This document shows, piece by piece, positions 1-64,000 of a DNA stretch of 64,000 nucleotides. Each line of letters starts with the position of its first letter. Within the stretch, counting starts at the first letter, position 1. The DNA is from Haliotis rufescens. Taxonomy: Eukaryota. The notes beneath the pieces were generated by a model. That model ran no database searches. It was not told where the DNA came from and saw only the letters and a list, made by a program, of their open reading frames with translations. Location: the NCBI RefSeq assembly GCF_023055435.1, contig NW_025964371.1, positions 310,001 through 374,000 on the forward strand. The letters run 5' to 3'. The position numbers and the translations under genes are program-made.

Positions 1-419
1 ATAACATTGGTACGGTAACAACAATTCATGTACATCATCACTGCATTTATTAAAGCAGTTTCCGAGATGCTGGCCACACATGAGTGCAGCTCGATTACGA
101 TGATATTCCTAAAAATATGATCTTATTATTCTCTTCACAAAAGCAGAGGACCGTAAAATATCAATGTTAATACCAAGTACTAGAACATAGATAGGTGTTG
201 ACGATAAACAATCTAATAATGGAAGAGCATTATGTCTGTAAAACGTAACAGCAAAAACACATCCTATAGTATATATGTGCTTCACGCAGCAGCGCAACAC
301 ACGTGTGCTGGGTGCAATTCCTGATTTTGACACTTTAAAGAAAGGTCGATTAATCTCTGTGGACCGTTCTTTCCGTCAATCTTATTGATTCTGCTGATCC
401 TACGGTTGTGATTTACTTC

Positions 420-1200
420 ATTTCATTCAGTGTTTCTGTATGAACTGGCGATACGGCGTCGATGCTCGACGGCCACGTGTTCTGTCGCTCCTTACAAATC
501 TTTATATTAGGCCATCAGCCTCGGTCCAAAATTTTGGCCACTGGTATGAAGTTAGGGGAATAATGCTCATAGCGATTTTTGGCAAGGTATGGACCAAACG
601 AACCAAGTCAAAGACGCCAAAATGACTGTCCTAACTACTCTATGACCTTAGATATGGCCACTTGTATGTGGTAATAAACATTCTGGCGGCCATTTTGGAT
701 TTTCACATAAAAACATGCTCCGATGGTTTTGGTAAAGGCAGAAAAGAAATCTTGGACCCCTCAAACCTAGTCATAAACACCAGAATGACCTTCCTAACTG
801 CTCTATGAGCTTAGATATGGCCACTTATATGTGGTAACGCGTATTGTGGCGGCCATTTTGAAAAAAGGGTGATAACACCTTAAAAAGCTGCCACCGCTGC
901 AATGCTATCACACATTTTCCAACTCTAGGGGTTCATACCTTGCCCTAAATCGTTATGAGCATTATTCCCCTAACTTGATACCAGAGACCCTCTGGACCCA
1001 TTTGACTACATTCCAAAAGAATAATATGGAATAATCGTCGCTGGTCACGTGTCATGTTTTCAGATCAGTCCCGATCTACTTTGCACTTTCTTGATAGGCG
1101 TGTTCATGCCTGGTGATGTCGACATGAACGTCAAGCCATTGTCATCCTGAGACCTCATGAGAAATATCGCGATGGATCGGCTACGGTGTTGGCTGAACTT
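420..1200 (+). mobile_element. Degenerate Tc1-like transposase relic interrupted by an unrelated insertion
   Basis: About 1027-1200 translates as WNNRRWSRVMFSDQSRSTLHFLDRRVHAW*CRHER...DGSATVLAE, resembling the Tc1 WxxVLFSDESRF...GSVMVW region. About 445-497 gives YGVDARRPRVLSLLT, resembling Tc1 GLRARRP...LLT. Confidence 0.5.
505..1000. repeat. Non-autonomous DNA-transposon-like insert with internal ~80-bp direct repeats
   Basis: 621-700 and 784-862 are copies of aatgac..cctaact..ctatga..ttagatatggccactt..atgtggtaa..ggcggccattttg. The insert splits the Tc1 relic. Termini not resolved. Confidence 0.35.
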
Positions 1201-1252
1201 GGCTAGGCTCCCCGATACTGACGGCTAATACAAATAAGTGAATACAACAGAG

Positions 1253-1603
1253 GCGAGGTTAAATTGGGTTTAACGTCGCGTCCAAGATTACTGCACTTAT
1301 ATAGCGACGTGCATGCACGTGTATGTGTATGTGTGGCTGCTTGTACTAGGCCGGACTGATGCCGATTTATAGTGCTAGCTCACTGAGATACCATGCCGCA
1401 GTTTAACATGAATACCCCACTCAGACACAGTAAACTGACTCCGAGCCGACCAGTCCTTGCTTTAACCCCTTAATGCCGAGCGCATGACAGGGTAACAACA
1501 AGTACCATCTTTAAACGTCTTTTGGTATGACATTGCCGGGGATCGAACCCCGGACCTTCCGCTCTCCGGGCGGACGCTCTATCAGTAGACCACGGAGGCG
1601 GTC
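1253..1603 (-). mobile_element. tRNA-derived SINE, family A (~350 bp)
   Basis: A/B boxes on the - strand (TGGTCTACTGAT, GGTTCGATCCC). Same sequence as 8846-9198. 13-bp TSD GAATACAACAGAG at 1240-1252 and 1604-1616. Confidence 0.9.
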
Positions 1604-1936
1604 GAATACAACAGAGAGAACCCAGAAACATGAAATAAATGTAAAACAAGGATTGGCATAGACGGTAGTAGGGGATGGAGGTGGGATTGCTTGTCATTGT
1701 TTACGAAACATGTACAAGATGGCTGACATTGAAGCGCTGCTGCACATTCTCGTACCTTGTTGCCTTGTCAAAGTTACTATAAATAGCATCATGCATCATA
1801 CACGTATGTATTACAGACTATTTGACTTAATATAGATCCTTATAATAATATTAATACATAACCGAGTGGTTATAGTTGCACTTATCTGCTGCGAACCTGG
1901 AAGAAGATTGCATTCTGGCAAATACTCATGAATTTA

Positions 1937-2138
1937 CGTACACAATGTGGGGCAAAACGCTCATTTCGACGACAATAAACACGTTGTCTTCCATCTCTTC
2001 CATCTCGGTGAGGACGAAATCGTGATTCATCGCTAAACCACACTCCTCTCCAGGTTTTCAAATTCCAAGATTGTAAGGTATGGCACCAACGCAAGCGTCG
2101 CTGTCGATGGATCGGTTGCAAACAGGGACAACCGGTCT
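1937..2138 (-). mobile_element. Isolated internal Tc1 transposase fragment (WRGVWFSDESRF)
   Basis: Near-identical to about 3974-4153. Flanked by direct repeat TCATGAATTTA at 1926-1936 and 2139-2149. Confidence 0.85.
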
Positions 2139-2376
2139 TCATGAATTTATGTTGAATAATTAAACAAAAAAACATGATTAATGATGTGCTAATACCAAAC
2201 GATGCTGTAATTAATCCAACATATAGACATAACAGTATGCTACATTGTTTAACTCTGAAAATAATAGAAAATAACGACATAGCAGTTTAACTTATCATTA
2301 TAAACTCACTCAATATACATTGGGCATCAAAATATTAGCCAGATACTTGATACATGAGATAAACATTTTGCATCTA

Positions 2377-2668
2377 AGGGACCGATCATTTGATATTCGG
2401 GGTGGCAGGGCTTGGGAATGTATTGAAAAATATAAATTGTCCCAAAATGTGCTGGTAAACAATAACATTGTGCTACAGACTGAAAATACATTGTTGCAGA
2501 GTGTTTTTATTTTGCGCTATGTTTTTAATCTCGTCTCCATACAAAATCCCAGCCCAGTGTGTCCCCAATCGAATGTTAAATAGTAAGTTCATTAAAGAAT
2601 TTTCGGGACAATGTAATTTATCGCTGAAATTCGAGGCCCAGTCCCCGAATATCAAATGGTCGGTCCCT
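2377..2668. mobile_element. MITE with ~26-bp TIRs inside a larger palindrome
   Basis: AGGGACCGATCATTTGATATTCGGGG ... CCCCGAATATCAAATGGTCGGTCCCT. The flanks 2336-2376 and 2669-2708 are also inverted repeats. Related copies at about 17524-17713 and from 36081. Confidence 0.8.
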
Positions 2669-3277
2669 TAGATGCAAATGTTTATCTCATGATTACAGTA
2701 TCTGGCTAATATGTAATTTTTCATGTTTCTTGTGTTTTTTCAACAACCAATATCACGGCGACAGCACCACACTAATACCTTGCCAACATATCAAGATGCG
2801 AATTCTGAAAAAAACGGATATTTAATATTGCGAGAAGCGACACACACCCTTGACGTACGATGACAAGTACAATCAAGCTAGGTATAGAACCACATAAGCG
2901 ACAAACATAGGATGCTGCAGCTGGAGAGCAATGACCCCCCCCCCCCCCCCCCCCCCCCTACACACACACACCCCGACACCCCGCCATTGTGAGTTGTACG
3001 TTTGGTCAGGGTATAATGGCCTCTCAACAAACACGACCCTTCACACGCCTTCTCAGTTACCGTTGGTCAATATTGTTAGTAACCGGCCATCGTTATTTAT
3101 ACCCGACCTACACTCCACTCACCGAAGGTCATGAACAGAACCTGTGTACAATTGGGATATCAATGTATGCCAGCATTGGTTAGTACCAGGATGAACATAT
3201 GAACACACACGCACGCACACCCACACGCGTGTGTCTTTCGGACCGACTATTTAACATTCGAGTGTGGACGAGACACA

Positions 3278-3283
3278 GTGTGT

Positions 3284-3326
<43 letters not shown>
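3278..3326. repeat. (TG)n microsatellite
   Basis: About 24 TG units seen directly. Confidence 0.95.
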
Positions 3327-3328
<2 letters not shown>

Positions 3329-4804
3329 CAAAAAAGGTAACGCGGAGACAGAAGTTGCGTAAATTTATTGTACCTAATAAGGTCGATATATTTATATATT
3401 TATTTTAATATCATAAATACAAATATGACATTTTGTAGCTTGATAGTCACATGTTGTCGTTGTACAAGGGCATTGAAAACTGTTCATTGTCATGTCACAC
3501 AAGGCCACAGGGTTAAGTTTAACTCAGTATCTCTTGTGACCGCCCCGGGGTGCAGTCACGGCTATGCATCTCCTTGGCACTGAATGGATAAGTTACGAAT
3601 TCTGCTTGTAAAGCGTAGGCCAATTATGGGAGTGCCTGCTGCATGTTCTGACGTTGATGCACACGTCGATCGAGTTCATCCCAGAGGTGTTCGATTGGGT
3701 AGAGATCTGGAGATCTCGACGGCCAGGGCAAGTCGTTGATGTTGGCATTATGGCGGTATTTTACCGTGACACGAGCTGTGTGAGGTGGAGCGTTGTCTTG
3801 TTGAAACAGCTCTCTCTGGCCGTCAATGATTGGAAGGAGGTGAGGTTGAAGAATTTGATTCATGTTGCAATTTGCTGTCAAATGTCCCTGAACCACAACC
3901 AAGTCAGATCTCGTTGTGTAGTATATGGCACCCCACACCATGACACTGCCGCCACCGACATTGTGGAATTTACGTACACAATGTGGGGCAAAACGCTCAT
4001 TTCTACGACAATAAACACGTTGTCTTCCATCTCACCAGTGAAGACGAAATCGTGATTCATCGCTAAACCACACTCCTCTCCTCTCCTGTAAGGTATGGCA
4101 CCAACGCAAGCGTCGCTGTCGATGGATCGGTTGCAAACAGGGACAACCGGTCTTCTTGGTCGGATTCGCGAAGATGGTTCCTGACAGTCTGGTCCGATAT
4201 CCTCCTCAAACCGGGGATGCGGCTGCAGTCTCCTTAGCCATAAGATGTGGCATTACGATGAAGTAGGTGGAACAGTCGAATGTAGCGATCCTGTGCAGGG
4301 TAGTAACTCTTGGTCGGCTGGTCTTCAGTGGAATTGAACTGTGGGTATCGGTTTCAAAGGCGGCAAATGGCTCTGTGGTGGACGTTGAAGTGGTGTGCAA
4401 CAGAAGACAGCGATTCCCCTCTTGGGTACGTCCTATGGCGATGTTCCGATCGGTAGAGCTGAGTCTAGGCTTTTTTTTAACTTGAAAAATGTTGACAATT
4501 GAATGACATATTATTGGCTTATGCCTGCCTTTTTTATAGCCACTACCACGAGTTACGAATGCCATAACTTGCACGTGCATTATGCATTACTGTATTCATC
4601 CATGACATTGTTTAACAAGTGTGAAAACAATGCCGTTTGAGTCATTGCAAATTGACAATGGCTGCGTTTTGGGGCACCGTTTGTCGAATATAAGGCCACC
4701 AACATTTTCCATTAACATATATCCAATTTATATACTGGATTTTTTGTGCAGTCTGGTTCAGTGAACAACACACCATCTGTGCGTTTCATGTTTTGAAGAG
4801 TATA
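3322..4804 (-). mobile_element. Tc1-family DNA transposon with disrupted transposase (about 4472 to 3524)
   Basis: Motifs PRLSSTDRNIAIG (N-terminal HTH), FSDESRF, MVWGAI, FQQDNAPPHTAR, WPSRSPDLYPIEHLWDEL, and end GGHKRY*. Right end GCGTTTCATGTTTTGAAGAGTA-TA; degenerate left TIR TTCAAAAAAGGTAACGC next to the (TG)n. Confidence 0.88.
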
Positions 4805-4863
4805 TATTAGTTTAAGCGTTTAAGCCTAATAAGACTTCCAGAAAGGGCAGGACAATGTAATGG

Positions 4864-5145
4864 TAGAACCGTGTTGACACAACGCACACACTGTTAAATT
4901 CAAAGCCATGTACATATATAAAGAACATTCGAGCCTGGGGAGTACACAAGAGAGGAGATCGCTGTTATCATGGCACACTGACCTCCTCACACACTGACAG
5001 CAGGTAGGTGAACGCTAAGGGCGCAGTTATTAGCTGATACTGCCGAGTACATTTTAAGATTTGTTTTAAAATGAGATTGGGTTTAATTGCAAACGTTGTG
5101 AGACCGTTGCATTACGGATTTTAAATTAGCCTTAAGGTATGTATG
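4864..5145 (+). promoter_or_regulatory. Putative promoter (TATA box) and first non-coding exon of SLC22 copy A
   Basis: Block conserved upstream of all three paralogues (also about 36418-36720 and 46487-46830). TATATAAAG at 4915-4923 (TATAAAG at 46532 in C, lost in B). Candidate donors CAG|GTAGGT (5003/5004) and AAG|GTATGT (about 5137). Confidence 0.6.
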
Positions 5146-5903
5146 CCACAGAGACACGAGATTACGATGCATTCTGATAATGATTGTCCAACACAAAACC
5201 CGGCATTTAGATACAGGTTTTGTAAGGATCGCTTGATCCACTACTTGTTTTGCCTCTTCCTCCCCCTACAACCTCCCTTTGTTCAGCTTAACTAACAGTT
5301 TTACATACATTGACCTTTGGTATGTAACCGAGTTTATGTATTCTTTCACGGTGATGATTGATAAGGTGGAATATTACCATTATTCTGGCTGTGAGATACT
5401 ACATACTTGTGATATACTAGTGCTCTGTTATGTTTGTTGTGTGGTAAAAGTGATATAGATTTTTTACTGGAGTAAAAGAACATTTTTCTGTAGAGATTAC
5501 AGCACATTAGATAAGTAGAAATTAAATCCTAGCCATGATCGCCAGCACACTGTTTCATAAAATTTAACACAACTTTGAGTATACAATTTATTGATATGTA
5601 TAATATTGACACACCTATCTAACCACTAGGTGTTGGTATAACAGTATGTCAAATAGGAAAGATGGTTCTGTGAGGGATGAAAACAGCGATGTAAGTCCAA
5701 ATTATCATCCTATTTTATTTGTCAAGTGTTTATGTTTGTTCATTTTATAATAAAACCCTTCTCTGTAGGTGCAGTATGTATATTAAGTAAGTATAAGAAT
5801 TTAAGGATCCATAAATTCTTATCCTTACTTAGTACTCTAAATGACTTTCAAAGAAGTATGTATATTAGCAAGAATATTTGGGTCAATACACGGGTGGACA
5901 ATA

Positions 5904-6225
5904 GGTGAGGTGAAATTGGGTTTAACGTCGCGTCCAAGATTATTTGACTTATATAGCGACGTGCATGCACGTGTGTGTGTGTGTGTGTGGCTGCTTGTAC
6001 TAGTCCGGACTGATGCCGATTTATTGTGCTAGCCCACTGAGATACCATGCTGCAGTGTAACATGAATACCCCACTCAGACACAGCATACTGTCTCCGATC
6101 CGACAAGTCCTTGTTTTAGTCCCTTAATGCCGAGCGCCAGACAGGATAACAACAAGTACCATCTTTAAACCCCGGACCTTCCGCTCTCCGGGCGGACGCT
6201 CTACCACTAGACCACGGAGGCGGTC
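5904..6225 (-). mobile_element. tRNA-derived SINE, family A (short internal deletion)
   Basis: Matches family A. TSD GGGT(G/A)GACAATA at 5892-5903 and 6226-6237. Confidence 0.9.
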
Positions 6226-6429
6226 GGGTAGACAATAAGCACCTCAACATGTTGATGTCGAGTGCAAAAACAATATGCGAATGTGGAGGTATATGGACTG
6301 CTGTGCGCATGCCTATGCTGTGTCCGGCTTTTGTCGTTTGTGTACTGCCATATCGCACATGACGTGTGCGAGGTGTTGGTATGTGAATGGCAGATAAGAG
6401 ATAAGAGTTATGTGGAACAAATAAAGAAA

Positions 6430-8810
6430 CAATACAAAACACATTACATCATATTAGGATAAGTCTACTGAAGAAAAGAAATATTTAACTGATGACCAAT
6501 TGTTATGGGAAATATTATTATTAGCCATAAGAGGACAATCCATTTATCATTAATCAACTGAGAAAACGAAAAAATGAGACGAAAGAAAAAACTTTATTCT
6601 CAGATCTTTATGAGCTTGAAACCTATCTAGACTAAAACAAATTGAAGTAGAAAAGAACGAAATTAAAGGAAACATTGATGAGATTAAAATGAATTGAAAT
6701 AAATAAACAACGTAAGGACAAAAGGGGGCTTTATTAGATCAAAGGCAAAATGGATAGAACACGGCGGAAAACATAGAAGTTAATCTTTAACAGTAGAATA
6801 CCGATTTGTTTTAAATAAGTTTATTAAAGAATTAAATAGAAAGGTTGGAACTGTTATAAAATGCAGGATGAGTTGCTTGCAGAAACTAAACAGTTCTATA
6901 AAAGACTGTATAGAGAGGAAGATTGTGAAATAATCAAATTTAGAAGAGTTTTTTTCTGAGCCATTCCAAGACTATCTAACCAAATGCCGTTAGGCTTAGT
7001 AAGGGAAATAACCGCCAAAGAAACCTCAGATGAACCGAAGAAACTGAAAAACAGAAAAAGCCCAGGACCTGATGGATTTACTACAGAATGTTTGAAATTC
7101 TTTTGGAATGACCTTAGGAAATATTTAATAAATTCACTAAATTATGGATACAGAAATTATTCATTATCTATAACACAGAAACAGGGGCTTATTACTTGCT
7201 TACCAAAAGAAGATAAGCCAGAATTTGCGCCCAATGTCGTTGTTAAATACATCATAAAAACTTGCATCAGCAGTGATACAAAATAGAATTAAAACTGTCT
7301 TACCTGTTATAATCAATGAGGACCAAAAGAGATTTGTTCTATGGAGATATATTGGACAGGTGACTAGACTTACATATGGTTGAGTGGATTATACTTTTAT
7401 TATTGATGCACTAAAATTCTTTCAATTTGGACCAAGAATTCAAAAATGGATAGCATCCTGTGTAGTAGTTAATGGATTTGCGAGTCCCTTTTTATGATAT
7501 TAAGAGGCTGTCGTCAAGGTGACCCAGTGTCGTCATATATCTAATATATATAATATGTGCGGAGATTTTGGAAAAAATATGATAAGAAATTATTCTAAAA
7601 TAAAAGGAATTGAGATAGGAAAAATTGAACAAAGTTGCTAGATTTTCTGGTCTTAAGGTCAATGCAGAGAAAACTAAACTAATTTGTATTGGTTCAAAAA
7701 AGAGATCAAGATATAAACTATGTAAGGATTGGCATCTAGACTGGACTAATACAAAGCTTAAACTATTAGGAATAAACTTTGATGTTGATTTAGATAATAT
7801 TGTAGAGGATAATTATAAAATAAAGTTTGAACCAAATAAGAGAGAATTGAGCCTATGGGCGGTAAGAAATTAGACTCCAATAGGTAGAAATATAGTCCTA
7901 AAAAGCCTCTTATTGTCAAAATTGAATCATGTCTTTTCTTCCATACCCAACCCGCCAAAAGATGTGATTAGTACTTTTCAGAAAAGATGTTTTAAATTTA
8001 TTTTAAAGGGAAAACAGGATAAAGAGAAAAGACAAATGATGTCTGAATCCCCAAAAGCCCAATCTTTTTTAAACATTGGTCAAGATATTATGAGACAATC
8101 TATATGGTTTAATGGTAGAATACAAATAGGAAATAGCCCAATCTCTTTTAAACATTGGTCAATCTCCTCGACCAACCATGCCACTCAGTATATCAACTCT
8201 GCCAAACCAAAATATAGGTAGTAAAGAATTTACAAGACTTTATCAGCACAGGAGTTTGTTAAGTTTCATGGCTTTGAAAAATGGGAAAGTATACTAAATA
8301 AGACATTTAGTGATGGCAGGAAGATGTTCTTAAAGTGAGGATGTTGGATGGTTTCAGTTTAAGATTAATCACTACATTCTTACAACTTACAAATATTTCT
8401 AAAAAATTAGATATGTTGACTCTCCTTTGCTTACTTTCTATACAAATCAACCTGAAACTGTAATCCATAGGTTATATAAGTGTTTACATGTAAGAAAGAT
8501 TTGGGAGAAACTGTACATTTGGATAATATCCGTTGTGAAAAGAACCATTGATTTGAACAGAGAAAATGTTTTGTTTGGATTTCAAGGCAAACACAACAAC
8601 CCATTGCATATTGTAACTTTAATAACAAAACAAGTAATATACAGACAATGTAGGTAAAGATTAATGCCACATTTTGAACACATACAACATGAGATATTTA
8701 GTTAATTACAATGCTGCAAAGGTAATGTTATTTACAAATTGTAACCATGCAAACTGTTTCAGGTTCTGGTCTTCCTTCCATACTTTGTTTAAAAACGAAT
8801 CTGTATAAAG
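6430..8810 (+). mobile_element. Degenerate L1/Tx1-clade LINE ORF2 (reverse transcriptase) fragment
   Basis: Motifs LKNRKSPGPDGFTTECLKFFWNDL, SITQKQGLITCLPK, RGCRQGDPVS, FSGLKVNAEKTKLI, and a C-terminal ETVIHRLYKC..VRKIW, with many stops and frameshifts. Confidence 0.85.
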
Positions 8811-8845
8811 ACACACTGATACAGTACGTTGACTTTATAGGCTAA

Positions 8846-9198
8846 GACCGCTTCCGTGGTCTAGTGGTAGAGCGTCTGCCCGGAGAGCGGAAGGTCCGGG
8901 GTTCGATCACTGACGGCGTCATACCAAAATACGTTAAAAGATGGTACTTGTTGATACCCTGTCTGGCGCTCGGGATTGAGGGGCTAAAACAAGGACTGGT
9001 CGGCTCGGAGTCAGTATACTGTGTCTGAGTGGGGTATTCATGTTAAACTGCAGCATGGTATCTCAGTGAGCTAGAACAATAAATAGGCATCAGTCCGGAC
9101 TAGTACAAGCAGCCACACAAACACATACACGTACATGCACGTCACTATATAAGTGCAATAATCTTGGACGCGATGTTAAACCCCATTTCACCTCACCC
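8846..9198 (+). mobile_element. tRNA-derived SINE, family A
   Basis: Head GACCGCTTCCGTGGTCTAGTGGTAGAGCG, B box GGTTCGATC, tail GTTAAACCCCATTTCACCTCACC. Perfect 10-bp TSD TATAGGCTAA at 8836-8845 and 9199-9208. Confidence 0.92.
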
Positions 9199-9485
9199 TA
9201 TAGGCTAAAATGTATATGTATGAAAAGATGTACATTTCTTGAATACCATGTACAACAATGTTACTGACACGACACACACGCATACATATAGGTATGCTGT
9301 ACCTGCTGAGATGAATACAGAAATAAAAAAAAAGCTTTTTATATTCGGACGTGTTGCAGATGATCGGTCCAAGTTATTCGTTTTCAAGAACATTTACTGA
9401 AAACTTTCTCCCCTACTTTCCCTCTAATATCTGTAACCGCGCTACCTGCATCAGGTACTGCCTTACAGAAGACATTTGTTTACAG

Positions 9486-9539
9486 ATTGCAAGTTTACTC
9501 TTCACCAAACTGGACGTTTATGCCCTGTGCTGTATAAAG
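9486..9539 (+). other. Putative 54-nt 5'UTR exon of SLC22 copy A
   Basis: TTTACAG|ATTG...TGTATAAAG|GTGAGT. A homologous exon of the same 54-nt length in copy C (46851-46904) lies only 167 bp before the first coding-exon acceptor. Confidence 0.65.
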
Positions 9540-10058
9540 GTGAGTAATGTTTGTTTTAAATGCGTTATAAAATAACCGCGAAATTGCTCATCAAACAATT
9601 CTGGTTGAATGAGGAAAGGTTAAAGAACCCTTCCATCTGTCCATGGTCATATATTGCCTTCAAAATGATATTTCAGGAATATTGCTAAAAGCGGCTGAAA
9701 ATCATGCACACTCACAACTTTAGTTTTACATTTAGACCAGGGGCGGTATTCATAAAGAAACTAAGATTTTTCTTAAGTCTAAACTTAATTTTTAGAAATC
9801 TGACTTAGCTAAGTCTGAGACTTAACTTGATATTCATAAACATGCTAAGTCCGAAACGTAGTTAAGTCTCAAAAGAAAAACTAAGTCAGTTTCGTAGTAC
9901 GTACCCGCGTGATCACTAGGGGGAATCCCAGCTATTTTTAAACTTCCGGTGGAACTCTTTAAAAAAAAAGGTCTGAACGTCTTTTTCGGTGGGATTTCCC
10001 GGTTGCTATTTACGGCAGACGACACACACAGCGAAACTTTGTCCACATTGCCAACGTC

Positions 10059-12151
10059 ATGTCAGAGGCAGATATCGTTGTCTGTCACTCAGGCAGTCGT
10101 TGTACACAAATGTAGTATTTACACCAGACATGAGTTTTATAAAGTTATATTTTAGCAGTGAACATCTACTAATTTAACTTATCCGAGATATATTAGTGCG
10201 CCAATCAAGCGATTATAAATGCATAATTTACCACTGCATGTAGATTTAATGCAACATTCTACCACTGAGCATGAAATCATCACTATTGGTGATTGGTCCT
10301 GTTATCAGTGGAATTTAAGTCACCTCTGATATAGCCATAACATATTCTATTACTATCATAAACTGGGACATTTGTTATTTCCAATTTGAGTTTTTTAACT
10401 GACAGTGCCCTTGCAGCAGACTTGGGGCTAAATATGAAATCTTGAAGTGATATCCAAAATATTAACATCCTAATTGTCGGCTGAATAAATCAACTTGAGA
10501 AAAATATTTTTTATATATATTTGGGATCAGACTACTTTTTTAATATAATCTCAGCACCCTCACAAAATGCTTGGCCCCTTATTATCTTCATATTTCCACA
10601 ATTGTAAGACACTTACTACTTTCCCTTAACTCTACAGGTTATTACAGCTACCCTCAATTCCTCTGGTTCACACCAGAGAACAAAGGAAGAGGTGGAAAAA
10701 AATGGAAGAACGTGAAAAGCCAGGCAAAACACAAGTACTCCGAATTTGGGAAACTGACAAAAGGAACTGGCAAGTACTTTTCTTCCCTTCATACATACTG
10801 TATACAAGTCAGGGTTATTGCATGACAACTCTTCTATCAATGGTCATTATAAATACGGTATTACCAATAGATCAATTATCAATCATAATGTTCTGTGTAT
10901 TTTTGTATGAAGAATATTATTTCCAAAATACATTTAGATAATGATGATGATTAGAAATTTCATTGTCTTAACCCTTCCATTAACGAACATATATAATAAA
11001 ATTTTAAATGATATAAAAAATTACAGTTTGTAATTAAATGTTTATACAGGAGGTGGACCAGCGCCAGCACCAATCAGCCCAGTGACCAATGCAGTCATTG
11101 ATATCTTAGGCCAGGACAACGTGACCCTAACTGGTGTGCCAGGTTCAATTGACACGACAATGCTGCAGGTGCTGGATCTGATGCCACCTACTGACAGGTA
11201 CATCAATGATATGAGATACCTTTCGGGTTAGAAAATTATCATGGTTCTGTTCTGACATAAATACTGGGTGCTTGGAAAGAGCTTATGGTATCACTATAGA
11301 CGAGCTTGTATATGGCTTATCCTTAATGAGTCCAAATTGAAGTATTTTCTGAATGTTATTCTAGTATAGGTGATGAGAGATTTGCTTAAAGAAAATAGTT
11401 CAAGGCAATCTATAACACTATCTTTTGTCTTATTTGATATTATGTCTGGGAGATGGGATCTTGTTACCTTTGGCTAGTTTTTATCTAAAAGCTTTAAATC
11501 TATAAAACCATGTATACATAACTTTTGTTTTGTTGAATAGTATGTCTGGGAGATAGGTTCATGTTACCTTAGCTAGGCCAGCATCTATCTAAAAAGCTTT
11601 AACTGAAACTACTAATATTTGGTATTTGCATTTTCCCTGGATCCTAATATGTATAACTTGCTGTTCTGTAAGCACATGAAATTTTGTATAAATGTTACAC
11701 CATGAATAACTTATAAAACCACTTGCTGTGGACCTAATTATTATTTGAAAACTTAGTATAAATGTATATTTTTGTATATAATATCAACACCTCAATTGTG
11801 CACAAATTAAGTCAATTGTTGTTTAAACAATTGTGATATGATTATAAATGTAAATGTTCTCATTATAATAACACAAAACAACAGGCTTGTTGAAATTGAA
11901 AAGAACATTTATGTGAAAATTACAATTAAAACTTTAATATTTTCTGTTTCAGGGAGATTTATGACACCGCCATGTCAGATCCACATCCTCAACCAGAAGG
12001 AGCCAACATGTATTCCAAGGAGCCAGATGTCACAGGGTCCCTCACTTCACCAACCGTGGAAACTCTGTTGAAGCAAAAATTAAAGCTTGAAATTGAATGC
12101 CTCACTTTGAAAAAGGAATACCTTAAATTGAAAATCACGAAACTGAATTAG
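10059..12151 (+). pseudogene. Harbinger H1 Myb/SANT-like DNA-binding gene (disrupted)
   Basis: Exon 1 reduced to ATGTCAGAGGCAG (10059-10071). Exon 2 10638-10769 (RTKEEVE..KWKNVKSQAK...KGTG) has a 1-nt loss in an A-run and a GC donor. Exon 3 11050-11197 (GGPAPAPISPV). Exon 4 11953-12151 (KLKLEIECLTLKKEYLKLKI*). Collinear with the intact H2 gene. Confidence 0.85.
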
Positions 12152-12421
12152 CTAAAAGTATCATACATGTTGTTTGGGCACTAAAGAATTATTTATATAT
12201 TTGAATATTAAATGTCACAATACATACTAAGCCAAATGTTATGATACAACAGATTCTGTAGAAAGAACATTGTGGAACATTTTTCAGAAAGAGTACATTG
12301 CATTTAGAATATTGCATATTTAAGACGGTGAGGGATAATTAAGATGATTAAAAACTAAAGATACTTTGCAAAGAATGTACTGCTGATACAAATTGGATTT
12401 ATTATGAGGAAATGTTGAAAA

Positions 12422-14510
12422 TTAAAATAAAATAATCTTACATGGAAAGTTGGTATTGGCAAAGTGCTCCCGGTATCTGAGTGCAGCTACTGGTGGAGCA
12501 GTCACTGCTTGAGCTCCATTCTGCCCATCAAGCCTGCCAAGTCCATCATGCCCATCAGTGGTTGAAACTGGGATATGTCTGTCCTTGCATATGTTGTGTA
12601 GGACAGCACATGCTATTATCACCTAAAATATGAAATCATTAATGATAAATTAACATCATTACACTTAACATTTAGGCTTTTACATGGCCTCAGTTGAACA
12701 TACAAATGTTTATGTAAATAACGAATAAGTTCATACAACCCCATCATTTCCTGATCATCTCCACATGCACATTAACAATTCTATACTTCAAATATTTATG
12801 AATTTTCCCTTATCTGCTCCTAGTTATTACCAATCTACAACTGCCCTGTTATTGCCTTAAATATAAAACTGTATATATATTCACTTGATTTAGATACAAG
12901 TCAATCTGAACAAGTTCATGTCCATGTACAAACTTTAATAGACGATGAGCCACTGCATTGTTTTCATATTCTCAATGGCATTTGTTAACATAAATTCAAA
13001 CAACCATGTTTGAAATAATTATGTAACTCAATAAAATCTTGTTGCTTTTTTCAATCATTGCTTTCCTCTCTAGGAATTGTTATTTTATATATTTATTGTC
13101 ATTTAGCTTTGTTACATTTTTGTTCTGTTGAACTTATTTGTGTGGCAAATAAATAGTGCACACAAATTAACATTTGTTGATCATAATTTTTACCTTACAA
13201 GCCTTCTCAGGTTTTAACCTGATTTCCCCATGGAGAACAGGAAATCTGCGTTTCAGTTGACCAATGGCCCTTTCTACTATGCTCCTGGTTCTTTTGTGTG
13301 ACCTGAAAAAAACATAACATATCAGAGTGTAACCTGTAACATTAATCTTCAACAGGGTTTAAGAAATATATATTTATCTTTTTATTGATAAATGTCACTT
13401 GTTGAAGAAATAATTTTGATCATGTGAAAACAATAATTTACACTTTGGATTATGTAGGAAATTCATACTGGTAATGTTTAAAAAAAATATTCCTAATTAC
13501 CACAAATATTCAGCATGTTTACCAAAACAGCACATAATTACTTGCACATTTAGAACAACTAACAAAGACATAATAATAGATTTTGAAATAAAAACATATG
13601 GTTATGGTGTGAATAATATTCCGTATTTTTTTAAGAATGTTTTTGTATTTGCTTCGATTATCCAGACCAAATATTGCGTTTGTGCAATGGGCAAATATGT
13701 AATCGAGGTATATACAAGGGACATCACTCTAAGTTGTTAAATACGATCGGCAACGTAACACGAAACTTTACATACCTGTTGTAGTTTGTTTGTGGTCCCG
13801 GCAATGGTCTTAGGAAAGGGGTAAGCAGCCACTTCTTGCAGGGATAACCACTGTCACCGAGGAAGTGACATCCGATGGGGAGAACATTGCGCTCGAAAAG
13901 CTGGTAGAGCCCGCTGTTTGTCAACATGCGTGAATCGTGTGTCGATCCCGGCCACCGAGCAACAACGTCAATGACTCTGTCGTCGCTGTCAAAAGCGATC
14001 TGCGTATTTATGCTGTGATAGTGATGTCGGTTTACGAATTCAATTTCCTTTCACTGTTGGTGCCTGGATTTGTACGTGGGTTCCATCGATCACCCCGACA
14101 ACTCCGGAAAAGTTCGCAATATGATAAAAGTTTGTTTGGTGACGCCTAATGTCCCCGAGTTGCAGGGGGAAGCGGACAAACTGTTTCACAATCCTTTCAG
14201 ATGACAAACTGGTGATACACTGATTTACAACTCTGGAAATGGTGGGCTGGGTGACACCTTGATCATCTGCATTACACAACTGAAACTTTCCCGTTGCAAA
14301 GTACCTTAATGGGATCAGCGTCTTTTGTATCTCGTCAAGTGCGTGGTTACGGTTGGTTGCAGGCTCCACGTCAGCTGCTATTAAATTAGCTACGTACCTA
14401 ATGCCATTTCCATCTAAACGGTATCGCCGTATCAACTCCTCATCGTTGTATTCAACAAGACTTTGTCTTCTTTGATGAAACGAACGACGACCTAGTGGTA
14501 CGGCAGCCAT
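12422..14510 (-). pseudogene. Harbinger H1 DDE transposase (HARBI1-like), single frameshift
   Basis: Exons 14510-13776, 13302-13194 and 12622-12442/12422. Motifs LRYFATG, GVIDGTHV, HDSRM, LGDSGYP, VERAIGQLKRRF, IIACAVLHN. One extra A near 14050 breaks the frame. Confidence 0.88.
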
Positions 14511-15206
14511 TTTGTTTACTGACTTAAGTCAAACACCTTGTAGTTAAGCCTATCCCTACCCAGTCTTAAGATTTAAGTCAGAAATTGGTAAAACTTAAGC
14601 CTAAGTCGCTTCATGAATATGACTTAAGTAAAATCTTAAAACTTAAGTCAGAAAAGGTAAAAAACTTTGTTTTTTTCAAGACTTAAGTTTTTTTTCAGAC
14701 TTAAGTTCTTTTATGAATACCGCCCCAGGTCTACATGTTAAGATAGTACTAATAGGGACTCCGTCTATGTGTACAATGCGCTGTGTTTGAACCGACTAAA
14801 TGACCTGCCGCATATTTCATTAATCAAAGCTACCTAGTCCAGACTCTTAATAAAGAAAATACGGTATACTCAAAGGCTAATTCTCTGCGATCCTGGGGCC
14901 GTATTTATCAAACAACTTAGTTTTGGCTTTAAAAAAACCTTAAGTTTCTGAAAAATTACTTAGCCAAGTCAAAAACTTAAGTTGGTATTCACGAAGCGTC
15001 TAAGTAAAAAACTTAGCTAAGTCTGCCGTGAGAAACTAAGTCGATTTCACCGAATGCAAACACGTGATCACTAAGGACTATCCCAGCTATTTTTAGCCTA
15101 CCAGTGGAACTCTTTTCACTAAGAGAGAGAAAAACGTCATCGGGGAATTCCCGGACAGCGCAGACGATAATAAACACCGCTGCGAGCTCCAAGATAGGCC
15201 CACGCC

Positions 15207-17498
15207 ATGACCGAAGACGCGAAAAAGAGACGGCCAAACTTTACCAAAGAAGAATCGTTACTACTAGCAGAGCTGGTGGCATCAAACAAGGTGGTGCTTG
15301 AAGGAAAGTTTGGCCCCGGCATCACCTCCTTGAAGCGACAGGAGGCGTGGCAGGTACGTGAGGTAGTGAGTGTTTTTTTACTGTTTTTTTGAGAGGTTTA
15401 GCTGCTTACATCATTAATTTTACATACATATGTAGCAGACAAGGCCGTAATGCGTATCAAGGAATGCATGTGGTCGAATAATAACCAAGACGTTTTCCAA
15501 CCTTCCATCATCACACTTCGTAAGTCCAGTACCACGGGAATGATATATTTTGGTCATATTTACACAATGAGACCCAAACAATTATATTCGTCTTTTTCAA
15601 GTTGCACTGTGGTTTGTTTCTTCATCGGGGTAGGCCTATTGTCTGTACCCCTAACAACTTTTACCCAAAATTTTAGGTGATTTTGAACCCAAACCAGTAG
15701 CCTAGATCTATGTCATTTTGTACTCCTTTTGGGGCATTTGCATTAGCTTCTAAAGTATACATTAGTCCTAGGCCTCATGTTAGTATCCTAAAGTTACATT
15801 ACTATCACTTTCATGTCAAAAGCATACAATTAAGTTAGTTTAACTAATTTAACAATAACTTATTACAGGGTCAAGATGTCATTTCCATATCAAGACCAAT
15901 CAATGTGTTCCTATGCATTAATTAGTAATAAATATATTGTGATGGATCTCATACAACCTCGATCTAGTGCTGCATAGTCATATTATGAACTTGATGAAAT
16001 GTTATATTATGTAATGCACATATACTCTTGTTTACAATATTAATGTAAAACATATATGACAATATACTGAAATATGAATAATATTATTTTCTTAGTAACA
16101 CAGTCCCATATAATTTTTGGTCGAAACAGCTTTGCTAAAACTGGGCTTTGGATACAAAATATGATACATATCGCAATACTCAGTTCATGATACACTATGT
16201 ATCACGATACATAATTCACTTCAATTTTTATATTTCAATGGACATAAAAACTATTAAAAGGCTTAAAACATCATGAATAATTGGTCTCATGTTTAAAAAT
16301 AAAGATATCTCTTTTCAATCAGTACTTTATTTCAGAAATCAATTTGAGTGTAATACCACAAGGACAGAAATTAAGTCTTAAAACTGGGTACAATGTACAG
16401 TGTGCATATAGCATGATTTAATACTGACAAAAATTATTAATGTAATTTGATGTGTTTTTCATTTGAGTTGTTATGTTTATATTGCAGATGATTACAGACA
16501 CCCTTAATGCAAGCTTAATGCACAGGAGGACCAAGGAGGAGGTTGAAAAGAAATGGAAAAACCTGAAGAGCCAGTCAAAGAAAGCCTTTTCTAATTTAAG
16601 GCAGCAAACCATTGCCACTGGTAAACATACTTATGGATACATTAGTTTAGTTATTAAATAGTTTTGATAAAAAAGGTGACCTAAAATGATATAGTTAATG
16701 TGAAAGTGGAAAAAGGATATTGTCATCCCTTCACAGTTATTATTAAGACCTACATTGTAACTTGTTGCTGTATATTAAGAGTATAATTATACCAACACAA
16801 ACCTATCTCAATGTTTGAAGGTCAAAAGAGTACTTGTCTCTATATTGTGTTGGTTTTGTGATAATATGTTTCTAAATACTATAACACCATTCACACTATA
16901 ACCTATACTGCTTCTTGCACTTACAGGAGGCGGTCCACCTCCCATCCCTGTAAGTCCTGTCACAGATGCAGTTGTAGAGGCCATAGGGAGGGACAACATG
17001 TCTTTGACAGGAATATCCAACTCCTGTGATTCGACGGCCCTACAACTGCTTGATGTCATGACATCAAGAGAGAGGTACAAATGACATAAATGTTGATGTT
17101 GATATTGTACTAACATTATTGCATCACTTAGTATTTCATGTTTGTCAGCTTTGTTACATACTCCCCAAAATATATTTATGAAATCAAAATTTAAAGTATA
17201 CTTCTTTAAAGTTCTTTCCCAATGTGTCTGCAACAGGCAGTCAATTTGCAATTATTGACAAGTCTCTGTATAAAAGCAAAACACAAGGCTCCGAATACAC
17301 AAATAATGTATATATATTTCTTTCAGCGGTGAAGTTGAGGACATGGCCAATGTGTTCAACGTGCCAGAGAGGACTTGCCAGTGCCAGAATCAGACTTCTA
17401 TGGAAGCATTAAACAAAGAAAAACTTGTATTAGAAATTGAATGTTTAAAATTAAGAAAAGAGTATCTAACAAAGAAAATTTACAAAGTAGAAGAATAG
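15207..17498 (+). CDS. Harbinger H2 Myb/SANT-like DNA-binding protein (199 aa, 4 exons)
   Basis: Exons 15207-15353, 16488-16620, 16927-17074 and 17327-17498; all GT-AG and phase-compatible (600 nt). KKRRPNFTKEESLLL...KRQEAWQMITDTLNA...RTKEEVEKKWKNLKSQSK...TGGGPP, with a C-terminal coiled-coil-like segment. Confidence 0.9.
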
Positions 17499-17523
17499 AC
17501 TGTAAAGCTCATGTCACGCAAGT

Positions 17524-17713
17524 GGGGACCGACCATTTGATATTTGCTTGGGGGTAGGGGCTAGTATTATATTTTGTATCAAGATTAGATAGATTTTCAG
17601 CTACAGACACAGATATCGCTTTATTTAAAAATATGAGCTAAATGTTTTTAGAAAAACACCTTGCAACAATGTATTTTTCCCACCCGCCCCCGAATATCAA
17701 ATGGGCTGTCCCT
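17524..17713. mobile_element. MITE (same family as 2377-2668) nested between the two H2 genes
   Basis: GGGGACCGACCATTTGATATT ... CCCCCGAATATCAAATGGGCTGTCCCT. Confidence 0.7.
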
Positions 17714-17722
17714 TAGGAAAAT

Positions 17723-19818
17723 TTAAATTAATACTAAGTGCATACTTAGAGTAATAGTAATAGTAGCAGGAAATAACTTACATGGAAAGTAGGTGATTGC
17801 AAACTGTTCCCGATATCTCAACCCTGTTGCTGCAGGTGCAATGGCTGATAGACCTTGCATCTGTGCCCTTAGCTGTCCGGATTGGCTGTTTCCATGTACA
17901 ACTGGCATAGGCACATTCCTGTCTTTGCTGAGGTTATGCAGCACTGCACAGGCAGTTATTACCTAGAAAAATGTTTAAAAAGCCTATTCAATACCCTTTC
18001 ATGAACTGATGTGGCCTTAATCTAATGACAAATATTTCTAGAATGTGTTGAATTTGACAAAGAGTGAAATGTATGGTCTGTATTTCAAATATGTTATACT
18101 ATGTACTGTTTGATCTCAGATATATTTGCCTAATTTTTTCCCTTAAGCTAGATATAAAATAAGTCAAAAGAAAATGAATATTGAACATCAATACAGATAC
18201 AGATTATGAAATTGTGTTGACTTTTTTTACAATAACACATGACAGTGAGTGAGTGAGTGAGTGAGTTTAATGTCATATTGATGAAATGTTACTGTCTTCA
18301 TTGAATAAAAAATTAATGTTCACCGTATTGTGTTTGTTTATTTATCAACCTACAGTATATCTAGTCCTGACAATAATAATGTGAAAAAGAAATAATTCCA
18401 TTAAAGTGTAAGTCTATGAAGACTCTCCATTTTTTACTGAAATTGAATAAAAAGAAATGAAAACATTTTCTAATTTCTATACCTTGCACGCCTTCTGTGG
18501 GGAAAGTCTGATTTCCCCATGTAAAACATGAAACCGACGTTTCAGCTGCCCAATTCCCCTCTCCACACAACTCCTTGTTTTCTTATGTGATCTGACAATT
18601 GCAATGAATAATCATTATTAGCAGATAATCATATAAAATTTAAATTGGGAGTATAAGAAAAAGAAGAACACATTTTGCTATGTTCTCAGCGATAGAAACT
18701 AACATTTTCAATCCATTGGTCATTATAATGACAACATATTGCAAACCCCTTAATATTGCTGTTTCTTGTTATGTGTGTGGTTATATTTCATAGAATCAAT
18801 GCTTCATACTAGTATGTTTTCATACATAAAAGAGAAGTGAGATAAAATGATTAATATTTCTTACTGATGAATACATAATCATACATATTTTTTACCTGAT
18901 TTGCGACTTACATAATTTTACGACACTTAAGTAGGAATTAAACGGAATGATACTGAATAATACTTTACAGCAAATATGTGTAACTCTTCCATTCCGTTTT
19001 TAGGTTTGAGATAGTATTCTACCTAACCAGGGGAAGTCACTCTATTGCTGAGTGCTCGTAGTGAACTGAACGAAGTAATATTTATACCCGTTGTAGTTTG
19101 TCTGTGGTCCTTGGAGAGGACGCAAAAATGGTGTTAGGATCCATCTCCAACAAGGGTAGCCACTGTCTCCAAGCAGATGACAACTTACTGGTAGCCGGTT
19201 CCCCTCAAACATCTGACATAACCCACTTGTTGTCAAAATGCGGGAGTCGTGTGTTGAGCCAGGCCAACGTGCAACGATGTCGATTATATGATCGTCGCTG
19301 TCAAACACTATTTGTGTATTTACACTATGGTAATTATGCCTGTTGACAAATTCTTTCTCATTGACTGATGGGGCCTGAATCTGAATGTGGGTGCCATCAA
19401 TTACCCCAACAATACCCGGGAAATTGGCAGTCTGATAGAAGCGCTGTTGATGGCGTCTTATTTCTTGGGGTTGTACAGGAAAGGTAACAAATCTACGAAG
19501 GATACGGTGACTTGTGAGGGAGTCAAGCGTTTGGAAAATCACCCGAGATATAGTGGGTTGGCTCAGACCATGGTCATCACCGTTACACATTTGAAACTTG
19601 CCAGTGGCAAGATAACGCAAAGTAACAAGCACCTTCGTAACGCAGGACACGGCACAGCTCCGCTGTGTTATAGGACTCAACTCCTGCTCAAGGATATCAC
19701 AGATATAAACAATACTGTTCCTATCAAATCTGTACCGCTGTATCAGTTCATTGTCATCTAATGAATGTAGTATATCTCTTCTCTCATTAAATATTCTTGA
19801 ATTGCGTCTGGCAGCCAT
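17723..19818 (-). CDS. Harbinger H2 DDE transposase (HARBI1-like, about 340-359 aa)
   Basis: Exons 19818-19088, 18591-18483 and 17962-17782 (or read-through to the stop at 17723), in frame. Catalytic motifs GVIDGTHI, LGDSGYP and VERGIG; also WPGSTHDSRI and ACAVLHN. Confidence 0.92.
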
Positions 19819-20613
19819 TTTACATGACTTAAGTCAAACATACATGATTTAAGCCTAGCAAGGTGAGTCTTAATAGTTAAGTCAGAAAATGACAAAACTT
19901 AAGTCTAAGTCTTTTGATAAATATGACTTAAGTTTTTCCACTAAACTTAAGTAAAAAAACAAGAAAACTAAGTTTTTTTAACTGACTTAAGTTTTATTTA
20001 TGACTTAAGTTGTTTGATAAATACGGCCCCTGATCTTTGTGTTCGATATTGGGACTATTTAGATTCACATATGACCAAATATCTAAAGTGTACCGGTATT
20101 TAGAGTTTTACAGGACACCGTCGCATGGCAGGAGTTCTGCCATATGAACATACACTTACGTGTTCACGCAGATTGTGTGAGTGACGGGTACTACTGGTAG
20201 GGCTAGGCATACTTTCCATTGTCGCGAACCTAGTGTCATCACTGATACTCGAGACTGGTTGTTCTCTGGCGTCGACGTTATATATATTTACACAAGTTAC
20301 CGTGAAATGTGATTTTCTTTCCAAAATAGATGTGAATATCAATTTGAAAGGGAAAGACATTTCAAAGCTTGAAGTAGACAACAACGCAGTAAAACAATAT
20401 CAAGCTACCTTCGTCTGTCCTGACAATTGGATTGCTGTGTACACAGTTAAATATGTATGTCACCAAACCGTCATGCAGGTTCGGTTATAACTAGAGCCTT
20501 AAGATCACAGTAACGTTTGACAACAGTATTAACCCCGTGATGTACCTTTTTTAATCAATACAATACTACCCCGTTGTTCCTTTGCAAACAGTGGAGACGC
20601 TACGATAACAAGG

Positions 20614-23600
20614 ATGCACACGGACGACATCATCGAGGCCGTCGAGGGCATGTCCCGCTTCCAGATCCTCATGGTTGTCTTCATATTCGGTCCAAAAATG
20701 CTGATGGCGTGGGGGATGTTGATGATGTCGTTTGCGGGGACTACTCCAGATTGGTGGTGTGTCCCAGCTACAGCGCCCTCTGTTGATGAGACCGACTACA
20801 TGAACAACGTCACATTGAAATTGTGTCCCACCTCAGACAACATAACCTGTCAGATTGTGTACAGCCAGGATAAAAACACTGTCGCCAGCGAGGTAGGTAA
20901 CCTTAATTCAGTCCAACTGCAACCGTGTAACATCTGAGGTGTTGTTGTGAGCCACAGTATGATATGGATGCAAACCAAACTTGCATAGCGAGCCACAGTA
21001 TGAAATGGATGCAACCCACACTTATGTAGCGAGCAACAGTATGATATGGATGCAACCCACACTTATGTAGCGAGCCACAGTATGATAGGGATCAAACCAA
21101 CACTTATGTAACGAGCCATAGTATGATATGGAACCAACCCACACTTATGTAGCGAGCCATAGTATGATATGGATCGAACCAACACTTATGTAGCGAGCCA
21201 TAGTATGATATGGACCCAACCCACACTTATGTAGCGAGCCATAGTATGATATGGATGCAACCCAGACTTATGTATACATCCAGGATATAAATACTGTCGC
21301 CAGCGAGGTAGGTAGCCTTAATTCAGTCAAACTGCAACCGTGTATCATTTGAGGTGTGGTAGCGAGCCACAGTATGATATAGATGCAACCTACACTCGTG
21401 TAGCGAGCCACAGTATGATATAGATGCAACCTACACTCGTGTAGCGAGGCGAGCCACAGTATGATATGGATGAAACCCACACTTATGTAGCGAGCCATAG
21501 TATGATATAGATGCAACCCAAACTTTCTGAGCGAGCCACAGTTTGATATGGGTCCAACTTACACTCGTGTAGCGAGCCATAGTAGGATATGGATCCAACC
21601 TAAACTCGTGTAGCGAGCCACAGTATGAAATAGATGCAACCTACACTCGTGTAGCGAGGCGAGCGACAGTACGATATGGATTCAACCTACACTCGTGTAG
21701 CGAGCCACAGTATGATACAGATGCAACCCACAGTCATAGCGAGCCTCGGTATGCTATAGATACAAGCCACACTTTCGTAGCGAGCCACAGTATGATATGG
21801 ACGCAACCCGCAGTCATGAAGCGAGCCTCGGTATGACATAGATCCACCCCACACTCTTGAAGCAAGTCCTTTCAGCTGTTGGCGATTTTTGACAAATCTA
21901 GCCACGATTTAAAGGAACATATATACTGCAATTAAAAAGGCGGCTGAAATGAATATACTTTGAAAGACATGGTCTTACATATCCTCTCAGGGGGACAATA
22001 ATTTTACACTACTTTAACTCCCTTTGAGGATACAGCCACAAGCAATCTCAGTTATTAATTTTATTCAACCAATTATAAAAAAACACTGATTATGTACAGA
22101 ATATATCATTCAAATTTTATGCAATAATTCAATTTCCTTTAAAAAAACGATGTCTGAATGAGAACTAAGATTAAAAAGATCCTTGAAGAATGAAACTTTG
22201 AAATAGTTATCCCTTGTGGTGGCAAAATTAATACAGTCAAGCAGGACATGCTTGACTGTGATTCTTTCATCGCAAGAGTTGCAAAACGGAGGATCGTCAC
22301 CTTTCAACAAATACTCGTGTGTATATCTCCTATGGCCAATACATCGTCGCATAATGACCTCTTCAAATCTGGACTGATAGCCCAAGTAGGTATAACCGAT
22401 AATTGGTTTAATTTCATTTAATTTTTTTATACCTACTTGGGTGTCCCACTTCTTCTGCATGAGATCCCTTATGTAACATCTAATAACAGGTTTATAATCA
22501 CTGTATGGTATCAGAAGTGGTGTCACAGATTTGTTGAGAGCTGCTTTTGCATCGGGCATCAGCAATTGTGTTACCAATGATTCCAACATGGCTTGGTAAC
22601 CAACAAAAAACAATGTCATATTGGCCAGTAGCAAGATCATTATACAATTCAATAATTGTGATTAAAATCGGATGCGTACCAGATAGATTGGTAATAGCTT
22701 GAAGGCAAGAGAGTGAGTCTGAAAATATAATGAATTGTTTGTGTTTTGATTGGTTATTGAAATATTCTAATGCTGTGAAAATGGCCTTTTCTTCGGCCGT
22801 AAAAATGGAACAGTTATCAGGTATTCGGTTTGATATAGTCCTGGATCCAATGACAGTGGCGCTGGCAACAGCGTCACCATCCTTGGATCCATCTGTAAAT
22901 AAAGATTTGTAGGTATTGTATGAGGATCGTAGTTGATCATATTCTTGCATAACATTAGTTGATTTGTTTCAGATTTTTTTTTATAATTAGTGAGATACAG
23001 GTCTACTTCAGGCCTCACTAGTTGCCAAGGGGGAGTAGACAAAAGACGGCATGGGGATATTAAGTCTACGTCAATATTTGCATCTGCAATGTGAGACTTG
23101 ATCCAAATGCCAAGTGGCGGTACAAGTTTTGGTTTGTTGTGAAACAGATCCTCATTAAGAGGATGGAAGACGCAGTTATAAGCTGGATTTGATGGGTTTG
23201 TACGCAATTTAGTTATATACTGAAGGGATAATTTTAGTCGGCGTTGTGCAAGTGAAGGCTCATCGTCCTCCACATGCAGACTATCTACAGGAGAGGTTCT
23301 AAATGCCCCAAGACAGAGCCGCAGTCTTTGATGATGTATGCTATCTAATTTCTCTAAATTACTTTAAGCAGCTCCACCATATACATTTGAACCATAATCT
23401 AGGTTAAATCTAATAAGGGATCTGTACAGGCGAAGTAAGGTTGACTGATGCCCACCCCACTTAGTATTTGCAACAACATTAAGTAGATCAAGAGCCTTCA
23501 AGCATTTAGTTATAAGCAATTAAATATGAGGTACAAACGTCAAGTGGCGATAAATAAGACCCAAGAACTTGGTCTCCTCAACAACCTTGATGGGGGCACC

Positions 23601-26600
23601 GTTTAACAATAGTTTCGTGTCTTTATGCGGTCTATAATTTCGACAAAAATGGATACAATTTGTCTTTGCTTTAGAAAATCTAAAGCCATTTTCAAGCAAC
23701 CACTTTTGGGTTTTATTTAGGCAAATCTGCAGTTGCCTTTCTTTTGTATGAATGTTTTTGCCACGACAAGATATGTTGAAGTCATCTACAAAGAGTGACC
23801 CATCAATGGAGTCTTTCAATACCTTGGAGATACTGTTAATTTTAATGCTGAATAAAGTGACAGACAAAATACTGCCTTGTGGGACACCCTGATCCTGATT
23901 GTAATGATCAGACAGGGTTGAACCCACACGGACTTGACATTGTCTGTCAGTTAAAAAACTGGATATAAACTAAGGCAAACGACATCGCAATCCAAAATCA
24001 TGAAGATCTTTTAAAATGCCATGCTTCCAAGTTGTATCATAAGTTTTTTTCTAAATCGAAAAAGATATATACAGCATGTTGGTTTTTTTAAATGGAATTT
24101 TGTATGAATGATTCTAAACGCACAAGATGATCAATGGTACTTCTATTTTTCAAACACCAAACTAATCGATTGTTCACCATACGCTCCATAGTTTTGCAAA
24201 CGCAGCTAGTGTGAATGAGTGAGTGAGTTAAATTTTAAGTCACATCGGCAATATTTCAGCCATATCATGACTATCAATATTTAAACATAATACATATATT
24301 GAAACTTGTATAAAAACCTGTCAACGAAGAACAGTAAAATTACTAGATTCATCACAGAAAAAGATATAAAACTAGTACGGAAATATAAAAGAGAATAGCA
24401 CTATACATAACAATACAAGATAAAAACAGGCTATAGATCGCCAGCAGCTGAAGGTAGACCACCATGACGGTAATTTGATGGATCTGTATGATCCCGTCCA
24501 GGTTTTGGTATAGGGACTACAATTGCATCATGCCACGAAGGAGGAAAAATCCCTGATGTCCAAATATCATCAAATATAGTTAAACGTGTCTGGAGACATG
24601 ATTCAGGCAAATGGTTTAAAAGCTGATAATGAATATTATCAGCTCCAGTTGCAGTCTTTTCCAGTTGCTTAAATTTCTGAAATTTGGGATCATAAATGGA
24701 TGATGAAGACTGCTTGGCTAAAGTTTCGCCTTATTTATTTGCTATGTCGGATTTATCCATTAATATATTATTACCATCTTTGATATGTTTAAAGCTGGAT
24801 TTAGAACCCTTGCCTTTATTTCTTTAAATCATATGGCACAGTTTAGATATAGGTGTGCAGGAATTGATTCTAGAGACATAATGTCTTCAAGACTGACGTT
24901 TATTCTGTTTAAATGTTCGTCTTGCCTTTGCACTATTTATTTTTAAAATATTCAAATTATGGACCGTATAATTTCGACAAAAATGGATACAATTTGTCTT
25001 TGCTTTAGAAAATCTAAAGCCATTTTCAAGCGACCACTTTTGGGTTTTATTTAGGCAAATCTGCAGTTGCCTTTCTTTTGTATGAATGTTTTTGCCACGA
25101 CAAGATATGTTGAAGTCATCTACAAAGAGTGACCCATCAATGGAGTCTTTCAATACCTTGGAGATACTGTTAATTTTAATGCTGAATAAAGTGACAGACA
25201 AAATACTGCCTTGTGGGACACCCTGATCCTGATTGTAATGATCAGACAGGGTTGAACCCACACGGACTTGACATTGTCTGTCAGTTAAAAAACTGGATAT
25301 AAACTAAGGCAAACGACCTCGCAATCCAAAATCATGAAGATCTTTTAAAATGCCATGCTTCCAAGTTGTATCATAAGTTTTTTTCTAAATCGAAAAAGAT
25401 ATATACAGCATGTTGGTTTTTTAAAATGGAATTTTGTATGAATGATTCTAAACGCACAAGATGATCAATGGTACTTCTATTTTTCAAACACCAAACTAAT
25501 CGATTGTTCACCATACGCTCCATAGTTTTGCAAACGCAGCTAGTGTGAATGAGTGAGTGAGTTAAATTTTAAGTCACATCGGCAATATTTCAGCCATATC
25601 ATGACTATCAATATTTAAACATAATACATATATTGAAACTTGTATAAAAACCTGTCAACGAAGAACAGTAACATTACTAGATTCATCACAGAAAAAGATA
25701 TAAAACTAGTACGGAAATATAAAAGAGAATAGCACTATACATAACAATACAAGATAAAAACAGGCTATAGATCGCCAGCAGCTGAAGGTAGACCACCATG
25801 ACGGTAATTTGATGGATCTGTATGATCCCGTCCAGGTTTTGGTATAGGGACTACAATTGCATCATGCCACGAAGGAGGAAAAATCCCTGATGTCCAAATA
25901 TCATCAAATATAGTTAAACGTGTCTGGAGACATGATTCAGGCAAATGGTTTAAAAGCTGATAATGAATATTATCAGCTCCAGTTGCAGTCTTTTCCAGTT
26001 GCTTAAATTTCTGAAATTTGGGATCATAAATGGATGATGAAGACTGCTTGGCTAAAGTTTCGCCTTATTTATTTGCTATGTCGGATTTATCCATTAATAT
26101 ATTATTACCATCTTTGATATGTTTAAAGCTGGATTTAGAACCCTTGCCTTTATTTCTTTAAATCATATCGCACAGTTTAGATATAGGTGTGCAGGAATTG
26201 ATTCTAGAGACATAATGTCTCCAAGACTGACGTTTATTTTGTTTAAATGTTCGTCTTGCCTTTGCACTATTTATTTTTAAAATATTCAAATTATGGACCG
26301 TAGGGTGTCGGCGGAAAAACTTTTCTACCTTTTTCCTACGCTTTCAAGCCTGATTGCAATCGTCGCTAAACCATGGTTTGGGAATGTGCGGGTTCACAGA
26401 GGACTTAGGAATGGTTTCATCAGCTATGTGTTTTAACTGTTCTGAGAACATCTGTATAGGGCCTGGAATGTTATGGAAAGTTTCTGGTTTTAGTGTTTCA
26501 AAACAACGAGTATGAAATAAGGGCCAATTTGCTCTATTAAAATTCCACCTTGTTGAAGGTGGCTCATAAGTTGGAAGAATAGTTTTTAGTAATGTGGGAA

Positions 26601-29600
26601 AATGGTCACTTCCACACAGGTCATCATGAACTGACCAGTCAAATTCGTTCAGCAAATTGGCATCTGTAAGTAACAGATCCAATGCTGAATAAGTCCCTGT
26701 TGCAGGATGTAAGTACGAGTTTGAACCATCATTAAATATACACAAATTATTGTTTGTTATAAAATCTTCAAGGACCGTGCCCTTAGCGTTGGTATCATCA
26801 CTTCCCCACAGAGGGTTATGTCCATTTAGGTCACCCATAATGACACAGGGTTGAGGGAGTTGGTCAAATAAAGGCTGAAGATCAGCCTGCTGAAGGGGAG
26901 AAGATAGTGGAATATACAAAGAGCAAAGTGTGAAGGCGATGTGAAATGTTAGCCGGACTGCAACGGCTTGAAGATTGTTGGTAAGATGAATTTCTCTATG
27001 GATTATGTCCTGTCTCACCAAGATTGCAGAACCTCCAGTGGCTTTTGCTCCTGGAGGGGAGAAGAGATTATACATGTTATATTTCCTGACATCACATTTA
27101 TCTGTGTTCTTAAGATATGTTTCTTGTAAACACAAAGCTGATGGTTTAAAATCTTGAATTAAAAGCTGTAAATCATTAAAATTATTCCTAAATCCTCTAC
27201 AATTCCATTGAATTAAGGTGTACGATTGAGTCATGGTGGCTCAATCGGTTAACACTCACGTACACGTGAGGAGGAAGGACTCTACTCTACTACTGCTCTG
27301 TGACGATGGGGTTACATCCATGTCCAGAGCATCAAAGGAGTTCTGGACAACTATCTCTGAAGATGAGTAGTTCCTGGTTATCTGTTTTTTAGTACTTTTT
27401 TCCTTTCTTTTCTGGTCAAAGGTTGAATGTCTGGTTCTACAGCATTAGATTCTTTAGTGACAAGCACTTCAGCAGCAGACACCGTATTGTCTGGTTCAGA
27501 GAGATTCACAGTTTGGGTGGAAGATGTTTTAGAAGTTATGCTGACAGGTTGATCTGACTTAACCCAGGACAATTCTGTCTGAATAGAGATTGATGAAGTT
27601 TGTGTAACAGTACGAGCAGCAGCTGCAGAATATGTTTTATTTAGTGATGTTGGAGGAGATTTGTTCTCAACAAGTTTCTTTGCCTCTTGAAATGAAATGT
27701 TTTTTTCATGTTTGACCTTCAGAATTTGTGATTGGGTTTGCCACACAGGACATAACCTTGAAGAAGCCAGATGTTGTCCTTTACAATTTGCACATTTTAT
27801 CTCTGCATCACAATCTGTGTTCTCATGTCCACCGCCGCAACGTTGACATATTACAGAGTGGTTACAATATTTTGAGCCGTGACCAAACTTTTGGCACTTG
27901 AACCACCGGAGTGGATTAGGGACATACACCTCCACTCCAATGTTCAGATAACCAGCTTTAATAGACTTAGGAATTGTTGAAAGTGCAAAGGTAAACAGAT
28001 ATGTGTTGGGCGGGATGATGTCACCGTCTCTAGACTTCATAGTGAAACGATTTACTGCTATCACTCCTTGTGTTCTTAATTCTTCTGGGGAGGTTGGGTA
28101 GCATAGTGGTTAAAGCGTTCGCTCGCCACGCCGAAGACCCGGGTTCGATTCCCGACATGGGTACAATGTGTGAAGCCCATTACTGGTGTCCCCCACCGTG
28201 ATATTGCTGGAATATTGTTGGCATATTGCTAAAAGCGGCGTAAAACAGTACTCACTCACTCACTCACTCACTTAATTTTTCTGCCAGCCTGGTTCGGCCA
28301 ATGACAGTAAATTGGAGACAGACAGCACTCAGATATGTATGGGTGCAACCCACATTTGTGTAGCGAGCCATAGTATGATATGGACGCAACCCACACTCAT
28401 AAAGCGAGCCATAGTATGATATGGATGCAACCCACACTCGTGTAGCGAGCCATAGTATGATATGGATGCAACTCACACTCGTGTAGCGAGCCATAGTATG
28501 ATATGGATGCAACCCACACTCGTGTAGCGAGCCATAGTATGATATGGATGCAAACCACATTCGTGTAGCGAGCCATAGTATGCTATGGAAGCAACCTACA
28601 CTCGTGTAGCGAGCCATAGTATGCTATGGATGCAACCCACACTCGTGTAGCGAGCCACTGAATGATATGGATTGGAGCAACCCACGTCCGTGTGGCGAGG
28701 GGGAAACCTTTGAACACTGCATCTCAGTATTCACTTCCTGACATTACCATCGAAAAATGCGTTGGGTCATCGGGAGAAACGAGAAACTGTTACTAAGATA
28801 CTCTACTGCAGAGATGAAGTACTTAGTATCTTGTTGATCATACAGGAATAGAAACAGGGTACCCTATTCCAGTGTCATAACACAGAACATATTGTATATA
28901 ACTCATCGTTCCAAGTGAAATATTTGTAGATGCTCTAGATCGACGTGTTCGACTTCGATCACAACAGGCAGTGTTTGCATCCAAGGCACTTGGAGGATAT
29001 ACACGACATGTGTAACCTTTTTCTGTGTTTTTTTGTCTGATATAACTCTCGCCTTTTGAGCTAGCCGTCAAATCAGCCGTACAGCTGCCTATACCAATAA
29101 AGCGACAAAACCCTTTCCATATGCAATAGATATATCTGAATAAAGCAAAGGAATTGTACAATTCCGATCTTATCGTGAGCGTGTGTTTATGAATCACAAT
29201 CAAATAGTGATGATATCAGGTGATCTCAAAAGGCGAGTGTATCCTTCCCCACTGTTGGCACCTGTTACAAACACATACAAAGGCAAGTCAATTGATCACC
29301 TGAAAAAACAAACCCAAAACATGGGAAAATATGGTACAAGTCTAAATAGGGAATTGCATTGGACATCATTGTTGGCACTGATGTGTGAAATTTGGAAACG
29401 TTGTCCGCATGCCTACCATACAACTTTTGTTGTAACATGATCAAAGAAGTTCTAAGCAAGAGTCGTATGAGCTCTTTGAAATCTTGGTCGAAGAAGCATG
29501 CTCGATTGTATCTCAAAAGTTCTGTATCTTTATGCATAGATCTAAATATGAAACATATGAGGCGGTCTCACTGGTCTCCTTATTTAATTCAGACGTGTAA

Positions 29601-32600
29601 ATCAGTGGAAGGGAATTGGCTACTAGTATTTGATTGCTATTGAAGCCTAGCTGCATAATCAAATGAACTTAACAATTTATGTTTATGTAAATGTATACTA
29701 CAAAGCCACACATTACCTAGGTTCAGTTGATCAACTCATAACTGCCATCCTATCTCATCTTATCTCATCAACATTTCAACAAATCAAATGTCTTTTTTTT
29801 CTTGCAGTGGGATCTCATATGTGACCAGAATATTCTCAAGTCCATTATCACATCAGTTCAAATGGCCGGAGTGTTCTTTGGGGCACTGTTTGGCGGACAG
29901 TCTGCTGACGTCCTCGGTCGGAAGTGGACTTACTTCATCAGCCTGGTCCTTCAAAGTGGATTCAATCTGGTGGCAGCATTCTCCGTCAACTGGCAGATGT
30001 TTACAGTGTTGCGTTTTCTCATCGGGATGACGATTGGCTCTCTTCTGGTTGTAAGCTACCCGTATTTCATGGAGTTCATTGGAAGGAAATGGCGACCAAT
30101 TGCATCGGCAATGCCAGTCTGGGTAACGGGTGTATGTGTCTTTGCCCTGTCGAGCTGGTTGAGGCCTGACTGGTCTCATCAACACATCATATTGGCTGCC
30201 CTTCATCTCCCCTTCTTCGCCGGATGGTTGTAAGTATCCCGGTATCCCGAAATTAAGCCTGAGAAAGTTGGAACTCAAATTATGATTGGCGATATATAGT
30301 GATTGCCAATGTTCAAATTCAAAAAGTGTCATTTACGTTCTGCATTATTCAAAATATGTTCAACTATCTAATAGTCACCAAAGGAGATTCGGTTCCTCGT
30401 GCAAATAAACGGGATACATCTCCTCCCACATTCCACGACTCTGAATACATCCTGAATCCCTATCACAAAGTAATGACACAATGTGTTCATTTAAAGATAA
30501 AGGGATCCTGCCCTACCGGTGGCTCTCATCAAAAGCACACGCATGTGAAGTAAACATGGGGTAAAACACGAGAACATATGATACAAGTCAAAATTGGGAA
30601 TGTCATCGAACATCCTTTTCGTCACTCATGCATCAATTTCTTTTCTATATCAGTTTTCCTTCTTCATATATTTTTTTTCCATTATTATTCATCATTAGTG
30701 TTAGACTTAAAGGTTGGGTATTTTCATTTTTGGTTTTCGAAAAGGAAGGATTTCGCTCTACCATTCTCAACCATATTCGTTCAAAATAAGATCTTGAAAA
30801 TATAGCTAATGCTTTAACCAACCATTTTTTAGTTTTACTGATTTAATTCCACCGACGCTGCCAGCTTTGTCCCAGAGAGTATGCGCTGGTTGGCTGTAAA
30901 AGGGCGGACTGATGAAGCTGAGAAAGTCGTGGATCAGATGAGTCGATACAACAAAAGACAGAAGCCCACCAACACACTGCAGCTGCTGAAACAAGTGGCA
31001 GAAGAAGAGCAGAAACTGAGAGCGTCTGGCAGCAGGTACACCTACCTTGACATCTACAGGGGCTGGAGCATCTGCTGGAAGTCTCTCGTCATACAGTTCA
31101 TCTGGTGAGTACAGAAGTGGATCGGGTATGAGAGGGGGTAGATACTATTCTGTGTACCTTGGTATATGGAGATGGAGCGATGAAACGGAATACATGTGTT
31201 AAGTGAAGAAAAGATGCCAAAATTTACAAATACTTGGCATGGTGTGACACATTGTTGTACAAAATACCCAAGCGGTTCTATGTTAGACCAGTTTATTTAC
31301 AGGGGAAGGATATGGAAAAAGCCAATGAGTCGAATAATTTCGACATGCCTTGCCTATAAGCATCAAAGATGAGGGCAATTTTCCTCTCGTAAAAAGCTGA
31401 CGCTCGTAATATCACGGAAATATTGTTCACAGATGTGTTAAATTACTCAAAAATGAAGAGGAATGCCTTTCTTTCCGATTGTGATCTGCATTTTATCTCT
31501 GAAAAATCGACAAACTGGTGTCGTTTTGTTGGTGACATTTTATAAAGGAAATTACACAATAATTTGTCCTGCAGGATGTGCATGTCGCTGGTGTACTATG
31601 GGATATCGTTCGGTGCAGTGAGACTCGCAGGCAACCTGTATCTGAACATCTTCCTTCTGGCAGTGGTGGAAGTGCCAACTACTGTGTTGACTTTCTTCAC
31701 AAACAACAAGTAATCTCATCTCTAGGTGTATTTGTTCGCATGTTATTTAACCGCATATTCAGTATTATTCCAGGCAATGCTCTGCACATCGATCCTGGCC
31801 CGGATGATTCAGTGACTGATATTATGGACAATGGTCCACACTGTTGGGTGCGAAGACACCCTCTTAACCAAGTCAAGGAGACTGACCAGCCGATCCATGA
31901 GTCGCTTTGTTGTTGGCAATGTGTTCTAAAGCTCACTCGAGGCCATGGGTAGCCAAGTCTTCTAAGGCACTGCCAATCGCTGTGCAGAGTTGCGTCCCCT
32001 GGGCACGCCAGAAACCTATGATCGTGGGTTCGAATCCCGTTTTGCTCTGGATATATTCTGGGTTTGTCAGCACCACCTCCGTGCTGATGGGTTTCACCGA
32101 AGTGATAAACGTCTGAGACCTGCATCACTGCAGGCTTTCCTTCTACATCAAGCTGACACGCCGTGATATAACTTGAATAGTGTTCAAAGAAGTATTAAAC
32201 CCAACTCACTCACTCACTCCGGCTTCCAACGGGTATCATCACAAGATAAAACTGTTTCTCCCAATGTTGTGTGAATAGGAGATCAGCGGGTACTTTTTAT
32301 TGTTTTTATAAATCGTTGGCCTGGTCTCAAGACAATAGCATTGACACATGTTGTGGCATTAGAATTAAATTCAGCTCGTGGACAAGGCCGCTTGAAATCA
32401 CAGGTTAATTTTCTTAAGCCAATACGTAGGGTAAAGAAGGTCAAAATGTGTTACTCGTGTCCTACTTGTATGTCTGAAAAAAACATCGACAACACCCTGG
32501 TACTGTTGGATTCATAAAGTAAAAAATAACAATTTTGTTTTCTCATGTTACTCAAATGCAACTCCAGGTGTAAATACCTTTGTTATCAATCGACTGTCTG

Positions 32601-35256
32601 TATCATCCTCTGAAGCTTCCAGATGATGACATCTTCATAACTGAAGATGACCGCATCTATCATATTTAAAGAAGGTTTCAAAGTCGAGTTTAGAAAGAAA
32701 CAACAACGGCATCTATCTGAAGTAGTGAGTTGTCCCTTAGTGTACATGCACGCCAGGGAATAACTAGTCTAGAATAGATACCGAAAGAGATACCTTTGGG
32801 AGTAAAAGGCAATGTAATGGCGAAATCATATGAATAGATAACTGAAAATCAGTTATGACATCAGGTGTCCCGCGAAAAGGGTAGGCATGTCCTGCTCTCC
32901 ACATCCACATTTTCAAAGAAGAATGTGGGTTTCTTTTCAGTCTTCACCCATTCTAGCAGCTTCTACTCCCAATTGTGTACGACAAAAGTTGTGTAAACAG
33001 TGCTGCCGGTGGTTTTGTGCTTCATATTACTTCCAGACAGTATGGCTATTCTTATATGTTTTGTAATGAATCCAGCTCATATATTCATATACATGTACAC
33101 GTACAATACTAACATCATGTCCGTTTGTTTGGTTAACCCCATTTCTCATGCTTGAAATATTGTTGATAAGACGTTACGTTTGAACTCGTTCACTCATCAA
33201 CCTCATTGCTTATGTTTCGTAGATTTGGTAGAAAATGGACAGGGATTGGTTTCTTTGCTGTTGCCACTTCCGCTGCTTTTGGTGTTGCAATCATTGCGAA
33301 AACAGGTGCGGTTTGTAATGGCAAAGTTCATTTGTCCGTCCTACTGTCATGAATTGAACTGCATGACAAATTGATATGTGCCAGTGAAATATATTTTAGG
33401 ATCTGCAGTTCACCTTTTGAGTCCTACACATCAGTGCATTGTTGACTTCAGTAGACGTCATACTGGAACTATTAACTGTCGCCTTATTTGTAACATCATT
33501 CATGACGTACTTTCTCTACAATTCAGTAAGAAGTGGTAATTGATTTATCTTTGTTATCAACAGTCGTGCTTGATTTAGCTGTGCTCTCAACATGATTGAT
33601 ACTGTGAATTTATAGTGATGTGCGATTTAGCTGTGCTCTATCATTCAGCAGTACCGTGAATATGAAGTGGTGCGCCAGTTAGCTGTGCTGTCACATTTAT
33701 CAGTACCGTGATTATGAGGTAATTTTCGATTTAGCTGTGTGCTCTCAAATTAATCAATACCGTGAATATGAAGTGGTGCTCAATTTAGCTGTATTATCAC
33801 ATGAATCAGTACTGTGATTATGAGGTAATTTTCGAATTAGCTTTTCTGTCAAATTAATCAATACCGTACGTATGTTTCAGTCTCAAAAGACGAACAGGGA
33901 GTCATCATTAACCTCTTGGCTCTGGTGACCAAACTCGGTGTTGGTGGAGCTTGGGCTGCCTACGGGTTGTTGGCAAGTGAGACGTACCCTACTGTCATAA
34001 GGTACAGTACACGTTATAATTCAGGACATGATGTCTCTATCGTATGTGGCTGATAAATAGCGTTATTCACGAAGTACATAATTGGACTTTGACGTGACAA
34101 CCAATAACGTTCAGCTATCATACAGCCCTTAATATTTGCCAAAATTGTGGTAATGTATTTTCAATGTTTTGTTTACATTTCCTACAGAAATTTGGGTTAC
34201 GGAGCAGCTAATTCAGCAGCCCGAGTTGGTGGCATGATCGCTCCATACGTCTTTGCAGGGGTATGTTTATTGTTTATTGTTCAGTAAAGTTCATTGAGCC
34301 GATGCCGTGGGGATATTTGCTGACTGTAAGATGTCGGACATTCTTTTCAACTGTATAGAAATATCTTCCTTTGTGCAAAAGTGGCATGGATGGTAAATAA
34401 CTCTAAGGTGTCGCAATTCGCTGTGCAGAGTTGTGTCCCTTGGACACGCCAGGAACCTAAGATCCTTGGTTTTAATCTCGGTTTGCCCCGATTATGTTTC
34501 TAGGTTAGTCAACTTGTGGTAAACGTCTAACACCTGCATCACCTCGGGCATTCCTCCCATATTAAGCTGACACATTGTGATATAACTGGAATACTGTTGT
34601 AAGCAGAAGTCACTCCCCCGAGTCTAGTTATGAAAGTGACATTTTGTTTTGTGTAAGATCTAATTGTTATATTCATATAGCGTTGATGATACTGAAATAA
34701 CTATTGGTATTCAGGCTTTTTTTATTTTATGAATGACATGAATGATACTCAGCTCCGTCATCAGGTGACTGTCATTCAACTTTGCCAACGGATATAGTTA
34801 TTATCACATAGAGCAGTGTGGACAAAACGTAACAAAAAAAAGAATTTTGCATTGATTTGTCATACATCCCACTAGAGCATTCAATACGCTTCCAAATATG
34901 TGTCCACTCACCGTCTATTAGACATAACACAACTAAATTTGAGACATTAATGTAATATGCAAATATTGCCTGGTACATTATGAAAAAAATCATCAACGAC
35001 TAGTGTGTTAGATTTTGACATAACATAACACCACTGCAGATGAAAACCTTCAATTTAATTTTTACAGGGAGATGGTGACCTCGTGGTGCCTTTCGTCATT
35101 GTTGGTTCGACCATGGCCGTCTGTGGAGTGTTATCTGTCGTAATGAAGGACACGAAGGACCAGCCCCTGGCTGACACCATGGGGGGTCAGGTGAACACAC
35201 GCGGGGATGTGATGATGGTGGCGATCCCAGAGGACATAGAAAACACCAAGCTTTAG
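20614..35256 (+). CDS. SLC22-family organic cation/anion transporter-like MFS protein, copy A (513 aa, 8 coding exons)
   Basis: Exons 20614-20892, 29808-30229, 30865-31104, 31575-31709, 33223-33305, 33881-34001, 34188-34260 and 35068-35256; all GT-AG, 1542 nt, no stops. SLC22 motifs TVASEWDLICD, ADVLGRK, LRFLIG, PESMRWL, GNLYLNIFL, FGRK, SETYPTVIRNLGYG, ARVGGMIAP. AATAAA at about 35270. Confidence 0.93.
20945..21860. repeat. 41-bp minisatellite, left part (includes a duplicate of the exon-1 3' end at about 21271-21360)
   Basis: Unit TAGCGAGCCATAGTATGATATGGATGCAACCCACACTCGTG in tandem. Continues after the LINE at 28335-28700. Confidence 0.95.
23633..26300. repeat. 1334-bp direct tandem duplication inside the LINE
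   Basis: 23633-24966 and 24967-26300 are near-identical (about seven small differences by eye), with TA at the junction. Confidence 0.93.
24210..24465 (-). mobile_element. 5'-truncated LINE 3' tail ending in (ACTC)n, inserted into ORF2 (duplicated at about 25544-25799)
   Basis: Homologous to 45860-46113 and 61784-62022. It interrupts the DPSNYR|..TSCVCKTMER motif of ORF2. Confidence 0.8.
28088..28270 (+). mobile_element. tRNA(Asp-like)-derived SINE, family B (solo copy)
   Basis: A box TAGCATAGTGG, B box GGTTCGATTCC, (ACTC)n tail. TSD CTTAATT(C/T)TTCTG at 28075-28087 and 28271-28283. Confidence 0.92.
28335..28700. repeat. 41-bp minisatellite, right part
   Basis: Period of 41 (units at 28361, 28402, 28443, 28484, 28525, 28566, 28607, 28648). 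Confidence 0.95.
31940..32220 (+). mobile_element. tRNA-derived SINE, family C (intron 4 of copy A; orthologous copy about 42525-42795 in B)
   Basis: Matches 58556-58839. B box GGTTCGAATCCC; tail TTAAACCCAACTCACTCACTC. Confidence 0.8.
33570..33867. repeat. ~52-bp minisatellite (6 units) with alternating A/B variants
   Basis: TTAGCT anchors about every 52 bp. Later units alternate between ...GTGAATATGAAGTGGTGC and ...GTGATTATGAGGTAATTTTCGA. Confidence 0.85.
34385..34615 (+). mobile_element. SINE family C, degenerate (orthologous copy about 43250-43450 in B)
   Basis: CGCAATTCGCTGTGCAGAGTTGTGTCCCTTGGACACGCCAG...GATATAACTGGAATACTGTT. Confidence 0.75.
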
Positions 35257-38200
35257 CCAGTTTGACTTGAATAAATTAAGCCAGGCGTTGAAGCCTGGGG
35301 AGATTTATTCGTGTGTGTATCTGTTGATGGCAAAATACATCTTGTTTTAGGGTTAAAACTTGAACTTTTCATGATTCAGCGATGACAAAAATGTGTGAAA
35401 CCGACTTGATCTTTGCCACGTGTTTGGTCATCACAGTGCTTAACAAGACGATGTGACACAAACCAGAGATTTATAAAAAATCCTTGTGCGTTAACAGTGC
35501 CAGTATCGTGATACGGGTTAAAGCCATTACTTGATGTCCTTTGCAAATCGCCAACCGTTTTCAGAGCATTTATCCTGGAAGACATGCATTGTCAGAACAA
35601 TCTGTTTCTTGGGGTATTGGCATATATCATTAACGTGCATGTTCAGAGACATAGTATCTTCAGAACGACCAGACTGAAGTCCCATCTTTTGTGCTTAACG
35701 CAGCTGAAATAGTCAGAATCGTACAATTTACTCTTCTTTCAGCAGAGATATCTTATGAATATGGAAAGAGTCTTGTCGCTTTTATTTGATATCATTGATA
35801 TCGGGGGAGGGGGTCATTGGTCCCCAGCTGCAGCATCTTATGTTTGTCGCTTATGGGTTCGATGCCTATCTTGATTGTACTTGTCATCGTACGTCAAGGG
35901 TGTGTGTCGTTTCCCGCAATATTAAACATCTGGTTTTTTTCATAATTCGCATCGGTGACATGTTAGCCAGGTATCATTGGTGTGTTGTCTCTGTGATATC
36001 GATTGATGGACAACCACAAGAAACATGAATAAGTACATATGAGCCAGATACTGTAAACATGAGATAAACATTTGCATGTTAGGGACCGACCGTTTGATAT
36101 TCCGGAATGAGCCTCGAATTTCAGTGAAAAAATACATTGTCCCAAGAAAATGCTTTAATAAAATATTCATGCTTCAGACTGTTGAAAGAAAATAAGATAA
36201 TCTGTCACAAAAAGACCATTGTTGCAAAGTGTTTATATTTAGGCTCATAGTTATAATTAGAAACACAGTATCTGGTTATGCAAATGTAGCTGAAAAAAAA
36301 TACCTACATGTAATCTCCATTCAAATCAGATAAGGGTTCTTGATAATGCTTATACTAGTATATATGAAGTTTGAGCCACATAACACCCATAACATCAGCT
36401 GAACGATCTAACCTAAATAGAACCGTTTTGACACACACTGTTGTGTTACATTCAAAGCTATGTATGTGAGCCCTTTGAGACAGGGAAGGGAGTGACAGAG
36501 AAGAACGCTGTTGACAAGGCACGCTGACCTTCTCACACACCACAGCAGGTCTGACAACAGGTAGGTGAAAGTTGAGAGGGTAACTATAAGCTGATATTAC
36601 GGAGTATGTTTTTACAGTTTGTGTCATGACATTAGAGGGATAGTGATAGAGATAGGGATTGTCCAACACGAAAACCATGGATTTAGATTCAGCTGTTGTT
36701 CTGATCGCTTGATCCAAGGCTTATCGTTGGTTGGTTCTTATTGGGGACTTGTGTTTTGAACCGGCCCCTACATAATAAAAGGCCTGCCGCTTCTTTCATT
36801 ATTGCAAAACTTCCATAACCAGCCCGACGCTTAATAAAGGACATACGGTTTACACAAAGGCTAAATAAATGCGATCATGATCTTTGTATTTCATGTTGGT
36901 GCTATTTAGACGCACATATTACCATTAATGTAAACTGTACCGTATTTAGTTAGACGTAATATCAATTCTTATTTTGATAGAATTTTACAGGCCGCTGGTT
37001 GGAGTTCTTCTGTGTCGCCTCTGACGCATATTTCTTCACGCACATTGAGTGAACGGCGGATGCTACCGCCAGGGCGAAAATGCTTACCCTTTTCGCGAAC
37101 ACCTGGTGTCAAATAGTTTCCTCAGCTATTTTGCCTTTTAAGACCGAATATTTTTCGACGGTTATTCGAGACTGGTTGATCTCTGGTGCAGACGTTTATA
37201 TTTACACAAATGACTGTGCACACAGTTATAAATCAATGCCATAAATACGTCAGGCATGTACAGTTGTATATTAATCCCTAAGTAAAGTTTGCCATGGAGA
37301 ATATTACAAGTGTGAATTCTGCATTCCTAAAACTTATTTGTCCTAATAAGGGACGTCAAAGTTTAATATGAAAGGGAAAGACATTTTAAGGCGTGAGGTA
37401 CACAACAATGCTGAAAACCAATGTCAAACTACCTTCGGCTGTCTCGACAATTGGATTGTTGTGTCCACAGTGAAATATTTATGTAATCAAAACCTCAGGC
37501 ATGTTCAGTTATATATAGATCCTTCAGATCACAGTTACGTTTGCCATCTCTCAGCATTATGATTGATATTATTAGCAACGCCCCACACAGCCCTTGTACG
37601 ATGACATGACAAATCAACTGAGTCACAGAGTATGATGACCAAATGATTACGACCTCTTTTCTGACAAGTTTGTGGATTTAACCAAATGGTAAATGTCTGA
37701 GACCAGCATCACTTCGGTCTTTCCTCCAACTTAAAGCTGACACACCATGATATAACAAAGATACTGTTGAAACGGCGTCCATTCACAGTTTCGACAAGCA
37801 TGGGTGGACTAGGGGCCTTCTCTTATCCGGCATCTGGGAATGACTGTCGCTCGTTCCGATTGCATAGAATGGTATTTTAAAATTGGTATTTAATGTGTTT
37901 TGTATGAAAACGCATGAAGTATGCTCTATTGCTATCACTGGTTTTTCTCGTCCATACTCGATTATTTAAAGACTGGCGTGTTTGAACCTGGAGTGGAGTG
38001 CGACCTTAAACTAACAGATATGCAATGATTTCTTCTTTCAGTGGGGTTTCATTTGTAACCGCAAAATGCTCAATCCTCTCGTCACATCAGTACAAATGGG
38101 TGGAGTCTTTGTTGGGGCATTGCTTGGCGGACAGTCTGCTGACGTCCTCGGTCGGAAGTGGACTAACTTCGTCTGTCTGGTCCTTCAAAGTGGGTTCAAA

Positions 38201-38771
38201 CTGGTGGCAGCGTTCTCCGTCAACTGGCAGATGTTTACAGTGTTGCGTTTATTCATCGGAATGATGATTGGCTCTCTTCTGGTTGTAAGCTACCCGTACC
38301 TCCTTGAGTTCGTTGGAAGAAAATTTCGACCACTTGCATCGGCAATTCCAGTCTGGCTAACAGGTGTATGTGCATTTGCCCTGTCGAGCTGGTTGAGGCC
38401 TGACTGGTCTCATCAACACATCATATTGACTGCCCTTCATCTGCGCTTCTTCACGGGATGGTTGTTAGTATCTCAAATCGAGAGTGAGAAATTGTCAGAG
38501 CCTCCATCCAACCCACGAAAGGTTGACTGCTAAGCCTTTCATGAAATGTTTCATCATTATTATCCAAATATGTCAACATGATAGTCCTACACTATAAAAC
38601 AAATGAATTTTTGCATGAGCTTACACTTTTTGAACTGACTATGCTACCTTCAGGACATACCAATATAGTCCGATCATTTAAAGCCACATTCAGCAAAATA
38701 CCACCTATATGACAATGGCCAGTAAATGATGACAACTAGGCTACACAAAGCAGTTCTTGAGCAGTCCGTTT

Positions 38772-39262
38772 AGATCGCTTTCATGGTCTAGTGGATAGAG
38801 CTTCTACACAGAGAGCGGAAGGTCATTAGCTGCCTGCAGCGTCATAGCATAAGAAGTTAAACGATGGTAGTTGTTGTTACCCTGCCTGGCGCTCAGCATA
38901 AAGGGGATACAAACAAGGATCAGTCGGCTCGGAGTTTGCATAATTTGCCTCAGTGGAGTAACTATGTTGAACATTGGCATTGTATCTCACTGCATTGGGC
39001 TAGGGGACTAGGACGATAAAACATTAGTTTGGACCTGAACAAGCAGCCACACATACATGCACGCAGGCACGCACGAAAACACACGTACGCACGAAGTTGT
39101 CTTCTTTCTTTAATATTTCACTTGCACGTCTGTGAAAGGCTAATGTTACTTGTAAGAGGCATCCGAAGAGGTGAAGGTGTCACAATCTCACCAAAAGCCC
39201 ATTAATTAGTGCATGCATGTCACCGTATAAGTATAATAACCTTGAACGCAACTAAACCACAT
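38772..39262 (+). mobile_element. SINE family A, old degenerate copy with an internal insertion
   Basis: CATGGTCTAGTGGATAGAGC...GATGGTAGTTGTTGTTACCCTGCCTGGCGCTCAGCAT...AAGCAGCCACAC. Confidence 0.75.
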
Positions 39263-39699
39263 TCATAAACATAGCCTGTAAGGGCCCCTCTGTGTTTCAT
39301 TGTTGAATTAGGGGTATCTCAAGTTCATCAAAATTAGCGAATTTGGAAATAAAATACAAAGCCATTGTTAATGCTTTTCACATCCCTATTCCCTAACTAT
39401 TGGACACTGCCAGCTTTGTCCCAGAGAGTCTGCGCTTGTTGGCTGTAAAAGGGCGGACTGATGAGGCTGAGAAGATCGTGGATCAGATGAGTGGATACAA
39501 CAAAAGAGGGAAGCTCACAAACACACTGCAGCTGCTGAAACAAGTGGCAGAAGAGGAGCAGAAACTGAGGGCGTCTGGCAGCAAGTACATGTACCTTGAC
39601 ATTTACAGGGGCTGGAGCATCTGCTGGAAGTCTCTCATCATACAGTTCGTATGGTTAGTATAGTTAGTTGGTTTGTTGCTGACAAACCCAGGGCCGTAA

Positions 39700-40608
39700 A
39701 TAGAGTTAATCTGGATATAGAAGCTCAGGTCCACAGATCCTGCCACAACAAAGGGACAATACTCAGAAAATTTGGGCAACTCTGATTTCTGGATAATCGA
39801 TTGTTAGTTTTAAGATGGCGCGAGAAGGGCATTAGATATGTTGTTTGTTAATTTTCAACATAGGAATTACAGTTCTCCAACTAGATTTATAAAATTATAT
39901 TTTGGCTAAAATATCTTGATGATAATGGTAACATTACATGGGCATCACATATTAGAACGATTTTTTTCCAGTTTGGATTTGGTTTTGTTTGGCTAAGCCA
40001 AGACATTGGAAATATTCAACATTTTATGACAGATTTTAAACGAAGATTTTACGACTGCCTCACTAAATATTGGCACTTTTCCCTGACATCATCAACGGAA
40101 ATCCAATTACTAGTCACAGTTAAACTCATTACTAAATGTGGAGTCATATGTTACTTGTGATATTACTTCTTACCAACGTTGACTTATAGCCATGTTCCGG
40201 TGTAATAATTTCAGACTTGCTGTTGAACTTGGGCGTCACAACAACGCCCCATATAATGAACGTGTCTGCACTTTCTGTTTTTCAAAGGGACATAACCATG
40301 TAGAAGATGAATTCCATGTTCTTATGATTTGTGACCAGTATTCTAGAGCAAGAAGAAACTCTTTTCCCCAGCGTCTCGTTACCCCTCCCTCTATTGAGAA
40401 TTTTATAAGACTTATGTCAGCTGAAAATGAACAAATTGTTAAAGGCTTCGGTAAATTTCTCTCCCAAGTCATGAACATTGAACTGAAACACAGTGTTAAA
40501 CGGTGAATCATTATTAAATCTACTCAGCATGCAAAATATATACAGTATATTTCCATTGTATTATGTTCCGTAGGCCTGAAGTACCGAAGAAATTTGTCAG
40601 TCTGTCTG
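39700..40608 (+). mobile_element. RTE-X-like LINE 3' end (Zn-knuckle domain and tail)
   Basis: FRCNNFRLAVELGRH...ERVCTFC...VEDEFHVLMICDQY (CCHC); TCTG-repeat tail at about 40597-40608. Confidence 0.78.
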
Positions 40609-40619
40609 ACATTTTCTAT

Positions 40620-42100
40620 TTCTTTCTTTTTCTATTCACATTTGCTCAAAACAATCTTTAGCTCTCTGGATTAATAATGACATCAACATCTTGACATTTC
40701 CAACACGCTGGTCCATCCATGCATATCAAAGTGTGATTTTGATATTTGTTGCCCAACTATTTTTGCTGCGTGAGTGACTGGCATTTTGATCGAGATAGAG
40801 TGGCATGTTATAGCTATATGCGTTTACCTGGTATAGCGTGGATGGAAGAGTCGGTAGTTTTAACCAATAATTTATACAGCGCTTAAGTGAAAATTTATAC
40901 AATTGGAATCTGCCACATTCACCAAGTACAATATACCATTTGGGGTGGAGGATAAAAAAATTGAAAGTATAAATTACATTTGGGATGCAGGATCAAAAAG
41001 TTGAAAGTATAAATTACAGGGCAGACTATCATATTTTAACAATCTTTGTAGGATCGACATCAAAACTTTCTTAGCTTTAACAGTCCAACTCAAAGTCCCA
41101 GTAAACAATATTCCAAGGTAAGTATAAGATGAAACTACCTCAATATAAGATAATTTCCCACCGCTTTTAGAAACAAGAACTTTTATTTAGATTGACAGAC
41201 AGTGACCACTTGTCACAATTTGTTTCCAAAATATTGATTTGATGTTGAAGACCAGTTACTGAATCAGAGAAATGGACACCATCGTCAGCCAAAAGTATAA
41301 GGAATAATTCTATTAGATCTGGATAAAACTGGATGCCATTTTTAGATTTTGAGTTAATTTCATGAACAAGTACATTTATGAAAAAAGAGAACAAGAATGG
41401 GCTAAGTACACAACCCTGACGCACTCCAAAAGGGCAATCAAAAATACTTTTAAAGTTATTGCTATTGGTTCGTACGGGCTTTAACTGATTTGTAAATGGC
41501 TGTGAATGATTTTTCAATCTTTGATGCCCAGCCATGTTTACCAAATATCCACAAAACATGCATATAACTTTCCTCCCCTACTGTGAGATATTTTGTAATT
41601 ATAGCTTGTAAAATGAAAATATTGTCCATTGTGTAATATCCAGCTCTAAATCCTGCCTGTTCACCATAAATGTTTCCCATTGCATCTGACCAAAACGTTA
41701 ATCTGCAATTAAGAACCATGGTATATAATTTTCCAAATCAGCTCAGTACAGATATCCCCCAACATTATCCTTATCACCCTTTTTATGCAATGGAACAATG
41801 ATTGTTTTTGACCATTTCGAAGGTAAAAACCTTTATCATGTAGAGAATTGCACAATACAAGTAAATATGGAATAAGAATATTATCTGAAAATTGAAACAT
41901 TTCTCTAATTATATAATCTGTTCCAGCTGCTTTATTACATTTCAACGAATCTTCTCTTGTATTTCCTCACTGCTGATAGGGGCATTAGATATATCATCAG
42001 TGACAGACTTGGCCCAATAAGTACCAGTATATTCATTCGATAGTACACTTTCAATATTCAAGGTGTGTGTATCCTCTTCATAAAAAGTAGACATGTCTTG
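40620..42100 (-). mobile_element. RTE-X-like LINE RT fragment (a second, different copy)
   Basis: KCNKAAGTD, EQAGFRAGYYTMDNIFILQAII, GVRQGCVLSPFLF, LLADD, WSLSVNLNKS. Confidence 0.82.
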
Positions 42101-44368
42101 ATTAACGAAAACCATATTCATTAAACTTGAGTGTTGTGAAAATTTTAAAATATTTTTCAGGGCGTGACTGTCGCTTGTGTTTATGGGATATCGTTCGGTG
42201 CACTTGTATCTGAACGTCTTCCTTCTGGCAGTGGTGGAAGTGCCAACTACTGTGTTGTCTTTCTTCACAAACAACAAGTAATCTCATCTACAGGTTTATT
42301 TGTTTCCATGTTATTTAACGCCATATTCAGTTTATTCCAGCTATATGGCCGGTACATCGATCCTGGCCCAGATTACTCAGTGACTGATATTATGGAACTT
42401 GGTCCACACGGTCGGGTGCGAAGACTTCCTGTTAACCAAGTTAAGGAGCCTGACCACCCGATCCATGAGTCGCTTTGTCAAACAAACACAAATTGTTGGC
42501 AATGTATTCTGAACCTGACTCGTAGCAACGGGTTTCCAGTCGTGTAAGGCACAACAATTCGCTGTGCAGAGTTGCGTCCCCTGGGCACGCCAGAACCCTA
42601 TGATCATGGGTTCGAATCCCGTTTCGCCCTGGATATTTTTCGTTGTTTGTCAGCACCCTCTCTGTGTTTGTGGGTTTCAGTAAATTGTAAACGTATGAGA
42701 CATGCATCAATTCAGACTTTCCTTCAACATCAAGCTGACACGCCGTGATATAACTGGAATACTGTTCAAAGTGGTGTTAAACCCGACTCTCTCACACACC
42801 TAAATCTAAATTCCCATGGGTATCATCACAAGATAAAACTGTTTCTTGATCACTCATCAACCTTGATGCTTATGTTTTTTTAGATTTGGTAGAAAATGGA
42901 CAGCTGCTGGTATATTTGCTGTAGCCTCTTCCGCAGATTTTGGTGTTGCAATTTTTTCGAAAACAGGTGTTGATTTGTAACGGTAAAGTTCAGCTATCAT
43001 ACAGCCCTTGATAATTGCCAAAATTGTGATAATGTATTTTCAATGTTTTGTTTACATTTTCTACAGAAATTTGGGTTACAGAGCAGCTAATACGGCAGCC
43101 CGAGTTAGCGGCATGATCGCTCCATACATATTTGCAGGGGTATGTCCATTGTTCAATGAAGTCCTTTGAACCACTTCCGTGAGGCTATTTACTGACTAAG
43201 ACGTCGGACATTCTTATCAACTATAACCTCCTTCGTACAGAAGGGGCAAAAAACGCAATTCGTTGTGCAGAGTTGTGTTCCTTGGACACGCCAGGAACTT
43301 AAGATCCTAGGTTTGAAACATGGTTTGCCCCTATTATTTTTCTAGGTTCGTCAACTTGTGGTAAACGACTCAGACCTGCATCACCTCGGGGTTTCCTCCT
43401 ACATTAAGCGTTGTCATATAACTGGAATACTGTTGTAAGCAGAAGTCACTCTTCCGAGTCTAGTTATGAAAGTGACATTTTGTTTTGCGTAAGATCTAGT
43501 AGTTCTATTTATATGGTGTTGATGAACTGAAATGACAATTGGTATTCAGGCTTTTTTAATTTGGAATGATATGAATGATACTCAGCTCCGTCACCAGGTG
43601 ACTGTCATTCCATTTTGACATAGGAAAAAGGCTGTTGAGGGGTAAAACCAACACTTGAACGTTGCATGATTCAGTGATGGCGAAAATGGGCGAAACCTAC
43701 TTGAATGAAAGCATCTCTGTGTGTGTCATGGTTCTGTGTCAGCAATGTTCTTGACAATGTTTAATGTTCACTGACTAATAATTCAGCTCTTACATACCCC
43801 ACTCACCACGTGCTCCTACAGCTGTGCCTTCTCCTGCTTCTGATCACACTGACCAATCATCTGTACTCTCTACTAATCCCTTACATGGTAGTGCTCCTCC
43901 ATCTTGGCCCGTGGCACCGGGTGATCACAGTGCTGCACAAGACGATGTGACACACACAGGGAATTTATTAAGATTAATGATGCCAGCATCGTGTTACGGG
44001 TTATAGCCATTACTTGATGTCCTTTGCAAATCGCAAAGTGCAAAAGAGGGCATTTTTCCTGGAAGACATGCATTGTCTGTAAACTGAATTACGTGAAATG
44101 AAATGTTATTGTTCGCATGATTGAACATTATTAAAGCTGTAGCATGGCAAAAAGTAGCCAGAACAACCTGTTTCTTGCGGTGCATGCACATATCTGACAT
44201 TTTGTATTTCCTCAACTATACAATGACTATGACGTGTACACAGTTTGTACGCTACCATAATTTAGGAATATAATAGGGTGCATTCGATATTGATCAATGT
44301 TGCTTGTACACATTATCAAATGCACTTCAATCAAACTAAGTAGGTAGGACTGTAATATACTGTAAATA

Positions 44369-46331
44369 TACTGTGCTGCAAAAGAAACGTCACCCCAAGT
44401 AACATTGCATGAAAAGTTGTCATTTAGATAGCCGGGCATTTTTTGTCCAAGTTTCTAAAATTTAACATTTCCTTGTCCGGAAACATGAAATTTCATGTTA
44501 GAAAACAAAGTACGCATCACGGCAACGGCCATGGTAACCAGATGTACGTGAGTTCCGTTGAAATGCACATGCATTCCCCCATTTCTTGCCCTTATAAAAA
44601 TCCACCCAGATCGGATAACATTTATTCGTTATTGAATTGCTACCACATGCCAAGACTGACAAGAAATCAGCGACACCAAGCCCTTGGACTATTGCAAGCT
44701 GGACAAACCACCCGGCAAGTAGCCAATGCATTTCAAGTCCACGTAAGGACCATATAAAGGCTCCAGCAACGGTACCAGACCACCAGCACTACAGATGACC
44801 GACCACGTAGTGGAAGACCAAGGGTAATCACGCGACGTCAGGATCGTCAGATTGTGCGACAGCATCTTCAAGATCGCTTTGTTACTGCTGCAAAACCACT
44901 CGACAGACCATGGGGACATACCAGCGACACATTAGTGCGGACACCGTAAGTCGACGATTGACGAGCAGACACCTCCACTGTCACAGGCCACACCGAGGAC
45001 CCATTCTGACACAACGTCATCGCCGGGACCGTCTTCAGTGGGCATCACAGCACCAGCATTGACGCCACCAGCAGTGGGGAAGAGTCCTCTTCTCAGACGA
45101 GTATCTCAACAGCAGATGGCAGAGAGAGAGAGAGTCTGGCGAAGCCGTGGGGAACGTTATTCGGATGCTTGTGTCGTTGAGAGAGACTCGTGGGCTGATC
45201 CGAGCATCATTGTGTGGGGTGGAATTGGTCTTGGACAGAGGGTCGGCTCTGTGGTCTTCCAGAACATCGGTCTAGGGAGAGGCAATGGTGTCACAGCAGC
45301 TCAGTACATTGATCAAGTCTTGAGACCACACACCATACCTCATCTGGCACGTCGCCGCAACCACGAGTTTCAGCATGATAACGCCCGTGCCCACACTGTG
45401 AGATCAACAAGAGACTTTCTCTTGCAGAATGGCATCAGAACCATGCAGTGGCCTGCCCTCAGCGCCGATTTAAATCCCATTGAGCACCTGTGGGACGAGA
45501 TTCAAAGACGGTTGAATGACCTCCGACCAAGGCCGACAACTGCAGCTGAACTGCGCAAGGCGTTCCTCAGAGTGTCGGCTCATGTGCCTCTGGCCTTCAT
45601 CAACAGCCTCATCCATTCCGTGTATCGACGTTGCACGGCAGTCATCAGTGCACATAAAATCATTGTCCCCCCGAAAGAGTACGTAAGTTCCACATCATTC
45701 AAAGTACATTTGGGTTTACCCCATTTTTAATCGTAGAATATTTGTTATTTTTAATTGATAGCTACAGTTGACTATACTCGCCAGTGGCTGAAGGCATGGT
45801 GTAAATCCTGCTGGGAAGCCGTGAAGGAAGCAGAAGTATTGTAAGTCCCCACGGTCCCTAGTATGGTGGCCTACCTTTGGATGCTGGCGATCTCAAGCTC
45901 GTTTTTATCATGTATTGTTATGTATCGTAATATCATTTTATCGTCCCATACTTGTTTTAAATATGTCTGTGACACTTTAGTTATTTTACTGTCCTTTGCT
46001 GTAAGGTATTTTAGAAAGTTTACACATATTTCGTATGTATGTTTAAATTGTTGTAGTCACGATGTGGCTGAAATACTGCCGATGTGACTGTAAATCTTAA
46101 CTCACTCACTCACTCATCGGTGCACATGGCGGACACACGAGAAACTGATTTGTGACGCCATTTTCTCAGAGATTAGTTAAGTGTTTAACTTTAAGAACAT
46201 CACACACTTTAATTTCAACCTTGATGATCAGTTTCATCTTTTTAATATGTCTCAAAGTATGTTTACAGTGTTTGGACAAATAAGGTTTCTAATGTATCTA
46301 TCCATGGTGACGTTTCTTTTGCGGTCAAGTA
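44369..46331 (+). mobile_element. Tc1-family DNA transposon (disrupted transposase 44647-46148)
   Basis: TIR TACTGTGCTGCAAAAGAAACGTCACC / GGTGACGTTTCTTTTGCGGTCAAGTA with TA TSD. MPRLTRNQRHQALGLL, RPRSGRPR, IIVWGGI, FQHDNARAH, WPALSADLNPIEHLWD, GGHTRN*. Confidence 0.93.
45656..46113 (+). mobile_element. 5'-truncated I/Nimb-type LINE 3'UTR inserted into the Tc1 transposase
   Basis: 14-bp TSD TCATC(A/G)GTGCACAT at 45642-45655 and 46114-46127. (ACTC)n tail. Its 5' part is homologous to the 3'UTR of the LINE at about 21870-22010. Confidence 0.88.
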
Positions 46332-46486
46332 TATTATAACACTATCACAACATAATGTACAATGAAGTGAGTGGTATTGCTGTATTTAAGAATCTAGAGG
46401 CAGTAGTTATTGACATGCACGTCGCTATATAAGTGCAATAAACGCGACGTTAAACCCTATTTCACCTCTGTCTGTCTGTCTGTGGA

Positions 46487-46904
46487 TAGAACCGTCTTGA
46501 CAACGCACACACTGTTAAATTCAAAGCGATGTATAAAGGACATCTGATCCTTTGGGGGCCTCAAGAGAACACTGTCATCATGACACGCTGACCTTCTCAC
46601 ACACCGCAGCAGGTCTGAATGAAGGTTAAGAGCACAGCTATTAGCTCATATTGCCAAGCACGTTTCAAGATTTGTGTCATTTTTAGCCTCTGTTGCAAAC
46701 GGTTATGACAGTTGTTAAATTAGTTTTAAGGTATGTATGCGATGGAGACACGTGATCACGATTCACTCTGACTATGCTTGTCCAACACAAAACCTGTTGA
46801 TCTTGTTATGATTTCTTGATTCAAGGCTTATTCTGACGTTTTGATTGCAGATTGGAGGTTCACTGTTAACAAAACTGTATATTTTCTCCGTGTGTTGTAT
46901 AAAG
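46487..46904 (+). promoter_or_regulatory. Putative promoter/TATA and 5'UTR exons of SLC22 copy C
   Basis: Homologous to 4864-5240 and 9486-9539. TATAAAG at 46532-46538. Confidence 0.55.
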
Positions 46905-48964
46905 GTGAGTAATATTTGTTTTTATTGCTTCGAAAATACTGCAAAATTGTTTCTGAATTCCCAAAACGTATTTGACCTAATAATGCACGTAAAGGTTTTA
47001 CAACACCATTAACCTCGTGCTGCGCCTTTTTCAATCAACACATGACTACCCCGTTGTTCCTTTGCAAACAGTGTAGACGCTACGGTGACAAGGATGCACA
47101 CGGACGACATCATCGAGGCCGTCGGGGGCATGTCCCGCTTCCAGATTCTCATGGTTGTCTTCATATTCGGTCCAAAGATGTTGGTGGCGTGGGGGATGTT
47201 GATGATGTCGTTTGCGGTGGTGTGTCCCGGCAACAGCGCCCTCTGTTGATGAGACCTCTGACATGAACAACGTCACATTCAAATTTTGTCCCACCTCGGA
47301 CAACATAACCTGTCAGGTTGTGTACAGCCAGGATAAAAACACTGTCGTCAGCGAGGTAGGTAACCATAATTCAGTCCCTTTTAATTTACTTATTGCAACC
47401 GTGTAACATCTAAGGCGTGGGAGCAACCCACACTTGTGTACCCCGCACCTTGTTGCCACAGGAATGAGTAGTCTGTGTGTCCTAACGCCCCATGACGACC
47501 TATATCTGAGATCACTGCATCTCCGTAATCACTTCCTGACGTCACCATTTGAAAATGTGTTGGGTCATCGGGTGAGCCGACAAACCGTTACCATGAGACT
47601 CTTGTGAAGAGTTGAAGTACGGCCCCGTCTTTTCGTCTTGTTTATCGTATCATTGTTTTGTACCATTGGTTATCATACCAAATATAAACAGCCTGATATA
47701 ACTGTTACATTTTGAGTGATGACATTCATATCTTATGGCCGCCAATTTAGTTCTAATGCGTACACCCGTCCATACTCAGCCTAGCAACATAATCAAATGA
47801 ACTTTACACCATCTGTTTATGTAAATGTATACCACAAAGATACACATGACAACGAAATAGGTGCTTGTACCTTGGTACAGTTGAACAACTAAAAACTGCC
47901 ATATTATCCTCATTACAAATTACAACAATTCCAAATTATCTCTTGCAGTGGGATCTCACATGTGACCAGAATATTATATCAAGAACATTATCACATCAGT
48001 GCAAATGGCCGGAGTGTTTTTCGGGGCATTGACAGGCGGACAGGCTTCTGATGTCCTCGGTCGGAAGCGGACTTACTTCGTCTGTCTGGTCCTACATGGT
48101 GGGTTCAACCTGATGGCAGCGTTCTCCGTCAACTGGCAGATGTTTACAGCGTTGCGTTTTCTCATCGGGATGATGATTGGCTCTCTGACGGTGGTAAACT
48201 ACCCGTATTTCATTGAGTTCGTAGGAAGAAAATGGCGACCAATTGCCTCATCATTGCCTGTCTTTGGAACAGGTGTATGTGCATTTGCCCTGTCCAGCTG
48301 GTTGAGGCCTGACTGGTCTCGTCAACACATCATAGCGGCTGCCCTTCATCTGCCCTTCTTTTCGGGTTGGTTGTAAGTATCCCAAAATTAAGCCTGAGAA
48401 ATTCAAAGAATAACATTTACATAGTGATTGCCAATATTTAAATTCTTAAAGTTTCTCTTAGGTCTTGCAACATAAATATTGATAATATAGTAAAGGCAAT
48501 TATCTAATGGTTACCAACAGAGATTCAGTCCCTTGTGCAAATAAAAGTGACAAAACTCCTCCCATATACATATGATATCTCTGCAAAAAGCAAAGTCCGT
48601 TGCACAAACTCGGAATACTTCATGAACATGCGTATATTAATCACTATCAAACAGGGAAGACACCAGATGTTTGCACTACAGGTGGCACTCGTTACAAACA
48701 CATGCAAGGCAAGACAACACAGGGAAAACACTAGAATATATGGCACAAGTCAATGCCACCAAATTGCACCACAGCAGCATCTTGAAAACGTTTACAGCGC
48801 CGCCAGTAAACAGGCCTATGTTTTATTTACGGAAAATTATATTATTGTGACCAAGCAATGACACAACAAAATAAAGTTCACAAAACTTTAATGCAAAAAA
48901 TATAACAAGTTTGTTGTAACAATTTACATGGAAATAGTCTAAGCCATTGGCATACCCAGGACTA

Positions 48965-50888
48965 CTACTACTCACTCATATAGAGAGCACAGAGTAAATG
49001 CAACGTGCAAAGTGAGTCGTACTGCAATAGCTTGGAGATTGGTATTAAGAGACACAATACTGTGAATCACATCATGTCGCACCAGGATGGAAGATCCTTC
49101 GGTGGCTTTAACACCCTTAGGAGAATATGAATGATATAAACTATACTGACGGACGTAAAATGTATTGATTGTTTTAGATATGTCTCCTGAAGACAAATTT
49201 CTGATGGTTTAAAATCTTGTACCAATAATTGAATTTCAGTAAGATTGATCCATAGACCCCTGCAATTCCAATGAATTAGGTAGTCAGCATAATACATGTT
49301 ATAGGAAGTGGAAGTACAGGGGATTTCCCTGTCCGAGGTGTCTGTTGTGCGCACAGGGATGAGGGGAAACATCCATGTCTTCCAGTAACTGGAATTTATT
49401 GTATAGCTGCACAGGGTCACGTAAACCCTTGGGGACTCGATCAGATTGTTTCAAGTAATCAACTTTCTGACAGGCATTTACTGTCTCTGTACTTACTCAG
49501 GTGATATCGTTCTGACATGTAACAGATTTTACTGATTTGGTTAAAGGGCAAGAAACAACTGCAGAGTATGACATACCGGCTGTTGGATGGGAGGTTGCTT
49601 TTACTACAAGTTTTGCTTCATGATATGTTATAGTGCGTTGAAGTTTGAGTTTGGCAATCTCATAATCATGCTTCCAGATGGGACGTCGTTGTACACATAT
49701 GCTCTCCAAACCAATTGACACATTTTAGAGATGTCATGCAATCCGTACCGTCGTGGGCAGCTGCACCACATCGAAAGCATGTCGTATGATTTCTACAAGA
49801 CTGGGCACCATGGCCAAACGTTTTGAAACAGTGATGTGGATTAGGAATATATTGTTCCACTTCGATATCGAGCTTTGATTGATTAAGGGTGTTGGGGCTG
49901 TGGAAAAGAAAGTAAGTCGGTATTTGTTTTTACAGTTTCACCATTTCTCTTTGATGTAAAACGTTTGACTTTCGTTACACTCATATCAGAGAGCCAATGG
50001 TCCCTGTATCTAATGATGCCTTCACTACTGTTCAGAGACTTGTGTGGTGAAACCGAAACTTTGGTATTGACGAGTTGTTTTGTGGCTAATAGCATATTGC
50101 AAATTGCTTTGCTGTTTTACACTCTATGAGAAGTAAGCCAGACAAAATATTCTTAACAGTTTGCACATCACCATTGATATCATAAATTGCATTTAATGTT
50201 GTAAACGGGTTCAGTTTTAGTGGTTCACCATCAGTGATGCCACCAAAAATCTACTCAAACAATGAGAAAATCTGTTTGATGTATTGTCTTCATTAGAGGA
50301 CAAACATTCATGCAATGCTCCTTTGTGTTTTTTTGGTTGAGCCATGGTTAATAATAGAAGGTTCACCATCTCAGCTCCTCACCGCCCACAGAGTATCATA
50401 AAGACAATGCCAAATACCAGTGGATCTTCAGCTGGTAGCACCAAGGATACTGAGATGGTACACTCAAGCAGACTAATTAAAAATTAATCAATCCACCAGA
50501 TTGGACACAGGACTGTAGGCAATGCAAATGATACATGTAGTTCAAAATCAAATGGTGTTTTATAAACAATTTTAGCCAAGACCTAAAATGTATAGACAAG
50601 TAAAAATTACAATTTGTGCAAATACAATCAATGCACAGGGCTTGGCATGACCAGCTGATTGATAGAACTGGGCCCATGTTACCACCCGTCTAGGCAAAGT
50701 AAAGGTCAAAGTAGTGTGTTGGGCAAAGGAACGATGTTCCTGGAACCAGTGCCCTCAACTACCAGACTCCCTTCCTCCAACGAAACAGGGACGCAACCAA
50801 GGGCAAACAAGTTGCCCAATTTAGTCGCCTCGTACGACAAGCAATGGGGTGCTGAGGACATATTCTACCCCGGGTCATCATGGGGGAA
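48965..50888 (-). mobile_element. I/Nimb-type LINE 5' portion (5'UTR, ORF1, start of endonuclease)
   Basis: VSVSPHKSLNSSEGII, EQYIPNPHHCFKTFGH..C..C..H, LIHWNCRGL...ICLQETYLK, LNTNLQAIAVRL. TSD-like ATACCCAG(G/C)ACT near 48952 and 50901. Confidence 0.85.
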
Positions 50889-50914
50889 GAGCGATTAGCA
50901 ATACCCAGCACTCA

Positions 50915-51300
50915 CCACGTTGAGGTTGCTCTTCATGAGTGTCTGATCATCAAGAGCTAGTAGCAGTTCTTCACACTTAGTCTGTTTCTGTGTTATGTAA
51001 CAATTGGCTTCACTCTTGAGAACACTCTTCCACTGTAGACATGGATGATAGAAGCAAAGACATTCAGCAGCTTAACAATTCATTGATACAAGTTACCCAG
51101 TTGTTTGAGGCTTGTCAATGTTTTGAGCATGGCTGAATGTGAGCAGGCATCAGCATCCTCAGAGAGGAGATCCTTTTTGGAATCAAATGTCAATTTGTGG
51201 CCTGCATTTTCCTTTGAAAACTATCTCAACTATTTTCGGACACTGTAGGGGTTTCGGGATCAGTTGCCGAACAAATCTGGTCTTCAAATGAAACTGCTTC
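50915..51300 (-). mobile_element. hAT transposase relic (C-terminal dimerisation domain)
   Basis: The - strand reads LYQ*IVKLLNV...RVFSRVKPIVT*HRNRLSVKN..ALMI, like the hAT ERxFSxxKxIxTxxRNRL motif. Confidence 0.55.
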
Positions 51301-54300
51301 TCAAAAAGGAACTTTTTATGGAAAGCTTTTGAATAAAGCAGCATGAGCCAAAAGATAATTTAGGAAAAAAATGTTACACTTGTGGACATTTCTGCTCTTG
51401 TAACCTATTTGAAAACGGACAAAAGGCAAATGTAAGAAAAGTCAGAGCAGGCCTCAAAAAGGGCAGGGCGCTGCGCGTGCTAAACACCCCTAGGCAAACA
51501 GTATGTTTATAAAAGACGGTGAAATTGAATCTAAGAACATGCCACTGTGGCATTCCAAAACCGATGTGGTTGCAGTCAAGTCGTCATCCTTCAAATGATG
51601 TGGCAGGGTCAGGCTTCTCGTTGTCCGAGATGGAGTTTCGTTAAAAGTAATATACTGACGTCACACATATAGCGCGAGGTCAGTGATCTATAAAATAGTG
51701 GTTTTGGTATAATATTATATTATGCTAGATAACATTTATACACATAGTATTATTCTTTTCACACGGTCTTACGTGCTGTATTAGTGCAATTATTAAGTCT
51801 GTAATAGCGATTAGCACAATGTTTACATTATACGTGATCGATTGTTGCATGACATCACATGTAAAAGCCCGCGAATAGGTTTCAGTGATGCTAATATCAT
51901 TGAATGCTTATATAATGGAAAGAAAACACAGGCATTCAATAACTTGAGCAACAAGTCATGAGCGAATAATCATGAACATAACCTGTATGATCCACCTAAC
52001 ACAGAAGAAGCACGAAATTCGGAATCCTTGGCAAGATTGTAGGAACTGTGTCAGCAGGAGGATGAATGGAAGTGTGATTACAGTCGGCAAACATACCACG
52101 CTGACAGGTGACAATTGAATGTACAACAATAATGTACAACAACTACTTATATCTACACAGTGGAGAAGCAGCCTTGATATGGATCAACGTTGAAATCGAG
52201 GCGACACTGACAAGACTTTAGAAACCTGTTGTGCATGCCAAGGTCAACAATGCAGCCAGCCTGCCTATCCGTTGTGGACGATCCTTTGGAGGACCAGGGC
52301 CTTGAGTATGTGCAGGAGTACCACGGGTTTTCGTAACCAAATCCCAAGCTCATTTATGTTAACATGTACTGAAACCTGACGTTGAGTATCACCCTTCGAG
52401 AGCATCCCAATGTTTCTGGCACGATTTTCAAAACTGCGTCTCATAGTTATCTGCTACTGTTAATTATTTTTGAAATATGTGTCCACAGGTTGCGACAATT
52501 CTGATCAGTGTTTACCTGTTTCTTTATAATTTATCCTTCTTCATATATTTGTTTCCATTGTTTCCAAAATGTCAAACATGTTAATCATCATTTGGTGTCG
52601 GACGACTTAAGGCTTGGTTATTTTCAGTTTTTGTTTTCGAAAAAGGACGGCTTCAGCGTTCCATGCACATCCATATGGGTTCAAAATTATAATCTTCGAA
52701 ATTTAGCTACAAAGTCTATCCAACCGTTTAATGTTAACTTATATAATTCCATCAACGCTGCCAGCTTTGTCCCAGAGAGTGTTTACCAGACGCTGGTTGG
52801 CTGTAAAAGGGCGGACTGATGAGGCTGAGAAGGTCGTGGATCAGATGAGTCGATACAACAAAAGACAGAAGCCCACCAACACACTGCAGCTGCTGAAACA
52901 AGTGGCAGAAGAGGAGCAGAAACTGAGGGCATCTGGCAGCAAGTACACGTACCTTGACATCTACAGGGGCTGGAGCATCTGCTGGAAGTCTCTCGTCATA
53001 CAGTACATCTGGTGAGTACAGATGTTGATCGGATACGGGAGGGGTTGGATACTATTCTGTTTACCTTGGGATATTGGACACGTTGATTATGTTGAAATGG
53101 AGCCAAAATTTCCAAATACTTGTCGTGGTGTGGCATAATTTTGTTCGAAGCAGTTCTATGATAGGCCAGTTTCCTTATATGAGATTGATCTTTCAAAGAC
53201 ACATAGTCGAAAAACTTACATGCCACATCTTCAACATAAGCATCATGATTTTTACAGAACACTTCTCACTTAAATGTAGGTTCAACAGCTACCGTGTTCT
53301 GCATACACATGCGAGAACGTTCTCAAACCACCATTAGTTGGCTAGAGGGACAGAGACAAAAGAAACCTTGTCGTGATAATAAGAATTATATAGCATGCAA
53401 ATTCATTTTTAATAGCATGTTTTAATGTTGCATATGAAATAAAGTTGTAAGTATTTCATTTACGTTTGGGTGTTTGCAGTGTGTGTGCCGTACAATCCTT
53501 TCCTACTTGCCTTACTCGGATTCTAAGATGAGGGCAAGTGTCCTCTGACATGAAGAAAATGTGTTGCTTTGTCGGTTAGGTTTTATTAAACGAAATACTA
53601 AATATTTTGTCCTGCAGGATCAGTATGTCGCTGGTGTACTTTGGGATATCTTTCGGTGCAGGGAGACTCGCCGGCAACCTGTACCTGAACATCTTCCTTC
53701 TGGCAGTGGTGGAGATCCCAGCTTGCATTTTGACGTTCTTCATGAACAACAAGTAAGGGGCATCTATCACAAAGAATTGATGAATGTAATATGTTAAAAA
53801 TAATGGGGGGTGCAGGTTCAGGGCCTCCAAGACTGCTGAGGCCCACAGTTTGCCGTGAAGATTTATTCTCTGCCAGAATCAGTGGATCTGATTTTTGCTC
53901 TGATTATAGTGTTGAGTTGTCTGCACCATACCGATGCCATTGGGTTTCACCAAAGTTGTAAACATCTGGGTCATGCATCACATTTGGCTTTTCCCACATT
54001 TAGCAGGCTCACCATGGTATTTCTGAAACACCGTTCACAACAATGTTCGATGAACTTACTCAACCACGAAGTAAACCTTTAAATAAAAGCTGTATTATTT
54101 CATGTATCTCATCACACGACCATCCTTCATTAACATTTTGCTAAAAAGTGTTTTAAAAGTACCATTGAAGCTGTATAATGCTACTTTGCAAAACAATCTT
54201 CGAAGTTTCCGTTTGAAGTTTTTACTCTCTTAACACCATACACAGCACCCGTAGAAATATGAAGTAATGCCTCTTTGGAAAGTTTAAAATAATACAGACA

Positions 54301-56289
54301 AATTGACTTACTGTGAGAAGACATCGCCCTATGATGTATAACGATATCCATGGACATAGGTTATTTTTGCATAGACCATGATTTATAATCGTGGTACCGG
54401 ACAGTTTTTGATCATCCCTTTGTCTTCATTGATATCTTCTTCGTATATATTTATCGACTTGGCAGAAGATGGACGGCTTTCATTTTCTTTGCTGCATCCA
54501 CTGTTGGTTCCTTTGGTGTTTGCATCGTCGCTAGAAAAGGTGTGTAACCCAACCTATTACTCCGTTAGCACACCCTTCAGCGTAAAAATCTAACTCCATC
54601 GAAGTTCGCATCAGCTGAACATTCAGCTAACTTTGAAGGCCCAAACTAAAGGATGGATGAGTTGGTTCTGAAGTAAATCATATCTCAGCTTACTAAGACA
54701 AATCACAGTGAACTCTTTAAACCCAGCATAATGGTATTTTAAACTCAACTGTAGCTCACAATTTGATCAAGTTAAGTGTATGCATGATCACAGACCAACG
54801 TCCTTGTCGATGACATACTGTAAAATTGGAGCGAGTCCACGTGTTGTAGTCGCAAAAGATGACCAAGGGATCATCATCAACGTCTTAGCAATGGTGACCA
54901 AACTCAGTGTTGGTGCAGCTTGGTATGTTATGCAGTTGTTGTCAAGTGAGACGTACCCGACAGTCACAAGGTAAATTGAATTATGGGATCTCCCACCAAC
55001 GTTTCAAGTTAGAGTACATTACGGTGGCTTATCGAAAAATGTATCGATGTAGTGATGGGAAATATTCCCTTCCACCACAACAAAAAAACATTATGCATGT
55101 CATCGTATCAAAATTGCGTGGATCGATACTCATAATATCCATCCTTGGATTGTCTGGTCCAGATTCGATTATTTACCGACCGACGTCATACAGCTGAAAT
55201 ATTGTTGCGTTAAACAACAAACAAACAAACAAACTCATATAGTATTGTACATTCTGCCGGCCTTTCCCAAAGTTAATTTCAGGTCATGATAGGTAAGGAC
55301 TGGGCGTATCCCCACCTTACAATCCTACAACTGCAAGAAGCAAATATCATTTATTAGCTTGGTACATAGTTGTTTTTACATTTTTGTTTTATCTATTTTT
55401 TTTAGAAATTTGGGCTGTGGTGCCGCTAATACTGCAGCTCGCATTGGCGGAATACTTGCTCCATACATCTTTGCAACGGTAGGTTCATTGTGGTGGGATT
55501 CATACTTTGGTAGGTTGGCATTCGATGAGACGAGATTGTGAGGCAAACTTGACATGAGAAAGTGTAATGTTGATCTTTGTTCTGATGAACATACTTATTA
55601 GGCACGGGCAACGCATTGACCCACACAAGAAACATGCAAACCTGCATTGTCGATGTAAAATGACAGTATACACCGGGATCCCTTTTAAATAAAACAGGAT
55701 ATTTCATGTGTTGGGTGACACTTTTTGTGTTGTTGACTACCGGATTGTTTTTCATTATAAATGCAAATCCCTGAAACGTAAGTTCTCCCCACCAAACACG
55801 CAGGGACGTTTCACAAGCCCTTGTAATTACATGTGTCATGACCACACACACACACGATTTCTTGCGTGTCCTAATTATGAACTGAATTCAAATCAACTTT
55901 AATACAGCCATGTTTGAAAAGCAGTGCGTATGTGAACTGTTCATTGAAACCTCACTTGAGTATTATGTACAACGTTATGTCCACAGGGAGGAGATGGTGA
56001 TATCGTTGTGCCATTCGTCATTGTTGGAACGACCATGGCCGCCTGTGGAGTGTTATCCCTGATCCTGAAGGAGACGGGGGGTTAAACCCCTCGCCGACAC
56101 CATGGGGGACCAAGTAAACTCCTTTTTGGAATGTGAGGATGGTGGTGGCAGCAGCTGACGTGGAAAGGACGAAATTGTCAACACACTGGCACATATAAAC
56201 CGGCAAAGAGCTTATGGACAGACTTAAAGCTTATGGACAGACTCATAATAAACACATATATAATTTTCCTTATCCAGTGAGGGAGAGAG

Positions 56290-56545
56290 AGAGTGTTTGT
56301 TGTTCAATCTGCACTCCAGCAAAATTCCAGCTACAAGGAGGCAGTCTGAATTTTTTCTGGACCAGACCAATCCAGTGATTGACTTCATGAGCATCGATCC
56401 TCACAATAAGGATACGATGACATGCATCAACCAAGTCAGCGAGCCTGACCACCCGACCACGTTAGTCGCCTCTTACCACAAGCACAGCCGCCTTTACGGC
56501 AACCATCGATTAATGCAGACCTATTCTAACCTGGATATTTATTGG
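56290..56545 (-). mobile_element. Non-autonomous retroelement with LINE-like head (no tRNA head); related copies at 57889-58070 (+), 55095-55235 (+), 62020-62140 (+), about 31790-31910 (-) and about 42360-42470 (-)
   Basis: Head CCAGGTTAGAATAGGTC...GCTTGTGGTAAGAGGCGACTAAC matches the 5' end of the LINE at 50815-50886. Tail TAGCTGGAATTTTGCTG...AACAACAAAC. Confidence 0.7.
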
Positions 56546-58555
56546 TTTCCATATCAAGCAATGGCGAAGCAAAGGTTATAGCATATGTTCATCTGAAATA
56601 ATTGGTCTTTGATTCTTTGAACCTCGATGACTGAATATGACGAAATAAGAAATGTATTCTTATTTATTATTCTCCCATTACAAGGCTTACAGTTGTTTTT
56701 TTTCATGTTGTTATATTATGAGTCTTGTTTTCATGAAGATAAAAAGAAGAAAATGTTAATGTTAAATTACCTATTATCAGTAAGTCTTAACTTCTAATCC
56801 GATGAAATAAGAAAAGAATAAAGTTTGGAGGTAACTGTTGCAGTAAAACAACAATGTAACATAACAAGGGTATTAAAATGCAAATATCTGTAGAACTATT
56901 GAAATGATAATTTATTGTTTACATATATCCTATGTATTTATGTTTCACACACAATAAACTATTGTGCTTGTCAAATTCACATAGTTTCTGGTCATTCACA
57001 AATATGGGGAAATTAGATAACTCATTTAGTAACATTTTTGGTGTCATGATGTTAAATATCATGTTCAAAAGAAAAAATGTCCACTGAATAAGTTGTTTTT
57101 ATATATAATAAAAACACATGTGCTCACCATGTTCAGGAACAACAAAAAAGATGACATGAAATAATCATCATTTTACATATTAAATTATTCACCGTAAAAT
57201 TAGTTTTAAAGAGGAAAATTCGTTCAAAAATATTACAATCCTTTGATGGATGTGAGAAGAATTACCTTGCAGTAACCCCGATCAGTCCTGCTGACAGTTC
57301 CTTGTTTTTTGTTAACAATAGTTCACAATATTTAAGACAATATTTAATTCTCTCCTAATTGGGTTTATAACATTTGTTTCTAGCGGACAAATAAACGAAT
57401 AACGTATTTACATACACTAAACATGTGGGCCTATTTAGTGTTGCGCATTGAGAATGATAGTCACGGCGAGACAAATGCAAATAAAGTTATTGGCCGAGTA
57501 ATCCAAAACCATTAACAAATATCAATTCACATTACTCATTCTCAAAACGTTACTTCCATCAGCTTTTAATAGTTTACAAAAAAACAAACCCAAAAACATG
57601 AATGCTAACATGTGGCTTGCCTGTCACGGAAAACTCGTGTGGGTTGTCTTTTTACCTGTTTATGGTGCAGTTGTCTCACTGAGCATATTCGAAAACGAGG
57701 CTGGAGGAACTCCCGAGTGGTTTCTAAACACGGGAAATCTTCAACTACGAGCTCGACTTTTTATGGCGTATTGTTATGGGAGAAAAAGGATTAACCACTG
57801 TGTTCAGTTGTTACCGAAAAATCTACACACGAGTGATTAATCTGTCACGATTAGAACGAGGCTTTGCCAACATTTCACGTGTTTATAAACCCGTGGGGTA
57901 TTCCGGGTAAGAATATAGGTCTCCAACAATCTATTCTTATGGAAAGAGGTGACGAAATGGATCGGGTAGTCAGGCACGGTGACTTGATTTGTTTATTGTC
58001 ATTGTATTCCATTTGCTAGGAGCGATGCTCATGATGTCAGCCACTGGACCGGACTGTCGGGCCTGGAAATCGAGGAGCAAAAGAAACTGATCCCCTCAGT
58101 TTATTTAAACGTGAATTTGATTCTTAATTTAACATATCTAAAGTTTGCTATGTTGTATCCGAAACTAGAACTGTACTGTTGCTTAGTCAACACTCAAAGA
58201 ATACTTTCGCACGGTTTTATTTTTCCACATGATTTAACACCTTTATATTTAAAAAAGAACACAGTCGCATAATACACAACTGCTAATGGGTATCTTTTTT
58301 CTTTCACATTTGCGTTTTTTCGGCACACATTTACAACATTTCTCCCTGATATTACCGAACTAAAAATATATTTTAAGCCTATATCATACGCACAAATATG
58401 TCTCATACAACAAATATGAATAGGATCAATTCATGACCTTCTGGTCTTCATGCCACAACCTCTTTGCATAACCAGACTGTATTGACAAACGTGCCTGTCC
58501 AACTGTATTTCATATGTATCACAATAGATTAACTTCAAATACTCACATGGACAAG

Positions 58556-58839
58556 GGGGCACGGGTGGCCCAGTCGTCTAAGGCGCCGCGATTCGCTGTG
58601 CATGGTTGCGTCCCTTGGGCACGCCAGAAACCTATGATTGTGGGTTCGAATCCCGGTTCGCCCCGATTATGTTTCTAGTTTGTCAGCACCATACCCGTGC
58701 TCGTGGGTTTCACCGAAGGGGTAAACGTCTGAGACCTGCATCACTTTGGGCTTTCCTCCCACATTAAGCTGACACGCAGTGATATAACTGGAATACTGTT
58801 AAAAGCGACGTTAAACCCAACTCACTCACTCACTCACTC
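58556..58839 (+). mobile_element. tRNA-derived SINE, family C (best-preserved copy)
   Basis: A box TGGCCCAGTCGTCTAAGG, distant B box GGTTCGAATCCC, tail GATATAACTGGAATACTGTTAAAAGCGACGTTAAACCCA(ACTC)5. Confidence 0.88.
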
Positions 58840-59123
58840 AAGGTTCAACAAGCATGTGTACTAGGTGGCGATACTGTTCATATAAATCCACTGCTACTTG
58901 CCTATATTCAGGCTGAAATGTTCCTCACAGCACGTGGTAATTAGTCATACTTTCGCGTCCAAGGACAGGGTTTCGTACAACAATGATTTATGTGCATAAT
59001 TTCGAATTCAGCTATTCACGGTGAATTGACTGCAGTAAAAAGGCAAACACGCCAGTTTCAATCAATAACTTTTATATATAACAACAATGGAAACTAACAA
59101 ATATATCATATTTTGCAAGAGTC

Positions 59124-62100
59124 CTATGGTTCACTTTCTTGTTGGTTGATGATTTCAACTTCATTTGGGTTCAGCGCATCCGCAGTGTCGTGACAAGTCC
59201 TTCTTGAATGCCTGAAGGTTGTGGACAGCAGGCCACAGAGAGCGCAAGAGAAGAACATCACACCTGATGGAACGAGAGCAGACAATTATAATTATGACAC
59301 CATGTGTAAATAAATAATTAATTGATAATGATTATAATGATGATGAAGAAGATGATGATGATGATGATGATGAAGATGATGATAGTATCCAGGCCAACAA
59401 ACCTGATCTTGTTCTTTATGATAAATCCAATGAAATCATTTATATCATTGAATTTTCTGTCCCCGTTGACACTAATGTGATTGACAAGATTGAGGAAAAA
59501 CATGGCAAATATGCGGACCTCGCTTTTGAAATCACGCTTGCATCCCAAGTACCAAGTTGTTCGACTCCCCATTGTTCTGACTGACATCGGGGGTGTACCC
59601 GGGTTTGCTACTAGGACTACAGACCTTCTGACAATCTGGGTAATGCAGAAGGCTGCAGTGTTGGGGAGTCTCCCTCTGTGCTGCTTGTAGAGGGAGCAAG
59701 GGCCCCGAGCTGATGATGAGCCTAACCAGCCTGACTGTGCCAGGATCAACCAAACCCTCTTTACTGCATTTTTTATTTTAATCTGTAAAAAGGCGATTGA
59801 CATTATTTTTGCCCCTGTCATTCTCAGCTCCCTGGAGAGTATACAGCCCAAGCTGCATGTGAGGAGATAGAAGGGCTGGTTGAACGGAGGCATATCTTCA
59901 ACTAAATCGACGCTTCTGTGGTCTTGTGGTAGAGCGTCGCCCGGAGATCTGAAGGTCAGACGTTCGATCACCGACCGCATCGTACCAGAAGATGGTACTT
60001 GTTGTTACCATGTCTTGCGCTCGACATTAAGGGGCTAAAACAAGGACTGGTCGGCTCGGAGTATAGTGTGTTTGAGTGGGGTATCCATGTTAAACTGCGG
60101 CATGGTATCTCAGTGTGCTAGCTCTGTAAATCGGCGTCACGTTCGACTACGTTCATCGCCTTTTACTTACTGTTCAATATGACATGGGGGAATAGGGATC
60201 GAAATATTTAAAATTGTGTGATCATGTGAGATTAAGGACTGACTGACTTTATTTTACGGAAAAGGAACTTTGATAAAATAACGTCACGGGCTTTGGAAAG
60301 CAAAATGGCGGACCCTTCGCAACCGGTGCCTGGTCTTTGTCTTTTGGAGCTGGAATCCAGCATATGGTTTGGAGGAATTCGGTTGCACTTTAGCAACATC
60401 ATGTGTTCCGTTGCACAAGATGAAGATGCAACCAATGCTGTCCGTAAGAGGCAACTAAATAGATCGGGTGGCCAGGCACCGTGACCTCAGACCCTGATTC
60501 TAAGACGGTATGTAAATTCCACATCATTCGAAGTATTTTTATGCATGCCGGACTTTTAAAACGTAGTAGTTTTGTCATTTTCATCTTTGGCTTAACTGGT
60601 AAACTATCGCTAGTGACTGAAGGGATGATATAAATCCTGCCGGGGTCAATGCAAGAATCAAAGACACTGTACGCCCCCATGGTCCCTAGTGTGGTGATCG
60701 GGGCGGTAGGGTAGCCCAGTGGTTAAAGCGTTCGCTCGTCACGCCGAAGACCCGGGTTCGATTCCTGACATGGGTACAAAGTGTGAAGCCCATTTCTGGT
60801 GTCCCCCGTCGTGATATTGCTTGAATATTGCTAAAAGCGGCGTAAAACAATACTCACTCACTCACTAAATATATATGCTATATAGGGGCGGTCGGGTAGC
60901 CTAGTGGTTAAAGCGTTCGCTCGTCACGCCGAAGACCCGGGTTCGATTCCTGACATGGGTACAATGTGTGAAGCCCATTTCTGGTGTCCCCCGTCGTGAC
61001 ATTGCTGGAATATTGCTAAAAGCGGCGTAAAACCATACTCATTCACTCACTAAATATGCTATATAGGGGCGGTCGGGTAGCCTAGTGGTTAAAGCGTTCG
61101 CTCGTCACGCCGAAGACCAGGGTTCGATTCCTGACATGGGTACAATGTGTCAAGCCCATTTCTGGTGTTCCCCGTCGTGACATTGCTGGCATATTGCTAA
61201 AAGCGGCGTAAAACAATACTCACTCACTCAATATATATGCTATATAGGGGCGGTCGGGTAGCCTAGTGGTTACATCGTTCGCTCGTCACGCCGAAGACCA
61301 GGGTTCGATTCCTGACATGGGTACAATGTGTGAAGCCCATTTCTGGTGTCCCCCGTCGTGATATTGCTGGCATATTGCTAAAAGCGGCGTAAAACCATAC
61401 TCACTCACTAAATATGCTATATAGGGGCGGTTGGGTAGCCTAGTGGTTAAAGCGTTCGCTCGTCACGCCGAAGACCCTGGTTCGATTCCCGACATGGGTA
61501 CAATGTGTGAAGCCCATTTCTGGTGTCGCCCGTCGTGATCTTGCTGGCATATTGCTAAAAGCGGCGTAAAACCATACTCACTCACTCACTCATTATATAT
61601 GCTATATAGGGGCGGTCGGGTAGCCTAGTGGTTAAAGCGTTCGCTCGTCACGCCGAAGACCCGGGTTCGATTCCCGACATGGGTACAATGTGTGAAGCCC
61701 ATTTCTGGTGTCGCCCGTTGTGATCTTGCTGGCATATTGCTAAAAGCGGCGTAAAACCATACTCTCTTACTAGTATGGTGATCTCCCTTTAGTTACTGAA
61801 GATCTCTAGCCCATTCTTATATTGTGTTGTTAAATCTTTCTGCTTTTACATGTTCCTCAACTGGTATTAAATCGACTCTGTGCTATTCTTGTTATTGTAC
61901 TGCCCTTTTTTATGACAGGTGTTTATTAAGTCTACATATATGTGTTATTAATTTTTTACTTCTCTTCACGATTTGGTTGAAATATTGCCGGTGTGACGTT
62001 AAATATTAACTCACTCACTCGCTCATACACTGACGCTTGGGACATTTCTCATAATATCAATCACTGATTTGTCTTGTACAGATTCCAATATTTATAGACC

Positions 62101-63531
62101 GTCGGCATATAGCTGAGATATTGTTTGTTTGTTGTTTAAAGACGCACATATGGACCAGACAATCCAGAGATTGACATCATGAACATCAACCACAAATGGA
62201 CATTTTGACCAGTCAACTCCTTGTCATTACATGCTATGTGGCTTTTATGTTAAGAATCTTACAATCAATACAATATATCATTGGTGCGGAATATGAGTAT
62301 ATCACGCTTGAGATATGCTTATGGTTTCTCAATGGGTGCTTAAAGTTTACACCTATTGATGATGGTGGCTAAAATGAACTAAAAACAAGAAGTGGTTATT
62401 CGTTTCAATACCCGTATCAGAGTTATGTTTTGAAATGTTTTACACAAAAAAACGAGGTTCGCAGCACATTCTCAAAACACATGCTATGTGGCTTTTATGT
62501 TGAGAATCTTTCTCACGCTTGAGAAATGTTTTTGGTTTCTCAATGGGTGCTTAAAGTTTACATCTATGTTTGATGGTGGCTAAAATGAACTAAAAACAAG
62601 AAGTGGTTATTCGATGGTGGTGTTTCAATACAGGAACAGTAAACTACGTTTATAACGAACACGCTTATAACGAACTGTCGGATATAACGAACTTACTTTT
62701 TTGTCCCGACAACTTGCTGTAGTTATGCTGTATATATGCTTATAACGAACTACGGTTATAACGAACTAAAATTAGTGGCCCTTTTGAGTTTGTTATAACC
62801 GTAGTTTACTGTATCAGAGTTATGTTTTGAAACTTTATTTTGCTGCTGTTTTCAGCCTCATGACGTTTGTAATTTCTTTGTCCAATCCAATTCTCAAGTG
62901 CCAACTTTCTTTTTCCAGGCAGTTTAGTTTATATTGTACACTGATGTTGACCATTACTTGCGAAATAAATGTCAAAACGTCAATGCCTGTCATGTATGCG
63001 AGAAGATAATGATAATGTAGAATACCATGTTTGAATATTAAAAAAAATACATACTATGTTCCTTGATTCAAATCGACATCCGTCCCAAAACATTGCAGTC
63101 AAATACGCCCATGCCACTTATCTTCTACGCTGACATCAAAGAGTTCACGTTAAGTTTAATGAGTAGAAAGGAAATAAATATAATGTACGTGAGATCCCCT
63201 ATACATCAAGGCTGTAAACTGTACAGGTAACATGACTCTACATTGTAAGGACAATATGTTTATTGCCTTGTTTACTCGTTGGCTGAATTTATTTCCACAC
63301 ATCACTTAAGTTCATTTAAAATATACCTTGTAGGCAGGAATGATTTCGATCTATTACTATATCAGAAAAGTTATAAAACGGGCCTTAGAGAAATTAACGT
63401 GATTCGAAATAGTGAAATAAAAAGGTGTAATGCCCCAATAAACGGGCACCTGTGTGGATTAGCTACGCTATACAACGTACCTGCGAATATGTAGACGCCA
63501 TAATAGACCTTGGCTATTTGGAAGACATATC
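59124..63531 (-). CDS. Last two coding exons of an MFS transporter, SLC16/monocarboxylate-transporter-like (5' part outside the window)
   Basis: Exon 63531-63481 (TTGCAG|...|GTACGT; G-YVFQIAKVYYGVYIFA-G) splices in phase 1 to exon 59263-59124 (CCATCAG|; VMFFSCALCGLLSTTF...ESEP*). This resembles the MCT GxLxDxxxxYxxxFxFAG/TM12 end. Confidence 0.65.
59312..59383. repeat. (TAA/TGA/GAT)n trinucleotide microsatellite
   Basis: Seen directly. Confidence 0.9.
59381..59760 (+). mobile_element. R4/Dong-like non-LTR retrotransposon 3' fragment (restriction-like endonuclease domain)
   Basis: IQANKPDLVLYDKSNEIIYIIEFSVPVDTNVIDKIEEKHGKYADLAFEI-(frameshift)-RLHPKYQVVRLPIVL...MQKAAVLGS, a PD-(D/E)xK RLE pattern. 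Confidence 0.75.
59906..60150 (+). mobile_element. SINE family A, 3'-truncated
   Basis: GTGGTCTTGTGGTAGAGCGTC...GATGGTACTTGTTGTTACC...AAGGACTGGTCGGCTCGGAGT. Confidence 0.82.
60490..62022 (+). mobile_element. I/Nimb-type LINE 3'UTR fragment hosting the SINE array
   Basis: 60490-60699 and 61784-62022 together align with 45656-46113. Ends GAAATATTGCCGGTGTGACGTTAAATATTAACTCACTCACTC. Confidence 0.75.
60700..61769 (+). repeat. Head-to-tail hexamer of SINE family B
   Basis: Units start at 60700, 60885, 61066, 61247, 61424 and 61609, joined by (A/T)nATATGCTATATA. Outer TSD CTAGT(G/A)TGGTGATC at 60686-60699 and 61770-61783. Confidence 0.95.
62228..62835. repeat. Local tandem duplication of about 200 bp
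   Basis: 62228-62435 and 62480-62835 share ACATGCTATGTGGCTTTTATGTT...GATGGTGGCTAAAATGAACTAAAAACAAGAAGTGG...TATCAGAGTTATGTTTTGAAA. Confidence 0.85.
62637..62811. mobile_element. Tc1/pogo-type MITE
   Basis: TIR CAGTAAACTACG(T/G)TTATAAC with internal TTATAACGAAC repeats, followed by TA. Absent from the duplicate copy at about 62412. Confidence 0.85.
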
Positions 63532-64000
63532 CTGCAAGATAGAAAGAAGGGTGTTATGTAACGGTGCGTGAACTGAGGAACGGTGTTCCCCCTGTTTAAA
63601 TATAAAACGTCAACACCAGAGAATTATCAGTCTCGATTATCTGCCGAAACAGATTCCACTGGGCGTAAACAGTTTATATTTGAACACTAAACAGTGATGA
63701 CACCAGGTGTTCGCCAAAACAACACCGCTTTCATGTTCAATTGTCCAAAGTACAGCCCAGTTGCAAGTACACATGCACTTAACTATTCAAATTATATTTT
63801 ATAATTGCACTGATGTTTATCTACTATGTGCAGGTTTTACATGACGTAAATGGAAGGTTTTACTGTTGCAATGATTGTCGTGTGACATGACAGGGCAGAA
63901 TAGCATTGGGGCAAACTACTGAGGGCGTGGCTGATTGTGTGTTATTGTGTCCGTATGATGCATGTTGTTGCATATGCTATCAAGCACTGATTTACCGTAC

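Follow-up and report, generated by a model that had tools for sequence, protein, structure and literature searches.

The DNA analyzed here, a window of 64,000 nucleotides from the Haliotis rufescens genome (NCBI RefSeq assembly GCF_023055435.1, contig NW_025964371.1), contains a Harbinger element of 5134 bp (~5.1 kb) at 14896-20029. It is a full-length, two-gene, cut-and-paste transposon of the CWG type (NuwaI, Harbinger3_DR-like), and it is one member of a young, low-copy abalone family. Because the type is known and has already been recorded in a mollusc, its anatomy will not surprise a specialist. In our judgment, this is probably a recent insertion whose own transposase is starting to decay.

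The two ends of the element (14896-14919 on the forward strand, starting with GGG, and 20006-20029 on the reverse strand) form a perfect 24-bp terminal inverted repeat (TIR), with a CTG flanking each side (14893-14895 and 20030-20032), exactly as an earlier sequence-only reading had described. Exact inverted repeats of at least 24 bp occurred in 0 of 20 shuffled windows. Subterminal regions carry CTTAAG palindromes, two on the left (14920-15100) and six on the right (19820-20005), the last of which extends into the TIR. Of 27 such palindromes in the window, 16 are inside the four ends of this element and an older relative described below, and 2 fall in 4721 interior bases. These clustered palindromes are likely candidates for Myb-binding sites. 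A nested repeat of ~190 bp with imperfect inverted ends (17525-17712) separates the two genes. It is also found in family contigs, 8-17 of which have loose ends at 17525, 17571, and 17678, and one 1217-nt contig spans it without a gap.

A clean empty site is evidence for recent movement. The joint runs from 14891 to 20029, and a single CTG remains. It was found in 2 contigs of X1 (22 bases on the short side) and 1 contig of X12 (47 bases), which are DNA runs from separate studies, taken as the window's species by sequence likeness alone. Thus, insertion polymorphism, which had been proposed as a check, appears as an empty orthologous site in both of the DNA runs examined. The joint skips 5137 bases (5134 + 3), and for this reason we read the TIR as 24 bp; a 25-bp TIR without duplication is ruled out. 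The paralogous segment within the window matches the empty-joint contigs at only 38 of 47 and 36 of 47 bases, below the 90% identity threshold used for contig placement. A closer paralogue outside the window could be a source of such contigs.

That paralogous segment (36776-36949, forward strand, 77% identity) does lack the insertion, as the earlier reading had noted: 134 of 175 bases match, ungapped at the site, and positions 36877-36879 read ATG rather than CTG. The conclusion drawn from it, that the insertion postdates the SLC22 duplication, is true but dates little: divergence from the paralogue amounts to 23%, and such elements excise without a footprint.

The closest proteins to both element genes are from H. 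rufescens, for which RefSeq holds full-length transposases on three contigs (5-6 residues different over 339), plus two partial ones, and Myb proteins at ~9 loci, the 8 full-length ones differing by 0-6 residues. The window copy diverges from family contigs by 0.2-0.6%: there are 5 substitutions in 2794 bases (0.18%) across the three X1 contigs listed, 0.5% divergence in X10, and 0.6% in X12, and X10 is identical to the window over 14901-15346. A suggested check for near-identical copies was therefore positive, both for RefSeq loci and for run contigs (0.18%-0.6% different). Given the clean empty site in two runs and divergence of only 0.2-0.6%, the family has been mobile recently, and the element likely inserted at 14893-20032 not long ago. 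Among the contigs listed, depth over the element interior is 52-68 in X1 and 195-333 in X12, several-fold higher than over the empty joint (24 summed in X1, 35-45 in X12), a ratio that is a hint only and not a copy number.

The Myb/SANT gene is on the forward strand and comprises four exons, each matched in RefSeq (15207-15353, 16488-16620, 16927-17074, and 17327-17498, the last including the stop codon). As had been proposed, the frame is open and the product is 199 aa; all junctions are GT-AG. All 199 of 199 residues are the same in RefSeq protein P0168; because one RefSeq Myb protein is identical to the predicted one, the splice models hold. Exons 1 and 2 match PF13873, as does P0168 (E 1.5e-16). 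Extra exon 1 donors at 15362 and 15365 fit RefSeq Myb isoforms with 3 and 4 additional residues.

The claim of an open, spliced DDE transposase gene with its D, D, and E motifs also stood; the gene is convergent with the Myb/SANT gene, and the three residues are D141, D218, and E254. On the reverse strand, exon 1 (19088-19818; PF13359, E 7e-22) encodes D141 and D218, exon 2 (18483-18591) encodes E254, and exon 3 (17782-17962) ends at a donor after 17782 that splits the stop codon. Read-through to 17723 would give 359 aa, versus 340 aa in RefSeq copies with a third intron after 17782; either of the candidate last acceptors, 17397 and 17265, completes a stop. In a predicted model of the sister copy P0122, D141 lies in strand 136-147, D218 follows strand 214-216, and E254 lies in helix 238-263. 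No closely related transposase structure has turned up among solved ones: a sequence search gave 0 matches at E up to 1, a second search gave nothing within E 0.001, and Foldseek returned only weak matches to transposases and integrases.

Two transposase changes, R224W (19149) and R244G (19089), affect conserved basic residues, and no other family copy with coverage of those positions has either change. Position 224 is K in 103, R in 36, and W in none of 147 aligned homologues, and position 244 is R in 121 of 144; G occurs there in 4 homologues, and the catalytic triad of the window copy is intact. Eleven of 13 cluster members span both positions, and all 11 have R at both. At 19149, the entire depth of runs X1, X12, and X10 supports the R allele. 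R224W is a CpG transition. R244G falls at position -2 of the intron 1 donor, and residue 244 is within the predicted helix that bears E254 in the P0122 model; retention of intron 1 would stop the transposase at 263 aa, with E254 not reached. Judging from the sequence, the transposase of the window copy is likely beginning to decay, with reduced function.

Run X10 had been guessed to be RNA, and no splice joints were found among the 15 listed of 54. It behaves as DNA: contigs run unspliced and continuously across introns, and the host exon at 20449-20800 has no coverage. Because of this, X10 is uninformative on splicing. RefSeq isoform models exist for sister copies of both genes. In a small-RNA run (X21), 2 of 21.6 million records matched, both partially, which is too few to judge piRNA silencing.

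An older sister-family element of 4985 bp (9741-14725), overlooked in the sequence-only reading, is located 164 bp upstream of the intact one and is flanked by a CAG duplication (9738-9740 and 14726-14728). The gene layout is the same, and the element is broken, with a transposase frameshift at 14052, a Myb frameshift near 10695, and Myb exon 1 lost past its start. On the other side, 0.6 kb downstream of the intact element, is the first coding exon of a host MFS transporter gene copy (20614-20892, forward strand). The next exon of this gene matches Sugar_tr/MFS_1 (Pfam), and the SLC22 label is supported to that level.

If the element works as Harbinger3_DR and Ping/Pong do, its Myb/SANT protein would attach to the ends, possibly at the clustered CTTAAG palindromes, and would bring the DDE transposase to the nucleus and then to the TIRs. 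Together, the two proteins may then excise the element cleanly, and reinsertion at a CWG-centered site would generate the three-base duplication. Because the ends are perfect and the Myb protein is identical to that of a sister copy, the window element could be mobilized in trans by sister copies that have R224 and R244.

Could the window copy itself be fully active, autonomous, and moving now? Its perfect TIRs, open frames, intact triad, RefSeq-identical Myb protein, and the empty alleles in other animals favor this. However, two conserved basic residues carry private changes, a CpG transition in one case and a splice-donor position in the other, which argues against it, as would the lack of spliced reads among the X10 joints listed, although X10 is DNA-like, and we regard full activity as improbable. 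The description of the element as a candidate native active one therefore needs dividing. A complete two-gene element with both frames open, in a young family, is indeed present; since R224W and R244G occur in no other family copy covering them, it is not the strongest activity candidate. At the other extreme, the family may be dead and the insertion old and fixed, or species specific, with the empty site coming from an undetected paralogue or from a sister species. H. rufescens and H. cracherodii both have near-identical copies, so some of the likeness between copies predates the species split; several copies in those species are truncated, one has D141V, and the species of the sequencing runs are inferred. 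Yet the distance to X1 contigs is 0.18%, the TIRs are perfect, near-identical full-length transposases are kept at three H. rufescens loci, and the X10 identity over 14901-15346 includes Myb residues that differ in all H. cracherodii copies. We consider a dead family very unlikely. Domestication of both genes as host genes (HARBI1/NAIF1-like) is hardly credible: the RefSeq name "putative nuclease HARBI1" invites it, but domesticated genes should be single copy, fixed, and without TIRs, and here there are TIRs, a target duplication, several loci per genome, and an orthologous site that is empty in other animals.

A recent insertion with a decaying transposase thus remains our preferred reading. 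Whether the family still transposes in living abalone by means of its own unmodified proteins, with sister copies as the source if the window copy is not, is a separate matter, and we consider it less likely than not. In that case, it would be a CWG-type (NuwaI) Harbinger with natural activity and would give molluscs a native integration tool that is sequence selective and leaves no footprint. Our literature search on NuwaI activity found the rebuilt Harbinger3_DR as the sole case, and a search on abalone, transposases, and transgenesis returned a piggyBac trial in oyster as the sole mollusc match. As a native transposon tool for molluscs, the family is a fair candidate. Its full-length natural copies, its clean empty allele, and the very low divergence among copies mark it as a good place to seek a native active two-protein animal Harbinger, and the value is practical, as abalone are farmed.

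NuwaI elements are defined by a CWG duplication, a TIR of 12-61 bp starting with GGG, DDE_Tnp_4 and Myb_DNA-bind_5 domains, and a size of ~4.5 kb (Han et al. 2015, PMC4482050). The duplication is CTG here, confirmed by the empty site, and CAG in the sister element, the TIR is 24 bp and starts with GGG, the transposase has DDE_Tnp_4 features (PF13359; in the P0122 model, the first D has strands on either side, the second follows a strand, and the E is within a helix), and the second ORF has a Myb/SANT domain (PF13873). PIF/Harbinger sensu stricto requires a TWA duplication (Han et al. 2015) and was rejected. The placement is by these group features, as the tree covers database homologues and no named references. 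The belief that naturally intact animal copies are uncommon is not borne out, on paper, by that survey, in which both ORFs were scored as intact in 11 of 23 NuwaI and 88 of 214 PIF/Harbinger families (PMC4482050).

Among known systems, rice Ping/Pong share the two-protein requirement, precise excision, and an extended target preference, but are of a plant lineage, have a TAA/TTA duplication, and have directly demonstrated activity. Harbinger-1M_cIno of Caenorhabditis inopinata (bioRxiv 10.64898/2026.05.26.728016) is likewise an animal PIF/Harbinger with recent movement. It differs in its TWA duplication, in having its genes on separate elements (the abalone element holds both), and in that its movement was observed directly as a new mutation, whereas that of the abalone element is inferred from an empty allele. 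Oyster NuwaI families (Harbinger-4_CGi, Harbinger-5_CGi, and Harbinger-8_CGi) share a mollusc host, CWG duplication, TIRs of 18-24 bp, a size of 4.9-8.5 kb, and both domains; two oyster families are listed at 5114 and 4889 bp, with 342 and 341 aa (Table S5, PMC4482050). The bivalve transposases recovered here share ~50%-63% identity with that of the abalone element and group outside its gastropod clade; they may include members of the named oyster families. Also compared by description, zebrafish Harbinger3_DR (= NuwaI-2_DRer, Han et al. 2015, PMC4482050; 4204 bp, 343 + 221 aa in Table S5) shares CWG, a DDE_Tnp_4 protein of ~340 aa, a Myb_DNA-bind_5 partner of ~200 aa, and a size of 4-5 kb. 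Its TIR is 12 bp rather than 24 bp, and the abalone target matches its 15-bp target consensus at only 9 of 15 positions, a modest score equaled by 183 of 1980 CWG sites in the window. According to passages on Sinzelle et al. 2008 in PMC2836001 and PMC3016246, activity of Harbinger3_DR required rebuilding a consensus, whereas the abalone family retains natural full-length copies.

The main element (14896-20029, 5134 bp) is a real, complete, and young member of a known Harbinger group. As a sequence-only reading had proposed, it ends in a perfect 24-bp inverted repeat flanked by CTG on both sides; the repeat starts with GGG. No exact inverted repeat of such length occurred in any of 20 shuffled windows. 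The plus-strand Myb gene was also correctly read as open, with four exons and a 199-aa product; a domain search places Myb_DNA-bind_5 across exons 1 and 2, and all 199 of 199 predicted residues are identical to P0168, a RefSeq Myb protein of H. rufescens. RefSeq Myb isoforms longer by three and four residues fit two extra donors found in the window. On the minus strand, the transposase gene encodes a DDE_Tnp_4 domain with the anticipated catalytic triad (D141, D218, and E254). RefSeq transposases share their first two introns with our prediction, and exist in forms of 340 aa (a third intron splits the stop codon) and 368 aa (read-through). RefSeq isoform models are usually built with support from RNA reads, so these speak indirectly for transcription of the sister copies and for the predicted splicing. 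The candidate last transposase acceptors (in 17265-17782) fall inside the final Myb exon of the opposite strand or past it, so an antisense overlap of the Myb and transposase transcripts is possible. A repeat of ∼190 bp with imperfect inverted ends (17525-17712) is nested between the genes and belongs to the family sequence.

There is good evidence for recent mobility of the main element's family. Both DNA runs compared in detail, X1 and X12 (two separate studies), contain a joint that links 14891 to 20029. It skips 5137 bases, equal to the element together with a single duplication copy, and retains CTG; its short side measures 22 bases in X1 and 47 bases in X12. Judging from likeness, these animals are probably of the window's species, in which case the site would be polymorphic for the insertion; they may carry the filled allele as well. 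The empty-site contigs could come from a paralogue. The paralogous segment within the window (36776-36949), where an uninterrupted site had been noted, does lack the insertion and is 77% alike over 175 columns; however, it matches the joint flanks at 38/47 and 36/47 positions, too diverged for the 90% mapping threshold, and is ruled out as the source. A closer paralogue outside the window may still be the source. The empty site dates the insertion better than the in-window paralogue, which is 23% diverged. Precise excision by these elements is described in PMC2836001, so the empty site may be either ancestral or an excision product, and either way it points to mobility.

Near-identical copies, also predicted, were found both as several RefSeq loci and as low-divergence contigs. 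In H. rufescens RefSeq, full-length transposases occur on three contigs, there are two partial ones, and about nine loci encode Myb proteins, of which eight are full-length; loci of either kind on small contigs could be duplicate haplotypes. The excess of Myb loci (about nine in P0153-P0170) over transposase loci (five in P0002 and P0122-P0133) may reflect derivatives with the Myb gene alone, such as those of C. inopinata, or inconsistent annotation. The stretch is present wholly or partly in 20 of 24 listed runs from nine studies, with at least half of its words in 16; detailed contig comparison covered four of the 24. Among the 24 of 4669 pieces listed, the longest contigs show 5 substitutions in 2794 bases (X1), 17 in 3389 (X10), and 11 in 1863 (X12) relative to the copy in the window. 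The nearest proteins are from H. rufescens (99% over exon 1), followed by those of H. cracherodii, H. rubra (85%), and Gigantopelta aegis (74%). A 34-row tree places the main element among H. rufescens copies, in a gastropod clade with good support. H. cracherodii has several transposase copies, some truncated and one with D141V.

There is reasonable doubt, from sequence comparison, that this copy's own enzyme functions. Its transposase carries W224 and G244, each in place of R, and all 11 of the 13 cluster members that cover these residues differ from it there. Among aligned homologues, W224 occurs in 0 of 147 and G244 in 4 of 144. In three runs, the entire depth at position 19149 carries the R allele; the change there is a CpG transition, of a kind typical of methylated copies. 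In a model of P0122, the RefSeq transposase of a sister copy (pLDDT 86), residue 244 lies in the long helix bearing E254, and 224 in a loop past D218. The substitution that gives G244 also falls at position -2 of the intron 1 donor; if intron 1 were retained, translation would stop after 263 aa and the product would lack E254. Contigs of X10 are continuous across introns (this run, guessed to be RNA, behaves like DNA), and there are no splice joints among the 15 of 54 joints listed.

A sister element with a CAG duplication lies 164 bp upstream (9741-14725). It has the same gene layout and intron positions, with ∼70% DNA identity in the transposase, and the tree joins it to an H. rubra transposase in a group sister to the main element's clade. 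It carries frameshifts in the transposase (14052) and Myb gene (near 10695), and most of Myb exon 1 is missing. Contigs of its family in X1, X10, and X12 lack both frameshifts, and it differs from them by 1.2%-1.3% in X1 and X10; it is therefore an older copy, of a family that may be intact elsewhere. The sequences flanking its target site come close to a palindrome. In X12, a joint (9850-14710) skips 4859 bases, which suggests a MITE-sized derivative formed by internal deletion, and further internal deletions are also listed. Another X12 joint (9718-14728) weakly indicates an allele without the sister element and ∼19 flanking bases (its short side is 30 bases, in a repeat).

Both elements lie upstream of the sole transporter copy in the window with an open first coding exon. 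Three tandem MFS transporter gene copies, presumably SLC22-like, occupy 20614-55500; that exon is open in copy 1, has no match in copy 2, and has lost 17 bp in copy 3. Upstream of both Harbingers, a conserved site resembling a splice donor (9539, and again at 46906) suggests that they sit in a 5′ UTR intron of the transporter gene. Elsewhere, there is a broken Tc1-like transposase at 44428-45727 (DDE_3, E 1e-11; HTH_23 in a different frame) with no inverted ends in a short scan, a 1334-bp tandem duplication at 23633-26302 (99.5% identity; recent or an assembly artefact), and tandem arrays of 41-bp and ∼181-bp units (20861-21907, 28236-28822, and 60697-61905).

For Harbinger3_DR and Ping/Pong, published accounts state that both proteins are required, that the Myb protein binds terminal or subterminal DNA and the transposase, carrying the latter into the nucleus, and that excision is clean. 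Of the window's 27 CTTAAG palindromes, 16 fall in the four ends of the two elements and two in 4721 interior bases, a concentration that makes them likely Myb-binding sites. Against the Harbinger3_DR target consensus (PMC3016246), the main element scores 9/15 and the sister element 10/15, weak support given that 183 and 56 of 1980 CWG sites in the window, respectively, reach these scores.

Literature on Harbinger in Haliotis, on NuwaI, on Harbinger3_DR, and on transposon activity yielded neither an account of this abalone family nor a CWG-type Harbinger with native activity; absence from print does not follow, because most subscription papers and Repbase were outside the search. Natural movement of a TWA-type animal Harbinger is reported in C. 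inopinata (bioRxiv 10.64898/2026.05.26.728016), and a bivalve survey gives 58 curated full-length PIF-Harbinger consensus elements (PMC10294476). By its features, the main element fits NuwaI, showing all of the group's features that were examined. As defined by Han et al. (2015, PMC4482050), this animal-only group has a CWG duplication, GGG-starting inverted repeats of 12-61 bp, DDE and Myb/SANT genes, and a length of ∼4.5 kb; it includes Harbinger3_DR and four oyster families, and both ORFs were scored intact in 11 of 23 families.

Follow-up and report, generated by a model that had tools for sequence, protein, structure and literature searches.

Genes and repeats of the locus

We analyzed a window of 64 kb, by which we mean the whole stretch of DNA under study. 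Exons of paralogous genes of the MFS/sugar-transporter family were found at 20533-20934, 29742-30230, 38015-38530, and 47013-48373 (by Pfam for one of them and by tblastn), and these form a tandem gene cluster. No MFS-type exons were found beyond 48.4 kb with the tblastn queries used. A broken LINE occupies 21870-28330 on the minus strand, with endonuclease, reverse transcriptase (RT), and RNase H frames identified by Pfam and an ORF1-like Cys/His-rich frame at 27381-28109. Arrays of a 41-bp minisatellite stand on both sides of this LINE (20949-21855 and 28334-28672), as if it had landed in a minisatellite. Inside the LINE, 23633-24968 and 24967-26302 form a 1336-bp tandem duplication with 99.5% identity, and in each copy there is a 5'-truncated LINE-type 3' end, 260 bp in length, that carries an ACTC tail. 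The duplication would be either a very recent event or an assembly artefact.

The main subject of this study lies at 60700-61769, where a single insertion footprint encloses six full-length tRNA-derived SINE units in head-to-tail order. All units are on the plus strand: unit 1 at 60700-60866, unit 2 at 60885-61051, unit 3 at 61066-61228, unit 4 at 61247-61409, unit 5 at 61424-61590, and unit 6 at 61609-61769. Tandem Repeats Finder (TRF) describes the array as 5.9 copies of period 181 with 94% matches. Unit 1, composed of a tRNA-like head, a body, and an ACTC tail, is the most divergent, with four private changes. All six heads begin at the first base of the SINE. The 5' end of the array is the same first base as in a solo copy elsewhere in the window, with no spacer ahead of it, and the 3' end is the tail of unit 6, with no spacer behind it. 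The initial annotation had described six full units with A and B boxes and (ACTC)n tails. The six units and the boxes stand, as A-box and B-box motifs were found at identical offsets in six out of six units, with one private change in the A box of unit 1. The tail of unit 6, however, is short and degenerate, with two changes within two ACTC repeats (8 nt).

The Rfam tRNA model (RF00005) matched five of the six heads at E<=1, with one match above the gathering score and a best score of 30.1 bits. In the Rfam alignment, the anticodon position is occupied by GUC, by which the head would be Asp-like. A cluster of real tRNA genes was ruled out by the SINE body, the tail, and the target-site duplication (TSD), together with a count of zero tRNA genes from ARAGORN. 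A retrozyme was also ruled out: no ribozyme family of Rfam matched at E<=1, and the hammerhead core motif expected in the monomer of a non-LTR retrozyme is absent on both strands.

The longest run of T on the sense strand of the array is three, and the first T4 is located at 61844. The annotated lack of a Pol III terminator was thus confirmed, but it is not peculiar to the array, because the solo SINE at 28087 also has no T4. With their boxes and without a T4, the SINE units are predicted templates of Pol III.

The SINE family and its putative LINE partner

The solo copy of the array SINE lies at 28087-28270 on the plus strand, flanked by a 12-bp TSD (28075-28086 and 28271-28282) that has one mismatch and also starts with CT. 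It is located at the upstream end of the ORF1-like frame 27381-28109, in the opposite orientation. In this copy, an 11-nt internal duplication at 28197-28229 brings together GGAAT and GGCAT, the two alleles of a site at which array units 1-2 differ from units 3-6, so this variant may be a polymorphism of the whole family.

The SINE family is plainly huge. In the short-read contigs of four runs, summed depth reached 7.6-28 million on the SINE against 30-68 on the single-copy flank, contig depth being no measure of copy number. Between 88,000 and 128,000 contigs per run matched the 480-nt stretch 60453-60932, with nearly all of the depth on the SINE part. Two traits by which tRNA-derived SINEs are recognized, a tRNA-like head bearing the A box and the B box and dispersed, TSD-flanked copies in high number, are both seen here. 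Short motifs of the family had no matches in the searchable text of the literature supplements, which gave neither a name for it nor a link to the MetaSINE/MESC superfamily, the mark of which is a central Meta domain. Similar tails in the accessible part of PMC4758252 give a lead that the SINE is mollusc-like.

The ACTC tail and a 3' motif are common to the SINE and the LINE-type 3' ends of the window. When the 3' core of the SINE was aligned with these LINE-type 3' ends, 0, 12, and 32 of 1000 shuffles reached the alignment scores, the last of which is a weak match. The related LINE at 22.1-27.2 kb carries endonuclease, RT, and RNase H domains according to Pfam. This suggests an I-group LINE as a candidate partner of the SINE. 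Nimb partners have been reported for mollusc SINEs in the accessible text of PMC11481361.

One target-site duplication and an empty site

A 14-bp TSD brackets the array, with its left copy at 60686-60699 and its right copy at 61770-61783, both on the plus strand. The first two bases (CT) of the right copy also continue the tail repeat. At a threshold of at most one mismatch, the 14-mer was found only at 60686 and 61770. The two copies differ at 1 of 14 positions (95% CI 0.2-34%), where the left copy carries a derived G and A is found both in the right copy and in a paralogous site at 45858.

The array was inserted into an older repeat (60508-62028, plus strand). The part of this host element to the left of the array (60508-60699) matches 45679-45868 at 70%, and the part to the right (61770-62028), which ends in its own ACTC tail, matches 45858-46117, 24465-24209, and 25799-25543 at 70%. 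No insertion interrupts the paralogue at 45679-46117, to which both flanks of the array align gap-free. This paralogue contains the target 14-mer once, at 45858-45871 on the plus strand (12 of 14 positions identical to the right TSD copy), and is colinear with the locus on both sides of it. The TSD is therefore real, as the initial annotation had proposed for a single 14-bp duplication around the whole array, and what was added to the site amounts exactly to the 1070-nt array and a single duplication of 14 bp. The 45679 paralogue also matches the sequence that directly follows the ORF2 stop of the LINE at 22113. The host element resembles this part of the LINE, which lies at about 22.1-28.3 kb, and is likely a LINE 3' end. 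Downstream of the host element, at 62229-62613 and 62748-62806, we observed a direct repeat with a spacing of about 211-250 bp and 93-97% identity, and a 59-bp near-palindrome.

The spacers between the units

Five spacers join the six units, all on the plus strand. Their lengths alternate between a long form of 18 nt (spacer 1 at 60867-60884, spacer 3 at 61229-61246, and spacer 5 at 61591-61608) and a short form of 14 nt (spacer 2 at 61052-61065 and spacer 4 at 61410-61423). The linker that had been described as constant is thus constant only in its last 12 nt. Within the 64 kb window, this 12-nt end is present at the five junctions of the array and nowhere else. In the 300 nt next to each end of the array, or in the 45858 paralogue, the best match to the spacer was 10 of 15 positions. 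Because the uninterrupted paralogue is colinear with both flanks of the array and has no spacer, the spacer is foreign to the insertion site, and the earlier observation that it is absent from this site and from beside the solo copy holds.

The short spacer is 14 nt long (16 nt if the overlapping CT is included), and the two TSDs that were measured for this family are 12 and 14 nt long and both start with CT. The spacer may therefore be the relic TSD of a donor tandem, a reading that draws on length and on two TSD measurements, with three of the five spacers being 18 nt long. The spacer ends in TATATA and does not contain a T run. Its reading as a TATA promoter was ruled out by position: a TATA promoter is expected about 30 nt upstream, and the spacer directly adjoins the first base of the unit.

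Variation among the units

The bodies of the units differ from each other at 3-10 of 153 sites, with a mean of 4.8%. The site of 60809 is T in each of the six units, and C makes up 86-87% of the family contig depth in four out of four runs. The T allele common to the array units corresponds to at most about 14% of the family contig depth, and the chance of six T by independent draws would be about 5e-5, unless all were drawn from one subfamily. A single founder for the six units is likely.

Adjacent units differ on average at 5.6 sites and non-adjacent units at 8.2, and only 4 of the 720 possible unit orders do as well. Six out of seven informative sites are contiguous along the unit order (16 of 720 orders). 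Five pairs of sites failed the four-gamete test and are hence recombinant, and the spacer length and one site follow a two-unit period. All of the neighbour-shared variants named in the initial annotation are present, but one further variant is common to units 1 and 3, which are not adjacent. Unit 1 also has the allele of units 1-4. The neighbour order and the recombinant site pairs mean that the units exchanged sequence while in tandem. The five incompatible site pairs do not fit a single tree of the six units. The wide confidence interval of the TSD mismatch implies that all of the divergence between units may postdate the insertion. Today's number of units need not equal the number inserted, and between two and six units could have been inserted.

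These patterns bear on the proposal that new copies were repeatedly inserted at the spacer, with a duplication of the spacer at every insertion. TSD-separated tandems that arose by double insertion have been described in Drosophila (accessible text of 10.1101/158386), and the spacer is of TSD length. However, the empty site has no spacer, so a seed from elsewhere would still be required, and the six units share a minority allele and are ordered by neighbour in their variants. The shared allele and the order test speak against this third model of the initial annotation, and we regard it as very unlikely.

Short-read contigs across the left junction

We compared the contigs of four of the 24 listed runs (three from organism A and one from organism B) over 60453-60932, which includes the left flank, unit 1, one spacer, and 48 nt of unit 2. 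An X1 contig was found to be identical to 60624-60726 with 0 differences, including the variant of the left TSD copy and two bases private to unit 1. This supports the left junction of the array, with the contig reaching only 27 nt into the SINE, which is under the 31-nt bridging rule, and with the run being a possible source of the assembly.

The contigs allowed us to weigh the explanation that misassembly of a high-copy repeat produced the array. The window has the 1336-bp duplication that may itself be an artefact, and among the 32 of 343,150 contig pieces listed, none crossed the spacer with 31 nt to each side of it. By contrast, the substitutions between the units are shared in a structured way, and the exact short-read match at the left junction includes unit-1-private bases. 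We consider an artefact to be barely probable.

At the middle of the spacer (60877), contig depth was 1249, 3220, 3588, and 2933 in the four runs, which is 42-56 times the flank depth and 0.014-0.019% of the body depth. Chance extension from SINE heads predicts a depth of 99-361 at this position for exact matches and of 1888-6846 if one mismatch is allowed. As the observed depth is within this range, it is explained without dispersed multimers, and spacer junctions are capped at a few dozen, or about 0.02% of the family depth. A large multimer subfamily is unlikely, while a few copies are compatible with the depth. Two X6 contigs enter the spacer, one ending at 60879 and one lacking 3 nt at 60877, and either may be due to chance. 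A 4-nt deletion that would mark the short spacer form did not appear among the rows listed, which carries no weight. Many tail-to-head joints were found among those listed (for example 25, 20, 36, and 42 contigs in one class). We did not accept these joints as tight dimers, as the letters between tail and head may be ordinary DNA separating two copies. Pattern scans of metagenome contigs, for the exact junction and for any tail-to-head junction, of viral contigs, and of prokaryote genomes had no hits, and as this animal is absent from those collections, the negatives carry no information. Neither an empty-site allele nor a donor was found for 60453-60932 among the contig pieces listed (32 of 343,150 pieces, 15 of 687 joints, and 24 of 1548 loose ends, with some uncounted).

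Origin of the array

We favour, with moderate confidence, the explanation that a Pol III read-through multimer of at least two units was retroposed here from a donor tandem and then turned over in place. Retroposition of a multimer is favoured because the array has a clean start and a clean end without outer spacers, one verified TSD, and a foreign spacer. Briefly, a monomer at the donor locus would first have become a tandem of the form TSD-(SINE-TSD)n, with the donor TSD at every junction as the spacer. Transcription by Pol III would then have begun with a unit's first base and continued through the downstream units and spacers, which, as observed, have no T4 terminator. A LINE with endonuclease, RT, and RNase H, whose 3' motif and ACTC tail match those of the SINE, would have primed at the tail of a downstream unit. 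The expected product is SINE-(spacer-SINE)n between new 14-bp TSD copies, and such a footprint is seen at the locus. Lastly, unequal crossing-over or conversion would have set the number of units at six; the exchange itself is recorded in the units, and its place would be here rather than at the donor.

Within this explanation, we assign about a third of the probability to the arrival of six units at once and two thirds to that of a shorter multimer. The first model of the initial annotation, a multimer retroposed as one unit, fits the anatomy in that a multimer arrived, but its six-at-once form is less favoured than the second model, a retroposed dimer that then expanded locally, or a hybrid of the two. 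The latter are preferred on account of the neighbour-ordered and recombinant variants and the confidence interval of the TSD mismatch.

A DNA-level route was also considered, in which a resident monomer made the TSD, a break in it was repaired by copying the tail-spacer-head junction from another tandem locus, and the resulting dimer expanded locally, all without a multimeric RNA. Ectopic conversion and synthesis-dependent annealing are mechanisms by which such a junction may be copied. Neither this route nor the spacer as a relic TSD had been raised in the initial annotation. Conversion of a monomer accounts equally well for the ends without spacers, for a spacer foreign to the site, and for the presence of only one TSD, and the very high contig depth of the family is in its favour. 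The edge parts of the array are also the most divergent (the private changes of unit 1 and the two changes in 8 nt of the unit 6 tail), and the TSD copies are already mismatched. Divergent edges, however, are also expected for the edge units of any array, and unit 1 carries both the array-wide minority allele and the allele of units 1-4, which would leave little of it to the resident copy. We regard this route as unlikely, although it is the main rival.

RT template jumping is known in vitro. At this locus, the RT of a LINE could have reached the 5' end of one SINE RNA and switched there to the 3' end of a second SINE RNA with the spacer as its trailer, either once, followed by local expansion, or five times. 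Such jumps would give full-length units, a spacer at the junctions only, and one TSD, and template switching has been invoked for SINE chimeras (accessible text of PMC4824008 and PMC4758252). On the other hand, the trailer of a Pol III transcript is expected to finish with a run of U, which the end of the spacer does not provide, and five independent jumps would not give variants ordered by neighbour. Template jumping is, in our judgement, quite improbable.

The retroposed multimer that we prefer could be taken one step further, with the tandem array acting as a retrotransposon in its own right. In that case, ~1 kb read-through transcripts of Pol III, with up to six promoter-bearing units, would be mobilized whole and seed further arrays, and the donor TSD would travel with them as a lineage barcode. 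We consider this whole reading, the barcode included, rather doubtful. The mobile concatemer or satellite seed that had been suggested earlier is unsupported so far, with no second locus seen in the 64 kb window or among the contigs listed for the four runs. If true, a self-spreading array would let satellite seeds spread by way of RNA, and it would have been caught midway between monomeric SINE families and multimeric ones.

Comparison with known SINE multimers

SINE multimers are already known, and the architecture described here is a variant of them. The comparisons below refer to the accessible parts of the cited papers. In Scapharca broughtonii, arrays of one SINE family in direct orientation have 4-15 units and TSDs, and unequal recombination was proposed for them (PMC11481361). 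Bivalve arrays take the forms TSD1-(SINE-TSD1)n and TSD1-(SINE)n-TSD1, both with truncated units, and target-site triplication of Alu is cited in the same paper (PMC11481361). The array studied here differs from the first form in that its spacer is unlike the outer TSD (at most 10 of 15 positions, and the empty site has no spacer) and from the second, whose internal units are cut at both head and tail and have no spacer, in that its units are full length from the first base and spacers are present. The Dip, B2, and Ves multimers also consist of full-length SINE units joined head to tail, up to eight in jerboa, while a repeated spacer or a single bracketing TSD is not described for them in the accessible text (PMC8466645).

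In the dimeric and trimeric SINEs Alu, Urop, and Tu II/III, linker-joined multimers retropose as a unit between one TSD (PMC13023118). Those are fixed families of up to 10^5-10^6 copies, whereas the present array is known from one locus, its junctions make up at most about 0.02% of the family depth, and promoter boxes are kept in all six units. Like a multimeric SINE family, the array has one TSD that brackets the multimer; it works like a nascent multimeric SINE, with the status of a family only a candidate one. Squamate sSats are tandem repeats derived from SINEs as well, with at least four units that are always shorter than the SINE (PMC10702118), and differ from the whole SINEs and foreign spacer found here. 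In the transposable-element tandems made by double insertion, a TSD-length spacer at the junction records the birthplace of the dimer, as may be the case here. The spacer of a double insertion maps to its own locus and that of the array does not, which is a sign of relocation (10.1101/158386 for the former, in its accessible text).

The combination of full-length units, a foreign TSD-sized spacer, and one outer TSD was not found in the literature searched, which included few subscription papers and accessible parts of others; a precedent could stand in Fig. 5 of PMC11481361 or Table S6 of PMC8466645. The array is a single locus without a shown function, and its importance is modest. Multimers of SINEs joined head to tail are common, but whether such a multimer originated in place or moved whole is usually left open; B2 dimers, for example, were set aside by the authors as tail insertion and retroposition of a dimeric template were indistinguishable (PMC8466645, accessible text). 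A spacer unlike the verified outer TSD separates the birthplace of the junction from its present location. A genome-wide comparison of junction spacers with the TSDs of their own locus and of other loci would measure how frequently tandems relocate, and this rate bears on the origin of dimeric SINE families and of SINE-derived satellites.

Other SINE families in the window

A second tRNA-like SINE family was observed at 31944-32222, 42530-42810, and 58555-58840. It has another head and body together with a similar 3' end and an ACTC tail, and by sequence it likely uses the same LINE partner. In addition, a third SINE-like family was identified with at least four copies of 77-82% identity, located at 59907-60139, 8849-9092, 1357-1605, and 6011-6222.
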